Sequence record: LC647030.1
DNA length: 64,000 nt
Source of the DNA: Staphylococcus phage vB_SsapH-Golestan-100
Strand: one strand, 5' to 3'
Shown: one piece after another, positions 1-64,000 of the stretch
Position numbering within the stretch: position 1 is the stretch's first letter
Layout of the letters: every line of letters begins with the position of its first letter
Translations under genes and position numbers: made by a program
Notes under the pieces: model-generated
Seen by the model: only the letters and a program-made list of their open reading frames with translations
Databases searched by the model: none
Told to the model about the DNA's origin: nothing

Positions 1-1425
1 GAAGAGTTTGCTAAACCACCTGCTGAAAGAGATAAGGTGTTAGCTAACTACAAGACTAAGTATAAACCTGAGAAGCAAATATTTAACCCTGGCTCAATAG
101 ATGATAAAGCTAAGTTACTCTTTGAGGTTTTAGGTATGGAATTACCTTATAATAGAGAGTTTATTAAAAAGTCAGCTCTAGATGCAAATAAACCTGAAGA
201 TAAAATAACAACTAAAGACTACAAGACGGATAAAAAGGTTATTGCTCACCTAGCTAAGAGCTATCCTGAGCATAAAGACATTATGGACTTACTGTTAGCC
301 TATTCAGACTATTCAACAGTACGTTCTACCTTTACATCAGGATTCTTAGAGCGTTATAATAAAAATACCAGCAAGTTACATGGTACTTATAATAGCGCAG
401 GTACAGAGACAGGTCGTTTATCTTCTCGTGCTCCAAACCTACAAAACTTACCTCGTAAGTCAACAAATGTAAAAGAGTTTGGGTATAAACATCCTGTTAA
501 AAGAACTTTTACTTCATCATTTGAGAATGGAGCTTTAATACAAGCCGACTATAGTGCCTTAGAGATGAGAATTATTGCCCTATTTACTAAAGATGAAGGA
601 CTAACTCAAGCCTTTTTAGATGGTGAAGATGTCCATAAGGCTACAGCCTCTATAGTGTTTGGTAAACCTATGGATGAAGTAACAGATGAAGAAAGAACTA
701 AGTCTAAAGCAGTAAACTTCGGATTGGCTTATGGTGAAACTCCGCAGTCATTCTCTGCTAAAAATGACATGACTGTAGAAGAGGCAGAGAGTATATTTGA
801 GCAATACTATAGAACTAAACCACAAGTAAAACAAGCTATTGACGATGTACATCAGCAAGCTATTAGAGTAGGTTATGTAGAGACTATGCACGGTCATAGA
901 CGTATCCTTAAAGGAGCGCAAAGTAGAGATAATCAAATAAAGAATAGAGCCTTAAGACAATCTTTTAATGCTATTATTCAAGGTACAGGTGCTTATTTAA
1001 CTAATATGGCCTTAACTTTTATTGATGACTTCTTGACAAAACACAATTATAAGTCTAAACTTATACTAACAGTACATGACAGTATTGTTGTAGATTCTCC
1101 TGAAGATGAGGTACTAGAGGTTTCTAAAGCTGTTAAATACATTATGGAAAACTTACCGTATGACTTCTTATTCATTGAACGTAATGGTGAGCGTATGAGA
1201 TTCCCTGTAACAGCAGATGCTGAAATCGGTGCTAGTTATAATGACATGGTTGATTTACATCCTGAAGATTATAACACATTTAATTCAGTAAAAGGGTACC
1301 TTAAGTTTTATGGAGACTTAGCTAAGCTTAAGTATACTAAAGATTCAAAAGTTATTACTAAAGAGCAGTACGATACTTTAGTAGAAAAAGTAGAGTCACA
1401 AAAAGACCTATATAGAAATATTTAA
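1..1425 (+). CDS. DNA polymerase, family A (Pol I-like), C-terminal palm/fingers portion; 5' end lies outside the window (frame 1 is open from nt 1)
   Basis: Motif A-like TGRLSSRAPNLQNLP, O-helix-like region and motif C VHDSIVVD; reading frame continues upstream of the first ATG. Confidence 0.85.
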   Translation, partial: EEFAKPPAERDKVLANYKTKYKPEKQIFNPGSIDDKAKLLFEVLGMELPYNREFIKKSALDANKPEDKITTKDYKTDKKVIAHLAKSYPEHKDIMDLLLAYSDYSTVRSTFTSGFLERYNKNTSKLHGTYNSAGTETGRLSSRAPNLQNLPRKSTNVKEFGYKHPVKRTFTSSFENGALIQADYSALEMRIIALFTKDEGLTQAFLDGEDVHKATASIVFGKPMDEVTDEERTKSKAVNFGLAYGETPQSFSAKNDMTVEEAESIFEQYYRTKPQVKQAIDDVHQQAIRVGYVETMHGHRRILKGAQSRDNQIKNRALRQSFNAIIQGTGAYLTNMALTFIDDFLTKHNYKSKLILTVHDSIVVDSPEDEVLEVSKAVKYIMENLPYDFLFIERNGERMRFPVTADAEIGASYNDMVDLHPEDYNTFNSVKGYLKFYGDLAKLKYTKDSKVITKEQYDTLVEKVESQKDLYRNI

Positions 1426-1433
1426 AATAGGTC

Positions 1434-1462
1434 TTGACTTCTATTAACTCATATGGTATAGT
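1434..1462 (+). promoter_or_regulatory. sigma70-like promoter (TTGACT-17-TATAGT)
   Basis: TTGACT at 1434-1439, 17-nt spacer, TATAGT at 1457-1462; upstream of the GTG-start ORF 1492. Confidence 0.5.
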
Positions 1463-1491
1463 TATTACAGTAAGAAGAAAGGAGTGTTGTT

Positions 1492-1986
1492 GTGAACAAT
1501 CTGTTAGAGATTAGAGTAGACGCAATAAACCATGATGTTATTAGGGTAGTAGATAATCAAGGACAGTACATAGATTACGATGTCTTACAAGACTTGTCCG
1601 TAAATGATTATAATGCTAACTCAGAGTTAAAGGAACAGCACGTAAAGTATAGACGCTATGCAGATGTTTTTAACCGTATTAGCTTTTACTTAGAGGAAGC
1701 TGAAACAAAGCTTTCTATGATAGGAAGTGAGCTTAACTTAGCTATTAGACAGGAGTATAAAGCTAGAGGAGATAAGCCACCTACTAAAGACGTTATTGAG
1801 GCAGAGATTATGACTAGACAAAAGTATACTGACCAACAACGTAATGTTAATACATTAACTTATCAAAAAGAGCAACTTAAGACAATTCTTAAAGCGTTTG
1901 AGCAACGTAAAGACATGTTAGTTCAATACACAGCTCATTTACGTAAAGACATTGAGCACGGAACAAGAGATTGGAAAATAAATTAA
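1492..1986 (+). CDS. hypothetical protein, 164 aa (GTG start)
   Basis: ORF with AAAGGAG RBS upstream; no recognisable motif. Confidence 0.6.
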   Translation: MNNLLEIRVDAINHDVIRVVDNQGQYIDYDVLQDLSVNDYNANSELKEQHVKYRRYADVFNRISFYLEEAETKLSMIGSELNLAIRQEYKARGDKPPTKDVIEAEIMTRQKYTDQQRNVNTLTYQKEQLKTILKAFEQRKDMLVQYTAHLRKDIEHGTRDWKIN

Positions 1987-1994
1987 AATAAGGG

Positions 1995-2023
1995 TTGACA
2001 TGCTTAAACAGCTATGTTATACT
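1995..2023 (+). promoter_or_regulatory. consensus sigma70-like promoter (TTGACA-17-TATACT)
   Basis: TTGACA 1995-2000, 17-nt spacer, TATACT 2018-2023. Confidence 0.6.
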
Positions 2024-2068
2024 AAATAAGTAATAAATAATAAAACAAATTAGAGGAGGACATTTAAT

Positions 2069-3247
2069 ATGTCATTTGCAGACTTAGTACAATCAGAAAT
2101 CAATAAATTCGATAACAACGGTGGTAACAACGGAGAAGGTAATCAGGATAGATACAAACAACCTCATCCACACATTCAAATGGGTAAAGGAAAAGCTGAC
2201 GGGTATGAAATTTATGTACGTGTTGTACCTGTTGTACAACCTGACGGTCATTTTGGAGTTATGACTCGTAAAGCGTTAGTATCTTTCCCTAAAGAAGGTC
2301 AAACAAAGTATCAATCAATTCAAGTACCTCTTGATGACAACTCAACTTATGCAGAAGCTAAATTAAATGAATGGTTACAAAAAGGATACCCATTAGGTAG
2401 ATTCACACCTTCATTAAAACCTACATTTATGTTTAACATAATTAAAGTGTTTGAAACAAACCAAGGATTCCAATACAATGTAGATGCACAAGGAAATCCA
2501 ATTGTTCAACCTATGGAGATTCCAAATGGGGCTTATGTTGATTTGATGAAATTAATTGGTGATGCTAAACTACGTCCAGCAGGTTGTACATCAGACTACA
2601 GCTTTGTATCAGAAGACTTTGGTACATTAGTTAAGTTTGAGAAACCAAAACAGTCAGACCAAGTTAAGAAATGGACAATTCAACCATACACTAACGTTGT
2701 GTTACCTCCATTACCTCAAGGATGGAAAGAGAACTCAGCAGACTTACAAGAGTTATCTAAAACAACATCAGATACAGTAATTGATAAGTTTGTAGCACCT
2801 TTTGTAGAAGCACAACAACCAATGATGGGTGAAGATAGTGGTCAAGGAGCTACTCCTGATTATAACTCACCATTTAAATCACAAGCTACACCACAACAAT
2901 CTAATCAACAAGCACAGGCTAATGTACCACCTCAACAACCAGTACAACAGCCAGTACAGCAACAACCACAACAGTCTTACAACCAACAACAGCAAGGTCA
3001 GGCTGGACAATATAACCAACCAGGAGTAAATCAATACCAAAGTACTCCAGTAAGTCAACAACCTAGTAACACAGGAGGAGTTAACTGGGACTCATTAGCA
3101 CAACAACAAGCGCAACCTGAAGTGGCTCAACCTCAACAGACTCAGCCACAACAACCTAATACAAATGTAGAACCTCCACAACAACCAACTCAGGATAACA
3201 TGCCTGATGATGTACAATCACTATTAGATGATGTATTAAAAGGTTAA
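2069..3247 (+). CDS. Gln/Pro-rich protein with acidic C-terminal tail (possible ssDNA-binding/accessory replication protein)
   Basis: GAGGAGGA RBS; C-terminal half is low-complexity Q/P-rich and ends in acidic DDVQSLLDDVLKG, reminiscent of SSB tails; sits directly upstream of the recombinase. Confidence 0.65.
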   Translation: MSFADLVQSEINKFDNNGGNNGEGNQDRYKQPHPHIQMGKGKADGYEIYVRVVPVVQPDGHFGVMTRKALVSFPKEGQTKYQSIQVPLDDNSTYAEAKLNEWLQKGYPLGRFTPSLKPTFMFNIIKVFETNQGFQYNVDAQGNPIVQPMEIPNGAYVDLMKLIGDAKLRPAGCTSDYSFVSEDFGTLVKFEKPKQSDQVKKWTIQPYTNVVLPPLPQGWKENSADLQELSKTTSDTVIDKFVAPFVEAQQPMMGEDSGQGATPDYNSPFKSQATPQQSNQQAQANVPPQQPVQQPVQQQPQQSYNQQQQGQAGQYNQPGVNQYQSTPVSQQPSNTGGVNWDSLAQQQAQPEVAQPQQTQPQQPNTNVEPPQQPTQDNMPDDVQSLLDDVLKG

Positions 3248-3322
3248 TAGTAACTTTATAAGCTAGGTTATCACCTAGCTTTCATTTTGAATAAATTATA
3301 TAAAAAAAGGAGTTTTATATAC

Positions 3323-4615
3323 ATGTCACGTAAAAAACAAAGTGAAAACACGAACACAACACAGGTGGCAGGAGAACCACTAGATGCCTTATCAGTATTG
3401 AAACTAGGTAAAGATGTAGGTTTGACACTAATGAGAGATAATACTTACGCTAATGTATCTAATTGGCTACCTACAGGTATCCCTCAATATGATAGGATTT
3501 TAGGAGGCGGTATTCCTTTTGGTCGTGTAACTGAGATTTTTGGTAAGAAGGCATCAGGTAAGAGTACATTTGCTTTAGCCTTATCAAAACAAGCTAGTGA
3601 CCTTGATGTAGTAACTGTATGGATTGACGTAGAAGGAACTAGTGACATAAACCGTTTAACTCAGTTAGGGATTGACACTGAAAAGGTTTTTGCTATTCAG
3701 CCTGAATTTAACCCTAAAACTAACATGGTAGACCCACTTACAGTAGAGATTATTGGTGAGAAGATTGAGAACCTATTAAAGGTATTTAGAGATAACAGTC
3801 CCAATACACCTCTCTTAATCATATGGGACTCAATCGCAGCCACTTCATCTAAGGTAGAGATGGAAAGTGACTATGACTCAGAAAGACCTGGTTTAAAAGC
3901 TAAATCTCTAGCTAAGTTCTTTAACAAAGTAACACCATTAGTAAATGGTTATAACGTAGCTTTAGTTTGTATTAACCAAGCTCGTGATGTCATGGGTGGT
4001 AGCTTTGGTCATGGAGACAACATTGATTCTCCAGGAGGTAAAGCTCTTGAACACGTTGTATCACTTCAATTACTAGTTAACCAAGTAGATGCTAGTAAGT
4101 TTAATCAGAAAAAACCGACTTCTGCTAGTCAATATGGTGACTATGTAGGACATAACATGCAAGTAACGACTAAAAAATCTAAAGTATCTAGACCTAACCA
4201 AAAAGCTAAAGCTTTCATTGCTAGTGAATATGAGTTAGATGATGGTACAGAGATTAATGGTTTTGACCCTATGGTTAACTTTGCTATGTCAGCAGACAAC
4301 AATAAGATTTTAGATTCTAGAGGTTCTTGGAAAGTGTTTGTAGATAAGCATGGTCAAGAACATAAGAAATACATGAAAGACTGGACAATGTTCTTTTACT
4401 ATAATGAAGACCCTGAACTAATTGAAGAGATTGTAGGTAGAACTTACTTCAAGATGTTCCAAAAAGGATACCCTGCATTTAATAATCAGATAATTGATGT
4501 TTCTAATAAGCTAGGTATGAAAGAACTAAAACGTTTGTTTGAAGAGAAAGAAGCTACAGAGAACTCACAAGCAGAAGAAAGTGAGGTAAGTACAGATGGA
4601 AGCACAGAAGACTAA
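3323..4615 (+). CDS. RecA/UvsX-like recombinase (start moved to the ATG preceded by AAAGGAG)
   Basis: Walker A GKKASGKST, RecA-like core; the ORF track starts at 3287 but the RBS favours 3323. Confidence 0.8.
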   Translation: MSRKKQSENTNTTQVAGEPLDALSVLKLGKDVGLTLMRDNTYANVSNWLPTGIPQYDRILGGGIPFGRVTEIFGKKASGKSTFALALSKQASDLDVVTVWIDVEGTSDINRLTQLGIDTEKVFAIQPEFNPKTNMVDPLTVEIIGEKIENLLKVFRDNSPNTPLLIIWDSIAATSSKVEMESDYDSERPGLKAKSLAKFFNKVTPLVNGYNVALVCINQARDVMGGSFGHGDNIDSPGGKALEHVVSLQLLVNQVDASKFNQKKPTSASQYGDYVGHNMQVTTKKSKVSRPNQKAKAFIASEYELDDGTEINGFDPMVNFAMSADNNKILDSRGSWKVFVDKHGQEHKKYMKDWTMFFYYNEDPELIEEIVGRTYFKMFQKGYPAFNNQIIDVSNKLGMKELKRLFEEKEATENSQAEESEVSTDGSTED

Positions 4616-4943
4616 GTTTGAGCAAGCTGTAGAAGAGTACTTAAAGCAAGAAGGGGTCAACAAGACCCCTATTCCTTATATAGACATTAAACGTAGAATG
4701 CAAGAATGGTTTGAATCAGGAGAACCAATCTTAGTTGAAGATAGTAGTTTCCCTAGTTCTAGCTCCACTAAGATTTATATTAATTATGTAGGAGATAGAT
4801 GGGTTGGAGGATACTCTGAAGTATGGTATTTAGGTGAGGTAGTTAAAGTACCTGAAACTATTCATTACTCAGACCTATATATCACGAACCCTACAATTAA
4901 AAAACGTATCGTACCTGTAAAGGAAAACCCATATGAAGTCTAA
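4596..4943 (+). CDS. hypothetical protein, 115 aa
   Basis: ORF overlapping the recombinase stop; translational coupling likely. Confidence 0.5.
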   Translation: MEAQKTKFEQAVEEYLKQEGVNKTPIPYIDIKRRMQEWFESGEPILVEDSSFPSSSSTKIYINYVGDRWVGGYSEVWYLGEVVKVPETIHYSDLYITNPTIKKRIVPVKENPYEV

Positions 4944-5586
4944 TGGTAATAGATACATTACTGATACAGATGGACTTAATGTTACATTCCAAAGAGACTT
5001 AGATAAACTATATCTTCAGTATGCTAACCTAAGACACGCTATCTATCAACAACACGCTTGGAGATTTGATAACCATGTCAAGAAAGAAGAACTGAGAGAG
5101 TATATAGATGAGCAGTTTATCTTGTTGACTAAGGAATACAATGTTGGTTCTTCTGTAGATTTTCCTGGTTATATAAAAACCAAACTAAGTCTACGTGTAA
5201 AAGAAAGCTATGTAAAGAATAGAGTTAAAAAAGAGCACAATGAATTCTTAGGTAGTAATGATGATTCTATTGAGATGCTAGCAGAAGCTACAGATGACTC
5301 ATTAGAAGATGCAGAGCTCTTTAGTTATGTTATTGAAGAAGGAGAGTTTACTGACCTTCAAAAGTTACTGCTCTCTTATTTAGTTAGTAACAAATACAAA
5401 TTAGAACACCCTAGAATCATATCTATAATTTCTAAGTCAGAAAACATAAATCGTAAAGAAGTTGTAGAGGCTTATAATAGTCTTTATACTTACATTAAAG
5501 ACCGTTGTAAAGAGTTTGAAGCTTTATCTCCAAACCTAGGGATAAATGAAAAGGGTCACGTTAATACTAAGGTAGATAACTTGTAA
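4933..5586 (+). CDS. putative phage sigma-factor-like protein, 217 aa
   Basis: Position after the recombinase matches Twort-like phages; region-2-like aromatic/basic segment; no definitive motif. Confidence 0.4.
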   Translation: MKSNGNRYITDTDGLNVTFQRDLDKLYLQYANLRHAIYQQHAWRFDNHVKKEELREYIDEQFILLTKEYNVGSSVDFPGYIKTKLSLRVKESYVKNRVKKEHNEFLGSNDDSIEMLAEATDDSLEDAELFSYVIEEGEFTDLQKLLLSYLVSNKYKLEHPRIISIISKSENINRKEVVEAYNSLYTYIKDRCKEFEALSPNLGINEKGHVNTKVDNL

Positions 5587-5677
5587 CTACCTTACCCTTT
5601 CTGCTATATTGTCTATAAGCCTTACTACAGTAGTGCTATATTAATTTTGAAAACAAATACAGAAAGGGGAATTTTTC

Positions 5678-6022
5678 GTGGGAACTCCTATTGATAAAGA
5701 CCAAGCAACAGCAAAATTAGATACAGTTGAGGTTTATGTACCAGGCGCTAAAGAGACTAGAATTAACTTTCTACAATTTACACCATTAGTAGTAGCTATT
5801 ATTACATTACTAAACATGGTTTATACATCTATTACTGGTAATTCACTATTAGGTATTTCAGATGATGAATTAGCTTCATATGTAAACTTAATTATCTCAA
5901 CTATTGCAATTGCTGTTACAGCATATAAAAACCTTAACATCACTAAAGGCGGACGTGCTAGAGCAGAAGTTGCTAAGCAGGCTATACCCGATAAAAAAAA
6001 GTACAAACAGCAAAATAAATAA
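5678..6022 (+). CDS. small membrane protein, 114 aa (GTG start)
   Basis: Two predicted TM helices; AAAGGGGA RBS. Confidence 0.55.
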   Translation: MGTPIDKDQATAKLDTVEVYVPGAKETRINFLQFTPLVVAIITLLNMVYTSITGNSLLGISDDELASYVNLIISTIAIAVTAYKNLNITKGGRARAEVAKQAIPDKKKYKQQNK

Positions 6023-6052
6023 AATATATACATAAGAGAGGATTGAAAGTCT

Positions 6053-6898
6053 ATGGCAGTTGAATCAAAAGACATTCTTGAAATCATCAAAGAGAAAGCC
6101 CCAGCTATTGATAACACATATTTACAAGTAAAGACAACACCTGATGGTTACACAGGAACTTATGAAGGGTTCTATTCTTACCTAGTTCAAAAAGATGGAG
6201 AAGAGTATGGTGTTTACCCTATTGAAACTACAGGAGCTAATGAGCTTAAAGTGTTTAAGAAATCTCCAATTATCATGACAGATGGAGAGGAAGTACACTT
6301 TGTAGTTAGTACTATGGATGACCCATTCCAACATCCTATCATTAAACAAGAGAGTGTTGGCAAGCAAACAAAAGAACATGCTGTACTTCAAGCATTCTTA
6401 GCTTTTGCTAGCTCACGTTTCTCTATGACAGTTTACCACATTATGATTGCTGACGGTGAAGGTAGCTTCTCTTCAGTAGCTAATGCAGATGCTTTTGGTA
6501 ACTTAGTAGAAACTAACGCTCAAGCTTCAGAAGAAATTGTTAAAGGTAAATTCGATAAGAACGCACACGTGCAAGAAGTAGCATTTGATAAAGAGTCTGT
6601 TGAATTAAATATTGGTGAGACAGAACAAATCTTAACGCTTATTACACCTACTTATGCTTCTAATAAAGATGTTGTACTAACATCTTCTAGAGAGACAGTA
6701 GCTAAGATTAACAGTACAGGTCTTATTACAGCTGTAGCAGAAGGTGAAGCAACTATCACTGTTACAACAGCTGATGGTAAATTACGTGCTAAAGCTACAG
6801 TAACAGTAAAGCCTAGCACAGGTAGTCAAGAGCCTGAAGCACCTACAAATGTGAAAGTAGACGCACAAGAAACAAGCGCTAACGTATCAGCAGAATAG
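6053..6898 (+). CDS. Ig-like (Big_2) domain protein, probable virion decoration/adhesin
   Basis: C-terminal Big_2-like segment ...TAVAEGEATITVTTADGKLRAKATVTV. Confidence 0.75.
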   Translation: MAVESKDILEIIKEKAPAIDNTYLQVKTTPDGYTGTYEGFYSYLVQKDGEEYGVYPIETTGANELKVFKKSPIIMTDGEEVHFVVSTMDDPFQHPIIKQESVGKQTKEHAVLQAFLAFASSRFSMTVYHIMIADGEGSFSSVANADAFGNLVETNAQASEEIVKGKFDKNAHVQEVAFDKESVELNIGETEQILTLITPTYASNKDVVLTSSRETVAKINSTGLITAVAEGEATITVTTADGKLRAKATVTVKPSTGSQEPEAPTNVKVDAQETSANVSAE

Positions 6899-6966
6899 GT
6901 AGCATATAACAGCAGGGGCAACTCTGCTGATTATAAATATTTTAAAACAACTGGAGAGATGTACAA

Positions 6967-7488
6967 ATGGCAAACAAACTAAACTTGTATAAGGGAACCG
7001 AACTAGTAAAATCTGTAGATGCAAACCAAGAAGGTGCTACTGAAGTGCTTATCGAAGGGTTAAAGTCTAATACAAACTTTGCTAAAGGTGACTATAAGGT
7101 TTCTTTCAGCAATGATAGTGGTGAGTCTAATAAAGTAGATGTCCCAAGCTTCAAGACTTTAGCTATTTTAGTATCAGCTATTCAAGTAACTAATGCAACG
7201 GAAGCCTTAGAAGTCGGGGGCACAGCAACAATTAGTGCTTCAGTAACTCCTGAGAATGCTTCTGATAAGACTTTAGTATTTGTCTCAAACAATGAAGAGG
7301 TAGCAACAGTTGATGGCAGTGGTAAGATTACTGCTGTAGGTGAAGGTAGTACAAAAATTTCAGTAGCATCTAATGATGGTAATGCTTCTTCAGAAGTAAC
7401 AGTAAATGTAACTGTACCAGCACCATCAGAACCTGCTAATGTAACTGTAACACCAGCAGAAGAGTCAGCTACAATTTCAGTAGACTAA
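6967..7488 (+). CDS. FN3-like N-terminal domain plus Big_2 Ig-like domain protein
   Basis: Big_2 signature KITAVGEGSTKISVASNDGNASSEVTVNV; N-terminal ~65 aa is paralogous to 7508..7732 and to the N-terminus of 15553..17238. Confidence 0.75.
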   Translation: MANKLNLYKGTELVKSVDANQEGATEVLIEGLKSNTNFAKGDYKVSFSNDSGESNKVDVPSFKTLAILVSAIQVTNATEALEVGGTATISASVTPENASDKTLVFVSNNEEVATVDGSGKITAVGEGSTKISVASNDGNASSEVTVNVTVPAPSEPANVTVTPAEESATISVD

Positions 7489-7507
7489 TAGGAAGGATGA
7501 TTAACTA

Positions 7508-7732
7508 ATGGCTAAAACATTAAAAGTATACAAGAAATCAGGAGAGGAAGTTGCTCAACAAGAAGTTAGTGGCACAGGAGCTACCACAGTAGAGATTACT
7601 GGGCTTACAGCAGGCACTGACTATGCAGAAGGTGATTTCCAAGTATCCTTCACAGATGGTTCTAAGGAATCTAAAAAAGTAGATGTACCTGCATTTACAA
7701 CAAATGCTTCAGAACCAACAGAAGGAGCTTAG
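7508..7732 (+). CDS. stand-alone FN3-like domain protein, 74 aa (paralog of the 6967 N-terminal domain)
   Basis: Conserved ...EGDFQVSFTDGSKESKKVDVPAFTT, as in the neighbouring gene. Confidence 0.6.
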   Translation: MAKTLKVYKKSGEEVAQQEVSGTGATTVEITGLTAGTDYAEGDFQVSFTDGSKESKKVDVPAFTTNASEPTEGA

Positions 7733-7738
7733 TAGATA

Positions 7739-7771
7739 GACTAGGATTAATTTCCTAGTCTTTTTTTTTTT
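7739..7771 (+). terminator. rho-independent terminator
   Basis: Stem gactagga / tcctagtc, loop ttaatt, then T11 (followed by A8). Confidence 0.7.
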
Positions 7772-7794
7772 AAAAAAAATATCCGCTTCTATGC

Positions 7795-7824
7795 TTGACA
7801 GCTATGAAGCGGTTATGATATACT
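7795..7824 (+). promoter_or_regulatory. sigma70-like promoter (TTGACA-18-TATACT) embedded in a ccgcttc/gaagcgg inverted repeat
   Basis: TTGACA 7795-7800; TATACT 7819-7824; IR arms at 7783-7789 and 7807-7813 flank the -35. Confidence 0.55.
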
Positions 7825-7852
7825 AAGTATATACCAATTAGGAGGAGATATT

Positions 7853-8098
7853 ATGAGTAACGTATTTGCACAAGAACAATTTATTGACCGTTTAGAACAA
7901 GAAGGATTAGAAGTAGTAGAAGAGGATAGCTATTACACAGTAGAAGATGTAGAAGGTCATATTGCTATTGTAGACTTTGTAGGTGACATAGTAAACGTTT
8001 CTGATAATGAAGGGGTTAGAGTATCACATAACGTTGACCAAATCTACTTAGCGTTCTATGCAGTGATGGACGCACTGGATTATGAATTTGATGAATAA
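7853..8098 (+). CDS. hypothetical acidic protein, 81 aa
   Basis: AATTAGGAGGAG RBS. Confidence 0.6.
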   Translation: MSNVFAQEQFIDRLEQEGLEVVEEDSYYTVEDVEGHIAIVDFVGDIVNVSDNEGVRVSHNVDQIYLAFYAVMDALDYEFDE

Positions 8099-8103
8099 AG
8101 TTC

Positions 8104-8132
8104 TTGACACCACTCAAGGACTTTAGTATAAT
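8104..8132 (+). promoter_or_regulatory. consensus promoter (TTGACA-17-TATAAT)
   Basis: TTGACA 8104-8109, TATAAT 8127-8132. Confidence 0.6.
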
Positions 8133-8162
8133 AGTATTATAATCAATTAGGAGGAATTAGTT

Positions 8163-8585
8163 ATGAAATTACTAAAACAGATTATTAAGGTATTAGATGA
8201 GAGAGGTATTCAAGTAAATAACTTAAACATAGACGATGTGGTTAATGGAGAGTACGGAATTGAAATCAACAAAGAAATCACTATTGTCCATAGAGAAGGT
8301 TTGTATTATGCACTATATACGGAAGATGCTAGCTTAGAGGAGACATATTACAGTTCTCTAACAGAAGCATTAGAAAAGGTAGCTGACTATTTAAGTAGAG
8401 TAAAGGAAGGCTCTATCGTAAAATCTTTTCTTGGTGTATTCACATATAAAGTTATCAAACACAACAGTAAAGATTTGTATAACTTACTAAATGTAGATGA
8501 CAACACCCTATTATATACAGAGTGTGAAAGTATGGACTCTATTCAAGACAAGATTAACAGAGGTCAGTTTTATGCAGAACAATAA
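8163..8585 (+). CDS. hypothetical protein, 140 aa
   Basis: AATTAGGAGGAA RBS. Confidence 0.65.
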   Translation: MKLLKQIIKVLDERGIQVNNLNIDDVVNGEYGIEINKEITIVHREGLYYALYTEDASLEETYYSSLTEALEKVADYLSRVKEGSIVKSFLGVFTYKVIKHNSKDLYNLLNVDDNTLLYTECESMDSIQDKINRGQFYAEQ

Positions 8586-8904
8586 ATGGTACGCACTATG
8601 TGAATATAAAGGTAAAGGGAAGAATAAAAAGCCTTATCAAGTCCAAGCCTCTACAAGTAAAGAAAAGCTTTTAGATAGAAAGGATAGTTTAGAGTTAGAG
8701 TATCCTGATAGAGAATATGCAATAAAGTTAACAACAACCTTTGACAAAGAAAGAAAGTGGAGCGGGCTTAATCCGCTTCTCTTACTTAGAGTATATAAGC
8801 AATTGTATATTGTAAGTAGGAGTGATGACCCTACTAGATTAAATGTTGCATATAGCCTTCTGTTCACACAGAGGGTTTTTTATTTAAATGTTGACAGGAT
8901 TTAA
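8572..8904 (+). CDS. hypothetical protein, ~110 aa (uncertain; 3' end runs through a terminator hairpin and the next promoter)
   Basis: ATG at 8572 with an AGAGG RBS; the ORF track version starts at 8497 inside the previous gene. Confidence 0.3.
   Translation: MQNNKWYALCEYKGKGKNKKPYQVQASTSKEKLLDRKDSLELEYPDREYAIKLTTTFDKERKWSGLNPLLLLRVYKQLYIVSRSDDPTRLNVAYSLLFTQRVFYLNVDRI
8856..8884 (+). terminator. rho-independent terminator
   Basis: Stem ccttctg / cagaggg (one mismatch) followed by T7. Confidence 0.5.
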
Positions 8905-8919
8905 GTAGTGTGATATAGT
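8891..8919 (+). promoter_or_regulatory. promoter (TTGACA-17-TATAGT)
   Basis: TTGACA 8891-8896, TATAGT 8914-8919. Confidence 0.55.
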
Positions 8920-8949
8920 TAGTATATAAATTAATTAGGAGGAAAAGTA

Positions 8950-9135
8950 ATGGAGAATAGAGACATTATCAGTAACATATTAACAGAGTTAGAGTACATT
9001 GATACTAGTGAACTAAACCATAAACAACAAATGATGGTAGCTAGAGTAGAATCATTGTTAGATGACTTAGCATGGGAATTACAAGAAGAGGAAGCGGTTG
9101 AGTTTATGAAACAAATCAATGAGGAGGAAAAGTAA
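8950..9135 (+). CDS. hypothetical acidic protein, 61 aa
   Basis: AATTAGGAGGAAAAG RBS. Confidence 0.55.
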   Translation: MENRDIISNILTELEYIDTSELNHKQQMMVARVESLLDDLAWELQEEEAVEFMKQINEEEK

Positions 9136-10538
9136 TGAAACTATATTTAAACAGTAATATCGCAGAAGGAACACCTGAAGAGTTAGTAACTTATAAAGAA
9201 CTATTAAAGGAGAGAGGCCTAGACTCTGAGAAGTCATTGTTCCACTTTGGACATATGCATCAACCAACTGAAGAGGAAGCGGATGAACAAGAAGTAGATA
9301 ATTCTGTATATGATAAAGGAGCTTTCTATACAGTAACTGAGGAGGCTGAGGACTCACCATTACCTGTAGGGGCTATTCTCCAACATCTACACGGTAGAAT
9401 ATTCAGTGACTCTAAAGGACAACAATGTATCATCTCTAGACCATCTTTTGTAGATAGAGGTAATACACATTGGTTTGATGATAGTATTAACCAAGACCGT
9501 TTTGAACTAGCTAAACAATTAGGTATCCAACTAACGGACACTACAGACCTAGCACAAGCAACTGAAGGTAAGTACTTCAAAGTAACAGAAGAGCACTCAG
9601 ACTTAAGTGTAGGAGACCTTGTTACGATTGCTGAGGATGATAGAGATAACCTACCTCAGTGTAAGGATAAGCATGGTAACTTCTATTATGTATACCTAGG
9701 TGACCTAGAGCTAGTAGAAGATAACTCAGAATCAACTCTAAGCTCTACAGATGAAGCGGAAACCCCTTCTACAGAACTTAAAGTAGGAGATAGAGTAAAA
9801 GTATTAAAGAGTGAAGGAGGAGCTGTAGGAGAGGCTACTGTAACTGCTGTACTAGAAGATGGTGATGTAAGATTAGAAGGCAAGAGTGATAGTGGTGTGT
9901 ACTCATATAGATGGAGTAACAATATTTCAAACTTAGAGAAGGTTAAAGAAAAACCTGCATCCTTTGGGGCAATACAAGCTAAAGCCTACTTAGAGGATAA
10001 GTCAATAGACCAAGTAATTGAAGAAGTACAAAGCAAACACAAGCAAGAGTCTGATAATGCAAGAGTAGAGGAAGAAATCTATGCCTATTATGAAGTTGTA
10101 GACCCTGATGTATTTGCTAGTAGTGTAGAGAAAGGGACTGTATTCAAGGTGATAGGAAATACTTATACTCTACTAAACCAAGAAGGTAAGGACAGAGAAT
10201 ATATTAACGTAGTTACTTCTACAGGATTGACTCAAACAAGCCCTCTGAGAGATAGTGTGATTAAACCTATCATTAATGATTCATTCATTGCAGAACGCTT
10301 CAAGTTTGCTAAAGAAGTAGGCATTGTGCTTGCAGTAGATACAGACTTTGAGGAAGAGTGTAAAGACCACCACTTTAAGGTTACAGAGGAGGAACCACTC
10401 TCTAACTTTACCCCTACAGACATTCTAACTGTCCGTAGAGACGATAACACTAATGCTATTGCTTTCCAAGACCGTAATGGCAAGACACAGTATACACTAC
10501 TGGTAGATGTAAGAGAGATTGCTAGACCAAGTAAATAA
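9135..10538 (+). CDS. acidic protein, 467 aa, with an internal ~50-aa duplicated domain
   Basis: Two copies of ...GI.L..DTD....K.FKVTEE....L....D.T..DD (residues ~125-170 and ~385-430). Confidence 0.7.
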   Translation: MKLYLNSNIAEGTPEELVTYKELLKERGLDSEKSLFHFGHMHQPTEEEADEQEVDNSVYDKGAFYTVTEEAEDSPLPVGAILQHLHGRIFSDSKGQQCIISRPSFVDRGNTHWFDDSINQDRFELAKQLGIQLTDTTDLAQATEGKYFKVTEEHSDLSVGDLVTIAEDDRDNLPQCKDKHGNFYYVYLGDLELVEDNSESTLSSTDEAETPSTELKVGDRVKVLKSEGGAVGEATVTAVLEDGDVRLEGKSDSGVYSYRWSNNISNLEKVKEKPASFGAIQAKAYLEDKSIDQVIEEVQSKHKQESDNARVEEEIYAYYEVVDPDVFASSVEKGTVFKVIGNTYTLLNQEGKDREYINVVTSTGLTQTSPLRDSVIKPIINDSFIAERFKFAKEVGIVLAVDTDFEEECKDHHFKVTEEEPLSNFTPTDILTVRRDDNTNAIAFQDRNGKTQYTLLVDVREIARPSK

Positions 10539-10548
10539 ATAACCATCG

Positions 10549-10584
10549 ACCGCTTCTAGATAGATAAAGAAGCGGTTCTTTTAT
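10549..10584 (+). terminator. rho-independent terminator (accgcttc / gaagcggt stem)
   Basis: 8-bp stem, 12-nt loop, T-rich tail. Confidence 0.6.
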
Positions 10585-10693
10585 GTTTGAGTAACATAAT
10601 TTAAGATGCTGTCATACCAAGGTTTAAGTAAGGTTATTACAAGGCTTAAGTAAGAAAAAATAGAGTAAATCCTATATTTGAGTAACAAAGTGT

Positions 10694-10722
10694 TTGACAG
10701 CCCCTCTATTATATGTTATCAT
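10694..10722 (+). promoter_or_regulatory. promoter (TTGACA-17-TATCAT)
   Basis: TTGACA 10694-10699. Confidence 0.45.
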
Positions 10723-10752
10723 TAGGTATAGTCAATTAGAGGAGGAATTAAT

Positions 10753-11091
10753 ATGAGAATGGTTAGTATATATGAGTATTTCAAAGACAAGGAAGGACAA
10801 CGGTTGAGTGTAGGAGATAATAAAGAGGTACTGTTCAACTCAGTACGTTACCACGGTTCTGAAGAGGAGTTGGCTTTATACTTTAAGTATAAGGAGTACC
10901 CAATAGCAATAAGAGTAGATAAACCTCAAGCAGATTTAAGATTACGATTAAACAAGAAGATAACAGGGCTACAAAAGGATACCTTTACCCCTGTAGAGAA
11001 CCTAGACTCAACCTTATTAACCTATCTAGGTAAGTTTGCAGAAGAGATGGAAGAAAAAGTAGAGTATAAACTATTTGATTGGAGGAATTAA
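10753..11091 (+). CDS. hypothetical protein, 112 aa
   Basis: TAGAGGAGGAATTAAT RBS. Confidence 0.65.
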   Translation: MRMVSIYEYFKDKEGQRLSVGDNKEVLFNSVRYHGSEEELALYFKYKEYPIAIRVDKPQADLRLRLNKKITGLQKDTFTPVENLDSTLLTYLGKFAEEMEEKVEYKLFDWRN

Positions 11092-11092
11092 T

Positions 11093-11194
11093 ATGGTTAC
11101 AGTAGGAGCGTTATTTACAGGATTCTTTGTAGTCCTTGTAATAGGTATAATGATAGCAGGACTCGTTACACTAGTAATAGATAACAAGAAGTAA
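11093..11194 (+). CDS. 33-aa hydrophobic peptide (not in the ORF track)
   Basis: GGAGGAATTA RBS then ATG; MVTVGALFTGFFVVLVIGIMIAGLVTLVIDNKK; TAATATG overlap with the upstream gene. Confidence 0.45.
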   Translation: MVTVGALFTGFFVVLVIGIMIAGLVTLVIDNKK

Positions 11195-11217
11195 ATAAGA
11201 GAAGCGGAGGAGATATA

Positions 11218-11445
11218 ATGAGTTTAGTAACAGTAATAGTATTAACTGTAGTCATAGCCATGTTGTTAGGCTTAATAGCAAGTAAACTAATATTGTGGTT
11301 TGTAGATGCTTGTCAAAGGGATGAGAACAATATAACAGAGATTAGAGTAGTATTAACCCTATTAATAGTCAGCTTAGGAGTAGACCTAGCCTTTGCTGTT
11401 GATGGAGCAGTAAGAATACAAAATAGAATCCTATACTTTTTGTAG
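11218..11445 (+). CDS. small membrane protein, 75 aa
   Basis: GGAGGAGATATA RBS; two TM helices. Confidence 0.6.
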   Translation: MSLVTVIVLTVVIAMLLGLIASKLILWFVDACQRDENNITEIRVVLTLLIVSLGVDLAFAVDGAVRIQNRILYFL

Positions 11446-11454
11446 ATAGAAGCG

Positions 11455-11479
11455 GAGACCTTTACGGTCTCTTTTTTTT
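11455..11479 (+). terminator. rho-independent terminator
   Basis: gagacc-tttac-ggtctc followed by T8. Confidence 0.65.
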
Positions 11480-11519
11480 GTCTATAATAGCTTGACAAAT
11501 AGGGTGAAGTATGCTTTAT

Positions 11520-11850
11520 TGACAAAGGCGTAATAGTGTGGTAGTGGAGGGTAGAGGTTGAATAGTAGTGACATGGAGGCTGATAGATAGAGTCGAAGTC
11601 GGTTAGCGTGCTTGGGGCTTCCTCTATTCTTTTACCATTTGTTTATTTCCTTCCTCTACTATTCCTCCCTTTGATTGGCTGATTAATTGTTTGGTTGTTT
11701 CTCTATTACTCTTCCCTTCCTTACTCCCTATGCTATTGTCCCTCTATTGTTTTCCTACTCCTCCATTACTCTACTCCTATATAATAAAAGGCAATAGAGC
11801 TATTACCCTACTGCCTTTATACTTACTATTGTTATTACTATTATTATACT
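11520..11850. repeat. noncoding strand-asymmetric region (G/A-rich head, then a CT-rich body with degenerate CCTCTATTNNT direct repeats)
   Basis: cctctattct, cctctactatt, ctctattact, cctctattgt, ctccattact, ctactcctat; sits at the convergence of the + and - gene blocks. Confidence 0.4.
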
Positions 11851-12843
11851 CTACATGTTAAGTAACTTACGAGCCCAATCAGGAGAATTATCACAAAACG
11901 CTTTAACTTCTTCTATGTTATTTATAACCCCTTTTTGAATCTTGTAGATATACACAAAGTATTTAGTTATGAAAGCTTGGAAAGGTTCATACCTATTACC
12001 CTCTATAAACTCATACTGCATCTCTTCTGATAATAAATTTATCTCTGTAAAGAATGTATTATACATAGTATCAAATAAGCAAGGTATATCCTTACTATAC
12101 TCACTTAGTAATAGTATTCTTTCCTCATGACTTAGCGATACATCAAAATCAATAATACTTTTAATAGTTTTAGGTAATGAGTCGTAGTCTAGTAGTATAG
12201 ATAATAGTTCTTTCTTATTAAATATAAGGTTGAGTTTCTTGTATGCGACTATAAAGTCTTCTTTGACTACCTTTTTATCTACTAAGTCTTGTAATTTACT
12301 GTAATAGTTTTTAATTTGTTTATTCATATTAACCTTAGTAAATGCTGTCTCTAGATTATAAAATTCTTGTATAGAACTACTCTCTATATTAACACCTAAC
12401 TTATGTTTAAGCCATTTTGATTCTAGCTCAGATAGTCTACGTTCATAGATAGATTCATCTTTTGTTTCTATATGGTCTCCATGTATAGAGTCATAGTATA
12501 CAGCATCAATTATATAAGTATCAGCATTATCAAATCCGTATTTATCTAAGGCTTTTTTAAGTAGTTTACCACTACCCTTATACTTTGAATCGGGCTTTCC
12601 TTTATGTTTCCCTATATATGCTCTACCTGATTGTTTAAACACTGTTATATAGACATAACCATACATATGTTCTGAAAGTTTTTCAGACTGACCTCTTACG
12701 CTATGACCAAAAGTAAAAACATAGCTATAATGTTTTAATCTTCCTTTTCTACATTCTGATTGTACAATGTTATTTCTAACGTCTCTTACTTGAATTTCAC
12801 CTAAACCTTCTTGGTATACAAAATTATTTATTTTTTCTGTCAT
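11851..12843 (-). CDS. GIY-YIG family homing endonuclease (free-standing)
   Basis: GYVYITVF...YIGKHKG...GSGKLL motifs; start placed at MTEKINN (AAGGAG RBS); a 17-bp palindrome atatactactagtatat lies just upstream. Confidence 0.8.
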   Translation of the reverse strand: MTEKINNFVYQEGLGEIQVRDVRNNIVQSECRKGRLKHYSYVFTFGHSVRGQSEKLSEHMYGYVYITVFKQSGRAYIGKHKGKPDSKYKGSGKLLKKALDKYGFDNADTYIIDAVYYDSIHGDHIETKDESIYERRLSELESKWLKHKLGVNIESSSIQEFYNLETAFTKVNMNKQIKNYYSKLQDLVDKKVVKEDFIVAYKKLNLIFNKKELLSILLDYDSLPKTIKSIIDFDVSLSHEERILLLSEYSKDIPCLFDTMYNTFFTEINLLSEEMQYEFIEGNRYEPFQAFITKYFVYIYKIQKGVINNIEEVKAFCDNSPDWARKLLNM

Positions 12844-12933
12844 ATCTTTCATCTCCTTATTTGATATACTACTAGTATATAATAAAACTCTATCCAAGTC
12901 AATAGATAGAGTTAAAATAGTTATTTTGTTTTC

Positions 12934-13299
12934 TTACTTGTTATCCCACTCAAAGTCTAGTTCTAAGTCATTTATCTCTCCTGAGTTAACTTTCTCTATA
13001 AACCCTTCTAACTGGTGTTTAATAGCTGTACTGAAAGTAGATATAGGTACTACAATAACCATAGAGGCCTGAACTTTTTTATCTATTAAGAATTTTAAAC
13101 AATTATCATCTTCAGTACCTTTTATAGTTATTCTTAAATCCATGCCTTTATAGCTGAACACTAAGTATAAGCTCTCATCACTACTTAAATTTCTATGGCT
13201 TACATAGGATAGATATACCTCATAACTACCTACTTTTAATCTCATGTTTTCTCTTTCTTGAAAATAGTCACTGAGCTTACTTATGTTATAATTATCCAT
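12934..13299 (-). CDS. hypothetical protein (~121 aa; start at MDNYNIS)
   Basis: AAGGAGGAG RBS before the internal ATG. Confidence 0.55.
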   Translation of the reverse strand: MDNYNISKLSDYFQERENMRLKVGSYEVYLSYVSHRNLSSDESLYLVFSYKGMDLRITIKGTEDDNCLKFLIDKKVQASMVIVVPISTFSTAIKHQLEGFIEKVNSGEINDLELDFEWDNK

Positions 13300-13316
13300 A
13301 TTCTCCTCCTTATTAT

Positions 13317-13511
13317 TTACCATCGTTCAATAGATACAATATGTTTGGTGTCAATAATAACCTTTTTATCTTTACCCCATTTAGTTACTTCTATATAATC
13401 ATTACCCATAACATCTCTGTATACAGAACCTAACGCTTTGTAACTATTATAATAGGTGTATTTTCTATCATCAACAGTTCTTACTGTGTAGTTATATTTT
13501 CTACTTATCAT
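13317..13511 (-). CDS. hypothetical protein, 64 aa
   Basis: GAGGAGGAActatAATG start context. Confidence 0.55.
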   Translation of the reverse strand: MISRKYNYTVRTVDDRKYTYYNSYKALGSVYRDVMGNDYIEVTKWGKDKKVIIDTKHIVSIERW

Positions 13512-13711
13512 TATAGTTCCTCCTCATCAAACCACATTTCTAATACAGTGTCTGTTTCTGTATCTATATATAAATTTAACTCCCCGTGCATATAATGACT
13601 AATTACATCAGAGTCTGAGAACCCTACTTCATGACCGTCCCAATCTGACAACCAATGTAATCTATGATAATCTAAATTTTCTAGTGTTATTCCTTGTTCA
13701 GTATTTAACAT
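13511..13711 (-). CDS. hypothetical acidic protein, 66 aa
   Basis: AAGGAGAG RBS. Confidence 0.55.
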   Translation of the reverse strand: MLNTEQGITLENLDYHRLHWLSDWDGHEVGFSDSDVISHYMHGELNLYIDTETDTVLEMWFDEEEL

Positions 13712-13757
13712 TCTTTGACTCTCCTTCCAAGTTAAAAGTTAGTTTCAATTTCTACTA

Positions 13758-14111
13758 TTACCAACTAATATGAATAATAGGAACTAAAGTACTATCTGTA
13801 TAGCCACAGTTAAAGTAATCCTTAGCTATACCCTTCTCTGACCATCTAGGTTTCCTAACTTGTGTCTGTACTTTAAATCCTAACCTCTTATAGTGAAGCC
13901 CAATCTCTTTTAAGTACTCTAGCTTAGATAAAGAAAACTCCGTAGGATAATCTGTTCTTAGGTTCACAACAATATAGTCCTTACCTAAGCTACTACTGTT
14001 ATTAATTAAGTAGTCTATCTTGTTATAGATATATGTTAAATGTTGTTCCTTAGTTATTACTTTAGAATCCTTATGCTGTTTTACTTGTTTACGTGCTTTC
14101 TTAGCGTTCAT
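13758..14111 (-). CDS. hypothetical basic protein, 117 aa
   Basis: AAGGAGGAAtaaggATG. Confidence 0.6.
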   Translation of the reverse strand: MNAKKARKQVKQHKDSKVITKEQHLTYIYNKIDYLINNSSSLGKDYIVVNLRTDYPTEFSLSKLEYLKEIGLHYKRLGFKVQTQVRKPRWSEKGIAKDYFNCGYTDSTLVPIIHISW

Positions 14112-14113
14112 CC

Positions 14114-14341
14114 TTATTCCTCCTTATAAATTTTATTTTTAAAAAAGCCTACTACATCCTCAACATCGAGTACAGATAGAAATGATTTATTTCCTGTAAT
14201 TCTAAAGCCACTGTCTACGATTCTATTTGCAATGTAATAACCCTCAACCTTTAGTGATGCATATTTATTATCTATGTCTCCTAAAAATTCTACTTGAAAT
14301 CCTAACTGATTTAATTGAACATAAATGTCTGACAAGCTCAT
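14114..14341 (-). CDS. hypothetical protein (~75 aa; start at MSLSDIY)
   Basis: AAGGAGGAAttatAATG; TAATG overlap with the upstream gene. Confidence 0.55.
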   Translation of the reverse strand: MSLSDIYVQLNQLGFQVEFLGDIDNKYASLKVEGYYIANRIVDSGFRITGNKSFLSVLDVEDVVGFFKNKIYKEE

Positions 14342-14547
14342 TATAATTCCTCCTTCTCTTTCCTGATTGCACTTAGTAGCCAATCAAGATACTTCTCACG
14401 TTGAATCTCTTCTATCTTGCTTTCAAACTTATCACGTTCTAGTCCTTGGTTTATTATTCTAGAAGCTACTGCTAATCTCTTTGACTCTTCACTTAGATTA
14501 TCCTTGTAACTGTAAGTAACTAGTGCTTTATCTAAATCTAGTTCCAT
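14341..14547 (-). CDS. hypothetical protein, 68 aa
   Basis: ORF with RBS. Confidence 0.55.
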   Translation of the reverse strand: MELDLDKALVTYSYKDNLSEESKRLAVASRIINQGLERDKFESKIEEIQREKYLDWLLSAIRKEKEEL

Positions 14548-14565
14548 ACTATCTCCTCCTTAGTC

Positions 14566-15003
14566 CTATTTTAATCTACCTTGCTCTAAACTTACATTAG
14601 TATAGTTATTTTTTAAATCTTCGAGAGTCATTCTTTTAGATAAACTATAATTCTCATCTAGTAGTCTATAAACTTGATATTCATTTCTTTCTGCATAGTA
14701 ACTACTCTCTTCTACTACTAAAGTAAACCATTCTCCATATGCTTCGATGTCATCTCCAGGTAGCCAATCATTTTCTGTGAGTAGTTCTAAAACTTTAATT
14801 AGCATGTCATTATCCGACCAATGCCTTCTACCACCTGTTTCATTTTCTTGACGAGTGATATAACTATCATAACCTATGCAAACCTTAACCTTATTGTTAA
14901 TACCTACTGCTTCTTCATATAAATCTACGTGATTTAGTTCGATACCTTTTTCACTCATAGCTTTTACAATTAAACTTAATAATTCTGTTGTGTTATCTAC
15001 CAT
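14566..15003 (-). CDS. hypothetical protein, 145 aa
   Basis: AAGGAGGAActatAATG. Confidence 0.6.
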   Translation of the reverse strand: MVDNTTELLSLIVKAMSEKGIELNHVDLYEEAVGINNKVKVCIGYDSYITRQENETGGRRHWSDNDMLIKVLELLTENDWLPGDDIEAYGEWFTLVVEESSYYAERNEYQVYRLLDENYSLSKRMTLEDLKNNYTNVSLEQGRLK

Positions 15004-15015
15004 TATAGTTCCTCC

Positions 15016-15213
15016 TTATTTATCTGCTACATATTCATAGAACCCGACTTCTTCTCTGAGCTTAGCTTCTGATAGTGATTTAGTATGCTCTCTAGAAACA
15101 TCTTCTCCTTCTACCCATTTTACAAGCTCAATAAGTGCTTCTTCTAAATACGCTCTAGGACAATCTTCATTCTCCCAGTAGTTAACTCCTTCTTTTTCCC
15201 AACTATTACTCAT
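15016..15213 (-). CDS. hypothetical protein, 65 aa
   Basis: GAGGAGGAGctatAATG. Confidence 0.55.
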   Translation of the reverse strand: MSNSWEKEGVNYWENEDCPRAYLEEALIELVKWVEGEDVSREHTKSLSEAKLREEVGFYEYVADK

Positions 15214-15476
15214 TATAGCTCCTCCTCTATTAGTTCGTAAGTTTTATGAAAAATGTCATAATCACAAGCATAAAATTCTCCTTCAACACCCTTTATGACA
15301 TAGCTGTCTTTAGGTACTACCATAGTACCTTCTAGTGTATTTACAACAAGTATATAAGTATCACTTGATTCATAAGCTAAGTGTACTGTACCACCACTCC
15401 AATCATATAACTCTTGTTTATTATCTCCTTTATATTGCATAACCTCTACTTCTACTGGTTTCTTTCTAGCTAACAT
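15213..15476 (-). CDS. hypothetical protein, 87 aa
   Basis: GAGGAGGtttatAATG. Confidence 0.6.
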   Translation of the reverse strand: MLARKKPVEVEVMQYKGDNKQELYDWSGGTVHLAYESSDTYILVVNTLEGTMVVPKDSYVIKGVEGEFYACDYDIFHKTYELIEEEL

Positions 15477-15506
15477 TATAAACCTCCTCTATTAGTTGTT
15501 AATATG

Positions 15507-15544
15507 ATTATATAATAAAAAACTACCTATGTCAATAGGTAGTT
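15507..15544 (-). promoter_or_regulatory. composite intrinsic terminator plus promoter on the minus strand (-35 TTGACA inside the hairpin)
   Basis: 10-bp stem aactacctat / ataggtagtt; minus strand reads TTGACA-taggtagttttttatta-TATAAT, so the U-tract of the terminator forms the spacer. Confidence 0.55.
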
Positions 15545-15552
15545 TTAGCTTA

Positions 15553-17238
15553 CTAATACTGTATTTCTTTCCCAGCAATAAGTTTATTTTGATATTGTCC
15601 TTGACGGATGTAGATAGTGCTTTCAGGTGCTCCTGAACTTATACTGAATTCACTACCAAACCCTGCGCAATTGTCTAACCACATATTACTTCCTGAAGAT
15701 GTTTGGAAATCTTTTCCTTGGTAGCTCTCAAAGCCTATACATCCTAGATTCCAAGAGTTAGTACCCTGATTAACATCAGCTATATTTCCTCCATCATTTC
15801 TACCGTAAGTACCGTTAACCCGTATGACAGTTAATCCATCATGAACAGTAGAGCCATTATTAGATTTAGCACCTGCTGTACCTTTTTCAAATCCATTATC
15901 TAAACCTATACAATCTATCTCAGTTATAATAGGTTTAGAAGAATCCGCACCTATATGATAGTTAAACCCGTCCATATAGTTATTAGATGCTGTTGATTTA
16001 CTTACTACTACTTCTTTACCTCCAATAACCTCAAGACCATTACCATTAGTTTGAGAAGAGAAGTTTAAAATACAATTATTAACATATAGATTATTGTTTT
16101 TGTTTAGCTCAAATCTAGCTGGTCTAGCTCCCCCATATATGTTTAGTTTTTCTATATAGAAATTATTTGGTACATTAGTAGCTAACAAGTTCTGAGAAGC
16201 TAACAATGGTATAACCATATTATTAGGAGTTTTAGAATTAAAGTTAACAAAAACTTTTGTTCCGTCAGAAAACCAAGAAAAAGGAGTCTCCTCTACCATA
16301 GCTAAGGAGCTAACATTTACAAATTCATTATAGATGTTGTTACTTGCCTCACTAAAGTCTACGACTCTCTTAACTGCTGACCTTGTAAACTCATAAGTGT
16401 TATTCTTACCATAGGACTTAACCCATGTCGGCTCATCTGCCATGAATAGATTAACATTAGAGCCTAGGCCTATTATGTTTATACTCATATTGTTTATTGG
16501 TAATAAAAGAACACCGTTAGTTCTAAAGTAGTTACCCTCGTTAATATAAAGAGTATCACCAGTACTTAATACTGATTGAGCTTTTTTTAATGTTTTAAAA
16601 GAGCTATTTTGAGTTGAGCCATCGTTACTATCATTACCATTAGTACCATCTACATAAACCTCTTTACCGCCTGTAACTTTATTATCTTCTATGTTGTATT
16701 TCACACCAAAGGTACCTCTAGCATCAGTCATTATTCTACCTTTTAAAGGGTATTCTTTTACAGGAAAATCTAAAGGAGTGTTTACAGTAATAGGTAACTT
16801 AGGAGCAAAGTTACCATCAAGCCCTGGTATACCTTGAGCACCTTGTTCCCCTTTTAACTCTTGTTTGTCAGCCTCTGTTAAATCATTAAAAGTTAACTTA
16901 TCACCTTTAGCACCTCCTATAGACTCTAACCACTCTTCAGGTGTACCAGTAAACCCATTATCTACTGCTATATCATAAGCAGATTTAGGCTTAACTAGTA
17001 AGTGGTCTTTGAAGTAGAAAGAAATCTCTTTATAAGAAGATTCTAGTGTTGTAAACTCAGGTACTACGACCTTCTCTGATTCATAGTTGTCTCCCATCCA
17101 AGCTATATAAAACTCCCCTTGAGGGTATGTAGTATTTGGAGCCAGGTTAGCTATAATAACGGAGCCTTGGTCACCTTCTATATTATAGCCTTTTGCTAAT
17201 AAATTACCTTCCTTATCATAAGCTTCTAAATGTGGCAT
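15553..17238 (-). CDS. adhesin/receptor-binding-like protein (FN3-like N-domain, short collagen-like GXY run, right-handed beta-helix-like body)
   Basis: N-terminus homologous to 6967/7508 products; GEQGAQGIPGLDG; repetitive N/G/I-rich beta-helix-like segment NNLYVNNCILNFSSQTNGNGLEVIGG. Confidence 0.7.
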   Translation of the reverse strand: MPHLEAYDKEGNLLAKGYNIEGDQGSVIIANLAPNTTYPQGEFYIAWMGDNYESEKVVVPEFTTLESSYKEISFYFKDHLLVKPKSAYDIAVDNGFTGTPEEWLESIGGAKGDKLTFNDLTEADKQELKGEQGAQGIPGLDGNFAPKLPITVNTPLDFPVKEYPLKGRIMTDARGTFGVKYNIEDNKVTGGKEVYVDGTNGNDSNDGSTQNSSFKTLKKAQSVLSTGDTLYINEGNYFRTNGVLLLPINNMSINIIGLGSNVNLFMADEPTWVKSYGKNNTYEFTRSAVKRVVDFSEASNNIYNEFVNVSSLAMVEETPFSWFSDGTKVFVNFNSKTPNNMVIPLLASQNLLATNVPNNFYIEKLNIYGGARPARFELNKNNNLYVNNCILNFSSQTNGNGLEVIGGKEVVVSKSTASNNYMDGFNYHIGADSSKPIITEIDCIGLDNGFEKGTAGAKSNNGSTVHDGLTVIRVNGTYGRNDGGNIADVNQGTNSWNLGCIGFESYQGKDFQTSSGSNMWLDNCAGFGSEFSISSGAPESTIYIRQGQYQNKLIAGKEIQY

Positions 17239-17299
17239 ATTATAGTCTCCTATCTATTTGTGTATTATATGAGTAATATAACATCTTATTCACATTAGG

Positions 17300-17530
17300 T
17301 TAGACACAATCTACCATCCACTCCCAATCCCAAAAGTCTCTTATCTTATAACCATCTAACTCATGTTTATTGCCTTTTAGTATACCTGTAATAATATACC
17401 TATCATGGCCTTCTCTTACGTATTCTTCACCCAGCTCTTCTAAGAGGTCTTTTGTATGATTTTGAGTACCTGCATATATTGCTGTTTTACTATCCTCCTC
17501 AATTACATATAGAGAATAAATCTCATACAT
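17300..17530 (-). CDS. hypothetical protein, 76 aa
   Basis: GGAGGGGAtgtatAATG. Confidence 0.55.
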   Translation of the reverse strand: MYEIYSLYVIEEDSKTAIYAGTQNHTKDLLEELGEEYVREGHDRYIITGILKGNKHELDGYKIRDFWDWEWMVDCV

Positions 17531-18309
17531 TATACATCCCCTCCGATAGTTAAAGGGTAGCCATCTTGTCTAGTCAATTGCTTTTTATAGTTCTCTACTG
17601 TGTCATCTAAGTGCATAATAACTACTTCTGTATTGAATCTTTTTAAATCTTCATCTAACATGTCACATGTCCCCATAATGTTTTTATAATAGTTAGCATG
17701 TACTGGGCTTTTATTTAAAGAAACATCTAAATATAGTCCTGTTAGTCTCAACTCAGGGAATCTATCCATAAACCAAGTATAGTGACGGAACAAACTGTCA
17801 TTACCGCTTTGAAATTTTTCTGTAGTATCTCCTGAGTAAATAATCATGTCGGTATTATCTTTTATTAGAGTAATACTATACGTTTTAACTTGAGGAACAT
17901 GCTTTACTTCTTCAAAGATGACTTCTACATTACCTTTATAAATATATTGTTTACCATAAGGGACTACTTCTAAATTGAACATAGATTCTTCAATACCTGA
18001 GATTAGTAGATAGTCCAATAAATCTCTTCTCAAGGTATTATAAATCAGTATATTAACCTTAACATCTTTTGCATAATACATCCACTCAATTAACGTTCCT
18101 AAACTTCCTACATGGTCTGTATGCATGTGTGTAAGGATGATATTAACTTCTTTATACTTATCTAACCCTTTTTCTCTAAACGTGTTGAAGACTGTTGAAC
18201 CACAATCAATCATAAACACTTTATCATCCTCTATAAAATACCAACTATTATTTCCATACTCCTGTGAATTAAATGCTGACCCAAAACCTAATGATTTTAA
18301 TTTAAACAT
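17530..18309 (-). CDS. metallo-beta-lactamase-fold hydrolase (RNase Z/J-like nuclease or phosphodiesterase)
   Basis: HxHxDH motif ILTHMHTDHVGSLG. Confidence 0.8.
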   Translation of the reverse strand: MFKLKSLGFGSAFNSQEYGNNSWYFIEDDKVFMIDCGSTVFNTFREKGLDKYKEVNIILTHMHTDHVGSLGTLIEWMYYAKDVKVNILIYNTLRRDLLDYLLISGIEESMFNLEVVPYGKQYIYKGNVEVIFEEVKHVPQVKTYSITLIKDNTDMIIYSGDTTEKFQSGNDSLFRHYTWFMDRFPELRLTGLYLDVSLNKSPVHANYYKNIMGTCDMLDEDLKRFNTEVVIMHLDDTVENYKKQLTRQDGYPLTIGGDV

Positions 18310-18314
18310 ATTTC

Positions 18315-18872
18315 CTACACCCTTTCCATTCTCTTATTCATATATTTTAAGCTATTATAAAACTCTCTAGCGTGGTGCTTGTAATAGAAATTCTTTTTGT
18401 GAGACTTACCATTGTCATCAATCCATAAAACGTTCCATGTATTTGTATCTAGTGTGTCTGTTATGTCTTGAATAATACTTCTTATCATAATTAAGCACTC
18501 TCCACTTAGTCCTTCATTTAATGCTTCTTCTAATGCATCCATCTCTATGTCCTCATTAGCATAGCCTCTACCACCATAAAACAAGTAGTTTTCATAAGCA
18601 TCTCTAAAATCATAGAATCTAGTTTTAGAGCTTATATTAGGGTTAGCTAAAATGTCTTCACTCTTCTCCAACCAGTATTCCCTCAATTCATATATAGAAG
18701 GTTGTTCTACTTTGTCACTTCTTTTTACTACGTCTTTCTCTACCTTTAAGTCCTCTTTACTATAGTTACGTTCTTGTATCATAAACTCAACCCACTTTTT
18801 AACATCTTCTATATCTTCATAGATTTTGTCAACGTGGGATTTAACTGAACATAGGTATACTGCATAATGCAT
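18315..18872 (-). CDS. hypothetical protein, 185 aa
   Basis: GAGGAGGAGaatcaagATG. Confidence 0.6.
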   Translation of the reverse strand: MHYAVYLCSVKSHVDKIYEDIEDVKKWVEFMIQERNYSKEDLKVEKDVVKRSDKVEQPSIYELREYWLEKSEDILANPNISSKTRFYDFRDAYENYLFYGGRGYANEDIEMDALEEALNEGLSGECLIMIRSIIQDITDTLDTNTWNVLWIDDNGKSHKKNFYYKHHAREFYNSLKYMNKRMERV

Positions 18873-19194
18873 CTTGATTCTCCTCCTCTTCTTCTTCTTT
18901 CCATCCTATAGTAATGTAACCTATATAAGTTTCTTGGTCATTACTATAACTACTTACAGTATAACCTTTATCTAACAATTTGTCAATTATCCATTCTTTT
19001 GTAGCTTCATTTATGCTGTAATTAAAGAAGTCTGCTTTAGTACTAAAAAGCCCTTTATGTGTTGCTACGTGAATTTTATAGTTAACTTCACACCACATTA
19101 CGTAGTATCCTCCTAGTTTGCTTACCTTCTCTCTATCCTTTTTAAACCGTTTCTTTTGTTTTTCTGATTTTCTTCTAGCTTTGTTGCTATTCAT
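18841..19194 (-). CDS. hypothetical protein with basic N-terminus, 117 aa
   Basis: AAGGAGGGGtagtAATG. Confidence 0.55.
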   Translation of the reverse strand: MNSNKARRKSEKQKKRFKKDREKVSKLGGYYVMWCEVNYKIHVATHKGLFSTKADFFNYSINEATKEWIIDKLLDKGYTVSSYSNDQETYIGYITIGWKEEEEEENQDALCSIPMFS

Positions 19195-19237
19195 TACTAC
19201 CCCTCCTTAATTAACCCTTCCTATTTAATGTACCTTT

Positions 19238-19275
19238 ATTGTATAATAAAAAAGAACCTAAGTCAATAGGTTCTT
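19238..19275 (-). promoter_or_regulatory. second composite terminator plus promoter (TTGACT-17-TACAAT spanning the hairpin)
   Basis: Stem aagaaccta / taggttctt; minus strand TTGACT-taggttcttttttatta-TACAAT. Confidence 0.55.
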
Positions 19276-19287
19276 TAATAATAAATG

Positions 19288-19800
19288 TTAACTTTTATAG
19301 AATACTTCGATAGAAACAATTTGATTACCATTTACCACTATTTGATGATTGTTTCTTTCTACTACTAGACACTTATGCTCCCCACTTATACACTTCATAG
19401 CATTCTGTGCTAACTCTCCTAAGCTAACGTGTGGAGCAAGGTCTTCCTTATCAAAGTGCTCTCTAAACCCTTCAGTCTTGAAAATTACAATACCACTAAT
19501 TTCTTTTTCAGGTTCCTCTTTACCCTCTGCAATCCTTCCCGCTAAGTCAATTTGATTGTTAAAGAACTCTAGGTCATCAACATCTGTACCTTTTAGTTTG
19601 ACTCCATTAGTTCCTGGTAGTTCTTTACCAACAATAAACCGATTAAGAAAAGAAGTATAGTGTAATAACTTAAGAATTTTATCATCCTTTAGGTTTTCAA
19701 CCTTACTCAATCTAGCTCTAAGTTCTTTTTGTATTTTAGCATCCACTATAACTATTACAGTTAAACCAATAACTAAAAGACATAATACTGCGTATACCAT
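19288..19800 (-). CDS. N-terminally membrane-anchored protein, 170 aa
   Basis: N-terminal TM helix MVYAVLCLLVIGLTVIVIV. Confidence 0.6.
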   Translation of the reverse strand: MVYAVLCLLVIGLTVIVIVDAKIQKELRARLSKVENLKDDKILKLLHYTSFLNRFIVGKELPGTNGVKLKGTDVDDLEFFNNQIDLAGRIAEGKEEPEKEISGIVIFKTEGFREHFDKEDLAPHVSLGELAQNAMKCISGEHKCLVVERNNHQIVVNGNQIVSIEVFYKS

Positions 19801-19820
19801 CTCTAATTCCTCCTTTTAAT

Positions 19821-20003
19821 TTACAATTCATTCATATGTTCAAGCATGTTATCATAGATAGCAAAAATTATGCTACCTGCAATTGGTAAGAAAAAGTCTA
19901 TAGGCTCATCGTACCAAATATTTGTACCTAACCAACCAAACAAAAAGTTAAAAAATAGTATACCACTAAAATAACCGATAAACTTCTCTAGTATACGCAG
20001 CAT
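19821..20003 (-). CDS. small membrane protein, 60 aa
   Basis: AAGGAGGAG RBS; hydrophobic. Confidence 0.5.
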   Translation of the reverse strand: MLRILEKFIGYFSGILFFNFLFGWLGTNIWYDEPIDFFLPIAGSIIFAIYDNMLEHMNEL

Positions 20004-20482
20004 TCCTGCTCCTCCTTAGTTACCCACGTAGCACATAATACCCCATCTCTATCTCTATAAATAAAAGGCTCTACATTGTTAATGTCATATTGTCTTTGAT
20101 ACTTAGAGTTTGTTCTTCTTTTTTCCATTTCATTAAACTCTAGTATGTGACCTTTTAAAATCGTAAGTAACCTTTTATTTAGTTTCTCATTATCTTCTAA
20201 CCTTAGTTTATTTCTAGGAATCCAACAGTAACCAGCAGAACCTACAAGAAGTGTAACTTTCTCATTAGATACATAACCTTTCATGTCTAGTGACAGTACT
20301 AAATGAGTAAAACTAGGTCTAAACTCTCTATCTGAGTCTAAAAACATTCTATGCAACTTGTTTTCCATAGTATCTAATTTCTCTTTACGTTCATTGTTTC
20401 CCAGCATCATGTATCTGTCTGTGTATGGGCTATCTGTTAGTAGCTCCCTTTTATAAACTTTTAGTTCACTAAAAGCAATCAT
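19988..20482 (-). CDS. hypothetical protein (~164 aa; start at MIAFSELK)
   Basis: AAGGAGGAGtatactaATG. Confidence 0.55.
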   Translation of the reverse strand: MIAFSELKVYKRELLTDSPYTDRYMMLGNNERKEKLDTMENKLHRMFLDSDREFRPSFTHLVLSLDMKGYVSNEKVTLLVGSAGYCWIPRNKLRLEDNEKLNKRLLTILKGHILEFNEMEKRRTNSKYQRQYDINNVEPFIYRDRDGVLCATWVTKEEQECCVY

Positions 20483-20627
20483 TAGTATACTCCTCCTTAT
20501 CCTTTTCAGGAGAGCCACCCTCATTTTCAAATCTTTCCAACTGCGCTCTTAGTTCTTTGTTTTCTCTTCTAAGTTCCTCATTTTCCTTTATTAAAGCTTC
20601 TTGGTAATCGTAGTCATATTTATTCAT
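20469..20627 (-). CDS. 52-aa coiled-coil peptide (not in the ORF track)
   Basis: GGAGGttatttatATG; MNKYDYDYQEALIKENEELRRENKELRAQLERFENEGGSPEKDKEEYTNDCF; overlaps the next start out of frame. Confidence 0.4.
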   Translation of the reverse strand: MNKYDYDYQEALIKENEELRRENKELRAQLERFENEGGSPEKDKEEYTNDCF

Positions 20628-20647
20628 ATAAATAACCTCCTAGAATT

Positions 20648-20983
20648 TTAATCCCAATTTATTCCTAAATCTAAAACCTCAGATGTTAAGTCTTCCTCAT
20701 ACTTCATCATAGACTCAATTAAACCTCCTAGCTTTTTATGGCTTCTGTAGGCATGGGAGTCCCTTAGAATGAATTCACCACAAGGATTCTCTTCCATACT
20801 TACTACCTCTCTATCAACATAAGTACTTGTTACAAATAACTTAATAGCAATGTCCTTTTTTGTGAAGAATAAGAAGAAAGAAGTACTCCCTAAATGAACA
20901 TCGTCTAGTTCATACCCTTTAATAGATTTTCCTTTATTGAGTAAAAAGTAGTTATAAACTTTGATAATATTATTCTTTTTCAT
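20648..20983 (-). CDS. hypothetical protein, 111 aa
   Basis: ATAGGAGGAtacagaATG. Confidence 0.6.
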   Translation of the reverse strand: MKKNNIIKVYNYFLLNKGKSIKGYELDDVHLGSTSFFLFFTKKDIAIKLFVTSTYVDREVVSMEENPCGEFILRDSHAYRSHKKLGGLIESMMKYEEDLTSEVLDLGINWD

Positions 20984-20994
20984 TCTGTATCCTC

Positions 20995-21564
20995 CTATTC
21001 AAATGACTCTAGATAATCATCTAGCTCTCTTTGTTTAGCTTCCATCTCACTTTGCAAACCTGCATTGTCAATCTCACTTTGTAACTTATCTACAACTTTT
21101 GAATCAGGGTAAAGCTCTCCTTGACTGTTATCCCCTTCTACACCTTCATTACTTAGCTTGAAGTCTATGCCATCAATCTCCCCTGTATAGTTTAAGCTAG
21201 CAATGTACTCTTCACCTTTAGGATTCACATAGCTAACAGCTTTTCCAGGGTTCATTGTCCAAGTATTACCTTCTTGGTCAACGATTCCATTAACATCTTT
21301 ACCTTCATCAATCATATTCAATACGTCTACCATTTCAGGTGTTGTGTTTTCTTCTGTAGTGTTGTTTTGTTCAGAACTTTGTTGATTATCATCACCCTTT
21401 GGTGTTGACTGTTCTGTTGAACTCTCTCCTTTCTTGTTTTGCTGTGATACTTTGTTACTGCTTAATTCCTTAACGTTGTCTCTAGTGTCAAAGTAGGCAA
21501 ATACTCCAAAACCTAATGCTCCTATAAGTGCTACTGCTATAATTGTTAATAATACATTTTTCAT
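20995..21564 (-). CDS. secreted or membrane-anchored protein, 189 aa
   Basis: N-terminal signal/TM MKNVLLTIIAVALIGALGFGVFAYF, then an S/Q/N-rich linker. Confidence 0.65.
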   Translation of the reverse strand: MKNVLLTIIAVALIGALGFGVFAYFDTRDNVKELSSNKVSQQNKKGESSTEQSTPKGDDNQQSSEQNNTTEENTTPEMVDVLNMIDEGKDVNGIVDQEGNTWTMNPGKAVSYVNPKGEEYIASLNYTGEIDGIDFKLSNEGVEGDNSQGELYPDSKVVDKLQSEIDNAGLQSEMEAKQRELDDYLESFE

Positions 21565-21632
21565 AATTAATACCTCCTTGTTTTATATAATACTACTATA
21601 GCATGTTACTTTTGCTATGTCAACAACTTTCT

Positions 21633-21932
21633 TTAAATTCTGTTATACATTTCTTTACACATGTATCTGATGAAGATTGCCATTGCATAGTTCATATTAA
21701 CATCTTCATTTTTAAGATAAAAATCATATATAAAATCCCATGCGATAAAAGATATATAAGAGTCTACTACTGTACTACCTTTTCTAACTTCAAAACTTAG
21801 AACTCCATCCTTATAACTTTTGACTTTAAATTCTGAATCAGTATTTAGTTTCTTAGGGAAGTGCAACCATCCTTTTTCATAAAGGTATTCTACTGAGTTA
21901 TCAAATGCTCTTTTTGCTATATCTTGTTTCAT
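21633..21932 (-). CDS. hypothetical protein (~99 aa; start at MKQDIAK)
   Basis: AAGGAGGttttatttATG. Confidence 0.55.
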   Translation of the reverse strand: MKQDIAKRAFDNSVEYLYEKGWLHFPKKLNTDSEFKVKSYKDGVLSFEVRKGSTVVDSYISFIAWDFIYDFYLKNEDVNMNYAMAIFIRYMCKEMYNRI

Positions 21933-21962
21933 AAATAAAACCTCCTTAATGTTTATACTATA

Positions 21963-21991
21963 AGTATACACTAAGGAGATTAGTAAGTCAA
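21963..21991 (-). promoter_or_regulatory. minus-strand promoter (TTGACT-17-TATACT)
   Basis: Revcomp of 21963-21991 reads TTGACT tactaatctccttagtg TATACT. Confidence 0.5.
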
Positions 21992-22000
21992 CTATTTTAT

Positions 22001-22768
22001 TTAATTTATAACACCATATTGTTTATTATATTCTGCGATAGTACCTCTGTTCTCTAGTTCTTCAAAACGCTCATCCATTTCATGGTTACGTAGAATACTT
22101 TCTACTACTTCTACCACAGGATGTCTTTGAACTTCCGTTAAGTTAAGGTGGTCAAAGAACTTCTTGTCTTTATCCTTCTTATATAGACCATCTAGTAACT
22201 GATACAAACCATTGCTCTCAGGTTTTCTTAGTGTCTTATCATCACACTGAGCAAAGTTACCTAAGAAAATAAATTTACTATTATTACCAGCTCTAGTAGC
22301 AATTGCACTGATTGTGTTTATGTCTAAGTTTTGAGCTTCATCAATAATAAAGTATACATCATTCAGTGAACGTCCACGTATAGACTGGATAGAGTCGAAG
22401 AAGACTTTTTTACGTGATTCATCTTTACCTTCCATTAATATATAGTCTTTAATGTTACTCTTCTTATCCATGACTTCTAGGTTATCCATAAAAGGAGCTA
22501 CAAATGGGAAAATCTTGTCTTGAGAGTCACCTGGTAAGAACCCTTGAGCCATTCCTATCTCTACTTGTAGTCTAGTGTAAATAAGCTTACGGTAATCTTT
22601 CTGCTCAATAACCTGCTCTAGTCCTACTGCTTGAGAGATTAATGATTTACCACAACCACTTTGTCCTGAAATAAAAGTAAAAGGTTTGTTGTTTGTTAAA
22701 TATTGAAAAGCTAACTCTTGTTCCTCATTTTGAGCACTAATTCCAAAATATGACATATAATGTACCAT
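22001..22768 (-). CDS. phoH: PhoH-like P-loop ATPase
   Basis: Walker A GQSGCGKS, Walker B IIDEAQN; start could be the second ATG (22756). Confidence 0.85.
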   Translation of the reverse strand: MVHYMSYFGISAQNEEQELAFQYLTNNKPFTFISGQSGCGKSLISQAVGLEQVIEQKDYRKLIYTRLQVEIGMAQGFLPGDSQDKIFPFVAPFMDNLEVMDKKSNIKDYILMEGKDESRKKVFFDSIQSIRGRSLNDVYFIIDEAQNLDINTISAIATRAGNNSKFIFLGNFAQCDDKTLRKPESNGLYQLLDGLYKKDKDKKFFDHLNLTEVQRHPVVEVVESILRNHEMDERFEELENRGTIAEYNKQYGVIN

Positions 22769-22978
22769 CCTCTTTAGTTTATTTAACTTCAGTTCTTCCT
22801 ATAATATAATACTTATGATAAATGCTGAGGTGTATAGAGTTACTACCACACCAGCTAGTATAGCATCAATCTTATCATTCTTCTTTATGCTATGGATAAT
22901 AATGAAAATATTAGCACCTATAAATGCAATCATTATTAATGCCATGAATACCACAGCCATAATCATTCCTACACTCAT

Positions 22979-23386
22979 CTACTCACCGCAAATCCATAAG
23001 TAACCAAAAATCATTTTAAGGTCATCAAAGATAAGCTTTTTATAGTACTCATCTTGTTTATCATTATCTGTATCTAGCCACTTACTGATGTTTTTTCTGA
23101 TAAATTTAATTACATTCTCTTCAGTTCTGTTAATACCATCACTGCAATTGAATATTCTATAGTCCAAATCTACCCTAACCCCAGCTTCCTGTAAGAATAA
23201 TCCTAATTGTGCGTATAACTGAACCATAAAGTATCTATCAAAGTTTACCATTGCACTACTTGTAAAACCATAGTGAGCAAATTGTGCTTCCTCTTTAGGT
23301 GTTTTAGGTGCAGGGCTGATATTGTGTAGTTCTTTGTCCGTGTCCGATAAGTTCAATCCTTCATACAAAGTTCCTTTAAAGTTCAT
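22979..23386 (-). CDS. hypothetical protein, 135 aa
   Basis: ORF. Confidence 0.55.
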   Translation of the reverse strand: MNFKGTLYEGLNLSDTDKELHNISPAPKTPKEEAQFAHYGFTSSAMVNFDRYFMVQLYAQLGLFLQEAGVRVDLDYRIFNCSDGINRTEENVIKFIRKNISKWLDTDNDKQDEYYKKLIFDDLKMIFGYLWICGE

Positions 23387-23461
23387 ATAATTCCTCCTAT
23401 TTAGCTTTTTTAGCTTGAATTTTTCTTTGGTACTCTTTTAAGTCTTGTCTTTAACTAGGTG

Positions 23462-23860
23462 TTAACATTCAAATTCCTCCTTTATCTCATCAACTGTATC
23501 CCCAAACTCATTTACAATGTCCAAAGCTAAGTCGTTAAGGTTAATTTTAGGGTCTTGCTTAATTAAAGCTATACCTACTATTAGAGAGAAGATAGAAGTA
23601 GAATCCATCTCTACACTGTTATTGACCTTCAAGGACTCCTTAACTTTAGAGAACAGCTTAGCTTGTTGTTCTGATTCAAATCTCGTATTATCTACAACCC
23701 ACTTACCTTTAATAACTTCAATCTTTAATTCAGCGGGTTCATACCCTTCTGAATCTGCATAGTCTAAAGCTTCTTCATTAGAGTCAAAGTCTTTAAACCA
23801 TCCATTACCTGTTCTGAGAGTTAATCTATAGATGTCTTTTTCTTTTTTAATATTATCCAT
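23462..23860 (-). CDS. hypothetical protein, 132 aa
   Basis: ORF. Confidence 0.55.
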   Translation of the reverse strand: MDNIKKEKDIYRLTLRTGNGWFKDFDSNEEALDYADSEGYEPAELKIEVIKGKWVVDNTRFESEQQAKLFSKVKESLKVNNSVEMDSTSIFSLIVGIALIKQDPKINLNDLALDIVNEFGDTVDEIKEEFEC

Positions 23861-23875
23861 AACAATAACCTCCTA

Positions 23876-24367
23876 TTAATTAAACTTACTGAATGCTCCA
23901 TGTCTCTCGAATCCTGTAACTAAACTCTTATACTCCCTCTTAAATACCTTATAGTTATTTGTCATAATTGTAAAGTTTTCAAACTCCTCTTGCTTAGCTA
24001 ACTGATTAACACCAAAGTGTTCTTCAATATAAGTAATATGAGGTAAGTCAAGTACATTCTCCTTAGAGCCATCATCTAGTTCATGATACATAAGCACGCC
24101 TACTAGTGAATCTGCTGTTGACCATAAAGGTCTCTCTTTGTTAGACTCATACATGTTATCGTAACTGCTTGTTAAGTTATCTGTCTTGTACGCTATTAAA
24201 ACATCACTACTAGTTAGAAACTCTCCAAATTTATCCTCTGTTTCTTTATATAAACATTTACTACCTTCTTTATACTCAAACCATAATACATCTTCTAAAG
24301 GTATAAAGAAGCTTTCTAAATTCTCTAATTGTAACTCTAAATAAGTTTTCATATTATCTCTCCTCAT
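23876..24367 (-). CDS. hypothetical protein, 163 aa
   Basis: ORF. Confidence 0.55.
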   Translation of the reverse strand: MRRDNMKTYLELQLENLESFFIPLEDVLWFEYKEGSKCLYKETEDKFGEFLTSSDVLIAYKTDNLTSSYDNMYESNKERPLWSTADSLVGVLMYHELDDGSKENVLDLPHITYIEEHFGVNQLAKQEEFENFTIMTNNYKVFKREYKSLVTGFERHGAFSKFN

Positions 24368-24515
24368 AATGTACTATCGCTACATGGTCTCCTGTTGAAC
24401 CATCAAAATAACAACTTATATTCAAAACTGTTACTCCAGCTTTTCTAACAAAACTATTCAATTCTTTTTGTAACTCAAATGCGTATTCCTTCTTAAACAT
24501 TTTTACCTTTTCCAT

Positions 24516-24941
24516 CTACTCCACCAACCTTCCATCACGCCAAATTAAAGTATGAGTTCCGTCATCGTTTACAATGTGGAGTGTTTTCACTGATTCTCCA
24601 TGCATCCCTGCTTTATCCAACATAAGTTTAATTGTATAGTCTTCATCTATTCTCGCACGCTGATAACCAAAGCCATTCTCTAAATACGTCTTTTTAAATG
24701 TTGTCATTAGCTTAGGTATCACCGTATCTTCTGTTAATTCTTCCTCTATTTCTACAGTGAAGGTATCACTTTTATCTACTGTGCTTGAAAATTGAGGCAA
24801 TCCTGATTCATTAAAAAACACTTCTGAAATATACTCTTCAACATTACTAGCTCTATACCATGTGTTTGTTACATCGTTTTCAAATCCCCACTCAATCAAC
24901 TGTGGTAAACTCATAGTTTTCTTAGTTTTAATTTTAACCAT
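24516..24941 (-). CDS. hypothetical protein, 141 aa
   Basis: ORF. Confidence 0.55.
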   Translation of the reverse strand: MVKIKTKKTMSLPQLIEWGFENDVTNTWYRASNVEEYISEVFFNESGLPQFSSTVDKSDTFTVEIEEELTEDTVIPKLMTTFKKTYLENGFGYQRARIDEDYTIKLMLDKAGMHGESVKTLHIVNDDGTHTLIWRDGRLVE

Positions 24942-24942
24942 A

Positions 24943-25347
24943 TTACTTTTCCTCCCTTATATGATACATACTTAGTATCTCTTCTTTAATGTCTTCATCA
25001 AAGTTTTTAAAGTATGAACTAGTTCTATTATACTTGCTAGGTTTAGCTCTGTCAATACATCCTATACTTAATCTATTTTTAACATTGTTCAGCCTAGTAC
25101 GACCTCCTAAACTCTCATACATAACCTCTAGCTCTTCTAGATGGGCTTTTTTAAGTCTACGCTCTTGTAGAAATCTCTGTGTGTGTAAGTACATTTGTGT
25201 ACCTTCTGATGCACTAAAGTTGGTATCTGCAATTTTATTAAATATGCGTACCATATCCTCATCCAATTTCTTTATCTCCAGTCTATACATCTCTATTGAT
25301 GACTCTAAAGCAGCTAACTCTGCATAAATAATCGCAATTGAGTTCAT
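24943..25347 (-). CDS. hypothetical protein, 134 aa
   Basis: AAGGGGGtaaacgttaATG. Confidence 0.55.
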   Translation of the reverse strand: MNSIAIIYAELAALESSIEMYRLEIKKLDEDMVRIFNKIADTNFSASEGTQMYLHTQRFLQERRLKKAHLEELEVMYESLGGRTRLNNVKNRLSIGCIDRAKPSKYNRTSSYFKNFDEDIKEEILSMYHIREEK

Positions 25348-26014
25348 TAACGTTTACCCCCTTATCAGTTAAGTAGTTCTTAATAGCAATATACTCTCTC
25401 ATACCACCAAGACGTTCAAATTCCTTTTTCATAGAAGCTAATGATGTGCTCTTTTCTGTCTCTCTAGACTTTCTTACTTGATACTGTAAAGCTTTCATAA
25501 CATTGTACATGTCAGAGGCTCCCATTACTTCTGATTCTATAGTATGATAGATGTCTTGTATCTCTTTGTTGTAAGAGTTAAAATCTTTATCCTGTGAGTT
25601 CTCTTTCTCTAATATGGAATTTTTAAGCTCTTTCATATGTCTAAACTTATTTACATGCTTATCTTCAGGATTTGGTTTCTTCAAAAGCTTTTGGTATTTC
25701 TTTGGTATCTTACCCATTTCATTTTCCTCCTTTTTTAATAACCGTTTTACGTAATCAGAACCAAAGTTCTTACTTGCATACATAGAAGTCAGTTGCTTAG
25801 CTGTGTAACTTACGTAGCTGTGTTCGTGGAAATAACTTTGTAACTTTCCTATAATCTCATTACTTTTCTTTTTTAGCTTATCACGTTCTGCTACTATCTT
25901 ATGAGGTATTGTGTTACCCTCCACTAATGTATTAGGGTTAACTAATAGTTGCTCCTTCATAGGTTTTACTTCCTCTAGTATAGATATTACGTAGTCTGTA
26001 TTAAAATCTTCCAT
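25283..26014 (-). CDS. hypothetical protein, 243 aa (65-nt overlap with the downstream gene)
   Basis: ORF with A/G-rich RBS. Confidence 0.55.
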   Translation of the reverse strand: MEDFNTDYVISILEEVKPMKEQLLVNPNTLVEGNTIPHKIVAERDKLKKKSNEIIGKLQSYFHEHSYVSYTAKQLTSMYASKNFGSDYVKRLLKKEENEMGKIPKKYQKLLKKPNPEDKHVNKFRHMKELKNSILEKENSQDKDFNSYNKEIQDIYHTIESEVMGASDMYNVMKALQYQVRKSRETEKSTSLASMKKEFERLGGMREYIAIKNYLTDKGVNVNELNCDYLCRVSCFRVINRDV

Positions 26015-26071
26015 TATAATGCCCTCTTCCTTTTATATCTCTGCCACCTTTTTAGGTAGCAGGTAAGATGA

Positions 26072-26494
26072 TTATAACAACTCTGTCATAACTTTGTCAA
26101 GCTCTTCTACTTCATCTCTTGTAACTTGAATAAAGTTATTATTAATTTCAAAGTTAATAATGTCTGCGCCTTGAACATAAAACAAGTTCTTGATAAAGTC
26201 TCCGACAACTGATACGATTTCTTCCTTAGTTACAAACTCTAAGTCATAAAACCAAGTGATTTTACGTCCTAATCTTGCAAAGTATCTATCATTCATTGTT
26301 CTAGTCTTACGGACTAATAATCCTGTAGCTTCTTCTGATGAGAAGTCCACATCTGCAAACTCTGATTCAATTGCGTTCCCTAATACTTCATTGACATCGT
26401 AGTAGTCATCCATAAACCTTGCATCTACATAGCTATTACCTTCTGTATCTGATTCAGGTACTAATACTGAGATTCTATTCTTTAATACTAACAT
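26072..26494 (-). CDS. hypothetical acidic protein, 140 aa
   Basis: ORF. Confidence 0.55.
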   Translation of the reverse strand: MLVLKNRISVLVPESDTEGNSYVDARFMDDYYDVNEVLGNAIESEFADVDFSSEEATGLLVRKTRTMNDRYFARLGRKITWFYDLEFVTKEEIVSVVGDFIKNLFYVQGADIINFEINNNFIQVTRDEVEELDKVMTELL

Positions 26495-26645
26495 TAAAAT
26501 TCCCCATTTCCTTTGTGTTTTTGTTTTCTAGTGTATTTAGTCTTGTCTTGCTTAATCTGAGTTTGGGGTTTTATCTCCCAAGTTGCTCTTGTCTGACTAA
26601 GCTTTCCTATAGTAGTTCTTTTTCTTTTCAATATAAACCCTCCTA

Positions 26646-26828
26646 TTAGTAAAAGTACTGCATTACTGAAGCTCTACCCATCAAGTAGAACGTTAAAGCT
26701 GTCCATATCAATAATATACCACATATTACTAATGTTGGAATTGTGATTTCATACGTAGGTGTCAAACTTCTAAATAAGAATATAACCATCGGAATTGCGA
26801 AAATGATAAAAATGAAAAACATCATCTT
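26646..26828 (-). CDS. small membrane protein (~60 aa; start at MMFFIF)
   Basis: AAAGAGGtttttaagATGATG; two TM helices; the track ORF is extended by the poly-A reading. Confidence 0.45.
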   Translation of the reverse strand, partial: KMMFFIFIIFAIPMVIFLFRSLTPTYEITIPTLVICGILLIWTALTFYLMGRASVMQYFY

Positions 26829-26842
26829 AAAAACCTCTTTTC

Positions 26843-26864
26843 TTTTTTTTTTTTTTTTTTGACA
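26843..26864 (+). promoter_or_regulatory. T18 homopolymer immediately abutting a TTGACA -35 box (divergent promoter region)
   Basis: T18 at 26843-26860 running into TTGACA 26859-26864; the -10 is weak or unclear. Confidence 0.35.
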
Positions 26865-26914
26865 TTTATAGATAAGTATGCTAAGGTAGTTATATACAAT
26901 AAGGAGGAGATTGA

Positions 26915-27373
26915 ATGCGCAATATAGTAACAAGAGGTAGATTATATGAATTATTTATGGAAGATAGTGAGAGAAGTAAACTTAATAAAGGTGATTTTAT
27001 AGCTAAAATGCCTAGTATTAGACACGACAAAGAAGAAAAAGGCATTAAGTTTTATTTCAACTTTACTAAAGATAACAATAATAGTGATTTTGACTCATTT
27101 ACTATCTTAGTAACTACCGATAGAGAACATTTAGAAAAAGACAGTATAGAACTAGCACTTATAGGTATGAAACCAGGAGTAGTGTTTAAAAAAGTAAACA
27201 ATGATTTTGATACATTCTTTAAAACGTTTATTCAATTAAGAGATGAATATATAGAGTTTAAAGGTGAATTTAAAGAATCAAACAAAGAAAAAATAAAAAT
27301 AAGTAGAGAAGTAGAAGAGTTAAGGAATAAAGAAATGAAAGCTATGAAGGATTCTTTAAATAAATATGTATAA
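26915..27373 (+). CDS. hypothetical protein, 152 aa
   Basis: ATAAGGAGGAG RBS. Confidence 0.6.
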   Translation: MRNIVTRGRLYELFMEDSERSKLNKGDFIAKMPSIRHDKEEKGIKFYFNFTKDNNNSDFDSFTILVTTDREHLEKDSIELALIGMKPGVVFKKVNNDFDTFFKTFIQLRDEYIEFKGEFKESNKEKIKISREVEELRNKEMKAMKDSLNKYV

Positions 27374-27390
27374 ATTAGGAGGTAATAAAT

Positions 27391-27753
27391 ATGGGTATTA
27401 ATTTATCTAAAATAACAAAAGAAAATGAAGATTTAATACGTCAAAGTTTTAGAGATAACTTAGATGAGATAGAAGAGTTATTTGTTAAAGACTTAAAGTT
27501 TGTGGCAGACGTAGACAGCGTTGGAAGACCTGGTGAAAATCTACCTCAATATATTGAAAAGCTTATGGATTCTTTTAAAGAGTTAAATATAACAAAACAA
27601 AGAATAAGTCATTTAACAGAAGCTAACCGTTCTGCTAGAGAGATAAACAAACACTTATTAGGTGAAGATGCCTACAAGCGTACACAAGAGGTATTAGAGC
27701 TTGTGAACAGCATTGTAAACAAGGAGGACTATGAAGATGAGAATATTTTTTAG
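27391..27753 (+). CDS. hypothetical protein, 120 aa
   Basis: TTAGGAGGT RBS. Confidence 0.6.
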   Translation: MGINLSKITKENEDLIRQSFRDNLDEIEELFVKDLKFVADVDSVGRPGENLPQYIEKLMDSFKELNITKQRISHLTEANRSAREINKHLLGEDAYKRTQEVLELVNSIVNKEDYEDENIF

Positions 27754-27928
27754 CGGAGCTTTTACAGCTATCGTAATTTACTTTATATTAAAAGTTTTAT
27801 TGTTGTTATCAGGTATGAATATAGATGGGCTAAAAGGTGATGAGTTGTATACTGTGAACTGCATATTAGTTATGGCATTCATTTGCGGTGCAGTAAGTCA
27901 AGCTATAAAACAGATAAAGGAGGGATAA
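27737..27928 (+). CDS. small membrane protein (~63 aa)
   Basis: GGAGG 9 nt before the ATG at 27737; two TM helices. Confidence 0.5.
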   Translation: MRIFFSGAFTAIVIYFILKVLLLLSGMNIDGLKGDELYTVNCILVMAFICGAVSQAIKQIKEG

Positions 27929-27931
27929 AGT

Positions 27932-28627
27932 ATGGCTATTTACGTAATACCTGACATTCATGGAGAGTATGGAAAGCTAATGACAGTGATGGATACAATC
28001 AATAAAGAAAGAAGACCTGAAGATACTATCGTATTCCTAGGTGACTATATAGATAGAGGTAAAAGGTCTAAGGATGTTGTAAACTATGTGTTTGACTTAG
28101 TAGCTAATGATGATAATGTAGTAGCTCTATTAGGAAATCACGATGATGAATTTTACAGTATCATGGAAAATGTAGAACGGTTAAGTATTTATAACATTGA
28201 ATGGCTATCAAGGTATTGTATAGAAACACTTAATTCTTATGGTGTAAGTACTGTAACTTTAAAATATAAAAGTGTAGAAGATAACTTAAGAAATCACTAT
28301 GATTTTATTAAGAGTGAACTAATTAAGCTTAAAGAATCAGAAGACTATAGAAAGTTTAAAATACTTATGGTTAATTGCAGAAAGTATTATAAAGAAGGTA
28401 AGTATATATTTTCCCATTCAGGAGGAGTTAGTTGGAAACCTATAGAAGAACAAACAGTAGACCAGCTACTATGGTCTAGAGATTTTCAACCTAGAAAAGA
28501 TGGACTCATTCACGTATGTGGTCATACACCTACAAAAAGTGGAGAAGTAGAGGAGATAAATGACATGCTACTATGTGATGTTGGCGTAGTGTTTAGAGAA
28601 ATAGAATTCCCATTAATAAAGCTTTAA
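27932..28627 (+). CDS. PPP-family Ser/Thr protein phosphatase (lambda-PPase/ApaH-like metallophosphatase)
   Basis: GDYIDRG and GNHD motifs; YVIPDIHGEY N-terminal metal site. Confidence 0.8.
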   Translation: MAIYVIPDIHGEYGKLMTVMDTINKERRPEDTIVFLGDYIDRGKRSKDVVNYVFDLVANDDNVVALLGNHDDEFYSIMENVERLSIYNIEWLSRYCIETLNSYGVSTVTLKYKSVEDNLRNHYDFIKSELIKLKESEDYRKFKILMVNCRKYYKEGKYIFSHSGGVSWKPIEEQTVDQLLWSRDFQPRKDGLIHVCGHTPTKSGEVEEINDMLLCDVGVVFREIEFPLIKL

Positions 28628-28632
28628 TCAAT

Positions 28633-28660
28633 CACCTATCTTAACTGATAGGTGTTTTTT
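28633..28660 (+). terminator. rho-independent terminator
   Basis: cacctatc-ttaact-gataggtg followed by T6. Confidence 0.7.
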
Positions 28661-28730
28661 AGTTAATGTTGTTGCATATGGTCTATATGTGATATAATAA
28701 AAAGAAAAGAAAGAAATTTGGTGAACAAAA

Positions 28731-28958
28731 ATGATAACAATACAACGATTTAACAATATACTTGATGAAGCTATCATAGATAGTGTAACTTTAAAAGACA
28801 TAGAGGTAGATGGTAAAGTCTATCCTGCAATTATAAATGAACCTGATAGCAAAGTAACTTTTCTAGAACTATCAGGAAATGACTACAAGCCTAGCGTTAT
28901 GGTTTATATGTATAGAGGTAATTTAGTAACAGTACCTTGTAAACTTGAAACTTTTTAA
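28731..28958 (+). CDS. hypothetical protein, 75 aa
   Basis: ORF with a weak RBS. Confidence 0.5.
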   Translation: MITIQRFNNILDEAIIDSVTLKDIEVDGKVYPAIINEPDSKVTFLELSGNDYKPSVMVYMYRGNLVTVPCKLETF

Positions 28959-29025
28959 ATAAAATAGTTGACATTACCTATATTAAAGTGATAGACTATA
29001 TTTATATTAAAGGAAGGGTGATAGT

Positions 29026-29256
29026 ATGAACAAGCTTAATAGATGGATTAACGATAAAGTTATGAAAAAAGAGTATAAAACTTATGAAGTTCATATACAG
29101 CATAACTTTAAAGAACCTTATAAGTCTTATGAGTTTTTTATAGAGGAAGAAGCTAAAAGTAAGCAAGAAGCAGTAGAAAATGTAAAAAGATTTATTAGTA
29201 AACACGCTAATCCAGGAGATAATTATAAAGTAGTAAAAGCCAAAAGGGTGAAGTAA
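29026..29256 (+). CDS. hypothetical basic protein, 76 aa
   Basis: AAGGAAGGGTG RBS. Confidence 0.55.
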   Translation: MNKLNRWINDKVMKKEYKTYEVHIQHNFKEPYKSYEFFIEEEAKSKQEAVENVKRFISKHANPGDNYKVVKAKRVK

Positions 29257-29257
29257 T

Positions 29258-29473
29258 ATGGTAAAAAAACTGCAACGTGTTAGACAAGAGCAGGGATTAT
29301 CATTAAAAAATTTAGCGGATAACATAGGCGTACATCCAACTACCATAAACTATTGGGAGCATGGTAAACGTAATCCTAAAAGTGTTAATAGAATGATGTT
29401 AGAGGAAGAGCTTGGTAAGCCTATAGATTTTTTATTAGAGGAGGATAATAATGACAGAACTAAACATAGATAG
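29258..29473 (+). CDS. XRE-family helix-turn-helix protein, 71 aa
   Basis: LSLKNLADNIGVHPTTINYWEHGKRNP HTH. Confidence 0.65.
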   Translation: MVKKLQRVRQEQGLSLKNLADNIGVHPTTINYWEHGKRNPKSVNRMMLEEELGKPIDFLLEEDNNDRTKHR

Positions 29474-30164
29474 TTTATTACCTACTGGGTATGAGGGAGA
29501 AGAAGTTTATGAATTAGTTGAGACATTTCAGCTACAAGATTTAATGTTAACTCTAGGGAAAGATAACTTTAGCTTTATTATTAGTCAAATAAACAACCTA
29601 AATAGCAAAGAAGATACGGTAAGATTTTTAGGTATACTAGATAAATTATTATCAAAAGATAGACCTAAAGTTATCTATGATGATGTATATAGAGTACCTA
29701 ATACTAGAGCTATAGATACAACAATTGAAGAGTTAAGTAAAATTAAGCTATTAAAATATAAACAAGCATGGGAAGAAGAGTTCCCTAATCTACGTAAGTC
29801 TATATTAAGTTATCTTCAGCTAGCAATATCTATTTTGCGCTCTAGAGAAGAAGAACCTAGTGAATACTCAGATGTAGATGTGAAGTTTGAAGCAGACGAT
29901 GAATTAACTCCAGTTATAGAAACTTTTATTGACAGTCTGTTCAAATCAGTATATAATGAAGAAAGAATTACAAAAGTTTTAGAGATAATTAAGGAAGACA
30001 ATGATGACCTAGGTAAAAACCCTGAAGATAAGTCATTGTTAAGATTGTACTTTATCTTAGGTGATGAAGTAGAGGATGACTCTGACATTGAAGAACTTGT
30101 AAATGATAAAGCAGAAGTCCTATCTACTTACATTATTGCTAGATTAGAGGAACAAAATAACTAA
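29451..30164 (+). CDS. hypothetical acidic protein, 237 aa
   Basis: GAGGAGGAtaatAATG. Confidence 0.6.
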   Translation: MTELNIDSLLPTGYEGEEVYELVETFQLQDLMLTLGKDNFSFIISQINNLNSKEDTVRFLGILDKLLSKDRPKVIYDDVYRVPNTRAIDTTIEELSKIKLLKYKQAWEEEFPNLRKSILSYLQLAISILRSREEEPSEYSDVDVKFEADDELTPVIETFIDSLFKSVYNEERITKVLEIIKEDNDDLGKNPEDKSLLRLYFILGDEVEDDSDIEELVNDKAEVLSTYIIARLEEQNN

Positions 30165-30178
30165 TTAGGAGTGGTTAT

Positions 30179-30367
30179 ATGTACTTATTTACAATTAAAC
30201 TTGATGAATTTATTTTAGACATTGTTGCGGAAAATGCAGAAAAGGCTTTACTTCACATTCATAAGAGATTTAACATTATTGAGCCTCCTGAAATACTACG
30301 TACAGAGGTATTGGATGACTCTGAAGATGATGAATACATCTCAAAAGCGGTAAGTATAAATGACTAA
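30179..30367 (+). CDS. hypothetical acidic protein, 62 aa
   Basis: ORF. Confidence 0.5.
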   Translation: MYLFTIKLDEFILDIVAENAEKALLHIHKRFNIIEPPEILRTEVLDDSEDDEYISKAVSIND

Positions 30368-30809
30368 GTATCAATTGTATACAGATGGTAGTTTTGATAA
30401 AGAAAGTGAAGTATACGGATGTGGCTTTGCACTAGTTAAAGATGGTATATGTATATCTACACATACAAAAGCTTACTGTAATAAGTTTTCAGCCCATCGT
30501 AATGTTGCAGGAGAAGTGTTAGCTGTTATGTTAGGTATCGAGTATTGCTTTAAAATAGGTATAAAAGAACTAGAAATAGTTTATGATTATACAGGAATTG
30601 GTAATTGGGCTTTAGGAATATGGAATGCAAAAAAACCATTGACACAGATGTATAAAAGGTTTATACTTAGTTATACAAACCACATGACTTTAGAGTTTAC
30701 AAATATCAAAGGTCACACAGGAGTAGAATATAATGAACTTGCTGATGAATTAGCAAGTAAATCAATTAAGGAATTTAAAGGAGAAATTAGTTATGAAAAC
30801 AACAATTAA
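30360..30809 (+). CDS. rnhA: ribonuclease H (RNase HI-like)
   Basis: YTDGS N-terminal Asp, ...IKGHTGVEYNELADELA C-terminal motif. Confidence 0.75.
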   Translation: MTKYQLYTDGSFDKESEVYGCGFALVKDGICISTHTKAYCNKFSAHRNVAGEVLAVMLGIEYCFKIGIKELEIVYDYTGIGNWALGIWNAKKPLTQMYKRFILSYTNHMTLEFTNIKGHTGVEYNELADELASKSIKEFKGEISYENNN

Positions 30810-31335
30810 AGGAATTAGAGAATTTAAAACAGAGGACATTAATGAAGTCATAAAAACACTAGACGTTGACTTGTTCACGGACAAGCAGTTAATTAGAGAC
30901 ACATCAGGAGACTATTTAGCAGAATATAATATCCAAGAGGATGACATCACTTATTATACTTGTAATGAGAATTTACATGGTACAGCAGAAGAGCTAACTA
31001 AAGTACATCCATCTGAGTTACCTGATGGGTTAGAATGGAGCGCTTTACACCACGGGGAAGTTAGTGTATTTGATGAAGGAATAAGACATAAGTTATTTAC
31101 TATTACAACTGTCCTACCTGGTGTAAAGACATCATCAAAAACATGTTATTCAGGAGAGCTTTTAGAGCTATACTATGATTCCATGTATGAGCTTATTTTA
31201 GCAAATAAAGATGGTGTGGTTTATATAACAGCGTCAGATTTACACACAGGTGAAGTAGAGTTCTTATCTACTGACAGACAAGACATTATTGATACTTTCA
31301 CACAAGCCAATGTTAAAAAACAATTGAGTCTATAG
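30793..31335 (+). CDS. hypothetical protein, 180 aa
   Basis: GGAGAAATTAGTT RBS. Confidence 0.6.
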   Translation: MKTTIKGIREFKTEDINEVIKTLDVDLFTDKQLIRDTSGDYLAEYNIQEDDITYYTCNENLHGTAEELTKVHPSELPDGLEWSALHHGEVSVFDEGIRHKLFTITTVLPGVKTSSKTCYSGELLELYYDSMYELILANKDGVVYITASDLHTGEVEFLSTDRQDIIDTFTQANVKKQLSL

Positions 31336-31344
31336 GAGGAAATT

Positions 31345-31710
31345 ATGGATAAGAGCGACAAGAAAAAACTCACAAAAGAGTTAAGAGCCCTGGAAAAGTC
31401 CTTTTTAGAAGAGTGTTATGAAGACTATGAGCATGTTAAAGGTATAGTAAATTCCACTAAAGGCAATAGTAATCGTAAAGAATTAGTTGATGAGGCTAAG
31501 AATACTATCCTAGTTATGATAGAGAGCTTAGACATTCACGTAAAATCTTACAAATACTTATATAAAAAAAGTAAATTAAAATCAAAGCTTCAAAGTCTTT
31601 ATTTAGAGTTGGAGTTTGAGGAGCGATTAAATGTCAATAGGCGAGATTGTGTTCTTACTAATATGCTTTATATTAGGTTCACTATCAGTTGGTATGTTAG
31701 TAGCAGATAG
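31345..31710 (+). CDS. hypothetical protein, 121 aa
   Basis: TATAGGAGGAAATT RBS. Confidence 0.55.
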   Translation: MDKSDKKKLTKELRALEKSFLEECYEDYEHVKGIVNSTKGNSNRKELVDEAKNTILVMIESLDIHVKSYKYLYKKSKLKSKLQSLYLELEFEERLNVNRRDCVLTNMLYIRFTISWYVSSR

Positions 31711-31817
31711 AGATAATATAAGTAAAAATGAAGGAGCTTTCTTTATACTTGTATTAATACTAAGTCTCGTGTGTATATGTTATACATTTATAAGTTATAT
31801 TAATTAGGAGGATTATA

Positions 31818-32069
31818 ATGTTAAAGAATATTTCAAAACATATGTATGATGGTAATTTTTTCAGTAGGTTAGTAATGATTGTATTGACAATGATTTCAGT
31901 TTCTTTAGTATTCTATGTAGTTTACTCAACTATCTTTGTACTTTATTCTGTTTTAGGGTTAGGAGCATTTTTAGTTAGTGGTATGATAGGTATCTTATTA
32001 ATTGTTGTTGCTATGATTAAGTACCCTAAGAAGCAAGAATATAGTGAGTACGCTAAGAAGCGTATGTAG
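31818..32069 (+). CDS. small membrane protein, 83 aa
   Basis: ATTAGGAGGATTATA RBS; two TM helices. Confidence 0.55.
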   Translation: MLKNISKHMYDGNFFSRLVMIVLTMISVSLVFYVVYSTIFVLYSVLGLGAFLVSGMIGILLIVVAMIKYPKKQEYSEYAKKRM

Positions 32070-32079
32070 GTGGTGTGAA

Positions 32080-32226
32080 TATGAAACCCGTTGTAGCTTT
32101 AACAGTAGAAGAGGCAGTGCTAATTACTAAATATCTAAAAGAAAGTAACGATAAAAAAGTCGTAGAACTAAAGGACTCTATTAATGAGAGAATACAAATA
32201 GCTTTAGGTTCTACTAAAAAAGATTA
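32080..32226 (+). CDS. 48-aa ORF (not in the ORF track)
   Basis: GGTGGTG RBS; MKPVVALTVEEAVLITKYLKESNDKKVVELKDSINERIQIALGSTKKD. Confidence 0.35.
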
Positions 32227-32236
32227 AATTAAAGAC

Positions 32237-32265
32237 TTGACTTATGTCAGGTCTTTTTGTATACT
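32237..32265 (+). promoter_or_regulatory. promoter (TTGACT-17-TATACT)
   Basis: TTGACT 32237-32242, TATACT 32260-32265. Confidence 0.6.
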
Positions 32266-32295
32266 ATAAATAGATAAGAAAAGGAGAGATAATGT

Positions 32296-33168
32296 ATGCA
32301 AGTATATAAAGGGAAAAGTTATGATAAGCAATACCAAGAACTATGTAGTCGTATATATGAAGAAGGGGAGTTAGACACGAACCCAAGACCACATTATGAA
32401 GATGGTGAACCAGCTCATGTTAGGTCGGTATTCCATCACACATTCAAATTTACCCCTCAAGATGTACCTCTATTATTTAGTAAAAAAGTATTTACTAGAC
32501 AAGCAATTGAAGAGATGTTGTGGATTTGGCGTGATAGAAGTAATGTAGTTAAAGATTTACAAGATAAGAATGTACAAATATGGAATTCTTGGATGATGGA
32601 CGATGGCTCTATTGGACGTGCATACGGTTATCAGCTCGCACAAGAAGTAGGGCATACAGGACGTAATCAAGTAGACAACCTCATTCATAACCTAAAAACA
32701 AATCCTGAGAGTCGTAGACATATTGTACACTTATGGAATGTTGAAGACATAGATGACATGGCTTTAACACCCTGTGTATTTTTAACGCAATGGTGCGTTA
32801 TAGGTAATGAATTACATTTAGAGGTTATAGTGCGTTCTAATGACATTGCACTAGGAAATCCTTTTAACTGTATACAGTACTGGGTACTTCATAAGCTTAT
32901 TGCACAAGAAGTGGGTATTAAAGCAGGGGATGTTATGTTTACAATGGTTATGCCTCATATTTATGATAGACACTTTGATACTATCAATGAACAGATGAGC
33001 AGACTATCAGATTTAAACTCCATAGACCCAGTAGATGATAAAGAGATTACTGTTGAAATTGACGATGTAGGATTATATGATTTTACAATGGATAATATTA
33101 GAATTAAAGGCTATGATAATTTTGGTGGAGAACCATTGAAAAAATATAGTTTTGAAGTTGGAATCTAG
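32296..33168 (+). CDS. thymidylate synthase family enzyme (ThyA or dUMP hydroxymethylase-like)
   Basis: Aligns along its length to ThyA (RRHIVHLWNV...MALTPCVFLTQW, SNDIALGNPFN); the conserved PCH is PCV here. Confidence 0.8.
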   Translation: MQVYKGKSYDKQYQELCSRIYEEGELDTNPRPHYEDGEPAHVRSVFHHTFKFTPQDVPLLFSKKVFTRQAIEEMLWIWRDRSNVVKDLQDKNVQIWNSWMMDDGSIGRAYGYQLAQEVGHTGRNQVDNLIHNLKTNPESRRHIVHLWNVEDIDDMALTPCVFLTQWCVIGNELHLEVIVRSNDIALGNPFNCIQYWVLHKLIAQEVGIKAGDVMFTMVMPHIYDRHFDTINEQMSRLSDLNSIDPVDDKEITVEIDDVGLYDFTMDNIRIKGYDNFGGEPLKKYSFEVGI

Positions 33169-33194
33169 TATATGTTACATTAAGGAGGACTTAT

Positions 33195-33440
33195 ATGGGT
33201 TTTTCAGATGAGCTAAATAAGCATAAACGTAAAGCTAGCTTTAAAGAATATGAAGAACAAGTAAAAGCATTTAAAGAAGACCCTAATTCTATTTATAATA
33301 GACTTAAAGCTATGCCTTATACTCATTGGAGGTTATACTTCGATACCAAGTATAACTACATGGACTTAAGAAAAGAACCTAGGAAAGAATATGAATTTAA
33401 ATATATAGACAAGGAGAAGCGATTAATGTGCTTTATGTAA
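33195..33440 (+). CDS. hypothetical protein, 81 aa
   Basis: TAAGGAGGA RBS. Confidence 0.55.
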   Translation: MGFSDELNKHKRKASFKEYEEQVKAFKEDPNSIYNRLKAMPYTHWRLYFDTKYNYMDLRKEPRKEYEFKYIDKEKRLMCFM

Positions 33441-33976
33441 TAGTCGGGAATACCTGTTCAGGTAAGACAACACTACAAAAAGAATTAGTTAGGCTTACAG
33501 GTATTAAACCTCTAATCACCTACACTAACAGACCTATGAGAGATAATGAGGTAGAAGGGCAAGATTATTTCTTCATCAGTACTAAAGAGATAGAAAGTCC
33601 TATGTATGTTAATAAAAGGTATTTCTATACTATTCATGATGTAAATCCATATATCTATGGAATACATTACGATGATTTAAAAGATAAGGAGGATAAGATA
33701 GCTATACTTGACCCTCCAGGTGTATATAACCTACGCAGTCTTCTAGGAGAAGAAAACTTAAAGACGATGTACTTAGACATCCCTGAAAAAATTATTAAAG
33801 AGAGAGCAGAGTTGCGTGGGGATGAAGAGGCAGAGATTGAACGTAGGTTAGAAGATGATAGACCAGGATTTGAAAGTATCAAAGATGACTGTGACTTAAT
33901 ACTAACTCCTTTAAGTGGTGACATCACGAGTACAGCATACAAGTTCATTCAAGGAGGAAACAACAATGAGTTATAA
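33428..33976 (+). CDS. deoxynucleoside monophosphate kinase-like P-loop kinase (GTG start)
   Basis: P-loop GNTCSGKTT; size and context similar to phage dNMP kinases. Confidence 0.65.
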   Translation: MLYVIVGNTCSGKTTLQKELVRLTGIKPLITYTNRPMRDNEVEGQDYFFISTKEIESPMYVNKRYFYTIHDVNPYIYGIHYDDLKDKEDKIAILDPPGVYNLRSLLGEENLKTMYLDIPEKIIKERAELRGDEEAEIERRLEDDRPGFESIKDDCDLILTPLSGDITSTAYKFIQGGNNNEL

Positions 33977-34430
33977 CATTAACTTGAGATTGATTAAAGA
34001 CATTATAAACAACAGAGCAGACCACAATCCCTATCTAACTTTAGAACAGAGTACAGGTAGTTACGTGGATGCATCTATAGATGAAGTTAAGTTTACATCT
34101 TTTATGTCAGAAAATAAGCTTCATGAAGTACTATCTATTACTATTACCCCTTTGAACATAGCTACGACATCTAAAATAGAAATAATGTTAATGCAAAAGG
34201 ATTTTAAAGATGTAACAATATCTAATGTCAAGGATTTAGCTTTTGAATTAATGACTGTGAGAGGTTCTATAGAATTAGTAAATGAGTTATATAGGAGTGA
34301 CCAATATGAAAAAATACGAAAAAAGTATTATTACATTAGCTATAGCTATTGTGTACTTTATTATACTTACTGGTATATTCTTTATAGGGTTCCATTACGA
34401 GCTACAAAAAGCATTGGTCGAAGCGGGTAA
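33967..34430 (+). CDS. hypothetical protein (~154 aa; start at MSYNINL; 3' extent uncertain)
   Basis: GGAGGAAACAACA before the ATG; overlaps the next small gene. Confidence 0.4.
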
Positions 34431-34518
34431 GAGTGCTATTATTGTATGGCTTGTAGTTTGGTTATTGGATTACCTATCGACAAACAATAGTAAGAAAAAG
34501 AAGAAAAAGAAGAAGTAG
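34306..34518 (+). CDS. small membrane protein with poly-Lys tail (~70 aa)
   Basis: GGAG RBS; MKKYEKSIITLAIAIVYFIILTGIFFIGF...; ends KKKKKKKK. Confidence 0.5.
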   Translation: MKKYEKSIITLAIAIVYFIILTGIFFIGFHYELQKALVEAGKSAIIVWLVVWLLDYLSTNNSKKKKKKKK

Positions 34519-34537
34519 CTTTGGCTACTTTTTTTTA
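34514..34537 (+). terminator. rho-independent terminator
   Basis: agtagc-tttg-gctact followed by T8. Confidence 0.65.
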
Positions 34538-34645
34538 TTTTCTAAAAATTGTAATAAAAAGATACTGTTCTGTAATATTAGTGTAATGTACTTGTGTTAG
34601 ATTAAGAGAGTAGAAAAATACAAAACAAATTACACGGAGGATTTT

Positions 34646-35301
34646 ATGATTAAAAAATTATTTTTACCAACAGCAGTAATCGGAGCAACATTATTATTTG
34701 GCAACTCAGCACATGAGGCAAAAGCAGATGAAGTAAACCAAGCAAAATTAGTAGACCTTGCTAATAACCACCAAGAGGAATTAAATAGCAAACCTGTACA
34801 AGCAGGGGCTTATAATATAGATTTTGTCAACAACGGACAATCATATCACTTTGAGAGTAATGGCTCTACATGGTCATGGTCAGTTGGTGGTGAAGCCACT
34901 TCTAATACTACAGAAGCAGTAAAAGCACCTGAACAAAAAGTAGACCAACAACAAGTTCAATTCAATACACAAAGTAAACAAAATGCACAACCTAAACAAG
35001 AAACAACAACACAAAGTTAGAAGCTAAAGCAGTTAAAAGTACAGGAGGTTCTGTAGCAGAGCAAATTAGACAAGCAGGTGGAGATGAAGCAATGATTGAA
35101 ATTGCTATGCGTGAGTCTACAATGAATCCTAACGCTGTTAATCCTTCATCAGGAGCTCAAGGATTATTCCAAGGATTAGGTAAATCATGGAGTGGAGGTT
35201 CTATAGCAGAACAAACTAAAGGAGCTAAACAATACATGATTGACCGTTACGGTTCAACATCAGGAGCTCTTGCATACCACAACGCACATAACAGCTATTA
35301 A
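34646..35301 (+). pseudogene. isaA-like: IsaA/SceD-like secreted transglycosylase, interrupted by a -1 frameshift near 35018
   Basis: ORF 34646..35020 = signal peptide + IsaA-like N-domain ([55 protein letters not shown]). The -1 frame from 34996 carries the transglycosylase-like C-domain (MNPNAVNPSSGAQGLFQ...WSGG). Confidence 0.55.
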
Positions 35302-35339
35302 TGTTATATTAGAACTAAACCATCAGAAAGGAAGATTAC

Positions 35340-35513
35340 ATGATTGAAGTAAGCCAAGAGTTCTTAGCTCAACTAGCAAAAAGTAATGATGAAAACTTAA
35401 ATAAAAAACCTTTACAAAAAGGTGATTACAGCATTGACTTTGAGTTAGACGGTATCCAATATCATTTTGCACAAACTAATGGACGATGGGTTTGGAACTA
35501 CAAAACTAAATAG
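35340..35513 (+). CDS. stand-alone second copy of the IsaA-like N-terminal domain, 57 aa, no signal peptide
   Basis: NKKPLQKGDYSIDFELDGIQYHFAQTNGRWVW parallels the N-domain of 34646; AAAGGAAG RBS. Confidence 0.45.
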   Translation: MIEVSQEFLAQLAKSNDENLNKKPLQKGDYSIDFELDGIQYHFAQTNGRWVWNYKTK

Positions 35514-35520
35514 AAATATG

Positions 35521-35548
35521 AGACACCTTTCGAGGTGTCTTTTTTTTG
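35521..35548 (+). terminator. rho-independent terminator
   Basis: agacacc-tttcg-aggtgtct followed by T8. Confidence 0.7.
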
Positions 35549-35608
35549 TTTACTTTATTAGTATCTTATGATATACTTTATGTAATAACAAATTAGGAGG
35601 AATTAATT

Positions 35609-35815
35609 ATGGCATTAAGAATTAAATCAGAGGTATTAGAAGCAGGTATTGTGTATTATTTAAAAGCAGAGCATGGGACAGATTTTATTACATTAAATTC
35701 CATTACTATTCAAGATGATACGGATTACATTATCGCTCATTACACGTATTTACTACCTGAAGATGATTTTGAAGTGAAGTATAAAGATTCTAGAGTATTT
35801 GGGGAGGTAGTGTAG
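35609..35815 (+). CDS. hypothetical protein, 68 aa
   Basis: AAATTAGGAGGAATTAATT RBS. Confidence 0.55.
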   Translation: MALRIKSEVLEAGIVYYLKAEHGTDFITLNSITIQDDTDYIIAHYTYLLPEDDFEVKYKDSRVFGEVV

Positions 35816-36355
35816 GTGGATAAAATATACTTAATAAGTGAAGAACAAATAGATGACTATGGTAATATTGAATATAGTAAAGCACTTGGATACTGTTTAG
35901 ACAAGGATACTGCTGACTATATACAAGAAAATATGAATTCATACGACTATATAGAAGTGGAAGAAATGTCAGAATTAACTAAAGACATACTAAACAAAGA
36001 GCAAAGGTTCTTCTTAACAAGCCAAAAGGTGAACATAACTAGAGTAGATGGTTACTTTAAACTAGATAGTATAAAAGATGTAGAAGAAGATACATTCTTT
36101 GATGGTGTTAATAAAGCAAACTTTAGAAATAAAGGACTATTTGATGGTAAAATAAACTTAGAAACATATAAAATAAACAAGAACTGGTTCATTTTAGAGA
36201 TTGGTGAATTTGGTGAAACACCTATAGACATTGTATCGTTTAAACAAAAAATGGGTAGTTATATCAATAAAGTAAACTTTGTACTTAAGCATTTAAGAGA
36301 AGCTGGAATTAAATCTACAAAAGAAGTTCAAGAAAACTTATTACAATTAAGATAA
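35816..36355 (+). CDS. hypothetical protein, 179 aa (GTG start)
   Basis: GGGGAGG RBS. Confidence 0.6.
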   Translation: MDKIYLISEEQIDDYGNIEYSKALGYCLDKDTADYIQENMNSYDYIEVEEMSELTKDILNKEQRFFLTSQKVNITRVDGYFKLDSIKDVEEDTFFDGVNKANFRNKGLFDGKINLETYKINKNWFILEIGEFGETPIDIVSFKQKMGSYINKVNFVLKHLREAGIKSTKEVQENLLQLR

Positions 36356-36357
36356 GG

Positions 36358-36582
36358 ATGATAGCTATGAAGCTAGGTCAAGCCATTGATTACATGATGG
36401 ATAATGAACTGCAAGTAACAGTAGAACAGCCTGCAATGTATTTAGTAGGTGAATATTATGAAGTTACAGGGTATATAATAAAACTGTACTGTGTTACTGA
36501 ATTGATGGACATATTATTTAAAAGAGAATGGGAATTTTCAAATTATCATAAACTAAAGGAGATGGAAGATGATGAAACGTAG
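36358..36582 (+). CDS. hypothetical protein, 74 aa
   Basis: ORF. Confidence 0.55.
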   Translation: MIAMKLGQAIDYMMDNELQVTVEQPAMYLVGEYYEVTGYIIKLYCVTELMDILFKREWEFSNYHKLKEMEDDET

Positions 36583-36706
36583 AAACTTAATATTAAGTAG
36601 TCTATCAGGTATTGTCTTAGGAGTATTAATTTATCAAGTAAGTAAAAACATAATTATTAGTGTAGAGTCTAATGATGACATTGACACTAAAGAAGAAAGT
36701 TATTAA
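36569..36706 (+). CDS. 45-aa membrane peptide (not in the ORF track)
   Basis: AAAGGAGATGGAAG then ATGATG; MMKRRNLILSSLSGIVLGVLIYQVSKN... Confidence 0.4.
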   Translation: MMKRRNLILSSLSGIVLGVLIYQVSKNIIISVESNDDIDTKEESY

Positions 36707-36800
36707 AATTTATATGGAAGAGTTGACAATAGGTATCTTAGCTGGTACAATTGGTATTGTAGCTTTAGCAATTAAAGATAAAATAAAGGAGAAAAGATAA

Positions 36801-37007
36801 ATGACTAACAAACTAGAAATAAAGTTACTGAGTGATAATGGAACCAAACCTACACGTAATAATTTAGATAGTTTAGCACAATATGATGGTGCAGTAATGG
36901 ATGTTGAAGATGGTGGATTAATTTACCCAGTCTATGGCATTGATGACAAACTTAAATATCTTTCAGGAGAGATAGACACTCCAGTTTACAAAACAGGATA
37001 CGCATAA
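36801..37007 (+). CDS. hypothetical protein, 68 aa
   Basis: AAAGGAGAAAAG RBS. Confidence 0.55.
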   Translation: MTNKLEIKLLSDNGTKPTRNNLDSLAQYDGAVMDVEDGGLIYPVYGIDDKLKYLSGEIDTPVYKTGYA

Positions 37008-37008
37008 A

Positions 37009-37194
37009 ATGAATCAGTACCTAGTGAAAACTATAACACATAGTACAGGGGAAAAATTCATGGATGCTCAAAAAGTAAGAGAAAATGAAGAGTACGTTAC
37101 AGTATATGCAAACAATTCAGAGGAAGCTAAAACTATGGCAAAGCTTCCTCCTGAGTATAGAAAGTTAAGAAGCATTCAAAATCTATTAGGATAG
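37009..37194 (+). CDS. hypothetical protein, 61 aa
   Basis: ORF with a weak RBS. Confidence 0.45.
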   Translation: MNQYLVKTITHSTGEKFMDAQKVRENEEYVTVYANNSEEAKTMAKLPPEYRKLRSIQNLLG

Positions 37195-37234
37195 AAGATT
37201 TGGTTAATAGATTAGGAGAGAGGGGGATAAGTAG

Positions 37235-37405
37235 ATGGCAATGTTTAAAGCTAAACAAAGAGTAATCAGAGTAGAAGAACGTTATATTGAGGCTGAGAGT
37301 AAAGAAGAAGTATTAGAACTAATTGAATGGGAAGATGCAGGAGAAGATAATGCACACTTTGAAATTGTTGGAGCAAGTGAGTGGGAAATAGAGGAGGAAA
37401 ACTAA
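37235..37405 (+). CDS. 56-aa acidic ORF (not in the ORF track)
   Basis: GAGAGGGGGATAAGTAG then ATG; MAMFKAKQRVIRVEERYIEAE... Confidence 0.45.
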   Translation: MAMFKAKQRVIRVEERYIEAESKEEVLELIEWEDAGEDNAHFEIVGASEWEIEEEN

Positions 37406-37650
37406 TGGAATTTTTTATAGATAGAACAAGCACTATTAATAAAAAGCCTATAGAGGGTTCCTATATAAAGAAATTGGAAGAGGTAGACCAAAAAGGTAAT
37501 CCATTTACTATAGAACGTTGGTGTGTAGAAATTAATAGCTTAGAAGAGCTTGCAGAGTTAAGTAACCAAGAGGGTGAAGTTATTATTAATACTAGAGGTG
37601 ACTCACCATTTTCACCTTACCTAGAAATATATGATTATTATAGAGAATAA
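37405..37650 (+). CDS. hypothetical protein (~81 aa; start at MEFFIDR)
   Basis: GAGGAGGAAAACTAATG; TAATG overlap with the upstream ORF. Confidence 0.55.
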   Translation: MEFFIDRTSTINKKPIEGSYIKKLEEVDQKGNPFTIERWCVEINSLEELAELSNQEGEVIINTRGDSPFSPYLEIYDYYRE

Positions 37651-37712
37651 CTAACTATACATTACCCCTTTGCTAGATTAAGAGTATGTTAATCTACAAG
37701 GGGGTTTTATAT

Positions 37713-38150
37713 ATGAACAAGACTGATATGCTTAGTCTTATAGAGCATCTTATCACTCAAGCAAGATTTTGGCACCTAGAATACGCAAAAGCTAATATAA
37801 TACCATCTGAATATGAAAAAATAAAGAGCTACAGACAAAAGTTCGATGAAGACCTATACAGAAAAGGGGAAGACATTATCAATCACATAGAATCTCAAAG
37901 CGATGTAGAGTCAATAACGATACTTCTAAAAGGCTATAGTATCCTACTAAGTTCTAACCTAGAGCAAGAAAACGCTCACCACTATACACCTCATCAACTA
38001 AGACAAATATTAGAGTCTTTAAAGGCAAAACAGAGTATAGATGAGCAAAATAGCACTAATAAACTGTATATTGAAGAAAGTGAAATCATAGGATACACTG
38101 TAACCTATCAAAGTGACTACCAATCAGAATTTCATAAAAATAAGCGATAA
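37713..38150 (+). CDS. hypothetical protein (~145 aa; start at MNKTDM)
   Basis: Start placed after the nested hairpin 37663-37708; AAGGGGG RBS. Confidence 0.5.
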   Translation: MNKTDMLSLIEHLITQARFWHLEYAKANIIPSEYEKIKSYRQKFDEDLYRKGEDIINHIESQSDVESITILLKGYSILLSSNLEQENAHHYTPHQLRQILESLKAKQSIDEQNSTNKLYIEESEIIGYTVTYQSDYQSEFHKNKR

Positions 38151-38165
38151 TATAAGACTAAGTAT

Positions 38166-38190
38166 AGAGACCATAAAAGGTCTCTTTTTC
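38166..38190 (+). terminator. rho-independent terminator
   Basis: agagacc-ataaa-aggtctct followed by T5. Confidence 0.65.
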
Positions 38191-38191
38191 T

Positions 38192-38220
38192 TTGACTTTT
38201 CTTAAAATACCTGATATAAT
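38192..38220 (+). promoter_or_regulatory. promoter (TTGACT-17-TATAAT)
   Basis: TTGACT 38192-38197, TATAAT 38215-38220. Confidence 0.6.
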
Positions 38221-38253
38221 AAGTACATAACCAATTAAAAGGAGGAACTAAGT

Positions 38254-38619
38254 ATGATTAGTGCTAAAAAAGCTAGAGCAAATAGTGATTACTATATGTC
38301 AGAACAAAGAAAAAAGGATGTAAGAAAGGACTATATCAACCATGTTGTAATGTCTATAACTAAAGAAATTGAAAAGGATAGCAAAGAAGGTAAAACGTCT
38401 TTAACTTTACCACTTAGACTGTCATATAGACTACAGACTCTATGTTTAATTGAGATTTCTGACCTTGAAGATGTTAAAGAGGAGTTAGAAAAATTAGGGT
38501 TTAATGTAACTACGGAAGTTCGTGATTCTAACTCTCTAGAAAAAACTCAACTAGAGTATTTTAAGAATAACTTGGGTATTAAAGGTGATAAAATACCTGA
38601 AATTACCATTAAATGGTAG
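38254..38619 (+). CDS. hypothetical protein, 121 aa
   Basis: AAAAGGAGGAACTAAGT RBS. Confidence 0.6.
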   Translation: MISAKKARANSDYYMSEQRKKDVRKDYINHVVMSITKEIEKDSKEGKTSLTLPLRLSYRLQTLCLIEISDLEDVKEELEKLGFNVTTEVRDSNSLEKTQLEYFKNNLGIKGDKIPEITIKW

Positions 38620-38781
38620 GTGTTAGGGTGAATAATAGACAAAGTAAATTAAAATCTGAGGATGTTATGAACATTTGGAGCCTAGCTGAACAAGGTAAAT
38701 CTTATAAAAAGAAAAATAAAAAGCTTATGAGACGTAAACAGAGGACTCTATTAAAGAGAAATTTATACAAGGAGGTCAACA

Positions 38782-39036
38782 ATGACTAATAATGAAGAGC
38801 ATAGTAACTTAGAGAAGGTATACAACAATTTCTTAGAAGAGGAAGAAAACCAAAAGTCAATTAGAAAGAAAAACTTAGAGAACGCACCTAAAAGTAATGG
38901 TTATCTAGTAGAGCATAAGGATACAGGAGACACTATAACTCCAATTTTAGTTACTGAGATAGAAGAAGTTAGTATAGATGGGGTAAGGCAGAAGAGATTA
39001 GTAAATTTCATCAATGATGAGGAGGAGGAAAAGTAA
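38782..39036 (+). CDS. hypothetical acidic protein, 84 aa
   Basis: CAAGGAGGTCAACA RBS. Confidence 0.55.
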   Translation: MTNNEEHSNLEKVYNNFLEEEENQKSIRKKNLENAPKSNGYLVEHKDTGDTITPILVTEIEEVSIDGVRQKRLVNFINDEEEEK

Positions 39037-39309
39037 ATGGCATATATTATAGACTACAATAACTGTGAACAATACGAGGATAATAGAGATTGGCATAGTA
39101 ATAAAGTTTTTGAGACAAAGAAACAAGCTATTGATTTCTTGTATGAGGAAGGTTTTAACATACAAAAAACGATTTTTGCTAATAAAGTTGAGTATGACAC
39201 AGATTTAGACGGTAATTTACTTTATTATAGAAACAATGAAGGTTTTTGGGAGAAAAGACATACAGCTATTGTTACTGAAGTAGAATATGTCCCTAGGGAG
39301 GAGTTATAA
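39037..39309 (+). CDS. hypothetical protein, 90 aa
   Basis: GAGGAGGAGGAAAAGTAA then ATG. Confidence 0.55.
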   Translation: MAYIIDYNNCEQYEDNRDWHSNKVFETKKQAIDFLYEEGFNIQKTIFANKVEYDTDLDGNLLYYRNNEGFWEKRHTAIVTEVEYVPREEL

Positions 39310-39812
39310 TGGATTTTTTAAAAATATTAGGTAAAAATGCGTGGGAATACGTTAAATATATACCATTCTTTCTCTTTTTGGGATTAATTTTATTAGTAAT
39401 CTTTGCTATAGCTGTGTTTTTAACTATGGCAATACCTATAGCCATCTTTAACTTATTCATCAATCTAGGTATTCTCAATGAGAATAACCCTAATCCCAAT
39501 ACATTTCTTATTTTTACTGTATGGATTAGCTTATTAGTATCCTTATGCTTTAGTTTGGGTGATTTAGACACTAGAAAGCCTTTATTTACTAAGTTTATGA
39601 CCGTTATATCAACAGTATTAAGTTTTTTAGTAGTTGTTAATGTTCCTATTGTGCTACTAGTCAATCTGATACCAATTTCTCCTCTGTCAAGTCTAAGTAC
39701 AGATAATCAATTTTTAATAGGGCTTATTATTTACTTTTTGTTCATGGGTATGGTATACTTATTAAGTAAACTCATTGAAGACACTAAAAAAGAGTATGAT
39801 AGGAGAGGATAA
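39309..39812 (+). CDS. polytopic membrane protein, 167 aa
   Basis: Four or more TM helices; GGGAGGAGTTATA RBS. Confidence 0.6.
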   Translation: MDFLKILGKNAWEYVKYIPFFLFLGLILLVIFAIAVFLTMAIPIAIFNLFINLGILNENNPNPNTFLIFTVWISLLVSLCFSLGDLDTRKPLFTKFMTVISTVLSFLVVVNVPIVLLVNLIPISPLSSLSTDNQFLIGLIIYFLFMGMVYLLSKLIEDTKKEYDRRG

Positions 39813-39814
39813 TA

Positions 39815-40585
39815 ATGGATAATTTACAATTTAGAGCGTGGGATAAATTTGATAAGGAAATGCTTGAAGTACATGGTATTAATTTTGATGCGCAAGGCAT
39901 TTGGACTAGAGAAATGATTGATGATGAAAGTGACGGTAATTTCATTTTCTTGGATGAGGTTGAACTCCTCCAATCAACAGGACTTAAAGATAAGAATGGT
40001 GTAGAAATATTTGAGGGAGATGTTGTTAAACACGATGCTGTACCTAATCCATTTATAAGTAATAAAAATTTTGAAATTATTCGAGCTAGAAGTGGAGAAT
40101 GGCGTATGGATAATTATAGAGGTGGTCAAGTATTAGCGTTTAGTAATCAAGAAGTAGAAGTAATTGGAAACAAATTTGAACACCCAAATTTACTAGAGGA
40201 GCGAGGGATAATGATACCGAAGTTTAGAGCGCATTTAAAAGAAAGACCATATTTAAAAGGAACAGGAATCATTGTAGATGTACAAGAGATTAATTATAAA
40301 TATGAAGAGATTGTATATGAAAGTAGAAAATACAAAGAAGTAGCAGATTTTAAGGATGTCGAACTACTCCAATACACAGGTCTTACAGATAAGAATGATA
40401 CTGAAATATTTGAAGGAGACATACTTAAGTATTGGGGAGAATGTAGACCTGTAGTATCCCATGAAGCTTCTTTTGGATGGATTGAAGGAGGAGATTACAT
40501 ACCCTTCTCTATGATGTGCATCTCAGAGATTGGTAATGCTGAGGTTGTAGGTAACATCTATGAAAACAAGGAGGAACTATTATGA
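39815..40585 (+). CDS. tandem YopX-domain protein
   Basis: Two repeats of LLQ(S/Y)TGL(K/T)DKN..EIFEGD(V/I)(V/L)K ... (V/A)EV(I/V)GN(K/I)(F/Y)E(H/N). Confidence 0.75.
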   Translation: MDNLQFRAWDKFDKEMLEVHGINFDAQGIWTREMIDDESDGNFIFLDEVELLQSTGLKDKNGVEIFEGDVVKHDAVPNPFISNKNFEIIRARSGEWRMDNYRGGQVLAFSNQEVEVIGNKFEHPNLLEERGIMIPKFRAHLKERPYLKGTGIIVDVQEINYKYEEIVYESRKYKEVADFKDVELLQYTGLTDKNDTEIFEGDILKYWGECRPVVSHEASFGWIEGGDYIPFSMMCISEIGNAEVVGNIYENKEELL

Positions 40586-41112
40586 TTTTTTGTCCAATGT
40601 GTCAATCAAAACTTGCAAATGTAACTAAAGATGTAACTTATAATGTATGTACTAGCAAGGACTGTCGGTTCTGTGAGATTACAGAGCCACCAAATATGAT
40701 GGGTGATAGACCTAACACCTATAAAATATCCTTAAGTAAACAGGTATGGGAAGATGTCACTAGTGACATCGACTTAGAAGATACGGGTATTGATAACTAT
40801 ACAGAACTACTAGAGGGTGCCATTACAAAACTCTTAGATGCTTCAAATCCTTCCTCTACCTTCTATCAAGTAGAGTATTTCAATAGAGACCCCTACACAG
40901 AATACCTAGAAGACGAGAGACTAGTACTTAGAGATTCTACTATATACAGTAACAAAGAAACCCTCATCAAGAAACTAGAATCACAAGGGTTTAAATACCA
41001 TACTCTAGATGACTTATATAGTAGTAACAACTTAGAAAACCCTATAGCATATTTTGGCGCAGGTAATCAAGTCCATGCTAAGATACACAAACTAACATTA
41101 GAATCAGAATAA
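40582..41112 (+). CDS. N-terminal zinc-ribbon protein, 176 aa
   Basis: CPMCQS...CTSKDCRFC. Confidence 0.6.
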   Translation: MIFCPMCQSKLANVTKDVTYNVCTSKDCRFCEITEPPNMMGDRPNTYKISLSKQVWEDVTSDIDLEDTGIDNYTELLEGAITKLLDASNPSSTFYQVEYFNRDPYTEYLEDERLVLRDSTIYSNKETLIKKLESQGFKYHTLDDLYSSNNLENPIAYFGAGNQVHAKIHKLTLESE

Positions 41113-41125
41113 GGAGGTCGTAGAT

Positions 41126-41605
41126 GTGAAAAGCAAAAAGGACATAAGAAAAATAAAAAAAGAACATAAACGCTTAGAGAAGGAAAGAAAATCAAGATAC
41201 CATTCCGAGTTTAAGGAAAGAGGCTCTCACATGCTTTGGCTTATTAATGAAGTCATAGATAAGGCGCTAGAGTCTAATGATTATACAGGTAATGGTAAGG
41301 AAATAAACATTACTAAACTATCTTCAAAATCCAAACCAGGTACTCTTACTACAGAGGTAGATAACAAAGACATATATTATGAGTTAGATTATCTATATAC
41401 GTTAACAGTATACTTAGAATTACCAATAGACTATAGACTATACAACTCTATAAAACTAAAATACAAAGATGTGAAGTATAAGGTTACTCACTTAGAAAAG
41501 GTAGGAGACCGTATTATAATGGAATTAAAGGTCAAAAATGATGAGCGCAATATTAATAACATCACATTATCTATTAACGACCATATGTTTATAAACTTAA
41601 AATAG
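41126..41605 (+). CDS. hypothetical protein with basic N-terminus, 159 aa (GTG start)
   Basis: TAAGGAGG RBS. Confidence 0.55.
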   Translation: MKSKKDIRKIKKEHKRLEKERKSRYHSEFKERGSHMLWLINEVIDKALESNDYTGNGKEINITKLSSKSKPGTLTTEVDNKDIYYELDYLYTLTVYLELPIDYRLYNSIKLKYKDVKYKVTHLEKVGDRIIMELKVKNDERNINNITLSINDHMFINLK

Positions 41606-41618
41606 GAGGAGAATTATA

Positions 41619-41924
41619 ATGACAAATAACTATGTATACGTATTAAAGAGCACGATAAGCATGTATGAGGTACCAACAATTGATGGTATCTTTGATAATA
41701 AAGAGGACTTAGTAAAAGTAATGAAGGAGCTTAATATCAAGAAGAGAGAAGAAGTTAGAAACGGGGAACCTAATCTTATCTACTATACGGTTGATGACTA
41801 CATTAAACAAACTTACAAAGAAGAGACTGTAAAACGTTATTACTTTGTCCACAAGGTTCCCTTAAATCATTACGATTGGTTTTTAGATAACAGGTATTCA
41901 GAAACTACTGATTTAGACATTTAA
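41619..41924 (+). CDS. hypothetical protein, 101 aa
   Basis: ATAGGAGGAGAATTATA RBS. Confidence 0.55.
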   Translation: MTNNYVYVLKSTISMYEVPTIDGIFDNKEDLVKVMKELNIKKREEVRNGEPNLIYYTVDDYIKQTYKEETVKRYYFVHKVPLNHYDWFLDNRYSETTDLDI

Positions 41925-41933
41925 TAGTAAGCT

Positions 41934-41970
41934 AGAGTATAGGTATATATACCTATACTCTATTTTTGTT
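41934..41970 (+). terminator. rho-independent terminator with a perfect 14-bp stem
   Basis: agagtataggtata / tatacctatactct, then a T-rich tail. Confidence 0.7.
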
Positions 41971-41989
41971 TATAGTCTGAGTAGGATAG

Positions 41990-42480
41990 GGCTATACTAC
42001 CACTCCCACTACCACTCCTGAAACAGCTCTTTTTAGGGTAAAAAAATTTTGGCGGTGATTTTTATTTTATATAAAATATAATAAATTCTAAAATTATTAA
42101 TTATAAAAGTAAGGGGTGGTGGGGTATACCTAGATTATGATAGAGGAGGGGTATAGTTAGGTAGGAGATAGGGGTGGTAGGGGTACAGTAGGGGTAGGAA
42201 GTGTTTTGTGAAACGGTACAAAAAAATTGGGGGTGAAAGTTGGGAAAAATTTTAGTAGCCTGGGGTAGCCCCGTAACCCCTCATGCATACCCCCTTTTAT
42301 GGATTTCAAATAAGGGGTGCTTATCCCTTGACTTCTATTAATAAATGTGCTCCCGACCTCATCCACAGATTGCCCCCACTGTCAAGCATTAATTTAATAT
42401 TGCCCCAGCACTCATAAACTATTATTTGTGTTTGCTTCAATCTATTTAATTATCTGTTTAGCCTTCAGCAAACACAAAGA
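41990..42480. repeat. noncoding G-tract/C-tract repeat region (G-quadruplex-prone) bordering the GC-richer cassette
   Basis: ccactcccactaccactcc at ~42000 opposes ggggtggtgggg, gaggagggg, ggggtggtaggggtacagtaggggtagg at 42110-42200; further G-runs ggggtagccccgtaacccc. Confidence 0.4.
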
Positions 42481-42506
42481 AGGACAAGACCAGCTGGTCT
42501 TGTCCT
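42481..42506 (-). terminator. palindromic hairpin terminator for the minus-strand acidic gene
   Basis: aggacaagacc-agct-ggtcttgtcct (perfect 11-bp stem), 13 nt downstream of the stop at 42519. Confidence 0.5.
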
Positions 42507-42518
42507 CTTCTCTCTTTC

Positions 42519-43634
42519 TTATCTGTTTATTTGGTCTATAATCTCCCCATCTTTGATGATGATAAACATGTAATCAGTTTCTACGATTGTGTGACCATCA
42601 ACAAGATAATAATTTTTGTTTACTTCTTGCTGAGCCTCTCTAAAATAGCGCTTAGACTTGAACAGTGTTATAGTTCCATACTCAGTATTTAATGCTGTGC
42701 TAACTGGTGTTACTGCTCGAACGTCTGTAATGCCCACAGACACCCCAAAGTCGTCCATAATAGCGCCTGCATACCCTAAGGCCTGCAAGTCGTAAAGAAC
42801 CTGTACGCTGTCGTCCTGTTGTGATAGAACGTCCTCTGCCTGCTCCTCCTCTATCATGTCGATGGCCTCACCAACTGTCAGAGGTTCCTCCTCTTCTTCT
42901 GTGTCTATCTCTTCGAGTTCATCTTGAAGCATTCTAGCTTCATACTCGAAGATAGCCCACGCAAGATAGTTCTTGTCCTGCGTTGTTAGTTCTAGAGGGT
43001 CGGCCTCATACATGCAGATGCTTTCTGCTTCTAATTCTATGGCCTCCTCCTGCTCTATGTCGTCCATGTCGTCCCAGTCGTCCCCGTAGTAGTCTATAAC
43101 GTTATCTTGTGCTATCTCTCTTATCTTTTCCTCCGCTTCCTGGTGTCTATCGTCTGCGCTATCTACTGGGAACATATCCGACAAGTCCTGAATACCGTCC
43201 CAGCTCTCCAGCTCCTCAATTCCGTAGACCTCAGTTACAAAGTTTTTTATTTCTTCCTCGTGCTCCTCGTAGTATGCCTTTGTGTCCTTGTAATAGATTA
43301 AGTGATTAACCATGCCCGATTCACAGCCATGGCTCACAATGTCATCAAGTAAGCCCTCAGCATCTTCTGAGTCTTGAGACATCTCTAATAAGTAGTTAGC
43401 TACATCTCTTTTTACATCATTGTCGATATATAAGAATGTGCCGAAGTAGTTAACTATAAAAGTATCTTTGATGGCTTCTGTGATTTGCTCTTGTGTCATC
43501 TCTATAAATGCATCTGTTGTGTTCTCTACTTCATCCGATAGGTTGAAGCGGTTAACTAAATATCTTGTATCTGCTTTGTCTGAATATGCTTTTGTGAATG
43601 CCTCTAAATTAGTGTTTGTTTTTAAATTTTTCAT
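42519..43634 (-). CDS. hyper-acidic protein, 371 aa (DNA-mimic/anti-restriction candidate)
   Basis: Very high D/E content (runs EEIDTEEEEEP, DDWDDMDDIEQEE); GC-richer codon usage than the flanks. Confidence 0.7.
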   Translation of the reverse strand: MKNLKTNTNLEAFTKAYSDKADTRYLVNRFNLSDEVENTTDAFIEMTQEQITEAIKDTFIVNYFGTFLYIDNDVKRDVANYLLEMSQDSEDAEGLLDDIVSHGCESGMVNHLIYYKDTKAYYEEHEEEIKNFVTEVYGIEELESWDGIQDLSDMFPVDSADDRHQEAEEKIREIAQDNVIDYYGDDWDDMDDIEQEEAIELEAESICMYEADPLELTTQDKNYLAWAIFEYEARMLQDELEEIDTEEEEEPLTVGEAIDMIEEEQAEDVLSQQDDSVQVLYDLQALGYAGAIMDDFGVSVGITDVRAVTPVSTALNTEYGTITLFKSKRYFREAQQEVNKNYYLVDGHTIVETDYMFIIIKDGEIIDQINR

Positions 43635-43683
43635 TTTTTAATATCCTTCCGAGCGTTTGCGCTCTTGTTATTTGGTATGCCTA

Positions 43684-43713
43684 ATTATAGCATTAATAAT
43701 TAAAATCTGTAAA
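43684..43713 (-). promoter_or_regulatory. repeated early-type promoter (TTTACA-18-TATAAT) plus conserved 5'UTR hairpin, copy a
   Basis: Minus strand TTTACAgattttaattattaatgcTATAAT, then gagcg-caaa-cgctc hairpin and GGAAGGATATTAAAAAATG. Confidence 0.5.
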
Positions 43714-43751
43714 GCGATAAGCCCCAATTAAAAGGGCAATTTTACACCCCT

Positions 43752-43892
43752 TTAGATTTTACGTAATACAACGTTTAACGCTCCAAAACCTTCAATTGCT
43801 TTATGGTAAAACTCTTGTGCACTCTCAACATTATCAAAGTAAAGTACAATGTTATCTGCTTGGTGTTCGATTCCTATTGATATCATAAACAT
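43752..43892 (-). CDS. 46-aa ORF (not in the ORF track)
   Basis: AAGGAGGGctaaacATG; MFMISIGIEHQADNIVLYFDNVESAQEFYHKAIEGFGALNVVLRKI. Confidence 0.35.
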   Translation of the reverse strand: MFMISIGIEHQADNIVLYFDNVESAQEFYHKAIEGFGALNVVLRKI

Positions 43893-43912
43893 GTTTAGCC
43901 CTCCTTTAATTA

Positions 43913-44194
43913 TTAAACTTCATAGTTGAATAGGTAAGCGTCCACCTCATCCAACCACTCAAAAGATTTATATTGTTCTGTGTCCCAATCCTCAAAACCT
44001 AATTGCTCGAATGTGCCCCACTGCGTAGTAAATAAGTGCCCCACCGTGTCCCCTGCAAGTCTCACAAGCACGTTGTTATTCTCTTTTAGAAACTCGTAGG
44101 AGTTGCCTCTAAACGTTTGACTGATTGCTTGCCCGTTCTCTAATCCCTGCATTACCTCGATTAATCTTGTGTTATCGTTGTTATAAATTTTCAT
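43913..44194 (-). CDS. hypothetical protein (~93 aa; start at MKIYNND)
   Basis: AAAGGAGttttaaaaATG. Confidence 0.55.
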   Translation of the reverse strand: MKIYNNDNTRLIEVMQGLENGQAISQTFRGNSYEFLKENNNVLVRLAGDTVGHLFTTQWGTFEQLGFEDWDTEQYKSFEWLDEVDAYLFNYEV

Positions 44195-44296
44195 TTTTAA
44201 AACTCCTTTTAAATATCTGTAGTAGTGATTTTTAATCACTCTATAGAGCCACCAGCAACGCTTAAGGCTTGCTGGTAGTTCTAACAATGATTAAGC

Positions 44297-44635
44297 TTAA
44301 ATAACTTCTACAGTGTCCACCTGCTTGAAATAGGCTTGCTGTTCTGTTGTTACGTCCTGGCCTACCGTTTTTAAAATGTAGCTTGTTTCTGGCACGTGCT
44401 GAAGCATTCCCGTGCGCTGGTGTGCAATGTGCCAAAAGTTCGGAGTGTAACGGTCGATGTCGTCAAACAAGATTTCAATTATTCTATGGTCTTCCGTTCT
44501 CATTCCATCGTAGAACATCCCACTTATTAAAGTACCATCAGACATGATATAAATTGCTTCTGCTAGGCTCTCTGTAGTCTCTACGCCCTCAGCCTCGAAC
44601 ATTTCAATAATTTGATTGTTAGTTAATTTTTTCAT
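44297..44635 (-). CDS. hypothetical acidic protein, 112 aa
   Basis: ORF in the GC-richer cassette. Confidence 0.6.
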   Translation of the reverse strand: MKKLTNNQIIEMFEAEGVETTESLAEAIYIMSDGTLISGMFYDGMRTEDHRIIEILFDDIDRYTPNFWHIAHQRTGMLQHVPETSYILKTVGQDVTTEQQAYFKQVDTVEVI

Positions 44636-44655
44636 TTTTTAATATCTCCTTTTAT

Positions 44656-44862
44656 TTAAACAATTTTGTAAAAACTTTTACCCTCTTTAAGTTCCCTTAA
44701 GTCTAAATGGTCGATTAAACTATAAACGTCTTCACTGTTATAATTATCTTCAAAATCTTCAAGGTTTTCAAAATCTGTAATATCTAGCCATATTTGAAAG
44801 TCACTATTTTTTAATTGTACTTGCTTTAATTCCTCATTGTGTGTATTAAATGTAATTTTCAT
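44656..44862 (-). CDS. hypothetical acidic protein, 68 aa
   Basis: Preceded by the repeated promoter/UTR element. Confidence 0.55.
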   Translation of the reverse strand: MKITFNTHNEELKQVQLKNSDFQIWLDITDFENLEDFEDNYNSEDVYSLIDHLDLRELKEGKSFYKIV

Positions 44863-44898
44863 TTTTTAATATCCTTTCGAGCTCCTGCTCTGTTATTT

Positions 44899-44928
44899 GG
44901 TATACCTAATTATAGCATTAATAGTTAA
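44899..44928 (-). promoter_or_regulatory. repeated early-type promoter plus 5'UTR hairpin, copy b
   Basis: TTTACAgaatttaactattaatgcTATAAT; gagc-agga-gctc hairpin; GGATATTAAAAAATG. Confidence 0.5.
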
Positions 44929-44952
44929 ATTCTGTAAAGCGATATGCTTAAA

Positions 44953-45180
44953 TTATTTTGAATATCTAACGATTTTATTTGCTTTCATAAATGCGACATC
45001 CTGACGATATTTTGATAACTCTGCTTGCCATTTTGCTAACTCTTTTTCATGTATGTTAATTATGTCTTGGCAATCTATACCATCATTCAAGTACCCGTTA
45101 AATTGTTTTACTGTTGCTCTAGAATAGTTTACTTTTCCTCTGATTCCGATTAGGTTTAAAGTTGTTGTAATTTTTTTCAT
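44953..45180 (-). CDS. hypothetical basic protein, 75 aa
   Basis: Preceded by copy c of the promoter/UTR element. Confidence 0.55.
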   Translation of the reverse strand: MKKITTTLNLIGIRGKVNYSRATVKQFNGYLNDGIDCQDIINIHEKELAKWQAELSKYRQDVAFMKANKIVRYSK

Positions 45181-45229
45181 TTTTTAATATCTCCTTTGCC
45201 TCGTTGGGCTTGTTTTATTTGGTATAACT

Positions 45230-45259
45230 AATGTACCATATTAAGTTAAATTCTGTAAA
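45230..45259 (-). promoter_or_regulatory. repeated promoter/UTR element, copy c (weaker -10 TACATT)
   Basis: TTTACAgaatttaacttaatatggTACATT...GGAGATATTAAAAAATG. Confidence 0.4.
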
Positions 45260-45281
45260 GCGATATGACTAAATTTGTTAA

Positions 45282-45329
45282 TTTTTTTTTTTTTTTTTTT
45301 TTGACTTTTTATCAAGAGTGTGATATAGT
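45282..45329 (+). promoter_or_regulatory. T21 homopolymer fused to a consensus promoter (TTGACT-17-TATAGT) for the downstream plus-strand block
   Basis: T-run 45282-45302 overlaps TTGACT 45301-45306; TATAGT 45324-45329. Confidence 0.5.
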
Positions 45330-45359
45330 AGATACATATGAAGGAGGAGTATGTAAAAT

Positions 45360-45860
45360 ATGAAAACAGTAAACCAAAAAGACATGGCAATACTCTGTAG
45401 TTTACACTATGAATGGTTAGATAGTAATGGTAAATCAGGAGAGAGATTAGACTTAAGAAATAAAAAGCTAGAAAATGTAACGCTAATTAATAAAGATTTA
45501 GAAGAAGCTTCATTTAGGGGTTGTATATTTAAGCACTGTAGAATAGAGGATAATAACTTTGAGTATGCAGACTTCTCTTCTACACTATTCTTAGATGATT
45601 GTGAGATAAGTGGTAATGACTTTACAGAAGCTCATATCACTAACTTAGAAGGTATAGAGCTCTATTCAGTAGATAATATAGGGACATATTGGGGGAAGGC
45701 TACCTATAATGTGACAGAGGATACCGTATTTGCAGGATGTTGGAAAGGTTCCCTTGAAGATTTCTTAAAAATAGGGCTTGACAGAAATAAAGGTAACATG
45801 GTAGAATGTAATAAGATACAAAAAACTTATGAATTTTTTAATAGTCTAGAGGAGGAATAA
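45360..45860 (+). CDS. pentapeptide-repeat protein (Qnr/MfpA-like DNA-mimic fold), 166 aa
   Basis: About 15 consecutive A(D/N)(L/F)xx-type pentads: ASFRG CIFKH CRIED NNFEY ADFSS TLFLD DCEIS GNDFT EAHIT NLEGI. Confidence 0.75.
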   Translation: MKTVNQKDMAILCSLHYEWLDSNGKSGERLDLRNKKLENVTLINKDLEEASFRGCIFKHCRIEDNNFEYADFSSTLFLDDCEISGNDFTEAHITNLEGIELYSVDNIGTYWGKATYNVTEDTVFAGCWKGSLEDFLKIGLDRNKGNMVECNKIQKTYEFFNSLEEE

Positions 45861-45862
45861 TT

Positions 45863-46102
45863 ATGAAGTTAGTACTGAGAAACATTAACGACATGCCAAA
45901 GATTAAGAAAGCTATGAAAGAAGGAGACCCTGAAATTGAATTGGTGTTAGATGCACCTTTTGTCTTATCAGGTAAGGCTGAGAGTATCATGAACTTCACA
46001 GATACTACTGCAAGAGAACATAACTACATCCTAAAAGAGCAAGGTATCTCAGATGTAGATGATACAGTTATTGGTTACGTGTTTGTAAAAAAGGAGGAGT
46101 AG
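45863..46102 (+). CDS. hypothetical protein, 79 aa
   Basis: GAGGAGGAATAATT RBS. Confidence 0.55.
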   Translation: MKLVLRNINDMPKIKKAMKEGDPEIELVLDAPFVLSGKAESIMNFTDTTAREHNYILKEQGISDVDDTVIGYVFVKKEE

Positions 46103-46103
46103 T

Positions 46104-46994
46104 ATGAAAACATTAGCTATTTTAAATAAGGGATTGCCTGATAGCTATTATGTACCCTACTTATTAAGAGAGGAAGAAGCAGAGATACACTATCGTTATA
46201 AGTTTGACTTTAAAGACCTAACTAAAGAGAACCTAGACAACGTAGATAAGATTGTTCTCTTTGGGTTTCCTTACAAAGAAAAACGTGATAGAAGACCTGT
46301 AAATCAAGTAGAAAGTACATATAGAGGTATGGAGATTGTACACACGTGCAGTTATGGTGACATGATACCTGACCAACGCTCTTATGTAGACAACTCTGTT
46401 AAAGCACCTATACATCACTTAGCTTTACTTTTAGGTGTAGAAGCAGACACTATTGTAAATCTGTTAAATAGTTATCATAAATATGATTTGTCTGATAGAA
46501 TGGTATTGGTTGTTAGAGACCTACTAGAGACATACAAAGAAAGATTTATAGACATCTTTACTCAAGCAGAGTACAATGTAACTAACTTAATTAAACAGCA
46601 TGTGTTTATCATAGAGCAAGTACATAAACAAAGACAGGAATACCTTGCACATAAACAACAGTCAGCTCAGATTTATAACAAAGATGATGTGGGTATTGCT
46701 TTTCTTTATGCAGAACGCTTTACAAATGAGGTAGCTCATGCTATAATGAATAATACCAGCTTAAGTCAGTACAGCAAGAAGGTTGTAATCGTAGGTAAGC
46801 ATTTACCTAAGTCTGACAAGTTAGTAGTTAGAACAGAGAATATATCAGCTGATGCTATAGCTAGAATTATCAATCCTGATAATGGTAGAGGAAACTCATA
46901 TGCCTCTAGCGTGTACTTCAGTCCTGTAAATTCAATGATAGGTGATAAGCTGTTCGAGTATTTAACAACTAGAGAAGACATAACAAAATTTTAA
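46104..46994 (+). CDS. hypothetical protein, 296 aa
   Basis: AAAAGGAGGAGTAGT RBS. Confidence 0.6.
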   Translation: MKTLAILNKGLPDSYYVPYLLREEEAEIHYRYKFDFKDLTKENLDNVDKIVLFGFPYKEKRDRRPVNQVESTYRGMEIVHTCSYGDMIPDQRSYVDNSVKAPIHHLALLLGVEADTIVNLLNSYHKYDLSDRMVLVVRDLLETYKERFIDIFTQAEYNVTNLIKQHVFIIEQVHKQRQEYLAHKQQSAQIYNKDDVGIAFLYAERFTNEVAHAIMNNTSLSQYSKKVVIVGKHLPKSDKLVVRTENISADAIARIINPDNGRGNSYASSVYFSPVNSMIGDKLFEYLTTREDITKF

Positions 46995-47023
46995 ATAAAA
47001 CATAATCAGGAGGAATTTTCTTT

Positions 47024-48283
47024 ATGGAAATGGAAAAACAGTATGCAATAATTTTTGGAGTGTTATTAGCTACAGAAAATAAAATCACATCAGCAAAGGT
47101 TAACAAGATAGCAGTAAATAAACTAGGGTATGAACGTATGCCTGCATTAGAGATACAAGAACTATACAACGACTTAGCTAATGACCCCACTTATGATGAA
47201 ATCATTACAAAAGCTATCCAAGGGGAATATAAGTTAGAGGACTTGAGAGACTATAAGTCAGAGCAGGTATTTGAGTCTAATGACTACATTAATGAGGTAA
47301 CACCATCTATTATTGCACAGGAAGAACAGCGTGCTTCTATGAGGCACTTTAATAAGGTAATGAAGAGTGGAGCTTATATGGCATCACTAATGAATAACCT
47401 TAAAGTAGACCTAGAGGATGCATTCAGTGACTTTGATGTCGTTGAATATAAAAAACCTGAAGTGGTTAACTTTGTAGAAGATGATTCAGAGACTATGGTT
47501 CTTACTTTGTCTGACTTTCATGTAGGGTTTGCATTTACTGACTCTTTATCAGATGGGTATAACTTTGAGGTACTTAAAAAACGTTTAAAAACTTACTTAG
47601 ATAGAGTACATGAAATGATTGCTGATAGAAATATCTCAAACTTCCGTATCTACTTTGTAGGAGACCTTATTGAACACGTTTCTATGAGAAATGTTAACCA
47701 AGCATTTGAGACAGAGTTTACATTATCTGAACAGATTGCTAAAGGTATTAGGTTACTATCTGACATCATTGAAGACCTTAACAAGTATGGTAACGTTACT
47801 TTTAGTATCGTCCATGGTAATCATGATAGACTACAAGGTAATAAAAATGATAAGATTTACAATGATAGCGTAGCTTACATTGCTTTAGACCAACTATTAT
47901 TCTTACAAGAACATGGTGCTTTCCAAGGGGTAAACATTATAGATAACAGAAAAGACATTCACAACGCAGTTGATACAGTATACAACTATAACATTGCTTT
48001 AAATCACGGTGAGTCTTTACCTAATAAGAAACCTGTAATGCACAAGTTACCTAACAGTCAGTCTGTAGACATCTTAATTACTGGTCATGTACACCACTTC
48101 TATGTTATTCAAGAGAACAAGCATAGCTTACATGTAGTTAACTCTAGCCCTATTGGGTATAATAACTATTCCAAAGAGCATATGTTTGGTTATACAAGCC
48201 CTAGTCAAACAGTTATGATTTTATCAGACAATGAAAAACGCTCACCTGAGATAATTCCAGTATTCTTGAATGGAGATGCTTAA
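47024..48283 (+). CDS. calcineurin-like metallophosphoesterase with ~150-aa N-terminal extension
   Basis: MPE motifs LSDFHVG, GDLIEH, GNHD, GHVHH; no SbcC/Rad50 partner adjacent. Confidence 0.75.
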   Translation: MEMEKQYAIIFGVLLATENKITSAKVNKIAVNKLGYERMPALEIQELYNDLANDPTYDEIITKAIQGEYKLEDLRDYKSEQVFESNDYINEVTPSIIAQEEQRASMRHFNKVMKSGAYMASLMNNLKVDLEDAFSDFDVVEYKKPEVVNFVEDDSETMVLTLSDFHVGFAFTDSLSDGYNFEVLKKRLKTYLDRVHEMIADRNISNFRIYFVGDLIEHVSMRNVNQAFETEFTLSEQIAKGIRLLSDIIEDLNKYGNVTFSIVHGNHDRLQGNKNDKIYNDSVAYIALDQLLFLQEHGAFQGVNIIDNRKDIHNAVDTVYNYNIALNHGESLPNKKPVMHKLPNSQSVDILITGHVHHFYVIQENKHSLHVVNSSPIGYNNYSKEHMFGYTSPSQTVMILSDNEKRSPEIIPVFLNGDA

Positions 48284-48284
48284 T

Positions 48285-48650
48285 ATGGTATTGGTAGAAC
48301 TAGTTATCTTAATAACATTATTACTACAGCGTGTTACCTTCATGCTGTCATCCATCTTTGCTGACATATCTAACAGCAGGATGTTAAAAGAGCAGGGTGG
48401 TAATGGTTTAACAGCCTACCACTTTGTCAATACTTTACTAAGAGAAGGGTTATGTATGGTAGGTCTAGTTGTCGGCTACTTTATACTAGTAGTGATACCT
48501 CCTGCCTTAACTATGAATAGCTTAATATTTGTACTATTAAAAATAGTATTTATTATGCTTATAGGCTCCTTATTTAGAATTGTATATATCCTAATCATGT
48601 CTATCGCACAAGCAAACTATATGAAAAAACAAAGTCAAAGCCAAGATTAA
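48285..48650 (+). CDS. polytopic membrane protein (~121 aa)
   Basis: Four predicted TM helices. Confidence 0.5.
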   Translation: MVLVELVILITLLLQRVTFMLSSIFADISNSRMLKEQGGNGLTAYHFVNTLLREGLCMVGLVVGYFILVVIPPALTMNSLIFVLLKIVFIMLIGSLFRIVYILIMSIAQANYMKKQSQSQD

Positions 48651-48664
48651 TTTCTTGGTTTTTT
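48641..48664 (+). terminator. rho-independent terminator
   Basis: ccaaga-ttaatt-tcttgg followed by T6. Confidence 0.55.
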
Positions 48665-48725
48665 GTTTACTTATATTAATATGTATGGTATACTATTAAT
48701 AATACTAAAGGAAGGAAGATAGTGT

Positions 48726-49244
48726 ATGAAAATTAATATTAAGAATAGCAAGTCACCTGCTACACTCATGCAACGAGGTATCCTTTACTTTAAAGGAAAG
48801 CCTTTTTATATTGTAGAGATACCTGAAGATGACAAAGGTATTGTTATTGTTTATGGTGTTGCAGATGTTGAAGATGGTAAAGAGCCTATCAAAGATTTTA
48901 CAATAGAACAACAAACTACTGGTATTGTAGGAGGTACAGCTTTAAGTGATGCACTAAAGAAAGTATTACCTAGAACAACTGGTAAGAAAATAAGAAGAAC
49001 TAACCCACCACTATTTATAGCACCTATCGTACCTGGTGTAGATACAGTTACAGGTAAAGAAGGTCTAGGATTCTTTGAGAGAGAACCAAGCACGTGGGAT
49101 TATGCAAAAAAAGAAATGATAGAAGAGAAGATAACAATGGTATTTATCTCCTTAGAGTCTATTGAATGGGTCAAAACTTATATTACACCTACAGCTATTC
49201 TAAAAGATGAGTTAGCTAAAAAAGGTAGTGACATGTGGTTATGA
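48726..49244 (+). CDS. hypothetical protein, 172 aa
   Basis: AAGGAAGGAAGATAGTGT RBS. Confidence 0.55.
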   Translation: MKINIKNSKSPATLMQRGILYFKGKPFYIVEIPEDDKGIVIVYGVADVEDGKEPIKDFTIEQQTTGIVGGTALSDALKKVLPRTTGKKIRRTNPPLFIAPIVPGVDTVTGKEGLGFFEREPSTWDYAKKEMIEEKITMVFISLESIEWVKTYITPTAILKDELAKKGSDMWL

Positions 49245-50059
49245 GAGTAAAAAAAGATAAGTATAGAAGTGAGTTTGTGGATAATGAAAAAGAAGTTAAG
49301 AAAGCTAAAGAAGAACGCTACTATGAACAGGACATAAAAGATGGGTTACTCTACTTATCTCACATGTTTGAGAGAGAAGAAGGGCTAGTTAAAGATGATG
49401 ACCTTAGGGTTGCAATCTTTGAGAAAGCAATTATGAGAGGTAAATGTATCATGGATTGTTTAATGATAGACACTGAAGGAACTTCTATAGGTCTAGAGAT
49501 TAAAACAGAAAGAGACTCTACCACTCGACTTAATAAACAACTACGTATGTATAGCTTAGTTTGTGAGTATGTATACGTAGTTTGTCATGATGACTTTATT
49601 GAGAAGGTAGAGCAAGTAATAAAAAGATACAAACATAATCATGTAGGTATTATCAGTTACATCTCTTTTGAGGGAGAGCCTATATTTGGTAAATACAAAC
49701 AAGCTCTGCCTTCCCCAATACACTCTAACTATCACATGTTAGATGTTTTATGGAAAGCTGAATTGATACGTATGCATGGTAAAGATAGATTTAAAAACAA
49801 CTCATCATCTAAAGATAAAGTTATGCCTCACGACAAACTAAGACATGAAGCACGTGGTATGTTAAATAACTCATTAAGAAAACCCGCTATCATTCAAGAC
49901 ATGATTGGTGTAAGAAATGATAAACAACTAAAAGCATTATTTGGTAAGGCAATGGTATTAGGTATCAAGGACTCTGAGAAACAAGTGTCTAAACATCCTT
50001 TCCAATACCGTAAACCTGCTGAATTGAAGTACAGAGGAGATTTCAATGATGAACTATAA
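49235..50059 (+). CDS. hypothetical protein with a possible PD-(D/E)xK nuclease-like core, 274 aa
   Basis: CLMIDTEGTSIGLEIKTE resembles a D ... E-x-K arrangement; weak call. Confidence 0.45.
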   Translation: MVMRVKKDKYRSEFVDNEKEVKKAKEERYYEQDIKDGLLYLSHMFEREEGLVKDDDLRVAIFEKAIMRGKCIMDCLMIDTEGTSIGLEIKTERDSTTRLNKQLRMYSLVCEYVYVVCHDDFIEKVEQVIKRYKHNHVGIISYISFEGEPIFGKYKQALPSPIHSNYHMLDVLWKAELIRMHGKDRFKNNSSSKDKVMPHDKLRHEARGMLNNSLRKPAIIQDMIGVRNDKQLKALFGKAMVLGIKDSEKQVSKHPFQYRKPAELKYRGDFNDEL

Positions 50060-51371
50060 AAATATGAATAAAGGCAAGTCCTCTCACTATTCAACTAAAC
50101 GTGTTTTAGCTAGGTATAAAAACAGTGGTGTAGGCTCTAACAGAACAATGGCACACCCTAAAACAAGAGAAAAAGGTAAGTATACGCTAGTGTGTACCAA
50201 GATGTTTGATAAACTAACAGATGCTCAAATGGAATTAAAAGAGAAATATGCTCTTGACATTGTAGCTAACTATAGTACAATTAATCGTAAGTACTTACAT
50301 CTCAAACAGTATGCCTCAGATAGTACCTTAACAACAGATACATTGAGTTACTATGTAAAATATGGTAATGTTGTAATAGGCAAGGTAAGTATAAGACAGC
50401 AGTATACATTTAAAAAAGACATATTAATTATATCATTCAAACAGAAAGGTCGACGAATAGTGTTAGGATTAAAAGCAAAAGACCACAATACAACATTTTC
50501 ACAATTAAATAAAGATTTAAATAGTAAAGAATTAGTAGGAGTGAGATTAGATTCTGATAGTGCTATAGGTATTAGAGCAGAACCTGCTTTGATTGAGCCT
50601 GTTATAGATGGTAAATCCTTCTCAACACAAGTGCTATTAACACCTACAAAAGCTCAGTTAGGAATGCTTAGAGATTTAAATGGTAGCTTAATAGACAGTG
50701 GTGTAGGCTCTATACTGTGGACTAAACAAGATACCTATACTCCTATGGATTCAGAGACAGGAGAGGAAGTAAGAAGTGCAGGTTCTATAGGAAGCTTCCA
50801 AGATGTATCTAGAGCTTTAGAAATTACAGATGAATTGACATACGACTGTAACGCTTTATTACTATTTGATAGTGAGAAGCAGATGAAAAAGACAACTTAC
50901 AAGGTAACTAAGGGCATAGAGCTGACAGTATACATGTTTACAGTAACTTACTTAGACACTTATGTTACGTTATATATAGCTTTAATGGAGAAAGAGTATG
51001 ATGGTCAAACATTACTAGGTTCTTTAGGTGGAAAGACCTTAAAGAGATTAGAAACAATCAAGTTTTTAAAAGTAATTGAAGATAGTGCTTTCTTTGGTAG
51101 ACGTATTATAGGAGTTATGATGGAAAGTAAGAATGGTACTAAACATAGATTGCTAGATACGACAGACTTAGGTATTGTAGCTAGGGTAGCTGACATTGAT
51201 AGTTTAGATGAGGAACCATATGTAGCTATATTTAGTGGTGAATCTAACTTAATGTTTAAACATACTTCTATTAAAAACTCAGATTTTGTAGAAGTAGATA
51301 AGTATACTAGAGCCTACAAATTAGTCATAAATCTTCAAAATGGAGAGCAAATAGAAGTGTATTTTGGTTAA
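50046..51371 (+). CDS. hypothetical protein, 441 aa
   Basis: AGAGGAGATTTCA RBS; no recognisable motif. Confidence 0.6.
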   Translation: MMNYKNMNKGKSSHYSTKRVLARYKNSGVGSNRTMAHPKTREKGKYTLVCTKMFDKLTDAQMELKEKYALDIVANYSTINRKYLHLKQYASDSTLTTDTLSYYVKYGNVVIGKVSIRQQYTFKKDILIISFKQKGRRIVLGLKAKDHNTTFSQLNKDLNSKELVGVRLDSDSAIGIRAEPALIEPVIDGKSFSTQVLLTPTKAQLGMLRDLNGSLIDSGVGSILWTKQDTYTPMDSETGEEVRSAGSIGSFQDVSRALEITDELTYDCNALLLFDSEKQMKKTTYKVTKGIELTVYMFTVTYLDTYVTLYIALMEKEYDGQTLLGSLGGKTLKRLETIKFLKVIEDSAFFGRRIIGVMMESKNGTKHRLLDTTDLGIVARVADIDSLDEEPYVAIFSGESNLMFKHTSIKNSDFVEVDKYTRAYKLVINLQNGEQIEVYFG

Positions 51372-51704
51372 AGTCCAGCATTGCATACTGGTTATACTAC
51401 ACTAATCAGTATGCTTTTATAATCTTGTTTCAGAGTTGTTATATTATTTATGATGAAACGGAAAGACCTATTACTTTTTTCTATGGGTTTTTCATTTTAC
51501 ATAATAAAAATGTTATATACATAACAGTAGGGTTTTCTACTATAGACCCCCAATTTATGAAATATAACAAATTTTTATAGTTAAGACCTTTAATCATTAT
51601 GAAATACTATGAAATGCGATAATATAAGGGTTTGAATAACTATTGTTTTTATTGTGTTTTACTGTTACAATTAAAACAACTAAAAATAGAAGAGGAGTCA
51701 ATAG

Positions 51705-52626
51705 TATGTCAAGAAAAAAGCTACGTATTAAAGGGCAAGAAGAGAATAAAGAACCAAATAAAAAGGATGTTGAGGAAGAATTAAATGAAGATAGTAACAA
51801 AGATGGGTGGGAAGATGTAACAGAAGACATCACAGAAGACCTATCTTCATTCCTAGAAGACTATAAAGAGCGCTTAGATGAAGCTCAAAGTTCAGAAGAA
51901 GAAAAGGAAGAAGAGGAGGAAGAGGAGGAAGAACCTAAAAAGAAAGCAGGGAGAGAAAGCTTAATCCAAAAGCTTTATGACAACAAACCATTAAGAGCTA
52001 AAGTTGATAATGCTTTGGATGAAGGTCGTTCTTACAGTTATATTATTAGCTTATGTGAGCGTTATGACTTAGAGCTATCTAAAGCTTCTATAACTAGATA
52101 CAAACAGAAACGACAAGAATCATTGGAAACAGGTATGGATTTAGGTGAGCTTATAGATGGTAGAAAGCCTTCTAGTAAAATAGTTAGTATTTTAGATAGA
52201 GAGGCAGACTCTAGCAAGGTAGGGGACATGCTAAGCCATTATGATGGTTCTTTTGACAAGTTTGAAAAAACAGTGAGTGACATAGAAGTCTTAGAGGCTG
52301 TGATAGATAAAGGATTTAGAACCATTCAAACTGTGGATTATGTAGATGCACCTATTATGATGAAAGCTATTGAACTGCGTGCTAAATTAACGGGAAACAA
52401 ACTTCAAGGATTAACCTTAAATGCTATGAAAGAAATACAGTTAAAACAAGTAGCTAAAGAATCAGCTATGATTGAAGCTATGATGGAACATGTACCTGAA
52501 GAGTTACATGAAGTAATATTAGATGCAATGAAAGAAAAAGAAGAAGAGTTCTATAGAAATATGGACTTAACTGATGAAGGTAAAAGATTAATGAAAGCTG
52601 TAGAGAATACAGACATAAGACTATAG
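51705..52626 (+). CDS. acidic protein with C-terminal HTH-like region (~307 aa; start at MSRKKL)
   Basis: AGAAGAGGAGTCAATAGT RBS; poly-E tract EEKEEEEEEEEEP. Confidence 0.6.
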
Positions 52627-52637
52627 GGGGACTAAGT

Positions 52638-53129
52638 ATGCCATTTACTAAAGAACAAATTGAAGATGATTATAAAGAACTACTTACACCTAAGAAATTA
52701 ACATCTATTGTAGAGATTATAGATACGCTATATACCAAAGGTGAGACAATCAGGATTATTGGTGCTGAACGTTCAAAAAAAGATGTTTTAGTTAGAGTAA
52801 GTGATGATGATTATCAATATACTATGACTTCTTTAGAATCTTATAAAGATGATGTCGATACATTCTTCCAAAAATACTGGACAGTATCAGACATTACGTT
52901 AAATACTTTGAAAAAGTTTGATGTTTTCCTTGACAAAACATTTATTAAGTATTATACTAACATAAGAGTTGGAGATAAGGTAGTTTATAACAGAGCTGAT
53001 ACAGGAGAAACTGATGTAGCACTGGTTACAGCAATATACCAACATTTAGTTAATGAATCAGACTATCTGTTTGAATTATCAGGAGATGAGTATCTCTACC
53101 AATCAGAAGAAGTAAAACTTCAAAAATAG
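52638..53129 (+). CDS. hypothetical protein, 163 aa
   Basis: ORF. Confidence 0.55.
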   Translation: MPFTKEQIEDDYKELLTPKKLTSIVEIIDTLYTKGETIRIIGAERSKKDVLVRVSDDDYQYTMTSLESYKDDVDTFFQKYWTVSDITLNTLKKFDVFLDKTFIKYYTNIRVGDKVVYNRADTGETDVALVTAIYQHLVNESDYLFELSGDEYLYQSEEVKLQK

Positions 53130-53140
53130 GAGGAATAGTT

Positions 53141-53596
53141 ATGGACATTGAAGTAAATAAAAAACATTTAGCAAAGATTAGCGATGAGAAAAAGTTATCA
53201 GTAAAAGATAAGCATCAAAAAACTAATAAGAGTAAAGGCAAGGAAGTTGACATTTGTAACTCTTACATTAAAGGAACTCCTTTTAAAACAATTGCAGAAG
53301 ACTTTAGCATATCTGCTGGTCAGTTGTATACGATTCTTAGGAAGAACAACGTACCTCAGAGAAGAGAAAGTAGAACTTATGAAAAAGTAAAATACATCTT
53401 GAATGATGAGAATAGATTAAAGCAGTTTTTAAAGGATTATGAAAACTCTTCTTTAGAGTTTGTAATGTGGACACATAAATTAAAACGTAATCAAGTTTAC
53501 TACATCTTAGATAGCTTAAACGTAGACCGTAAACGTAATATCGTAAGAACTAGTAGCGCTAATAATGCAAATGGTGGTTCTAGAAAAACAAAATAG
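53141..53596 (+). CDS. HTH-like DNA-binding protein, 151 aa
   Basis: FKTIAEDFSISAGQLYTILRKNNV helix-turn-helix-like segment. Confidence 0.5.
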   Translation: MDIEVNKKHLAKISDEKKLSVKDKHQKTNKSKGKEVDICNSYIKGTPFKTIAEDFSISAGQLYTILRKNNVPQRRESRTYEKVKYILNDENRLKQFLKDYENSSLEFVMWTHKLKRNQVYYILDSLNVDRKRNIVRTSSANNANGGSRKTK

Positions 53597-53607
53597 GAGG
53601 AACTTAT

Positions 53608-54360
53608 ATGAGTCAAGAGTATGAAAGTTATAACGACATCATTAATAACCTACGCAATGGAAAAAAGAATATTGATAAACCAGTAGAAAGTAACCCTAAG
53701 CTAAATGCAGACTTAGTAGAAGAAGAGGTAGAAGTAGAAGACCTGGATGAGGGTCTATACTCATTAGATGAGTTGGAAAGCAACTTGTTCAGCTCTAATG
53801 AGGTACTAGATTCTTGCCTTAGTGGTATTGAAACTTTTACTACTCAAGACGGTACAATTGAAGATGTTGTTATTGCTCCTGATGTAGAATCAGGTATCAC
53901 TATCATTGGTTTGAATGATGGCTTAGCTATAGACAATGGTATTAAAATGCCACATGCAACTAAACCTAGCTTGAAAAAGCTCTATAGACTTGTATACCCT
54001 CTATTCTTTATAGATGAAGTAGTAACTAATAATGACATGTGGGTTTCTCTATTAAAAGAGTTAATCCAAGGTGGTAAATTAAAACCTATATCTGAGATGG
54101 ATGCAGAATTATATCAAACAATAGCACCGACAGATGAGTCTGTATTAATGACTACCTTATATACTACAGATTTAAAGTTACTGGATAAGAAAGTATTAGA
54201 AAGTCAAATCGACAAGTTACTTACATCTTACCATTCTAGTAACAAAGAACAGATTCATAAAGAGCTAGAGGATAAAACTTCTTATTTAGACTCTGTAGAT
54301 GACGACTACGTATTTTACCTACCCCTAACAGGACAAATCGTTGGTAGTGCTTTAAATTAA
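53608..54360 (+). CDS. hypothetical acidic protein, 250 aa
   Basis: AAATAGGAGGAACTTAT RBS. Confidence 0.55.
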   Translation: MSQEYESYNDIINNLRNGKKNIDKPVESNPKLNADLVEEEVEVEDLDEGLYSLDELESNLFSSNEVLDSCLSGIETFTTQDGTIEDVVIAPDVESGITIIGLNDGLAIDNGIKMPHATKPSLKKLYRLVYPLFFIDEVVTNNDMWVSLLKELIQGGKLKPISEMDAELYQTIAPTDESVLMTTLYTTDLKLLDKKVLESQIDKLLTSYHSSNKEQIHKELEDKTSYLDSVDDDYVFYLPLTGQIVGSALN

Positions 54361-54403
54361 GCACTTCAACGGTCTTCCTATATTAGTCTCTGAGGTGAGA
54401 GAA

Positions 54404-54817
54404 ATGGCTCAAAGACTAAAGAAGAAAAGCAATATCTTTAATCACATTCTACCCATATCTTTAGTGCTTATTACCTTAGCAATTGGGCTTTTTGTTTTTG
54501 CAAAGCAACCTGATAGCCACACCTCTGACAATGCAGGAACAGAAGTTACCAGTACAAGTGATGAAGGTGTTACGGTTATAAGAACTGTGCACTTAACAAA
54601 GCTAAGTGGAGGTATTGCTACTTTCGAGGAGGATATACCTGATTATGTCTATGGTAGAGTTAGTGATAATAGCGTAGATACGACTTATTTTAAAGGCTCA
54701 GACTTTAGAGTAGGTAGTACATACAAGTTAACACGGACAACTGAAGACAGTGCAGGAGGCTCCTACGATTTTAAGTATAGCTTCAGTAGGGTAGAAGGTG
54801 AAAGAGGTAATCATTAG
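54404..54817 (+). CDS. membrane-anchored protein (~137 aa; start at MAQRLKK)
   Basis: TGAGGTGAGAGAA RBS; single N-terminal TM helix. Confidence 0.5.
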   Translation: MAQRLKKKSNIFNHILPISLVLITLAIGLFVFAKQPDSHTSDNAGTEVTSTSDEGVTVIRTVHLTKLSGGIATFEEDIPDYVYGRVSDNSVDTTYFKGSDFRVGSTYKLTRTTEDSAGGSYDFKYSFSRVEGERGNH

Positions 54818-54850
54818 ATTACCTCTACTTTATTAAGGAGGGTAATTTAC

Positions 54851-55264
54851 ATGAAACTAATTATACAGAGTGACTTCTTTTCAGGTACTGTATTCCCTTA
54901 TGCTCAAGAAACAACGTTAGTAGAAGTATATTGGGATAGAGAACAAGAAGAAAATGAGCGTACCAAAACATTAACTTGTATCGTGAATGCAGACACCAAA
55001 CCATTAATTAGTAGATTAAGCAAGGATTTAAATCAAGAAGAGACTGTCATTAAACAGTTTACCTCAGACATTAAAGGTATGTTAAAATTTGATTTGTCAT
55101 CAATGAATACCTATCATTATTATGGTACTCCCACCAATGAAAGGTCAAAAGAGTGGTTACAACATAAGTTTGAATTAAATGACAGTAATATTGTAAAGTA
55201 TCATGTAGAATCATTGCTTTACGATAAGATAAAACAAGTTATTAAAGGTAAACTAGAGCTATAA
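54851..55264 (+). CDS. hypothetical protein, 137 aa
   Basis: TAAGGAGGGTAATTTAC RBS. Confidence 0.55.
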   Translation: MKLIIQSDFFSGTVFPYAQETTLVEVYWDREQEENERTKTLTCIVNADTKPLISRLSKDLNQEETVIKQFTSDIKGMLKFDLSSMNTYHYYGTPTNERSKEWLQHKFELNDSNIVKYHVESLLYDKIKQVIKGKLEL

Positions 55265-55282
55265 AATTGGGAGGCGTAATAC

Positions 55283-55756
55283 ATGGAATCATTTATTAGA
55301 ACTAAAGAATTAGTAGTTACTATGAGTAAGGTATTAAATCGTATGGGAGGTTTATTTACAAATTATTATATCACTCACAAGAATGAGAATTATAATTTAG
55401 CTATCCATATACCTTTCATCGAACTTATTGAGGAAGAAGATTTACTAAATACTTATCGCACGAGATTAACTTATTTGTTAGTTGATAAAGAAGGAGTACT
55501 ACACCCTATCACATCAGGTCTTGTAACATTTAGCTTACCTGAATATATCAGTAATGATGAAGAAGGTGTATCTTATGTACTATCACTCATATTAACAAAC
55601 AACATGACTAGAACACTTTACAATGAATTTGAAATGGAAGCTAAACACTTCTTAGATAAATCAGATGACCCTGACTATATCATAAATGGTATAGATAATA
55701 CTTTAGATGCACTTTCTATAGATAGGGCAAGAATAGGGGATGAAAATGATGGATAG
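55283..55756 (+). CDS. hypothetical protein, 157 aa
   Basis: TTGGGAGGCGTAATAC RBS. Confidence 0.55.
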   Translation: MESFIRTKELVVTMSKVLNRMGGLFTNYYITHKNENYNLAIHIPFIELIEEEDLLNTYRTRLTYLLVDKEGVLHPITSGLVTFSLPEYISNDEEGVSYVLSLILTNNMTRTLYNEFEMEAKHFLDKSDDPDYIINGIDNTLDALSIDRARIGDENDG

Positions 55757-56618
55757 CCTACTAACATCATGGAGACACTTTTTAACACTTATGGAAATAC
55801 CCTTTACCGTAGATGAAAGCTTATCTACAAAAGAGCTAAGCTTAATATACTTAGATAATACAGAAGCTTTAGACTCTGATAAAAAAGTTGCTTTAGCTTT
55901 GAGCTATAATGACAGTAATGAAGTTCTTGTAGAGCTAAAGGACATTATTGATGAAGGATACATTATCTTTCAAGCTTCAGGACTTGCACATCATCTTTTA
56001 GGTACTAATAGGCTTGTAAGCTATCTAAGTACAGAATACTATGAACCTATATTAAAAGAGATAACAAGAAATATGCAGTTATTACAAGTCTCGCATTCTT
56101 TTATGACTTGTTCTAACAAAGAGTGTAACAGTATCTGTATTACTTATGACAACAATGAGGGTGCTAAGTGTCCACGTTGTAGAATAGGTGGTAGATTAGA
56201 GACTACAGAACAATCAAATGTTGTAAACAAACTGATTGATAGCATAGCTACCAGTTTTATCACAGATAATCAAATCAGTAAATTTGCAGACTTACCTGAT
56301 TTAGAGCATGTAATTATTATGTTAGAGCATCAAAGATTATCTCAAGAAGAAGGCTTTATTTTAGATGAGACAAAAAGAACTTACACACCCTCTTTTGAAG
56401 ACATAGCTAAGAATAATTCAATGTCAGTTTCAGAGGTTAGAGACATAACAAAATACCTAGTTAAGCACGAGTACCTCTACAAGTCTAATACAGCGTTGTT
56501 CCGTAAGCAACAGTATTATATCCTAAGAGATAAGTCTTATCCAAGATACAGAGTATCAGAGGCTAAGAAAGCCTTTATGTTATTCTCCTTCAACCCTAAA
56601 TTAAAAAGTTTAAAATAA
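55746..56618 (+). CDS. zinc-ribbon-containing protein (~290 aa)
   Basis: CSNKECNSICITYDNNEGAKCPRC. Confidence 0.55.
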   Translation: MMDSLLTSWRHFLTLMEIPFTVDESLSTKELSLIYLDNTEALDSDKKVALALSYNDSNEVLVELKDIIDEGYIIFQASGLAHHLLGTNRLVSYLSTEYYEPILKEITRNMQLLQVSHSFMTCSNKECNSICITYDNNEGAKCPRCRIGGRLETTEQSNVVNKLIDSIATSFITDNQISKFADLPDLEHVIIMLEHQRLSQEEGFILDETKRTYTPSFEDIAKNNSMSVSEVRDITKYLVKHEYLYKSNTALFRKQQYYILRDKSYPRYRVSEAKKAFMLFSFNPKLKSLK

Positions 56619-56682
56619 TGCTTGACACTAATTCCTCCATGCTGTATACTTTAGATAGTAATTAAATAAGGAGGAATTTTTA

Positions 56683-57462
56683 ATGTTTAAACTACGTAAA
56701 GCAAAGAGAGTTATAGAAGAGATTAGAGACCAAAAAGAATATAAAGTATCTGCAATCATACCCTTGGTTCTTATAAGAAAAAACGTAAGTATCCAAGTTA
56801 CTAATAGAGAAATAGCTACCACACTTGAAAGCTATATAATGAAAGATGATGAAAAGCTACATGAGTTAGCTGAGGTTTTTGCTGAAAGAATACAAAAGGC
56901 TACAGACTTTATTGTAGAAGTAAAAACTATTCCAGGACTATTCTTCAGAAGAAGCGTAATTATAGATGAGTTGGTAGAGGATAAAGATAGCTTCATTGAG
57001 ACGTTCTCATCTTTAGTCTATTCTGAGTTAATCAGAGTGAGACCTATTACTAGGGGGATAGCAGAATCCAGTATTAGCGTAAATGGATTAACACTTAAAG
57101 TACATTTAGATGAGGCTTATTCAACTAGACTAGCCTTAGTTACAAAGGAAAGCAAGGGCGTAAATAACCTCGTAAGCTTGAAAGGAAGCGTAGAGACACC
57201 ACAGCAACTACTCGAAGCTTCTATTGAAACAGAGTACCTGAACCTTATCAAGACTTTAACATATGAAAACTTACGTATTGTCAATTCTAGTTATTCAGGT
57301 GGAGGTTTAGTCAAGTTAACGGTAGGGACTAAGTTAAATCAAGCTGGTGTTAAAAATAGTATCATTCATAATGTCAGAGTTATTTACATTGTAAAAGAAG
57401 ATTTAATCAATATGATGCTAGAAGGAAAATATGAACCTTTAGCTGTAGCTTACAGAAAATAA
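56683..57462 (+). CDS. hypothetical protein, 259 aa
   Basis: TAAGGAGGAATTTTTA RBS. Confidence 0.55.
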   Translation: MFKLRKAKRVIEEIRDQKEYKVSAIIPLVLIRKNVSIQVTNREIATTLESYIMKDDEKLHELAEVFAERIQKATDFIVEVKTIPGLFFRRSVIIDELVEDKDSFIETFSSLVYSELIRVRPITRGIAESSISVNGLTLKVHLDEAYSTRLALVTKESKGVNNLVSLKGSVETPQQLLEASIETEYLNLIKTLTYENLRIVNSSYSGGGLVKLTVGTKLNQAGVKNSIIHNVRVIYIVKEDLINMMLEGKYEPLAVAYRK

Positions 57463-57553
57463 AAAAAAATTACATAAAGTCTTAATTTTTGCTTGACGAG
57501 GTTAAGACTTTATGATATATTATTAGTATACTAAAGAAAAGAGGAAACCAATT

Positions 57554-58045
57554 ATGGAAAATAAGCGATATGACGACAAGTTATTTTATTCAGAGAAGAG
57601 AACAGACCAAGTAACAGCGACAGACAGAAAGCACTACACACAAATGACTACGGAAGAGAAGGAACACTGTGCAAGATTATTACAAGGCTCACTTATTGTT
57701 AGAGAAAGCTTTGTGTTTTCTGCACATGCTAAGGAGAAGATTGGTCAATTTATTGACATGCCGAAGTTGTATAATTCAATAGGAGATTCAAACTTCTTCA
57801 AAGACTTTATTCTTGAGTACTCAACAAAATTCTACCAAGGTGTACCATCATACAAAACACTATTGATAGAATATCCTGAACTAGTTGAGCATAAAGGATT
57901 TTCATGTAGATTGTGTTTAGTAGTTGACGTACAACTAGGTAAGATTGTTACAGCATTCTATAATCAACACGATGACAATCACGCTGAGCTAGACACTTCA
58001 ATCTATGATAGTAGCTTGAGAATACTACCAAAACAATATAAGTAA
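57554..58045 (+). CDS. hypothetical protein, 163 aa
   Basis: AAAGAGGAAACCAATT RBS. Confidence 0.55.
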   Translation: MENKRYDDKLFYSEKRTDQVTATDRKHYTQMTTEEKEHCARLLQGSLIVRESFVFSAHAKEKIGQFIDMPKLYNSIGDSNFFKDFILEYSTKFYQGVPSYKTLLIEYPELVEHKGFSCRLCLVVDVQLGKIVTAFYNQHDDNHAELDTSIYDSSLRILPKQYK

Positions 58046-58102
58046 CAAACTAACCTACACTTACTATATTAGTGATAAACTAAAGAAAGTGTAGGTGTTT
58101 TC

Positions 58103-59005
58103 ATGCGTAAACTATTAAAGTTGTTAGGTGTGGTAGTTCTGTGTGCTCCGTTACTAGCTTCTTGTAGCTGGGAAGATAGTAGTGTGAAAAGAGGTATCGA
58201 CTCTTTTACAGGTCATACACAACAGAACTTCTCTCAACAAGATACTAACTATATCAATACGCTTAATCATGCTATAAATGAATCTAAGGTAGAAGATTTA
58301 GAGAGTGTCGTAAATGATACAGACCAAATACATGAGTATGGTAAGAGGCTAGCTAAAGCTGAGAAAGAAATACATAATGCTACAGAAACTTATAAGGATT
58401 CTATAGACTATAAAGCGTTGGACAATGAGAACCAAAACCTATATCGTATATTAGTCAATACAGGAGAAATTTATGAGTTAACAGCTAAGAATCTCAGTGC
58501 TATTGCATCAGCTCCAAATATAACAAAGGACACTTTTGTAAAGCATGTAATGAATCAGCTAGTAGTTACCTATTCTTTATTAGGGAATCAGTATAACAGT
58601 TTTGTTAACTTGTCTGATGAAACAAAGAAAAAAGCTTTAAATGTTAGTGAACAGAATAAAGTATTGGATTTAACCTATGAGTATGATGGTGACACTGAAA
58701 AGTTAGCTTACTCTGTAGGAGAAGAAGTGAAGAAAGGAAACACATTGAGTAGTGAAGATGGTAGTCATACTCCTGAATTTGATAGAGAAACTATAGATAA
58801 ATATAGACCTGTTGGAAGTACGATAAAAACTAAAGCAGGGACGTACAACAAAATGATTAGAAAGTACAATAAAGAAGTAGACAGTGACATGCAATTAAAA
58901 GAGACTACAGAACCTGTATCTAGATACACTTATAATCTACTAGTAACTAAATATAATGGTGTCATTGCCTCATTTAATGACAAGAAGAAGAAAGAAGCTA
59001 AATAA
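58103..59005 (+). CDS. lipoprotein, 300 aa
   Basis: Signal peptide with lipobox LLASC (MRKLLKLLGVVVLCAPLLASC). Confidence 0.65.
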   Translation: MRKLLKLLGVVVLCAPLLASCSWEDSSVKRGIDSFTGHTQQNFSQQDTNYINTLNHAINESKVEDLESVVNDTDQIHEYGKRLAKAEKEIHNATETYKDSIDYKALDNENQNLYRILVNTGEIYELTAKNLSAIASAPNITKDTFVKHVMNQLVVTYSLLGNQYNSFVNLSDETKKKALNVSEQNKVLDLTYEYDGDTEKLAYSVGEEVKKGNTLSSEDGSHTPEFDRETIDKYRPVGSTIKTKAGTYNKMIRKYNKEVDSDMQLKETTEPVSRYTYNLLVTKYNGVIASFNDKKKKEAK

Positions 59006-59021
59006 CTAGCTTCTTTTTTTA
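58994..59021 (+). terminator. rho-independent terminator
   Basis: gaagcta-aataac-tagcttc followed by T7. Confidence 0.65.
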
Positions 59022-59093
59022 TTGACTTTTAGTGTTATATGCTGTACCATTATAGATGTAGTAAAGATAACAAAAAAAAGTTTAGAAAGTTAT

Positions 59094-59122
59094 TGACTTA
59101 CAAAAACTTCTATGTTATACTT
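59094..59122 (+). promoter_or_regulatory. consensus promoter (TTGACT-17-TATACT) pointing into the 3' end of the convergent minus-strand operon
   Basis: TTGACT 59094-59099, TATACT 59117-59122; no plus-strand ORF follows. Confidence 0.45.
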
Positions 59123-59130
59123 TATTTAAC

Positions 59131-59147
59131 AAAAAAAAATTTTTTTT
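59131..59147. repeat. A9T8 palindrome at a convergent gene junction
   Basis: aaaaaaaaatttttttt. Confidence 0.4.
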
Positions 59148-59424
59148 ATTCTTCTTCTGTTACATGGATATAAGGTTTTTTAGATAACGGTGGGACAAAG
59201 GTATGGGTATAAGTACTAATCTCTTCATGTAGTTTATTTGCACTATAAGCTGTACCATTTAAAAGTGTTACAGTGTTATTATAGTCTTGAAGTAACCCCT
59301 CTATGTCTTCTCGTATGCCAATAAGTTCTGATTCACACTGTCTATGAGTATGCTTATACTCATCTCTTTCTTCCTTGAGTTGTGCTACTTTATCATTTAG
59401 TTTTTGTACAAGTTCTTCTTTCAT
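59146..59424 (-). CDS. hypothetical protein, 92 aa
   Basis: GAGGAGAGAAAATAATG. Confidence 0.55.
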   Translation of the reverse strand: MKEELVQKLNDKVAQLKEERDEYKHTHRQCESELIGIREDIEGLLQDYNNTVTLLNGTAYSANKLHEEISTYTHTFVPPLSKKPYIHVTEEE

Positions 59425-59987
59425 TATTTTCTCTCCTCTACAATGACTTCAGATACTTCTGCATTGTTACAAAGCGTTGCAATAACTTTAACTGTGTCTA
59501 GTGTTACAGGATTGGCTTTTGTACCTACTACATTAGGTTCACTCAAGTTGAATGATACATCAGCTGTTAGGTAAACTTGACCTTCCTTAATTGTAAAAGA
59601 TATTACTTTAGCTGATTCTTTTGTAGGAATACTGAACACCACATAAGTTTTTACTCCATTTGCTAGGGTTAATACTGTATAGTTCTTGTCTGCTACCTCA
59701 TCTAATACTGCTTTTAACTGTTCATCTGTTACGTTACTCATTTCTTTTTCCTCCTCTTTAATTTTTGAAACTTGGTTCTTGAGTTCGATAAAGAATTCAA
59801 TATTAGAAACCTCTTTACCTTTATAGAGATACTCTAGCTCTTCATTAGTTGTGTTAATAAGAAAATCTCCTTTAAAAGTGCTACCTTCAATCACTTCATA
59901 CTCTACTGATTCAATAGGGTTTAACTCTTGGAGTAGACTACCTATTAACTTACTACTAGCTACTACACCCACTGTTACTTTACTCAT
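59424..59987 (-). CDS. hypothetical protein, 187 aa
   Basis: AGAGGAGGAAAATTAATG. Confidence 0.55.
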   Translation of the reverse strand: MSKVTVGVVASSKLIGSLLQELNPIESVEYEVIEGSTFKGDFLINTTNEELEYLYKGKEVSNIEFFIELKNQVSKIKEEEKEMSNVTDEQLKAVLDEVADKNYTVLTLANGVKTYVVFSIPTKESAKVISFTIKEGQVYLTADVSFNLSEPNVVGTKANPVTLDTVKVIATLCNNAEVSEVIVEERK

Positions 59988-60325
59988 TAATTTTCCTCCT
60001 CTGTATTAATCAAACTTAACTTCTTCTTGAAGTCATCTATGTCTAACTTAGTTGTATCATAACTAATGATAACATCTATTGTTGTATAAGTCAAGCCATT
60101 TACTTGTGTCTTAGTTGGTTCTAGCTTTACCTCAATAGGTAAGCTCTCATCCTTATGCATCTTACCCATCAGTTTAATAAACTGCTTAGCCTTTTGATTG
60201 GAGTCAAAGACTTCTTTAGGGATAGGGATAAGTGTTGAGTTATTGGCTAGAATGTCTGTCTTGTTATACGTTGCTTCCACTTGTTTAAGTAAAGCTTTAG
60301 CAAACGGGTTATTAATTGTTGTCAT
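59987..60325 (-). CDS. hypothetical protein, 112 aa (TAATG-coupled to the upstream gene)
   Basis: ORF. Confidence 0.55.
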   Translation of the reverse strand: MTTINNPFAKALLKQVEATYNKTDILANNSTLIPIPKEVFDSNQKAKQFIKLMGKMHKDESLPIEVKLEPTKTQVNGLTYTTIDVIISYDTTKLDIDDFKKKLSLINTEEEN

Positions 60326-60612
60326 TATTTACCAAAACGCTCCTTAGCTAGTTTAGACATCTCTTCTTTTCTCTCCTTAGATACAGGTTTACGGAAAGAA
60401 ACTAAATCCTCATTCAATACGACTCTGACAAATACAGGTGTGCCACTACTGTACTGCTCCACAATTTCCGCTTCAGGGTATTGCTTTAATAGCTTAGTCA
60501 TATGTTTCCTTACTGAGCTCTCAATTACCCAAGACTTCAATTCATGGTCATACACACATAGTGTTTCCTGCTCCTCTCTTGGATAACCTGAGTCATTAAT
60601 GATTGGTGCCAT
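60325..60612 (-). CDS. hypothetical protein, 95 aa
   Basis: ATTAGGAGGTTAAAACTATG. Confidence 0.55.
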   Translation of the reverse strand: MAPIINDSGYPREEQETLCVYDHELKSWVIESSVRKHMTKLLKQYPEAEIVEQYSSGTPVFVRVVLNEDLVSFRKPVSKERKEEMSKLAKERFGK

Positions 60613-60745
60613 AGTTTTAACCTCCTAATTTCAATTCTAGCTTCCACAGAAGCCTAGCTCTCTTGACCCTCTATAACTTAAGCATAGATTAGGAACAATT
60701 TATCATGAAGCGGTTATTGTTCTAGAGAGCTAAGTTCCTCTTTAG

Positions 60746-60970
60746 TTATGAAGCTACTTTGATTTCCGCTTCTGTGATGTCTAGACTATTAATGTCTTGA
60801 ATGTGTAGCTGTCCTTTATCATCTAACTCTTCCAAGACCTCATTCTTGTAATCAATCGTGTAGACCTTACTGCTGTTCTCTGCTACAAAGAAACCTTCCT
60901 CTGTATTGTCTGTAACTGTGTAACCCTTTGCTTCTAATTCTTTCTTAACTCTTGTAAAAAATGGTAACAT
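60746..60970 (-). CDS. hypothetical protein, 74 aa
   Basis: AATTAGGAGGAATAAATTATG. Confidence 0.55.
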   Translation of the reverse strand: MLPFFTRVKKELEAKGYTVTDNTEEGFFVAENSSKVYTIDYKNEVLEELDDKGQLHIQDINSLDITEAEIKVAS

Positions 60971-61033
60971 AATTTATTCCTCCTAATTTGTTTGTAATAA
61001 TAGTGTACTATAGTTCTAATTGAATGTCAAGCA

Positions 61034-61318
61034 TTATTCTGTAATTCTTTTTTTCTGACTGATAATAATTTGTAATGCGTTTCTGAAGCTAGCAATGAAA
61101 CTAAAGTCTTCCTCAGCCATCTTATCCATGATAGGGGTAGTAAAGATTTGTACAAGGTTCTTATCCATCTTTAAGATAACTTCTCCTTTATAGTAAACCT
61201 CTCCTGAATCTGTTTGAGTAACCTCTGTAATACTATCTACTTTTGATATTACATAGAAGTGGAAAGCATTTAATAAATCTACCTCTGAAAAATCTAAAGC
61301 TTTGTATTTTGTATCCAT
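61034..61318 (-). CDS. hypothetical protein, 94 aa
   Basis: AGAGAGGAGAATAATTATG. Confidence 0.55.
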   Translation of the reverse strand: MDTKYKALDFSEVDLLNAFHFYVISKVDSITEVTQTDSGEVYYKGEVILKMDKNLVQIFTTPIMDKMAEEDFSFIASFRNALQIIISQKKRITE

Positions 61319-61319
61319 A

Positions 61320-61939
61320 ATTATTCTCCTCTCTTATATCTGTAAACTAAGTATATCATCTATCCTGAACAGAGTCAACTATTATTTTTATGTTGTACAC
61401 AAAGTATTATGACACATTTAAGAATTTATTAACCTTTATTAGTAACTATAGTTATATAACTATTAAAGAACTATAATACTACTATAATTATAGTTATATA
61501 TAAACATCGTTAAAATCCTAAATACGTCATTATGTATTGTAGTCAATATATCTATAGTAGTAGTCCATGAAATTGCAAAAGATAAAAAGAAATCATCAAG
61601 CTGTGTTATACTGTATTTAACAGTTAAGACCTCCTAACTTAACTGTTAACTAATTGAGTGGTACTGAATAGAAAGCCCTAGCAACTATCCTAAAAAACTA
61701 ACTCTATAATTTCATAACTAAACTCCTTAAATACTCAACTGTTATTTAGTTCCTCCTTTAACTCTATAACAATCTAATAAATATCGACTAGGGCTAAGTA
61801 AGTATCACTTTCTATTTTAGGTAAGCCACCCCTGGTAGTACCCCTACCTTTTCAGTTTCCAAAATTTCAAATCAATTTTTCAAAACACTTTTTCAACCGC
61901 TTCATGAATTACTGATATTAATACAAGGGGGAATTTAGT
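61320..61939. repeat. 620-bp AT-rich noncoding region with perfect palindromes and short direct repeats
   Basis: tagttatataacta (perfect palindrome), tataattata, aacagttaag-N9-cttaactgtt hairpin, repeated tatagttatata. Confidence 0.3.
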
Positions 61940-62503
61940 ATGATAATCAAATGTGTAGATGATAATGAAACATGGGTAAAGATAAACTATATCAATAGTA
62001 AAAGACCTGACAAGATATACTTAATATCTGACTTAGGTAGGTTAATGGAATATGACCCACAGAAAGAACCTAAACCATTTACTGTAAAAGTTGATACAGC
62101 TAAAAATATAGGGCTTATTAATAAGGACGGGTATAAAGAGTATTCAATAGGTGGTAAGATGTTTAAGGTACATCGCTTAGTAGCTACCTACTTCATAGAG
62201 GACAACTTATACTCTGCCTTACAGGTTCACCATATTAATGGAGTTCCTGATGATAATAGAGCTGTGAATCTACAGTGGGTTACAGCACAAGAGCATGTAG
62301 CTATAGAGATGGCTGAAGGGAAGCGGAAAAGCATACTAGAACTAAGCCCTCATCAACGTAAGTATAGCTGGAAAGACATATGTGCTATGCGATTCCTTCA
62401 TGAAGGTCAAGGTTGGTCTATGAACCAAATAGCTGGACTGTACGATATGCCTTACGGTTCTATGAAGCAAATACTTCAATATAAATCTTACAAGAGACCT
62501 TAA
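61940..62503 (+). CDS. HNH homing endonuclease (free-standing)
   Basis: HHINGVPDDNRAVNLQWVTAQEH (HNH motif); AAGGGGGAATTTAGT RBS. Confidence 0.8.
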   Translation: MIIKCVDDNETWVKINYINSKRPDKIYLISDLGRLMEYDPQKEPKPFTVKVDTAKNIGLINKDGYKEYSIGGKMFKVHRLVATYFIEDNLYSALQVHHINGVPDDNRAVNLQWVTAQEHVAIEMAEGKRKSILELSPHQRKYSWKDICAMRFLHEGQGWSMNQIAGLYDMPYGSMKQILQYKSYKRP

Positions 62504-62534
62504 TGGTCTCTTTTTCTGTATAAATGGAATCCTT

Positions 62535-62582
62535 CTAAGTAGCTATGGACGATTTTGTCTAAGTAGCTGTGGACAAAATTGC
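62535..62582. repeat. tandem 24-bp direct repeat
   Basis: ctaagtagctatggacgattttgt / ctaagtagctgtggacaaaattg. Confidence 0.45.
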
Positions 62583-62599
62583 CCTAAAAAAAATTAAAT

Positions 62600-62617
62600 A
62601 AAAAAAAATTTTTTTTT
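62600..62617. repeat. A9T9 palindrome (bidirectional terminator candidate)
   Basis: aaaaaaaaattttttttt at a convergent junction; overlaps the stop of the 28-aa peptide gene. Confidence 0.4.
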
Positions 62618-62702
62618 AAAACCAGTAAGGCCAAAATAAATAAGTTAGTGCTGAAGCGGTTCCCAGCATTGACCATCCAATAATTTTAAAATTCTTTTTC
62701 AC
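62616..62702 (-). CDS. 28-aa hydrophobic peptide (GTG start; not in the ORF track)
   Basis: AAAGGAGGAcacacaGTG; MKKNFKIIGWSMLGTASALTYLFWPYWF. Confidence 0.4.
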   Translation of the reverse strand: MKKNFKIIGWSMLGTASALTYLFWPYWF

Positions 62703-62734
62703 TGTGTGTCCTCCTTTCCAGTTGCTGAAGTAAG

Positions 62735-62839
62735 TTATTTTTTCTTGCTTGGTTTCTTGCTTGCTTTCTTTTTTGGGTATCCTACAGGTGGCATGAATTT
62801 ATTTGCCATTCTCTGCATTGCTTTTGTTTCCTCTCTCAT
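62735..62839 (-). CDS. 34-aa lysine-rich peptide (not in the ORF track)
   Basis: AATTAGGAGGtgcagagATG; MREETKAMQRMANKFMPPVGYPKKKASKKPSKKK. Confidence 0.4.
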   Translation of the reverse strand: MREETKAMQRMANKFMPPVGYPKKKASKKPSKKK

Positions 62840-62892
62840 CTCTGCACCTCCTAATTTCAATTTTAAGGGCTCTTTTGGAGCCCCTGCACCTT

Positions 62893-63111
62893 TTACATGT
62901 GTTTCATAGCGTGCGCCATGAGTTGCTCACGTGTGAGCTTCTCGAAGCCTTCATATGTCATTCTTGCAACCGTTGGGTCTGTTTGGTTCAAGAATTCGTA
63001 AACTTCCTTAACTGGGACAAGTCTGTCATGCTTTGCTAAGTACTTAGCAACCTTTCTTTCTACGTGCTGTGCTGTGCTTTCCCCTTTATCGAAGTTCATT
63101 GTTGGTTTCAT
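62893..63111 (-). CDS. hypothetical protein, 72 aa, in a GC-richer segment
   Basis: Preceded by the conserved gagc-ccagga-gctc 5'UTR hairpin and GGATATGAGAACATG start context; followed by gggctc-caaaa-gagccc hairpin. Confidence 0.6.
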   Translation of the reverse strand: MKPTMNFDKGESTAQHVERKVAKYLAKHDRLVPVKEVYEFLNQTDPTVARMTYEGFEKLTREQLMAHAMKHM

Positions 63112-63120
63112 GTTCTCATA

Positions 63121-63150
63121 TCCTTTCGAGCTCCTGGGCTCTTGTTTTTT
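63121..63150 (-). promoter_or_regulatory. fourth copy of the conserved 5'UTR hairpin/RBS element (promoter part diverged)
   Basis: aacaagagcccaggagctcgaaaggatatgagaacATG matches copies a-c at 43.6, 44.9 and 45.2 kb. Confidence 0.4.
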
Positions 63151-63604
63151 GTGTTGCTGTTCTTGACACTCTTAATACTAAAGCATTAGCAACCATATTG
63201 CAAGCATTAATTTTGATTATTTCATCAAAAAGCCCCCAAACCCTTGTGGCTCTAAGGAAAAAAGTTTTTAAATAAATTACTGCAAGCTAGTTTCTACCAT
63301 ATAAAGGGAATAAAAAGGATTTACCCCCAGCAAGAAGAAAGCACGGTTTAAAATCGCAGTTAGTGAGTGCTGGGGCAAATGATAAACAAAAAACATACTA
63401 AATAGTAGCAAAGTCGATCGACTTCTAAAATTTAAAAATCGCATTCTCTAGATCATTCGCACCCACCTTCAAAATTTGCCCTTATATAGAAGGAAAAAGT
63501 TTTTTAAACAAATTTGAGTATATGGGTTGTATTATGGTTCGATTTGTTATATATTAGAACCAAGCCAAATAAGGCAACCAAAAAACCTAAAGGAGTTTTT
63601 CATT

Positions 63605-63952
63605 ATGACAAACCAAACACTAAACAACATTAACCAAATGCCAGCATGGGACTTACAAGATATTCTAAACTATGCAAAGCAACAAATGATTGAGAATGAC
63701 ATAATCTTTCAAGATGTAACTTTAAACAACTACCAGCTACAAGAGGAGGACGGCACGGAATACTTCGAGCTTTACACTAGCACCGTAGCAATTGACACAG
63801 AGACAACTCTCGAAGAGTTTAGAAGCCAAGTTATCGAAGCTGAGGAATTAGCAGAGACTTTCAAAGGAGCGTTGGCGCTCCTGCAACGCTCAATCAATGA
63901 GCACATGAAAGAAAAATATTTTGAATATGATTACATCACAAATTTACTCTAA
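63605..63952 (+). CDS. hypothetical acidic protein (~115 aa; start at MTNQTLN)
   Basis: AAAGGAG 9 nt before the ATG; the track ORF begins at 63527 without an RBS. Confidence 0.55.
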   Translation: MTNQTLNNINQMPAWDLQDILNYAKQQMIENDIIFQDVTLNNYQLQEEDGTEYFELYTSTVAIDTETTLEEFRSQVIEAEELAETFKGALALLQRSINEHMKEKYFEYDYITNLL

Positions 63953-64000
63953 GGAGTGCAGGAGCCCCCAGGGGCTTCTCTCTCTTTTTTCTTTTTTTTT

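Follow-up and report, generated by a model that had tools for sequence, protein, structure and literature searches.

How concatemers of SPO1/Twort-like phages give rise to exact terminal repeats of 8-13 kb is, to our knowledge, not understood. Phage K has a long terminal repeat (LTR) of 8,486 bp and phage Stab22 one of 12,225 bp. In both phages the annotated LTR end lies in a gap between convergent genes, after the last rightward LTR gene and a terminator, with three to four copies of AAGTCAACA just beyond the right border. The left border of phage K is preceded by 35-bp tandem repeats, each of which contains the outer border half-site ACTAAGTACCT, and a perfect 12-bp inverted repeat (TAAGTACCTGGG / CCCAGGTACTTA) extends across both borders. 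In phage 812 the 35-bp tandem repeats vary from two to more than twenty copies (Botka et al., PMC6445280). By counting read starts, Li et al. found that K-like phages have a unique left terminus, GGAATTCTTTTACC...; at the right terminus the read starts formed no sharp peak, and a precise sequence-specified right cut is therefore not established even in these best-studied relatives (PMC3896407). Phage vB_SurM-PSU4 (Baoshanvirus) has five copies of (A/T)GTCAACA in the equivalent gap and about nine copies of AAAAGCATAAGTA on the other side.

Copies of short words also flank the DNA-end sites of other phages, namely the pac hexamers of P1, the R sites in cosB of lambda and pacL/pacR of SPP1; binding of the small terminase subunit to these sites has been demonstrated. 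In phage T7, end processing is tied to T7 RNA polymerase promoters. The T7 elements SRL and SRR, which Dunn and Studier are said to have described in 1983, are reportedly degenerate arrays of short repeats beside each copy of the terminal repeat.

Here we analyze a non-coding gap in Staphylococcus phage vB_SsapH-Golestan-100 (LC647030.1), a large Staphylococcus myovirus of the Twort/K type. The window, meaning the whole stretch of DNA that was analyzed, is 64,000 nucleotides long. We propose that the gap is the inner (right-hand) border of the LTR together with the punctuation between two transcription units, the position of the end being taken from the records of sister phages. As a whole, this explanation has in our estimate a probability of about 0.6.

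Results

Relatives of the locus were searched for in phage records using tblastn with the last two LTR genes and blastn with both border regions. In all collections searched, the only close relatives were the Staphylococcus capitis phages S2G3 (PV037055.1) and Fi4S2 (PV037056.1). Exact-pattern scans of viral and genome contigs gave no further relatives, and a 16-mer scan of metagenome contigs resulted in 120 chance matches without extended similarity. A related-locus search and exact-protein look-ups were empty, and a literature search found no paper on S2G3.

The gap spans 405 nt (11446-11850) and is flanked by convergent genes. The last gene of the rightward LTR block, which encodes 75 aa on the plus strand, ends at 11445; the first leftward gene past the border encodes 348 aa and occupies 11851-12897 on the minus strand. 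A predicted intrinsic terminator on the plus strand (11454-11472; GGAGACC-TTTAC-GGTCTCT followed by T8) closes the rightward LTR block and is kept in the alignments with S2G3 and Fi4S2. The leftward block is closed on the minus strand by a predicted terminator hairpin at 11787-11818 (AAAGGCAGTAGGG...CTATTGCCTTT, then T-rich), for which the alignment with S2G3 gave no counterpart. The initial annotation had placed the region between convergent replication and early blocks. The convergence is confirmed, but the replication block is not the neighbor, because small LTR-type genes (7769-11445) adjoin the gap. The replication block (1-7768) is joined to these genes at a T11/A8 junction, which is absent from the relatives, and it falls outside the colinear block 7769-26860.

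The earlier view that neither strand contains an ORF was also borne out. The ORFs overlapping 11480-11860 in the ORF list encode only 30-56 aa from TTG or ATG starts; none of them is conserved or credible, and the minus strand of the repeat array described below has stops in all three frames. The sole ORF annotated here in S2G3 is S2G3_039 (50 aa; L001 4032-4184). Because this ORF has no Shine-Dalgarno sequence and its counterpart in the window is put out of frame by an 8-nt indel, S2G3_039 is probably spurious. A scan for tRNA and tmRNA genes found none. Rfam gave no match at the gathering score over the whole window; with relaxed E-values nothing credible was obtained for 11380-11900, the top match reaching 23.9 bits versus a cut-off of 60. 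A self-BLAST of the region against the window found no second copy.

The position of the border follows from the sister phages. The S2G3 record has an identical 12,469 bp at both ends with 0 mismatches, and the Fi4S2 record, also with a 12,469-bp repeat at both ends, has its LTR end at the same coordinate. The LTR of S2G3 ends with ...GCGTGCTG|GGGGCTTCC, which can also be written ...GTTAGCGTGCTG|GGGGCTTCC or ...GTCGGTTAGCGTGCTG|GGGGCTTCCTCTACT. In the alignment, position 12469|12470 of S2G3 and Fi4S2 corresponds to 11613|11614 of the window (GCTT|GGGG), and this is the predicted right-hand LTR end, with an uncertainty of about 10 nt. It is embedded in a conserved border core, TGAATAGTAGTGACATGGAGGCTGATAGATAGAGTCGAAGTCGGTTAGCGTGCTT|GGGGCTTCCTCTA (11560-11626). 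The 60 nt that touch the border (11560-11619) are 97-100% identical to S2G3 and Fi4S2; from 11620 on the identity to S2G3 falls to about 40-50%, and the megablast match to S2G3 stops at 11626. A variable purine-rich segment on the plus strand inside the LTR (11530-11559; GGTAGTGGAGGGTAGAGG...) has only 53% identity to S2G3 and includes an 8-nt indel.

The initial annotation had offered four candidates for the region. A terminal-repeat boundary is the one that these data support, since in S2G3 and Fi4S2 the repeat found at both ends of the records has its last base at the homologous point; an iteron origin and a ribosome-titrating RNA did not stand, as detailed below. Binding sites for a phage DNA-binding protein at the array are possible, and recognition by an end-forming machinery would be a special case of this. 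We consider the presence of an LTR border highly probable for the lineage and somewhat less so for the genome in the window, whose physical end at 11613|11614 we infer from the sister records.

The layout of the convergent gap is the same in K, Stab22 and PSU4. The LTRs differ in length, with 12.5 kb in the sister phages S2G3 and Fi4S2 versus 8.5 kb in phage K. The right border of the window also lacks the K-type 12-bp inverted repeat; a CCCAGG(C/T)TACT sequence is absent and only GGGGCTTCC-T-CTA is found. The 12-bp inverted repeat defines the K subtype and not LTR borders in general. Both borders of S2G3 have a CTG|GGG junction, and the right border of the window reads CTT|GGGG.

Repeat statistics, base composition and homology to S2G3 together delimit a pyrimidine-rich array of degenerate repeats on the plus strand, just outside the LTR (11618-11775). 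The word CTCTAYT occurs five times (at 11622, 11654, 11701, 11742 and 11769) with irregular spacing of 32, 47, 41 and 27 nt. In 5000 dinucleotide-preserving shuffles of the same 178 nt, 0.34 +/- 0.57 copies were expected and not a single shuffle reached five; the at least five degenerate repeats noticed earlier in this DNA are thus confirmed. Over the whole window and both strands the word has 54 matches, 6 of which are within 11622-11799. A longer unit, CTTCCTCTAYT, starts at 11618 and again at 11650; a repeat search found two pairs of 27-nt repeats with 74% identity. The array resembles a reiteration of the outer border sequence, CTTCCTCTAYT. It is homologous to S2G3 from 12470 to about 12600, with the order of units swapped (local score 86 versus 47 +/- 8 for shuffles). 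This comparison suggests that the array evolves via gain, loss and reshuffling of units, as is typical of tandem repeats.

The strand asymmetry described in the initial annotation, a G/A-rich plus strand that becomes nearly pure C/T, is evident from the purine fraction. This is 0.66 at 11530-11612 and 0.224 at 11613-11782, the latter being the lowest value for 170 nt in the whole 64 kb and 4.6 sd under that of the neighboring minus-strand gene block (0.411 +/- 0.041). The flip from purines to pyrimidines coincides exactly with the homologue of the S2G3 LTR end, 11613|11614. The cumulative GC skew turns at the gap, which is what convergent genes produce. G-quadruplex or triplex DNA was considered and dropped, since the tracts are not pure. 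Second in pyrimidine content within the window is the stretch 19050-19250, which, unlike the array, is coding; it corresponds to the Lys/Arg/Glu-rich N-terminus of a 117-aa leftward ORF (18841-19194).

The gene on the far side of the array differs between the sister phages. The 348-aa gene of the window gave a partial match to PHROG 314 (homing endonuclease) with an E value of 4e-13 and no match to Pfam. It is about 90% identical on the DNA level to an 'endonuclease' gene of PSU4, a phage of a different genus, where it occupies the same position, as the first gene to run leftward beyond the LTR-side gap. The equivalent position in S2G3 is taken by a gene with a Panacea (SocA-like antitoxin) domain. 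The 348-aa gene looks like a mobile cassette, which may target the spot of the first leftward gene. A functional link between the endonuclease gene and the border was dropped because this neighbor gene differs between the sister phages.

These gene differences bear on the view that the border is real and the array has no function. The array would then be a decaying 3' tail and trailer that belonged to the leftward operon and was left behind when the neighboring gene gave way to a homing-endonuclease cassette; its repeats would have arisen by slippage or unequal crossing-over, and sense strands are purine-loaded in these phages. Consistent with such a passive by-product, the homologous S2G3 array partly encodes the last 23 aa of the Panacea-domain ORF, past the Pfam domain, where the window has the different, PSU4-like gene. 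Unit order and number vary between the sister phages, and each border array is rich in purines on the strand that is sense for the operon entering it. However, a tblastn search with the S2G3 Panacea protein found no remnant in the region. The purine fraction of 0.22 is 4.6 sd beyond that of the coding block on the same strand, the motif recurs above compositional expectation, and the occurrence of unrelated arrays at this location in K, Stab22 and PSU4 points to selection for the presence of repeats. Taken together, we regard a functionless array as somewhat unlikely. The part of the S2G3 Panacea ORF (S2G3_040) that is encoded by the repeat array is its tail at L001 4271-4340; this ORF may simply run on into the array.

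Upstream of the core, inside the LTR end, the plus strand contains promoter-like boxes (11477-11526). A TATAAT is located at 11483-11488. TTGACAAA occurs at both 11492 and 11519, and TATGC-TTTATT comes 17 nt after the first TTGACA. The boxes are conserved in S2G3 and Fi4S2. As putative sigma-A promoters they are weak, because either the -10 element lacks A2 or the -35 element matches at only 4 of 6 positions. An 11-nt inverted repeat, TTTGTCTATAA / TTATTGACAAA (11477-11487 / 11516-11526), brackets the TTGACA box and could serve as an operator for a promoter at the LTR end. Both arms of this repeat (11477-11526) are one-mismatch DnaA-box-like words, and the repeat is kept with changes in S2G3.

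The conserved promoter-like boxes speak for the alternative that the gap is a locus for a non-coding RNA. An RNA could start on the plus strand from the TATAAT/TTGACA boxes (about 11495-11527) and cross the border; its 5' half would be purine-rich, and its CU-rich 3' half could pair with Shine-Dalgarno sequences. Alternatively, a purine-rich RNA could result from read-through on the minus strand. The positionally equivalent gap of phage K (8370-8665, minus strand) has been reported as the small RNA snc004 (PMC9241854). Several observations argue against such an RNA. Rfam searches at gathering score and relaxed E-values were negative, and neither strand folds with an energy better than that of its shuffles (z -0.46 and -0.80). 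Besides the weak -10 elements, conservation is lacking in the 3' half, and in S2G3 this DNA contains no terminator on the plus strand. On the minus strand the terminator precedes the array, and UCCC and CCUCC words, counted on the sequence, are not above composition. The related proposal of a ribosome-titrating RNA assumed a minus strand rich in Shine-Dalgarno-like words. Such words are few (GGAGG occurs twice, and the density of 4 per 300 nt is equalled elsewhere in the window), and the array is preceded by the leftward terminator. A non-coding RNA locus is, in our view, quite unlikely.

The headline of the initial annotation was an array of iterons in a replication origin. The array shares with iteron origins direct repeats in gene-free DNA, and the cumulative GC skew turns here. 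A variant of this idea is an injection stop at the inner end of the terminal repeat, as in phage T5, where the inner end of the LTR contains repeat-rich DNA that is thought to pause injection. We know of no two-step injection in the phage family of the window. The structure of the array does not resemble that of an origin. Instead of at least three direct repeats of about 17-22 bp in helical phase, its units have a core of 7-11 nt, too short and too unevenly spaced for iterons. An AT-rich unwinding element is absent; the G+C content of 0.38-0.43 is higher than that of the flanks (about 0.30). There is no cluster of DnaA boxes, as the two one-mismatch words are both outside the array and the count over the window is at chance, and no hairpin or cruciform exceeds chance. 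An initiator gene is not adjacent, the neighbors being small LTR genes and the endonuclease-like gene, and the nearness to replication genes stems from the junction that is absent in the relatives. The iteron origin is thus unsupported, and we consider an origin or an injection stop very improbable.

An LTR border in the gap is also supported by the opposite border, whose homologue the window contains. The homologue of the LTR start is at 42262|42263 (TAGTAGCCTG|GGGTAGCCCC), and the S2G3 record begins at position 1 with GGGTAGCCCC. The CCTG|GG junction at this point is the same as that of the left end of phage K (AAGTACCTG|GGAATTC). Just outside this border the plus strand contains a partner array (42105-42262) of purine-rich units of the TAGGGGTA type with several GGGG runs; the S2G3 counterpart differs by a single 21-nt unit. 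In this lineage the unique genome is hence bracketed by two arrays, a pyrimidine-rich one that follows the left LTR copy and a purine-rich one that precedes the right copy.

The two arrays have little more in common than a shared flavor. The word TAG[AG]GG has its two densest clusters of the 64 kb in the two border regions, in opposite orientation. This clustering is only suggestive, because the word was picked after viewing the arrays and there is no significant alignment between them. Local alignments of the right with the left border region, direct and inverted, were within the range of shuffles, as were those of each border region with the borders of phage K. TAGAGG-type words are present on both sides of the border in opposite orientation, but neither folding nor alignment distinguishes the resulting dyad from chance. 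Folded as DNA, the two borders and the K border likewise did no better than shuffles, with no hairpin or cruciform beyond chance.

A comparison with S2G3 indicates that the window is a mosaic in which at least six blocks are rearranged. The segment 1-7768 corresponds in inverted orientation to S2G3 49792 to 40922, 7769-11626 to the S2G3 LTR (6785-12482), 12840-26851 to 13667-27102, 34321-43397 to 133800-142458, and 45295-59139, again inverted, to 40929 to 27094. Further LTR pieces follow, and several of the displaced blocks are LTR pieces. The joins are at T11/A8 (7757-7776), T18 (26843-26860) and T21 (45282-45302). T18 and T21 are the only homopolymers of at least 12 nt in the 64 kb; at these sites the runs of the sister phages are T8-T9. 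This pattern suggests mis-joining (chimeric assembly) or recombination at T runs. Further rearrangement sites were seen at about 44298, 59139-59994 and 61923-62606. These rearrangements at homopolymer runs make the long-range context of the window suspect; the local context is sound because the array and the border are within the colinear block 7769-26860.

Discussion

Judging from the records compared here, short repeats just outside the LTR borders are a recurring, lineage-specific trait of the Twortvirinae. The window has two traits of the LTR borders of these SPO1-like phages, the position in a convergent gap and the short direct repeats just outside. Repeats beside such borders are already known in related phages; the array is real and fairly ordinary. 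Its sequence is unrelated to that of the AAGTCAACA repeats in K and Stab22, and it differs from them also by its strong strand asymmetry.

Whether the array takes part in the formation of ends is a separate question, and we consider such a role possible but doubtful. A mechanism can be outlined as follows. Replicating concatemers would contain one LTR copy between two unique regions. An end-forming machinery, i.e. the terminase or an associated nuclease, would recognize both LTR borders, with the result that the repeat is duplicated and packaged molecules end here. The conserved core of about 65 bp would be the region of recognition and cutting for the right end. The array would provide reiterated outer half-sites, CTTCCTCTAYT, as accessory binding sites, comparable to the 35-bp repeats of phage K, the arrays of T7 and the sites in P1 pac and lambda cosB. 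In its full form the proposal states that these half-sites, read by the end-forming machinery, would set the right end of the 12-kb exact repeat and would form, together with the purine-rich array, a pair of oppositely oriented signals that brackets the unique genome. This full form is speculative and, on present evidence, unlikely.

The known systems are similar to the array in different respects. Like the array of the window, SRL and SRR of T7 are in unique DNA that abuts a direct terminal repeat, at the concatemer junction. T7 belongs to an unrelated phage family, however, with a repeat of 160 bp versus 12 kb and another motif, and we know of no proven function for its arrays. The terminase sites of P1, lambda and SPP1 share the reiterated words; the window differs from them in a packaging strategy with long exact terminal repeats.

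If the proposed mechanism is correct, the border would provide a concrete, mutable cis-element for how SPO1/Twort-like phages duplicate and delimit their long terminal repeats. The lineage-specific asymmetric array and the conserved 65-bp core are a defined target for deletion, binding and end mapping. If the array is passive, the finding amounts to the mere annotation of an LTR border. Knowing where the border lies is also useful for orienting and checking assemblies of therapeutic-type Staphylococcus phages.

The record of vB_SurM-PSU4 is a collapsed or permuted assembly, in which the presumed LTR borders are at L131 2700-2950 and L132 5060-5440. The presumed border with the (A/T)GTCAACA copies also contains TTGGGGCTT, a sequence that it has in common with positions 11612-11620 of the window.

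Follow-up and report, generated by a model that had tools for sequence, protein, structure and literature searches.

Three copies of an element in which a terminator and a promoter are nested within ~40 bases were found, all on the minus strand and in one gene block, in the 64,000-nt stretch of Staphylococcus phage vB_SsapH-Golestan-100 DNA that was analysed (LC647030.1; hereafter the window). Our main reading, to which we give a probability of about 0.75, is that each element combines an intrinsic terminator with a host sigma-A (sigma-70-type) early promoter between co-directional genes, and that the elements are members of a repeat family that is dispersed across Twortvirinae genera and resembles the promoter-early stem-loops (PeSLs), composite cassettes of promoter and terminator known from T4-like phages (Arbiol et al. 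2010, PMC2839356; Comeau et al. 2014, PMC4122927). The evolutionary step is the least certain part of this reading, whereas the nested termination and start signals are real and probably functional. What was observed directly is the anatomy of the elements, their non-random occurrence, the conservation of their stems with changes that preserve pairing, the asymmetry between the strands and the dispersed nature of the family. The window comes from a Staphylococcus Twort-like myophage (Herelleviridae, Twortvirinae) whose closest relatives, the S. capitis phages S2G3 and Fi4S2, are about 94-96% identical where alignable.

A promoter/terminator scan called all three copies both as a terminator-like hairpin and as a promoter with a 17-nt spacer. 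In each of them the TTGAC(A/T) -35 hexamer formed the loop of the hairpin, the 3′ arm (7-9 nt) and the T-tract with ATTA (8-10 nt) added up to exactly the 17-nt spacer, and a TATAAT-like -10 box followed directly, with the same register of hairpin, -35, spacer and -10 in 3/3 copies. Element 1 (15546-15507, minus strand) reads AAAACTACCTA-TTGACA(15535-15530)-TAGGTAGTTTT-TTATTA-TATAAT(15512-15507). Its hairpin at 15519..15546, AAAACTACCTAT-TGAC-ATAGGTAGTTTT, had a folding energy of -15.1 kcal/mol (z -4.5) and carried the -35 box in its loop, and its spacer at 15529-15513 was composed of the 3′ arm TAGGTAG and TTTTTTATTA. The predicted leader (15474..15500) would start near 15500 by the 6-7 nt rule of PMC7698491 and holds the Shine-Dalgarno sequence GAGGAGG (15489-15483) ahead of the ATG (15476-15474) of an 87-aa gene. 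Element 2 (19276-19238, minus strand) reads AAAGAACCTA-TTGACT(19266-19261)-TAGGTTCTTT-TTTATTA-TACAAT(19243-19238), with the hairpin at 19276-19251 (dG -12.8 kcal/mol, z -5.6). The last stop base of the 170-aa ORF upstream is 19288 and the hairpin begins 11 nt later; downstream, at 19192..19208, the Shine-Dalgarno sequence AAGGAGGGG precedes the ATG (19194-19192) of a 117-aa gene. Element 3 (12913-12874, minus strand) reads AACTCTATCTA-TTGACT(12902-12897)-TGGATAGAGTT-TTATTA-TATACT(12879-12874), with the hairpin at 12913-12886 (dG -13.4 kcal/mol), and is followed at 12841..12857 by the Shine-Dalgarno sequence AAGGAG and candidate ATGs at 12852 or 12843 for an ORF of about 330 aa. An earlier sequence-only reading of this DNA had quoted the minus strand at 15507-15544 and 19238-19275, and direct reading confirmed both sequences, but it counted two units and missed the third at 12913-12874. 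It correctly placed the -35 box in the loop of a terminator hairpin, which can be called strong only in relative terms with three G-C pairs per stem.

The -35 and -10 boxes matched the consensus at 12/12, 10/12 and 10/12 positions in elements 1, 2 and 3, respectively. The stems were 10-12 bp long with only three G-C pairs each; the z-scores of the folds ranged from -4.5 to -5.6 and none of 200 shuffles folded as well. Elements 1 and 2 had a tract of six U and element 3 of four. The distance from the stop codon of the upstream ORF (561, 170 and 129 aa) to the hairpin was 6, 11 and 20 nt, the 5′ flank was AT-rich, and the next gene supplied the 3′ end of the element with its Shine-Dalgarno sequence and start codon, located 31-43 nt downstream of the -10 box. 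All three copies showed the marks of an intrinsic terminator, that is a G+C-containing stem, a short loop, a U-tract on the sense strand and a position after a stop codon. Within the minus-strand block at 11.8-26.8 kb, 3/3 internal intergenic terminator-like hairpins were of the nested type.

Promoter-like hexamers and hairpins might coincide by chance in an AT-rich genome (33% G+C), and loose promoter-like matches (at least 9/12) were indeed not enriched, with 84 in the window compared to 80.8 in shuffles. However, near-consensus promoter-like sites occurred at twice the expectation (52 compared to 25 ± 4.7 in shuffles), and in 10 of the 52 the -35 box was covered by a stem of 7 bp or more, when 1.3 were expected (maximum 4 in 100 shuffles). 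When the stem had to reach 9 bp and contain three or more G-C pairs, five sites remained, against a mean of 0.017 (maximum 1 in 300 dinucleotide shuffles); only 0.31% of the window positions carried a stem of this kind. The unchanged register in three copies, the conservation in S2G3 and the presence of the design in many phages also spoke against coincidence. The shuffle statistics effectively refuted the chance-overlap account, to which we assign next to no probability.

The same design was present in the published promoter and terminator tables of a phage from the same subfamily, Kayvirus vB_SauM-515A1, for which terminators had been derived from down-steps and early promoters from up-steps in RNA-seq coverage (Kornienko et al. 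2020, PMC7698491). In Tables S2/S3 of that study, the same DNA stands in both lists as t69/p68, t194/p195, t198/p199 and t204/p205, and the steps were used to define TU14, TU33, TU34 and TU35, respectively. Terminator t69 contains AACCACCTATTGACATAGGTGGTTTTTTATGCTATAG, and promoter p68 is given as TAACCACCTA-TTGACA-TAGGTGGTTTTTTATGC-TATAGT, which together give the layout CCACCTA-TTGACA-TAGGTGG-TTTTTTATGC-TATAGT. The nested design was identical to that in the window and the spacer TTTTTTATTA matched as well; Kayvirus p208 carried the element 1 stem CTACCTA/TAGGTAG and no T-tract. In contrast to our description, promoters and terminators are tabulated separately in Kayvirus, and the match to the elements in the window is one of design and need not be one of orthologous sites. 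The design is already contained in those tables and carries no comment in the accessible parts of that paper; likewise, no discussion of a physical overlap between promoters and terminators was found in the available text of PMC7698491 or of a 2023 review of Herelleviridae transcriptomics. The tables also contain terminators whose T-tract runs up to the -35 box (t31, t40, t54, t105, t144 and t160), a second class that was found in the window too, for example at 8854-8896, 38166-38197 and 35520-35554. By analogy, the coverage steps at the Kayvirus elements with this design support the reading that the elements in the window may terminate and restart transcription.

The stems were compared with a view to an RNA hairpin or a DNA palindrome. 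The stems of elements 1, 2 and 3 (CTACCTA/TAGGTAG, GAACCTA/TAGGTTC and CTCTATCTA/TGGATAGAG) differed from each other by compensatory changes. Element 2 was identical in sequence in S2G3, and the right arm of element 3 had two differences from its S2G3 orthologue, both of which preserved pairing via G.U. Since G.U pairs exist only in the minus-sense RNA, element 3 was more stable in the sense orientation, by 3.9 kcal/mol (-13.4 compared to -9.5 kcal/mol in antisense). An antisense U-tract was absent from elements 1, 2 and 3. A bidirectional terminator was rejected on these grounds, the missing antisense U-tract and the weaker antisense fold of element 3. Together, the strand asymmetry and the stems point to an RNA terminator that is read along with the genes rather than to a bidirectional terminator or a symmetric operator bound by a protein.

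An operator would be a DNA palindrome on whose arms a dimeric phage or host regulator binds on either side of the -35 box, switching the early promoters, with termination as an incidental property. The recurrence of the inner arms ACCTA/TAGGT in elements 1 and 2, phiSA_BS2, Kayvirus p68, p195 and p208 and one IMG/VR contig would fit such a site, and the recurrence of this inner arm across genera could instead mean a protein-binding site or an extended -35 preference. Hairpins over the -35 box without a T-tract exist as well. At 8097..8132 on the plus strand, an 11-bp hairpin (dG -12.8) overlapped the -35 box of a 12/12 promoter, and at 57473..57521, also on the plus strand, a 17-bp hairpin (dG -17.7, z -6.5) carried the -35 box TTGACG in its loop and its 3′ arm formed the whole 17-nt spacer. 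Both were retained in S2G3, and the latter is not a canonical terminator because it has no T-tract. These two sites and Kayvirus p208 lack the T-tract, and therefore the hairpin may have a role beyond termination. However, the outer arms vary freely with compensatory changes, and the G.U pairs in element 3 and its S2G3 orthologue break the symmetry of the DNA while keeping the RNA paired, on the sense strand only. In addition, the T-tract is conserved and RNA-seq down-steps lie at the Kayvirus equivalents, and (C/G)TA precedes the -35 box also in many Kayvirus early promoters that have no hairpin, which explains the inner CTA/TAG of the elements. We therefore regard it as unlikely that the inverted repeat is mainly an operator. 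A further variant at 32231..32265 (plus strand), between ORFs of 50 and 290 aa, had the -35 box TTGACT in the 5′ arm of an 11-bp hairpin (dG -14.4), followed by TTTTTG and the -10 box TATACT.

From the anatomy and the related phages, we infer that elements 1-3 both terminate and initiate transcription in vivo. The RNA of the upstream gene would fold into a hairpin of 10-12 bp followed by a U-tract, and RNA polymerase would terminate within TTTT(TT)ATTA. With only three G-C pairs per stem and four consecutive U in element 3, termination may be partial. The same DNA would serve as a promoter in which the 6-nt loop acts as the -35 box, so this box would be free of pairing constraints. The 3′ arm and the T-tract would supply the optimal 17-bp spacer, and the TATAAT-like -10 box would then be followed by a leader of 25-45 nt with a strong Shine-Dalgarno sequence. 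Transcription of the genes downstream of each element would then depend on an early promoter of their own and not on read-through.

The elements lie in a hyperplastic block, where ~11 indels or replacements of single genes separate the window from S2G3 within 15 kb. A precise insertion of 1,836 bp (15485..17320), located between bases 16918 and 16919 of the S2G3 record, contained a late promoter, a tail-fibre gene, element 1, the leader and the ribosome-binding site (RBS). It was flanked by two genes that overlap in S2G3, with GGAG(G) microhomology at both junctions. The 561-aa tail-fibre-like ORF (15553..17238, minus strand) matched phrog_32409 (tail fiber, E 7e-134), has homologues annotated as tail fiber in St14.GH and JDYN, and ended with the stop codon TAG at 15555-15553, 6 nt before the hairpin of element 1. 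The late-promoter motif TGTTATATTA (17274..17283, minus strand), 36 nt upstream of the tail-fibre ATG, was a perfect match to the late extended -10 consensus, which was taken from Kayvirus (PMC7698491). It was the sole late-promoter motif of this kind in the block. With the late promoter, the tail-fibre ORF and element 1 in the same insertion, the unit therefore reads as late promoter, late structural gene, nested terminator/early promoter, leader and RBS, and element 1 would insulate the early genes from the late-promoter-driven tail-fibre gene upstream.

The homologues in St14.GH and JDYN had the late-like motif TGATATATTA upstream of the tail-fibre gene and a terminator hairpin followed by TTGACA-17-TATACT downstream. 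The order of late promoter, tail-fibre gene, terminator, early promoter and next gene was as at element 1, but the -35 box lay ~11 nt past the T-tract, whereas the nested arrangement in the window saves ~30 nt. A terminator followed in tandem by a promoter is an ordinary arrangement between transcription units. That the same slots are filled by another sequence and geometry is good comparative evidence for a function in terminating and then restarting transcription. The proposal of the sequence-only reading, that transcription from upstream stops at the unit and starts again there for the following gene set, was thus supported as a prediction for this phage by the anatomy, by the Kayvirus 515A1 RNA-seq lists and by the junctions next to the tail-fibre homologues.

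Homology between the window and S2G3 ended close to two of the elements. Just downstream of element 1, it ended at the RBS/ATG. In place of a 1.2-kb segment of the window (11659..12839), S2G3 has three other genes, and the homology ended at the start codon downstream of element 3; the replacing ORF of about 330 aa had a weak homing-endonuclease-like match (phrog_314, E 4e-13). Among the seven proteins flanking the elements, Pfam gave zero matches, and PHROGs was informative only for the 561-aa ORF as a tail fibre and, weakly, for the 348-aa ORF as homing-endonuclease-like. A search of 11500-20500 against Rfam at permissive thresholds gave nothing at the elements and only a sub-threshold STnc380 match at 11777-11881, and a tRNA scan of the window found none. 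At 7768 and 26854, where the arrangement of the window was compared to S2G3, no record spans either junction, and for this reason recombination at regulatory sites was not concluded from them.

Hairpins with GAAGCGG arms had been proposed as variants of the same regulatory family. The inverted repeat CCGCTTC...GAAGCGG at 7783-7813 was present and bracketed the -35 box of a plus-strand promoter, TTGACA-18-TATACT (7783..7824), but its T-run sits on the opposite strand, and a separate terminator at 7738-7761 precedes it. Concerning the terminators said to share these arms, GAAGCGG was part of the hairpin at 10548-10577, whereas at 11449 it merely abuts a stem of GGAGACC/GGTCTCT. In S. aureus, GAAGCGG serves as the Chi sequence for RexAB (RexAB/AddAB) (PMC8022716, PMC11442139). 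In the window, it occurred 19 times, when 0.72 copies were expected (~26-fold), with clusters at 7.7-11.5 kb and 60.4-62.7 kb that included sites inside and outside coding sequence, and in phiSA_BS2 (149 kb) 23 of 26 copies lay in the first and last ~10 kb. An enrichment of Chi in terminal-repeat-like regions accounts for the GAAGCGG hairpins better than a kinship with the nested cassette does. They were rejected as members of the cassette family because the motif is Chi, enriched and clustered towards the termini, and because the hairpin at 7783-7813 has no T-tract on the sense strand.

What the sequence-only reading missed was a putative family of dispersed, PeSL-like repeats that appears to be tied to indel borders. 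A profile built from five cassettes recovered exactly the three copies in the window (E 6e-19 to 4e-17) and two orthologues in S2G3, with the next best match at E = 0.01. The cassette of element 1, from hairpin to RBS, matched 857 places in 310 phage records, of which 284 were Staphylococcus phages. The best matches were intergenic and in the replication module of phiSA_BS2/PSU4 (genus Baoshanvirus), with 87-89% identity over 62-70 nt; here the stem was identical to that of element 1 and the leader similar, with an unrelated protein downstream. The genome of phiSA_BS2 held at least eight nested elements, and two of them, direct repeats 1.76 kb apart, had the element 3 stem AACTCTATCTA/TAGGTAGAGTT. 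When IMG/VR was scanned with the promoter half-motif only, ~13 of 120 unrelated matches had the -35 box enclosed by a stem of 8 bp or more, which suggests that the nested design recurs widely. Because function does not constrain the sequence of the stem, stems shared between non-orthologous sites point to common descent and movement.

This raises the possibility that the elements serve chiefly as linkers for recombination, or are a selfish repeat that has dispersed, mediating gain, loss and exchange of cassettes like the mini-circles of PeSLs, with a regulatory appearance that is secondary. The same stems at non-orthologous loci across genera and the direct repeats in phiSA_BS2 would fit such an account, as would the UvsX-like recombinase encoded by the phage. 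So would the position of element 1 inside the 3′ edge of the insertion and of element 3 at the edge of the replacement, with homology ending at the RBS or ATG. However, element 2 was at no breakpoint and nested elements were absent from most of the ~11 indels, the longest exact run common to the copies in the window was only 12 nt, and the junctions of the 1.8-kb insertion had GGAG microhomology alone. A simple PeSL model of excision and integration predicts a second flanking element, and at the upstream edge of the insertion there was no second nested element, only the late-promoter motif and the GGAG microhomology. Movement is moreover compatible with a regulatory function and is no exclusive alternative to it, and a primary role as linkers seems improbable. 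The suggested link to gene shuffling draws on two of three elements and on dispersal across genera, and it is the least certain of our conclusions. We tentatively propose that the elements could be the Herelleviridae counterpart of PeSLs, although we think it rather doubtful. They would be mobile regulatory linkers that allow Twort-like phages to gain, lose and swap self-contained gene cassettes while sparing the expression of the neighbours, such as a late tail-fibre gene inside an early operon, and the release of polymerase inside the next promoter may also allow its re-use in a termination-coupled re-initiation.

The Twort-like phages of staphylococci rank among the leading candidates for phage therapy, and more and more of them are being engineered. 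As borders of transcription units, the nested cassettes of ~40 nt would indicate where engineers can add or remove genes without polar effects, and synthetic biology in Gram-positive bacteria could use them as compact insulators. Should the cassettes shuffle genes as PeSLs do, a mechanism of genome plasticity would extend from T4-like phages to an unrelated family, and it would help to explain how accessory host-range genes, for example an extra tail fibre, move between phages.

Elements of this kind are already known, and their closest known analogue is the PeSL. PeSLs are repeated in hyperplastic regions, lie at indel borders and are able to form mini-circles, and one of their five subclasses has a stem-loop that overlaps the -35 box (PMC2839356, PMC4122927). 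More broadly, the accessible part of a preprint claims that the initiation and termination sites of adjacent bacterial units are extensively coupled genome-wide (bioRxiv 10.64898/2026.08.19.745784). Both PeSLs and the elements in the window have a near-consensus sigma-70 early promoter with a stem-loop that terminates upstream transcription, which for the window is a prediction. In both, the unit fills the interval between a stop codon and the next ATG, with an AT-rich flank on the 5′ side and a Shine-Dalgarno sequence with a start codon at the 3′ end. Several conserved copies of either kind are found in hyperplastic early regions, adjoining indels or replacements between close relatives. Elements 1-3 shared with PeSLs the near-consensus promoter, the stable stem-loop including the overlap with the -35 box, the flanks and the copy number, with three copies in 6.4 kb and ~11 indels relative to a 94%-identical relative, and at least eight copies in phiSA_BS2. 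With regard to breakpoints the likeness was partial: elements 1 and 3 lay at borders (2/3), element 2 did not, and most indels of the block had no element. The geometry in the window was stereotyped, with the -35 box exactly in the loop and the T-tract as part of the spacer. PeSLs belong to Straboviridae on Gram-negative hosts and have GGGG...CCCC stems, whereas the phage of the window is not T4-like but a member of the Herelleviridae on Staphylococcus, and its stems are the AT-rich ACCTA/TAGGT. Because the phage family and the type of stem differ, we consider the elements in the window to be functional analogues of PeSLs and not homologous members of that group.

The window was compared with the Staphylococcus capitis phage S2G3, one of its closest relatives. 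The order of the window differed from that of S2G3, with rearrangement junctions at approximately 7768, 26854, 42263, 45295, 59139 and 59994. Window positions 1-7768 and 45295-59139 were inverted S2G3 blocks, 7769-26854 was collinear with S2G3, and nothing in S2G3 1-50 kb matched 26855-42262. The breakpoints lay in promoter/terminator intergenic regions carrying poly-T/poly-A runs. Both a true rearrangement and a difference in assembly are compatible with this order, and the two cannot be told apart because no phage record other than that of the window bridges the junction at 7768 or 26854. Three direct repeats of ~100 bp, 79-85% identical, were found at 43628-43730, 44856-44955 and 45174-45275, with a stretch of 20 T after them at ~45281-45300. 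At least two of the three contained a minus-strand TTTACA-18-TATAAT promoter (43713, 44938).

Gene content also differed from S2G3. Downstream of element 3, the nested terminator-promoter site at 12874-12913 on the minus strand, three S2G3 genes, one with a Panacea domain, were replaced by an ORF of ~330 aa (11851-12852) with a weak homing-endonuclease-like match (phrog_314, E 4e-13). An accessory tail-fibre-like gene of 561 aa, absent from both S2G3 and Fi4S2, was inserted within the early gene block at 15485-17320 and had its own late-promoter motif. The N-terminus of the encoded protein was Ig-like and the C-terminus hydrolase-like. Its homologues were spread over phages St14.GH and JDYN, large Staphylococcus phages with genomes of about 263-269 kb, and siphoviruses, and for this reason it is a possible host-range determinant.

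Many early genes, in this and other phages, shared a near-identical unit in which a short leader joins the -10 box to the Shine-Dalgarno sequence: TATAnT-agtatata-accaattaggagga-N-ATG (window 7813-7853, 8126-8165, 35559-35610 and 61012-60968; loci L123/L124, ~3826-3869). This unit is a second conserved regulatory cassette, one without a hairpin.

The GAAGCGG motif, the S. aureus Chi/RexAB site (PMC8022716, PMC11442139), was present in the window in 19 copies, where 0.72 would be expected, with clusters in terminal-repeat-like early regions at 7783-11455 and 60468-62659. S2G3 showed the same pattern as phiSA_BS2: 19 sites at record positions 1-15 kb and none at 15-50 kb in the former, and 23 of 26 within the first and last ~10 kb of the latter (149 kb). 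This excess and clustering in terminal regions suggests that the DNA ends are shielded against RexAB; our literature search turned up no paper on terminal Chi clustering in Twort-like phages.

The nested design, a -35 box enclosed by a terminator hairpin whose T-tract forms the spacer, was found in many unrelated uncultivated viral contigs (IMG/VR, L003-L122), with G+C-rich and quite different stems (for example L065, L035, L095, L011 and L116). On the plus strand of the window, a perfect 17-bp hairpin at 57473-57521 (dG -17.7, z -6.5), kept in S2G3, carried the -35 TTGACG within the loop, with the entire spacer occupied by the 3' arm; this hairpin is not a canonical terminator because it lacks a T-tract. 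Late-promoter-like TG(T/C)TATATTA motifs were located on the same strand at 5634, 35302 and 51437 (within 51383-51446), the last preceded at 22 nt by a terminator-like 12-bp hairpin. The nesting may extend to late promoters too, since several Kayvirus late promoters lie in terminator loops in the vB_SauM-515A1 tables (t75/pL74, t109/pL110 and t157/pL158; PMC7698491).

Follow-up and report, generated by a model that had tools for sequence, protein, structure and literature searches.

Staphylococcus phage vB_SsapH-Golestan-100 (LC647030.1) carries a cassette of minus-strand genes in which one promoter and leader element recurs, raising the question of whether the cassette is a foreign insertion or a native part of the phage genome. 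We analyzed a 64,000-nt stretch of this record (hereafter, the window), for which an initial annotation had proposed an acquired host-takeover or anti-defence island. Our best reading is that the block consists of immediate-early, sigma-A-driven terminal-repeat genes.

Results

Three full promoter/leader modules of about 95 nt, each ending at an ATG, were found on the minus strand ahead of the starts at 45180, 44862 and 43634, as the initial annotation had stated. The 18-mer TCGCTTTACAGAWTTTAA occurs three times against 0.01 expected, nhmmer recovered the full copies at E values of about 1e-19 to 1e-25, and the module is the sole dispersed repeat longer than 30 nt within the whole window. Copy 1 (45178..45275; E 1e-19) combines a -35 TTTACA (45254-45259) with a TG-extended -10 TACATT (45230-45235; 9/12 with TG in the promoter scan), followed by the leader TATACCAAATAA (45215-45226), the 3-bp hairpin GCCcaacgaGGC (GCC/GGC; 45198-45209; -3.8 kcal/mol) and the Shine-Dalgarno AAAGGAG. 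Copy 2 (44860..44955) has its -35 at 44933-44938, the -10 TATAAT at 44909-44914, the leader at 44893-44904, the hairpin GAGCaggaGCTC at 44879-44890 (-5.2 kcal/mol) and the Shine-Dalgarno GAAAGGA. The corresponding elements of copy 3 (43632..43730; E 2e-25) lie at 43708-43713 (-35), 43684-43689 (-10 TATAAT), 43668-43679 (leader CATACCAAATAA) and 43651-43664 (5-bp hairpin GAGCGcaaaCGCTC; -7.2 kcal/mol, z -2.7), with the Shine-Dalgarno GGAAGGA. The proposed promoter TTTACA-18-TATAAT, with TG, describes copies 2 and 3, where it agrees with 11/12 consensus positions (a consensus match only) and is followed by TAGG(T/C)ATACCAAATAAC, the GC hairpin and GGATATTAAAAAATG, but it does not describe copy 1. 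The module promoters have an 18-bp spacer and a -35 that agrees at just 5/6 positions. The ribosome-binding string, previously given as GGA(T/G)ATATT, is actually GGATATT or GGAGATATT.

A fourth copy reported at 63111 shares only the hairpin and Shine-Dalgarno with the module, and its promoter differs. This partial copy (63112..63141, minus strand) amounts to about 25 nt, with the hairpin GAGCccaggaGCTC at 63128-63141 and the Shine-Dalgarno GAAAGGA, and was recovered at an nhmmer E of 0.07 and at 42 bits with a covariance model. It precedes a GC-rich 72-aa gene (62893..63111, minus strand; GC3 0.48; phrog_31914), whose promoter (TTGCAA at 63198-63203, 17-nt spacer, TAGTAT at 63175-63180) is common to siphovirus SA2.

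The GC hairpin was the predicted minimum-energy structure in 17/17 leaders folded, with the Shine-Dalgarno unpaired. The hairpins are weak, at -3.3 to -7.4 kcal/mol (z -0.5 to -2.7), and several of their loops contain AGGAG. In an alignment fitted to the structure and holding only about three independent designs, 91.9% of cells pair and at three of the five pairs both sides have changed; the covariation score was 0.126 compared with 0.046 for shuffles (0/500 shuffles reached 0.126), and slid controls were at most 41% paired. A search of Rfam over 41500-45600 returned nothing at gathering score and only two chance-level matches (E about 0.4). Recent duplication or gene conversion of one promoter region, with an incidental and functionless hairpin, would account for the 88% identity of copies 2 and 3 over 92 nt, promoter spacer included, for the short, weak stem, and for the Kayvirus terminal-repeat promoters that have a related leader without such a hairpin. 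We regard this explanation as rather unlikely: three sequence types (GAGC/GCTC, GGGC/GCCC and GCC/GGC) retain pairing at one and the same place, the hairpin forms an isolated GC-rich patch within an AT-rich leader, and it remains by the Shine-Dalgarno where the promoter is lost (contig L021) or different (the 72-aa gene). The hairpin might plausibly exert post-transcriptional control. With about 13-16 nt separating it from the predicted 5' end, it does not qualify as a 5'-terminal stabiliser of the classical kind.

The six ORFs of the minus-strand cassette were confirmed at 42519-45180, and the modules would divide them into three transcription units. The first unit (P1) would hold the 75-aa gene (44953..45180), which encodes a basic protein (pI 9.8) homologous to TreO (phrog_3837 at 3e-17). 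In tblastn, this protein matched 139 Staphylococcus phages, annotated as TreO and located in Staph1N within the left terminal repeat; the two proteins have a common N-terminus, MKKITTTLNLIG, and only about 39% identity. No named Tre match was found for the other five genes. The second unit (P2) would begin with a 68-aa acidic ORFan (44656..44862; pI 4.4; GC3 0.22), which is without a family, ordinary in composition and confined to this window among the loci compared. It would continue with a GC-rich gene for a 112-aa acidic protein (44297..44635; GC3 0.45; phrog_20607), whose ribosome-binding site and first codons (44627-44652) repeat those of the 75-aa gene (45172-45197) over 26 nt, and whose homologues occur near Sepunavirus genome ends, in LP65 and in a 90-kb siphovirus. 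Next are a GC-rich gene for a 93-aa acidic protein (43913..44194; GC3 0.46-0.50), with 88.7% nucleotide identity to a gene of SA2 (Sextaecvirus), and a 46-aa ORF (43752..43892) of a family (F6) present at 3 loci. After the latter, a terminator-like hairpin, AAAGGG...CCCTTTT (43730-43753), can be read from the sequence, its loop exceeding the terminator scan.

The third unit (P3) would consist of the DUF7222 gene (42519..43634; GC3 0.46) and a terminator. Its 371-aa product has a net charge of -69, a pI of 4.05 and 25% Asp+Glu, and comprises an N-terminal extension, the DUF7222 domain (residues 83-242), a poly-acidic linker and a small C-terminal beta domain. The match to Pfam DUF7222 (PF23864) scored 60.5 bits (E 2e-16; gathering cut-off 27 bits) and includes the conserved motifs HGCxSGxVxxLIY and DKNYLAWAIFE; the domain is also present in Sextaecvirus phages. 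No structural match was found for the 371-aa protein.

The claim that the cassette genes are GC-richer than the window (mean GC3 0.28, sd 0.064) held for the 371-, 93- and 112-aa genes (0.45-0.50), but not for the 75-, 68- and 46-aa genes (0.22-0.26). Together with the neighbouring 72-aa gene, the GC-rich genes are enriched in C-ending as well as G-ending codons. In these four genes GAG reaches 57% (background 36%, major capsid gene 14%) and CAG reaches 52% compared with 22% (Fisher p about 4e-4 for each). The GC-rich genes are probably drawn from a pool common to virulent staphylococcal phages of different families.

The window belongs to a Twortvirinae myovirus with 93-96% identity to S2G3 and Fi4S2, its closest relatives, in which the homologous block lies at the edge of the long terminal repeat (LTR). 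In S2G3, the LTR spans 12,469 bp (1-12469 = 141324-153792, 0 mismatches) and contains the cassette homologues (256-1966 = 141579-143289). Because the window's own assembly shows no duplicated repeat, LTR membership of the block rests on these relatives. The position and order of the cassette are equal in S2G3, Fi4S2 and 8 independent contigs, and the cassette is continuous with the remaining terminal-repeat gene set. Every relative has the 72-aa gene immediately upstream of the cassette, in the same orientation. The LTR-equivalent block that adjoins the block of the 72-aa gene contains a gene for an HNH endonuclease.

A G-tract region beside the cassette was confirmed as a unique GGGG/CCCC cluster at 41900-42600, which includes a conserved non-coding G/C-tract region (41963..42479) kept in 9 loci. 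An intrinsic terminator with a 12-bp stem (42480..42507, both strands) closes the DUF7222 unit, its stem varying with compensation in the alignment of relatives, and a conserved, terminator-like perfect 30-bp palindrome (41933..41962, both strands) ends the converging plus-strand gene block. Position 1 of S2G3 corresponds to window position 42263, and the left terminal repeat of Kayvirus Staph1N ends at TCTACC|CAGGTAC, also in a G-tract spacer. We predict the terminal-repeat boundary between 42262 and 42263, within GGCTACCC|CAGGCTAC (42255-42270, minus strand), where the boundary motif is common to the window and the annotated left-LTR end of Staph1N. On the other side, the T21 tract that had been taken as a bound is present (45282-45302, plus strand) but falls at a block junction that no relative has. 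The two blocks it joins are neighbours in no relative, the partner sites in S2G3 carry T9 and T8, and four further block junctions likewise lie at homopolymers. Contigs L017-L027 instead join the cassette to the block holding the 72-aa gene. Judged from these junctions, T21 is probably an assembly mis-join.

The constant position of the cassette and its continuity with other terminal-repeat genes argue against a recently acquired foreign anti-defence island bounded by G-tracts and T21, a reading that we consider quite unlikely. Skewed codon use in four genes, the sequences shared with SA2 and other Sextaecvirus phages, and a DUF7222 protein whose charge recalls DNA-mimic anti-restriction proteins would all fit such an island. 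However, three of the six genes are ordinary in composition, one of them the native Tre-family TreO; the T21 bound is a junction not found in relatives, and the G-tract region holds the predicted repeat boundary rather than an insertion scar. Moreover, the cassette proteins matched no anti-defence or defence family, PDB entry or fold, and no relative was found among 185,579 bacterial genomes. An anti-defence role for the cassette is pure inference. Of the earlier proposal, what stands is a site typical of early host-takeover genes in Twort-like phages, and what falls is the recent acquisition of a discrete island. Rather than a foreign island, the block is a known phage layout in local form.

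The proposal that the genes have their own modular expression signals was borne out, as the modules are kept in related phages: they occur in S2G3 and 8 independent metagenome contigs, with differing small genes between copies. Gene maps of 9 loci showed that gene-content differences begin and stop at modules. One contig (L027) lacks all the small genes found between modules elsewhere, and L021 has lost one promoter between AAATAA microhomologies. Judging from these maps, the repeated modules would serve as crossover points, which could explain the differences among close relatives in the small genes located between modules.

The hairpin and Shine-Dalgarno could also form a portable post-transcriptional control element or, with the promoter, a mobile ORFan cassette resembling PeSL, the promoter-early/stem-loop cassettes of T4-like phages (PMC2839356, PMC4122927); we consider this clearly improbable. 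A phage factor responsible for shutting off or processing early mRNAs might recognize a portable hairpin, and a PeSL-like cassette might carry ORFans between staphylococcal myoviruses and large Sextaecvirus siphoviruses. Were this the case, the very acidic DUF7222 protein would represent a new early factor in counter-defence or takeover. Because the hairpins contain no G-U pairs, their pairing fits RNA and DNA, and either strand, equally well. Action on the opposite strand or as DNA is nevertheless highly improbable: a plus-strand hairpin followed by TTGTTATTTGG could be a weak antisense terminator (the terminator scan lists GAGCGTTTGCGCTC and TTGTTATTTG on the plus strand) and the palindrome GGTATACC, overlapping the predicted start site, a protein-bound shut-off site, but the stem has only 3-5 bp, its loop varies in length and sequence, strong two-way terminators (those at 42480-42507 and 41933-41962) already isolate the cassette, and conservation among copies does not extend to the left half of GGTATACC.

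Discussion

Our analysis indicates that the cassette is probably the inner-edge LTR segment of a Twort-like staphylococcal myovirus, with Tre-type early genes in three module-led units. Kayvirus LTR genes are transcribed first, within 2 min, from conserved sigma-70-like promoters (PMC9241854, PMC11598898), and Kayvirus late promoters are without a -35 (PMC9241854, PMC11598898, PMC6445280). Each module would comprise a host sigma-A promoter, the conserved initial transcribed sequence AUACCAAAUAA, a 3-5-bp GC hairpin, a free Shine-Dalgarno and an A-rich spacer, and host RNA polymerase would fire these promoters immediately once DNA enters. The hairpin, beside the ribosome-binding site, would act on the mRNA, most likely as a barrier to 5'-to-3' decay and an insulator holding the Shine-Dalgarno open.

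For a therapeutic-type Staphylococcus phage about which little has been described, these results assign an unannotated block to the terminal-repeat early-gene compartment, predict a terminal-repeat boundary for this record and flag probable mis-joins in the deposited assembly. The compact, conserved promoter/leader/hairpin/RBS unit is a candidate expression part for staphylococci, and the DUF7222 protein offers a concrete candidate for an early gene product involved in takeover or counter-defence.

The closest parallel is with the Kayvirus Tre genes (phage K, Staph1N and 812), which are likewise small, mostly unknown genes inside a direct LTR. Both loci adjoin a boundary rich in G-tracts that bears the motif CTACC|CAGG, encode an HNH endonuclease (TreM in Kayvirus) as well as a TreO homologue, and converge on the adjacent genome arm. 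They also have repeated sigma-A promoters with the common leader GGTATACCAAAT, which is found after the -10 of the Kayvirus treN promoter as well. In contrast, this phage belongs to another genus, its relative's repeat measures 12.5 kb compared with 8.5 kb in Kayvirus, and examination of the Staph1N LTR revealed neither the DUF7222 gene nor the leader GC hairpin.

In the Bacillus phage SPO1, a host-takeover module of small early genes reportedly lies in the terminal redundancy (Stewart et al. 1998). The genes of that module form several short operons, each led by a strong promoter of host type and a strong RBS. The likeness to the block described here is one of layout (small early genes, terminal repeat, short operons), and no counterparts of SPO1 functions such as gp44 and gp56 were identified in the block. 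Firmicutes 5' mRNA stabilisers include the STAB-SD of cryIIIA, the SP82 polypurine stabiliser and the aprE leader hairpin; the module similarly offers a leader structure or Shine-Dalgarno-like sequence that could block 5'-to-3' decay, but its hairpin lies away from the very 5' end. Ocr and ArdA are DNA-mimic anti-restriction proteins, and the DUF7222 protein resembles them in being very acidic and in its terminal-repeat gene with an early-type promoter; however, it is much larger, has several domains and showed neither sequence nor fold similarity to them.

Like PeSL, the module places a repeated, strong sigma-70-type early promoter, a GC stem-loop, a Shine-Dalgarno and a start codon before ORFans in a variable region, and insertions, deletions and replacements between close relatives are bounded by the units. 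PeSL stem-loops are effective terminators placed in or just around the promoter, whereas the module hairpin lies in the transcribed leader downstream of it and, at its 3-5 bp and weak folding energy and with no sense-strand U-tract, does not qualify as a terminator or attenuator. Recombination between PeSL copies also gives rise to mini-circles, a feature known from the T4-like cassettes. Host and phage family are unrelated in the two cases. As far as comparison of the loci can tell, these parallels suggest that promoter-mediated shuffling, known from T4-like phages, may also shape Twort-like terminal repeats.

A repeated promoter and leader module

The minus-strand gene block at 42519-45180 contains three copies of a module of approximately 95 nt, each lying 5' of an ATG (45180, 44862 and 43634; copies 1 to 3), as the initial annotation had proposed. 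A profile built from the copies recovered them at E values of 1e-20 to 1e-25 and found nothing comparable elsewhere, and a whole-window self-comparison returned the module as the sole sizeable dispersed repeat. Its 18-mer TCGCTTTACAGAWTTTAA has three occurrences where 0.01 is expected. In copies 2 and 3, TTTACA and a TG-extended TATAAT are separated by an 18-nt spacer and match the consensus at 11 of 12 positions, and the -10 box of copy 1 is TACATT; by their sequence, these appear to be sigma-A-type promoters. The conserved leader (T/C)ATACCAAATAA follows the -10 box and leads into a short GC hairpin; next come the Shine-Dalgarno site and a spacer rich in A.

A blastn search of 50,697 phage records with the module gave above-noise matches only in S2G3 and Fi4S2, which are also the nearest records (93-96% nucleotide identity), and the module was found in all of the metagenome contigs with related loci. 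The element is real and conserved. An exact 17-mer scan of IMG/VR with TAGGTATACCAAATAAC gave 11 single matches, which we took as chance. At the treN promoter of the Kayvirus Staph1N (locus L029, 5734-5800), GGTATACCAAAT follows the -10 box and equals the start-site and leader sequence of the module (window 44893-44908), indicating that the leader is older than the hairpin.

A fourth copy had been placed at 63111, upstream of a 72-aa gene (62893-63111). This element shares only the hairpin and the Shine-Dalgarno site with the module; its promoter, TTGCAA-17-TAGTAT, is unlike the module promoter and is approximately 80% identical to its counterpart in SA2, a Sextaecvirus siphovirus. Immediately upstream of its shared early promoter copy, SA2 carries an alternating purine-pyrimidine run, CGCGCGCGTACGTGTGTGTGTGCGTGTGTGCG (L028, 3100-3160). 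Self-comparison also revealed a 26-nt segment covering the ribosome-binding site and start, AAAGGAGATATTAAAAAATGAAAAAA, that is identical in the genes for the 112-aa (44627-44652) and 75-aa (45172-45197) proteins of the block; despite this sharing, no promoter copy precedes the 112-aa gene.

The leader hairpin

We folded 17 leaders, and in all 17 the GC hairpin was the only predicted structure (-3.3 to -7.4 kcal/mol), with the Shine-Dalgarno site beside it unpaired. Three designs occur: GAGC(G)/(C)GCTC, GGGC/GCCC and GCC/GGC. Pairs were counted in a covariance-model alignment of 27 distinct leaders; a MAFFT alignment (A1) was not used for this because its stems were out of register. Pairing held in 91.9% of cells, both-sided changes were present at three of five pairs, and the covariation score was 0.126 versus 0.046 in shuffles, a value reached by 0 of 500; slid controls were paired at 41% or less. 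Since the structure guided the alignment and few events are independent, we count this covariation as moderate support for conservation of the hairpin by pairing. G-U pairs are absent, so the pattern is compatible with either strand and with an RNA as well as a DNA reading. An Rfam search of the block gave no family match. The hairpin may act in mRNA stability or in insulation of the ribosome-binding site.

Transcription units, composition and encoded proteins

The minus strand at 42519-45180 contains six ORFs, whose products are 75, 68, 112, 93, 46 and 371 aa long; they are predicted to form three transcription units. The promoter of copy 1 (P1) would serve the 75-aa gene. That of copy 2 (P2) would serve the 68-, 112-, 93- and 46-aa genes and end at a terminator-like hairpin (43730-43753), and that of copy 3 (P3) would serve the 371-aa gene, which encodes a DUF7222 domain, and end at a terminator with a 12-bp stem (42480-42507). 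The converging genes end at a perfect 30-bp palindrome (41933-41962). The minus strand contains a further strong hairpin, ACCAGCAA...TTGCTGGT (44251-44276), in the interval from the 112-aa to the 93-aa gene, with no T-tract behind it, a possible processing or attenuation site within the P2 operon.

The proposal that the block uses GC-richer codons held for half of its genes. Against a mean GC3 of 0.28 (sd 0.064; 126 crude ORFs of the window), the 371-, 93- and 112-aa genes reach 0.45-0.50, about +2.7 to +2.9 sd, whereas the 75-, 68- and 46-aa genes are ordinary (0.22-0.26); the 72-aa gene at 62893-63111 has a GC3 of 0.48. In the GC-rich genes, GAG stands at 57%, compared with a background of 36% and with 14% for the capsid gene of the relative, and CAG stands at 52% versus 22% (Fisher p ~4e-4 for each). 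Translational selection as the source of the high GC3 was rejected, because G-ending codons are raised along with C-ending ones, yet are avoided in the capsid gene; the bias is therefore compositional.

The 75-aa protein is a homologue of TreO, one of the terminal-repeat-encoded early (Tre) proteins of Kayvirus. Homologues of the 112-aa protein lie near the genome ends of Sepunavirus and of Lactobacillus Herelleviridae, and also in one siphovirus. The 93-aa gene also occurs in Sextaecvirus siphoviruses, as does the DUF7222 domain; in SA2, both homologues sit within a block whose annotation includes TreP. With a net charge of -69 and a pI of 4.05, the DUF7222 protein is extremely acidic; its helical core was modeled with confidence. 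It has no fold relative, and searching PDB sequences with the family profile gave no match below E 0.1. We found no relatives among 185,579 genomes of bacteria and archaea, a single weak C-terminal match in IMG/VR, and no papers on DUF7222 in a literature search. Such acidic proteins could have a takeover or counter-defence role.

The T21 tract and block order

Compared with S2G3, the window falls into six blocks with changed order and orientation. The five junctions relative to S2G3 and Fi4S2 (7768, 26843-26860, 45282-45302, 59139 and 62606) lie in T or A homopolymers whose length in the window exceeds that in S2G3: T18 (26843-26860) corresponds to T9 at both S2G3 partner sites, and T21 (45282-45302) to T9 and T8. 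These two are the only T runs of at least 15 in the window. A protein of vB_SsapH-Golestan-100 (136,433-bp contig) matches the 371-aa protein at 100% identity. Golestan-100 is a short-read assembly, and the paper describing it addresses neither terminal repeats nor promoters (PMC11951804). The S2G3 order is kept in eight independent metagenome contigs, at least near the cassette, with the succession of repeat genes, HNH endonuclease gene, 115-aa gene, 72-aa gene, cassette and converging arm. The deposited assembly was probably mis-joined at all five homopolymers. The T21 tract, described initially as a border of the cassette, does lie there, but to judge from these comparisons it is probably such a mis-join, a rearrangement unique to this phage being much less likely. 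In the native order, the block with the 63111 copy stands immediately 5' of the cassette and shares its strand.

The predicted terminal-repeat boundary

S2G3 has a direct terminal repeat of 12,469 bp with identical copies, and homologues of the cassette are its first genes (256-1966 = 141579-143289). Position 1 of S2G3 corresponds to window 42263, inside GGCTACCC|CAGGCTAC and in the middle of the G-tract region that had been noted as the other border of the cassette. This region of approximately 600 bp is non-coding and strongly conserved across nine loci; it holds the only GGGG/CCCC cluster of the window, and its S2G3 counterpart is by far the largest in that genome. The Staph1N annotation ends the left terminal repeat at TCTACC|CAGGTAC, in a spacer equally rich in G-tracts. 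The S2G3 start, the Staph1N repeat end and the unique conserved cluster together indicate that the G-tract region not only flanks the cassette but contains the terminal-repeat boundary, which would place the block within the repeat. A motif, CTACC(C)|CAGG(C)TAC, is common to window 42255-42270 (minus strand), the start of the S2G3 record and Staph1N (L029, 8440-8465), and may be the site generating the termini.

An RNA gene within the conserved G-tract region was unsupported (RNAalifold covariation term only -0.77), and GTGCTGGGGC was unconvincing as a boundary motif (three matches versus 0.46 expected). An inverted pair of the GAGTGCTGGGGCAA motif, at 42402-42411 (minus strand) and 63367-63376 (plus strand), would, with the blocks in native order, flank the whole early block of the minus strand and may be due to chance (three versus 0.46 expected).

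Variable cargo and comparison with known systems

S2G3 and Fi4S2 carry two module copies per repeat. In both phages and in all contigs, a module copy is invariably found ahead of the DUF7222 gene, and in most cases ahead of the first small gene as well. The cargo between copies varies, with families F5 (TreO-like), F11, F9, F1, F6, F4, F10 and F13 in differing combinations; in one contig locus (L027), none of these families separates the module from the DUF7222 gene. In another (L021), one promoter has been lost between AAATAA microhomologies, but the hairpin and Shine-Dalgarno site are retained. The modules may serve as crossover points. Variable gene content between module copies is also the pattern described for the promoter/stem-loop (PeSL) cassettes of T4-like phages (PMC2839356).

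The phage is a staphylococcal Twort-like myovirus. Kayvirus transcribes its terminal-repeat genes within 2 min, using conserved sigma-70-like promoters (PMC9241854, PMC11598898), and its late promoters lack a -35 box (PMC9241854, PMC11598898, PMC6445280); the block would likewise be expressed immediately early in this lineage. Another terminal-repeat promoter of the window (7786-7845, plus strand) is homologous to the first Staph1N repeat promoter, upstream of treA (L029, 425-470); its -35 box, TTGACA, is flanked by the inverted repeat CCGCTTC/GAAGCGG, which may represent an operator or a structured element. Between two repeat blocks lies an HNH_3 homing-endonuclease gene (61940-62503, plus strand), present in most metagenome contigs and missing from S2G3, that parallels TreM of the Kayvirus repeat. 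In Staph1N and the window alike, the repeat genes converge on the adjacent genome arm. The block is better viewed as a lineage-specific version of the known terminal-repeat early-gene arrangement than as the separately acquired island first suggested.

Follow-up and report, generated by a model that had tools for sequence, protein, structure and literature searches.

A highly acidic 371-residue protein of Staphylococcus phage vB_SsapH-Golestan-100: an enlarged DUF7222 member by sequence and a candidate early anti-defence factor

ArdA has an elongated, three-domain fold and, as a dimer, imitates a bent stretch of B-DNA of about 42 bp. To our knowledge, no anti-restriction functions have been assigned in the large lytic Staphylococcus phages that are used in therapy (Twortvirinae). 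Among the Herelleviridae, phage SPO1 provides two described inhibitors: Gp44, which inhibits RNA polymerase (RNAP) and carries a flexible DNA-mimic domain between other modules (PMC8208478), and Gp46, which inhibits HU (PMC8892312). In the Twortvirinae phages SEP1 and K, the genes of the terminal repeat are “very early” genes, and the terminal repeat has been described as a host-takeover region (PMC11265418). The anti-CRISPR AcrIIA9 has PcfK as its Pfam domain, and ArdA is often found near AcrIIA9 homologues (PMC6739104).

Staphylococcus phage vB_SsapH-Golestan-100, which has a genome of 136,433 bp and is assigned to the Herelleviridae, subfamily Twortvirinae (PMC11951804), encodes a protein of 371 aa that a first-pass annotation had proposed as a DNA mimic of the Ocr/ArdA anti-restriction type. 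The window analyzed here is the whole stretch of 64,000 nucleotides from record LC647030.1 that contains the gene, and all positions refer to it unless another phage is named. The product is 100% identical to a deposited “hypothetical protein” of this phage, dozens of homologues retain its sequence, and it matches the Pfam family DUF7222 with an E value of 2.2e-16; the open reading frame (ORF) at 42519..43634 is, therefore, a genuine gene. The gene and its signals are as follows.

43684..43713, minus strand: strong promoter of the sigma-70/sigma-A type immediately before the gene, TTTACA-18 nt-TATAAT, TG-extended and matching at 11 of 12 positions.
43644..43650, minus strand: ribosome-binding site GGAAGGA, 9 nt before the ATG, read from the sequence.
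42519..43634, minus strand: complete coding sequence with an ATG start, 371 aa plus stop codon.
42480..42507, minus strand: intrinsic terminator, an inverted repeat 12 nt past the stop codon, whose 12-bp stem, with 6 G-C pairs, closes a 4-nt loop and is followed by a T-rich tail.

Since it has its own promoter, ribosome-binding site, and terminator, the gene is a self-contained transcription unit. It lies in a leftward block of small genes that runs from 45180 to 42519, and a rightward block starting at 45360 diverges from this one. The gene had been described as the first large gene of a putative early cassette. Its position is of an early type and no gene of the leftward block is larger, but it is the one transcribed last and it has a promoter and terminator of its own.

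The product is as acidic as had been claimed. Aspartate and glutamate make up 94 of the 371 residues (25.3%), as opposed to 25 lysine and arginine residues (6.7%), giving a net charge of -69 and a pI of 4.05; 38 residues are aromatic. Of the window's 77 ORFs with 100 aa or more, this one is the most acidic, with a net acidic fraction of 0.186 compared with a mean of 0.030 (standard deviation, 0.054; z = 2.9) and 0.139 for the runner-up. Both acidic strings singled out by the first-pass annotation are found, DDWDDMDDIEQEEAIELEAE at aa 185-204 and EEIDTEEEEEP at aa 241-251. However, the protein is not rich in acidic residues throughout, as had been stated, because 81 of the 94 fall within aa 1-275 and the final 96 residues are ordinary.

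Residues 83-242 match the Pfam profile of DUF7222 (PF23864) over positions 5-108 of 108 with 60.5 bits against a cut-off of 27, and the same profile is matched by all 30 close homologues examined. A PHROGs search returned families 27501 and 2543, both listed without function. The suggestion that this might be an undescribed family can thus be set aside, as it is already catalogued in Pfam and as PHROG 27501, in each case as an entry without a function. No matches were obtained in NCBIfam or PADLOC, and a literature search found nothing on DUF7222 or PF23864 and incidental mentions only of DUF3846 and DUF2958, two domains that recur in the family contexts described below. An exhaustive profile search places the family at 1,099 representative clusters at E <= 1e-3 (about 1,100 at 50% identity) and at 225 clusters at E <= 1e-10. 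The usual DUF7222 protein is a single domain of 115-140 aa. Among the best matches, 149 newly retrieved members have a median length of 133 aa, a median net charge of -15, and a median pI of 4.4, with a pI below 5 in 123 of the 149.

On its sequence, the 371-aa protein is an enlarged, three-part DUF7222 member, and its parts are listed here from the N terminus to the C terminus.

43419..43634, minus strand: N-terminal extension, aa 1-72, a helix predicted with low confidence.
42897..43418, minus strand: DUF7222 domain, aa 73-246 (Pfam match aa 83-242), predicted as an all-alpha bundle (pLDDT 88, pTM 0.79).
43281..43331, minus strand: first family signature, HGCESGMVNHLIYYKDT, aa 102-118, in the domain model mostly the loop that joins helix 2 to helix 3, extending into the latter.
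42993..43169, minus strand: clade-specific acidic helical insertion of 59 aa, aa 156-214, with 23 D/E and 3 K/R.
42936..42980, minus strand: second family signature, QDKNYLAWAIFEYEA, aa 219-233, at the start of the domain's last long helix.
42810..42914, minus strand: polyacidic linker, aa 241-275, with 17 D/E and no K/R.
42522..42809, minus strand: conserved C-terminal module of 96 aa, aa 276-371, with four predicted beta-strands at aa 341-370.

The DUF7222 signature reads (H)GCxSGxVxxLIYYxDT...FYxxHxxEI, followed about 40 residues on by DPL...NxLAWFxFEE. The two motifs that define membership, GCxSGxVxxLIYYxDT and NxLAWxxFE, are both present in the 371-aa protein, and their columns are invariant or nearly so in alignments A2-A5. 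Within the first signature, this applies across DUF7222 alignments to the G, C, S, G, L, Y, D, and T positions. The Cys, Ser, and Gly of the conserved loop are invariant over 150 diverse DUF7222 sequences; the His residues near the GCxSG motif are not. The invariant residues of G-C-x-S-G, LIYYxDT, and NxLAWxxFE are small, aromatic, and hydrophobic and form no charge pattern. These conserved positions, together with the invariant Cys and Ser, argue for a specific contact or an active site over a purely polyanionic decoy, which had been raised as another explanation of the charge.

The large size of the protein is explained by its modularity, since the DUF7222 core has gained a linker, two further modules, and an acidic insert peculiar to the clade. 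What had been described as a mimic of unusual size is not one giant mimic but a core typical of the family (median, about 133 aa) with additions. The N-terminal extension is found only in the 365-aa homologues (P0007, P0008, and P0015) and is missing from the commoner 315-aa forms. The acidic insertion sits between the two signatures in the staphylococcal clade and is absent from typical members of 115-140 aa. In a comparison of the 23 homologues with the C-terminal module, the insertion is the most variable segment (51% mean identity), and the linker and C-terminal module are the best-conserved parts (88-90% identity). The linker reaches 90% identity among Twortvirinae-type homologues despite pLDDT values below 50 from approximately aa 245. 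Four arrangements of DUF7222 occur in staphylococcal phages. The domain stands by itself (191 aa), is preceded by a different N-terminal domain (about 321 aa), is joined to the C-terminal module (315 aa), or has both extensions (365-371 aa). A tblastn search with the C-terminal module found S. capitis phages only. At aa 317-365, Pfam DUF7335 gives a match of E 0.005 and 17.7 bits, below its 27-bit gathering threshold, which recurs in 13 of 30 DUF7222 family members and is a hint only that the module may be related to DUF7335.

Structure prediction was informative for the core. The full-length AlphaFold model has a pLDDT of 57, with low confidence at aa 1-59 and 245-340, and it was left out of the fold searches. 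The domain model (aa 70-250, from an alignment of 150 sequences) has nine helices, with the pLDDT and pTM given above. Foldseek searches with this model found no match in the PDB, and among viral models (BFVD) they found only DUF7222 proteins, of which the best is from SEP9 (E 5e-8, TM 0.67), followed by one from Bacillus phage Mater. The predicted DUF7222 fold, thus, has no solved relative in the libraries searched. Single-sequence and profile searches of PDB sequences returned chance matches only (apolipoprotein A-II and ribosomal protein S13, E ~1).

Several comparisons bear directly on Ocr and ArdA. The first-pass annotation had seen no ArdA signature blocks, and indeed a Pfam scan gave no ArdA match (PF07275) at E <= 1 and no Ocr match, and neither protein appeared in the PDB sequence and profile searches at E <= 10. 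Alignment of the DUF7222 profile by hhalign gave a probability of 0.2% with a bona fide ArdA domain and 0.6% with Ocr, for which the query sequence was verified as 1S7Z. The DUF7222 domain has neither the elongated three-domain fold of the ArdA type nor an Ocr-like fold (1S7Z). Membership in the Ocr or ArdA family is therefore rejected on the grounds of sequence, profile (hhalign below 1%), and fold. DNA mimicry by the 371-aa protein, when judged from the bulk charge of -69 alone, is unproven.

The position of the gene in related genomes offers insight into its timing. The nearest relatives with an annotation are Fi4S2 and S2G3, both S. capitis phages, with 89% nucleotide identity over positions 41000-44945 of the window. 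The Fi4S2 annotation has two copies of the gene, at 256-1203 and 141193-142140, and every neighboring gene is also duplicated at the same constant offset of 140,937, which places the gene at the edge of the long terminal repeat; the left copy is the first gene from the physical genome end. In S2G3, the gene is likewise located at the edge of the long terminal repeat. The window is syntenic with Fi4S2 across the terminal-repeat junction, suggesting that Golestan-100 shares the terminal repeat of Fi4S2 and that the repeat boundary would fall at about 42264, within the following gap.

41960..42420, no strand assigned: non-coding gap (about 600 bp) dense in G-rich short repeats TAGGGGTGGTAGGGGT, holding the putative repeat boundary.

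Rfam and tRNA scans of this flanking gap gave no matches. Because the terminal-repeat genes of SEP1 and K are very early (PMC11265418), the 371-aa protein is probably made very early in infection as well, by comparison; SEP1 and phage K themselves have no homologue of it.

Across the DUF7222 family, the gene contexts point consistently, if circumstantially, to functions that are needed when DNA first enters a cell. Phage DUF7222 genes lie within a few kilobases of the record ends in many Enterococcus Schiekvirus phages, in Mammaliicoccus and Staphylococcus Herelleviridae, in Bacillus phage Thrax1, and in Brevibacillus phage Sundance, and they are surrounded there by arrays of small genes without known function. 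Integrated and conjugative elements have the core as well, and some of their genomes carry several copies. One protein (P0263) is a fusion of DUF7222 with DUF3846 and another (P0260) a fusion with DUF2958, and at a further locus (L100) all three are encoded by separate adjoining genes. Downstream of the P0263 gene are genes for a type IV secretion system (T4SS) coupling protein, TrbL, and a VirB4-like protein, and P0260 adjoins two single-stranded DNA-binding protein (SSB) genes. Elsewhere, DUF3846 is fused with ArdA, LPD18, and DUF4316 in a polyvalent protein, the gene for which adjoins those for an ArdC-N/DUF3849 protein and a MutS domain I protein.

Gut Clostridia exemplify the non-phage contexts. 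DUF7222 is followed by a same-strand PcfK+MutS_I gene and by PcfJ in 32 of 40 evaluable loci, which are mutually related and not independent, and the median distance from DUF7222 to the PcfK/PcfJ genes is 1.2 kb. The flanks of these loci are variable and rich in defence genes. An E. faecalis pheromone plasmid carries, in order, an “AcrIIA9 family” gene, PcfJ, and SSB, and the “AcrIIA9 family” protein aligns with the Clostridial PcfK-domain protein (E 1e-7). Pfam scans of the conserved Clostridial neighbor families returned only DUF6809, which is uninformative. When the neighboring ORFs of the window and the staphylococcal N-terminal modules were compared by phmmer with the Clostridial cassette proteins, DUF7222 was the sole family in common.

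Taken together, we tentatively favor, with somewhat less than even confidence, the view that the 371-aa protein is an early establishment or anti-defence factor that binds a host DNA-handling protein, with the DUF7222 motifs giving specificity and the acidic insert and linker giving a nucleic acid-like charge. An anti-defence role is plausible because of the family context, namely, the nearby anti-restriction and anti-CRISPR genes and the genome-end or leading-type placement. On these grounds, the anti-restriction idea of the first-pass annotation survives as a reasonable hypothesis, but its attachment to Ocr and ArdA does not. In such a mechanism, DUF7222 would be carried in those regions of phage, conjugative, or integrative DNA that a new cell expresses first, and the protein would work in stoichiometric amounts, attached to a host DNA-handling protein. 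Specific contact would be made by the conserved GCxSG/LIYYxDT loop together with the NxLAWxxFE helix, the negative charge that resembles nucleic acid would come from the clade-specific insert and the polyacidic linker, and the conserved C-terminal module might provide a second specificity restricted to staphylococcal phages. The gene with its signals, the domain architecture, the family membership, the lack of a solved structural relative, and the genomic associations are what the analysis shows, and we infer from them an early expression, a binding mode of inhibition, mimicry by charge, and the kind of target. Against an anti-defence role, the protein has no homology to any characterized inhibitor, guilt by association is weak evidence, most of the neighboring genes have no assigned function, and tblastn searches of PLSDB plasmids, with the DUF7222 domain and with a typical family member, gave no match. 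Also, the invariant Cys and Ser of the conserved loop could point to catalysis over passive binding.

A rather unlikely explanation is that the protein is a host-takeover inhibitor like SPO1 Gp44 and Gp46, that is, an acidic, partly disordered mimic that binds RNAP, HU, or another housekeeping DNA-binding protein and shuts the host down. These two proteins are precedents from the Herelleviridae, the order of parts is comparable, with an acidic flexible segment between a folded module and a C-terminal module, and the gene probably lies in a terminal repeat, which is a described host-takeover region. The reading is nevertheless disfavored because the DUF7222 core is common to non-lytic elements, integrated and conjugative ones, which would not benefit from host shutdown. 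Moreover, the SPO1 proteins showed no sequence similarity in a phage tblastn search.

It is unlikely, too, and slightly more so, that the protein is a non-inhibitory enzyme, adaptor, or chaperone that serves the incoming DNA or proteins of the element itself (for example, in the processing of single-stranded or terminal DNA or in the assembly of a replication complex), with its acidity being incidental. The invariant Cys, Ser, and Gly over 150 diverse sequences would fit such a role, as would the DNA-handling neighbors (SSB, the MutS domain I protein, PcfJ, and T4SS genes), and a fold without a solved relative leaves room for catalysis. However, the domain is helical, of about 110 aa, and without a recognizable catalytic fold, and the lack of invariance of the His residues near the motif is a further count against catalysis. 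In addition, the fusion partners of DUF7222 occur in polyvalent proteins with ArdA, and acidity is common in small phage proteins that are no enzymes.

Finally, a true B-DNA mimic of the Ocr/ArdA type, filling the DNA-binding groove of type I restriction-modification (or BREX) enzymes and so relieving restriction, would suit the extreme charge (including that of the linker), the early-type gene position, and the replacement of ArdA by DUF7222 as the fusion partner of DUF3846, but it is improbable given the hhalign values, the conservation of small, aromatic, and hydrophobic residues with no phosphate-like array of carboxylates, and the fact that the acidic insert is the least conserved segment.

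Returning to the anti-defence reading, we consider a broader version of it possible, although with distinctly lower confidence than we attach to the role of the single protein. DUF7222 may be a new, widespread family of anti-defence or establishment factors of unsolved fold, encoded in the terminal-repeat early regions of Herelleviridae and in cassettes of conjugative and integrative elements that resemble leading regions and contain AcrIIA9/PcfK, PcfJ, SSB, DUF3846, and DUF2958. The Twortvirinae protein would then be a small “polyvalent” version that joins the core, an acidic nucleic acid-like segment, and a second, staphylococcus-specific effector module.

A defence inhibitor encoded in the terminal repeat would bear on host range and on phage engineering. 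The fusions and neighborhoods provide a concrete, testable hypothesis for DUF7222 as a family, and they mark DUF3846, DUF7222, and DUF2958 as a group that travels with ArdA and AcrIIA9-type genes. Should that hypothesis fail, the mistaken “giant Ocr” lead has still been removed, and the size of the protein has been explained by its modular architecture. What was already known is that the gene had been deposited as hypothetical and that the core family had been catalogued as a domain of unknown function; the enlarged variant is new.

Comparison with known systems places the protein as follows. Like T7 Ocr (gp0.3) and ArdA, it is highly acidic and has an early or leading position in a mobile element, and ArdA and DUF7222 are alternative fusion partners of DUF3846. 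In contrast to both, it is two to three times longer and multidomain, and its family conserves small, aromatic, and hydrophobic motifs, not carboxylate arrays.

The likeness to SPO1 Gp44 and Gp46 would be that of early proteins from the terminal-repeat region of Herelleviridae, and Gp44 also joins folded modules with an acidic flexible segment. It differs in that there is no detectable homology and in that the DUF7222 core is found in non-lytic mobile elements too.

Enterococcal phage TifA, an inhibitor of type IV restriction, resembles the 371-aa protein, itself probably early, as an acidic, two-domain early protein from a phage of a Gram-positive host, but the N-terminal domain of TifA is SH3-like and not helical. 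A link between TifA, which is acidic, two-domain, and partly beta-rich, and the C-terminal module was considered and dropped, as the module finds only S. capitis phages by tblastn; tblastn of the full protein and of the module against enterococcal phage proteins showed no similarity.

The closest comparison is with the DUF7222 family itself. The 371-aa protein shares with it both signatures, the PF23864 match, and the predicted fold of the SEP9 model (Foldseek E 5e-8), and it differs from typical members by the addition of a 59-aa acidic insertion, a 72-aa N-terminal extension, a polyacidic linker, and a 96-aa C-terminal module.

DUF3846, DUF7222 and DUF2958, the second of which is carried by the 371-aa acidic protein of the phage (42519-43634, minus strand), are found both as neighboring genes and fused in pairs, and DUF3846 is additionally fused to ArdA, LPD18, and DUF4316. 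Together, the three families look like a single functional group of mobile-element entry proteins. DUF7222 also belongs to a compact, conserved cassette in metagenome-assembled genomes (MAGs) of gut Clostridia and Christensenellales.

Locus L100, 7340-9265: DUF3846, DUF7222 and DUF2958 as adjacent, separate genes
Protein P0263: DUF7222-DUF3846 fusion
Protein P0260: DUF7222-DUF2958 fusion
Locus L092, 5332-7104: also among the sources for these adjacencies and fusions
Loci L003-L009 and L011-L090: compact DUF7222 cassette, gut Clostridia and Christensenellales MAGs

The cassette runs from small ORFs through DUF7222, a 137-aa protein, more small ORFs, a PcfK/MutS domain I fusion, and PcfJ to a protein of about 100 aa, and it is flanked by variable defense genes (restriction-modification, SIR2, and TIR). 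Genomes often hold several of these DUF7222-PcfK-PcfJ cassettes; CALWKW010000002.1, for example, carries three.

Among phages, DUF7222 is common to both Herelleviridae and Sextaecvirus-like phages. A 290-bp segment of the window (43910-44199) aligns with the 89-kb siphophage VB-SauS-SA2 at 88.7% identity, and this nucleotide match indicates that early-region genes have been exchanged mosaically between the two groups.

The local setting is as follows.

39815-40585, plus: protein of 256 aa carrying two YopX domains (Pfam E 7e-41)
41960-42420: non-coding gap, about 600 bp long, containing short G-rich repeats (TAGGGGTGGTAGGGGT and variants)
45301-45329: sigma-70-like promoter ahead of the pentapeptide-repeat gene
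45360-45860, plus: pentapeptide-repeat protein of 166 aa (Pfam Pentapeptide_3, E 7.5e-9)
46104-48283, plus: exopolyphosphatase-like protein (PHROG 1850) and SbcD-type exonuclease (PHROG 284)

Sequence comparison with the Staphylococcus capitis phage Fi4S2 places the putative long-terminal-repeat boundary at about 42264, within the non-coding gap. The segment holding this gap has a GC content of about 0.40, versus about 0.33 elsewhere; Rfam and tRNA scans of the gap gave no matches, and a 69-aa ORF there (42157-42366, minus), like its Fi4S2 counterpart, is probably spurious. The YopX-domain gene sits immediately upstream of the repeat junction.

Because homology with Fi4S2 stops at about 44945, the region on the right-hand side of the leftward small-gene block is organized differently than in Fi4S2. 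Here, the pentapeptide-repeat gene opens the rightward block, followed by the exopolyphosphatase-like and exonuclease genes. DNA mimicry had been proposed for the DUF7222 protein in the first-pass annotation; its pentapeptide-repeat neighbor may be a better structural candidate. Qnr, MfpA and other pentapeptide-repeat proteins have a classical DNA-mimic fold.
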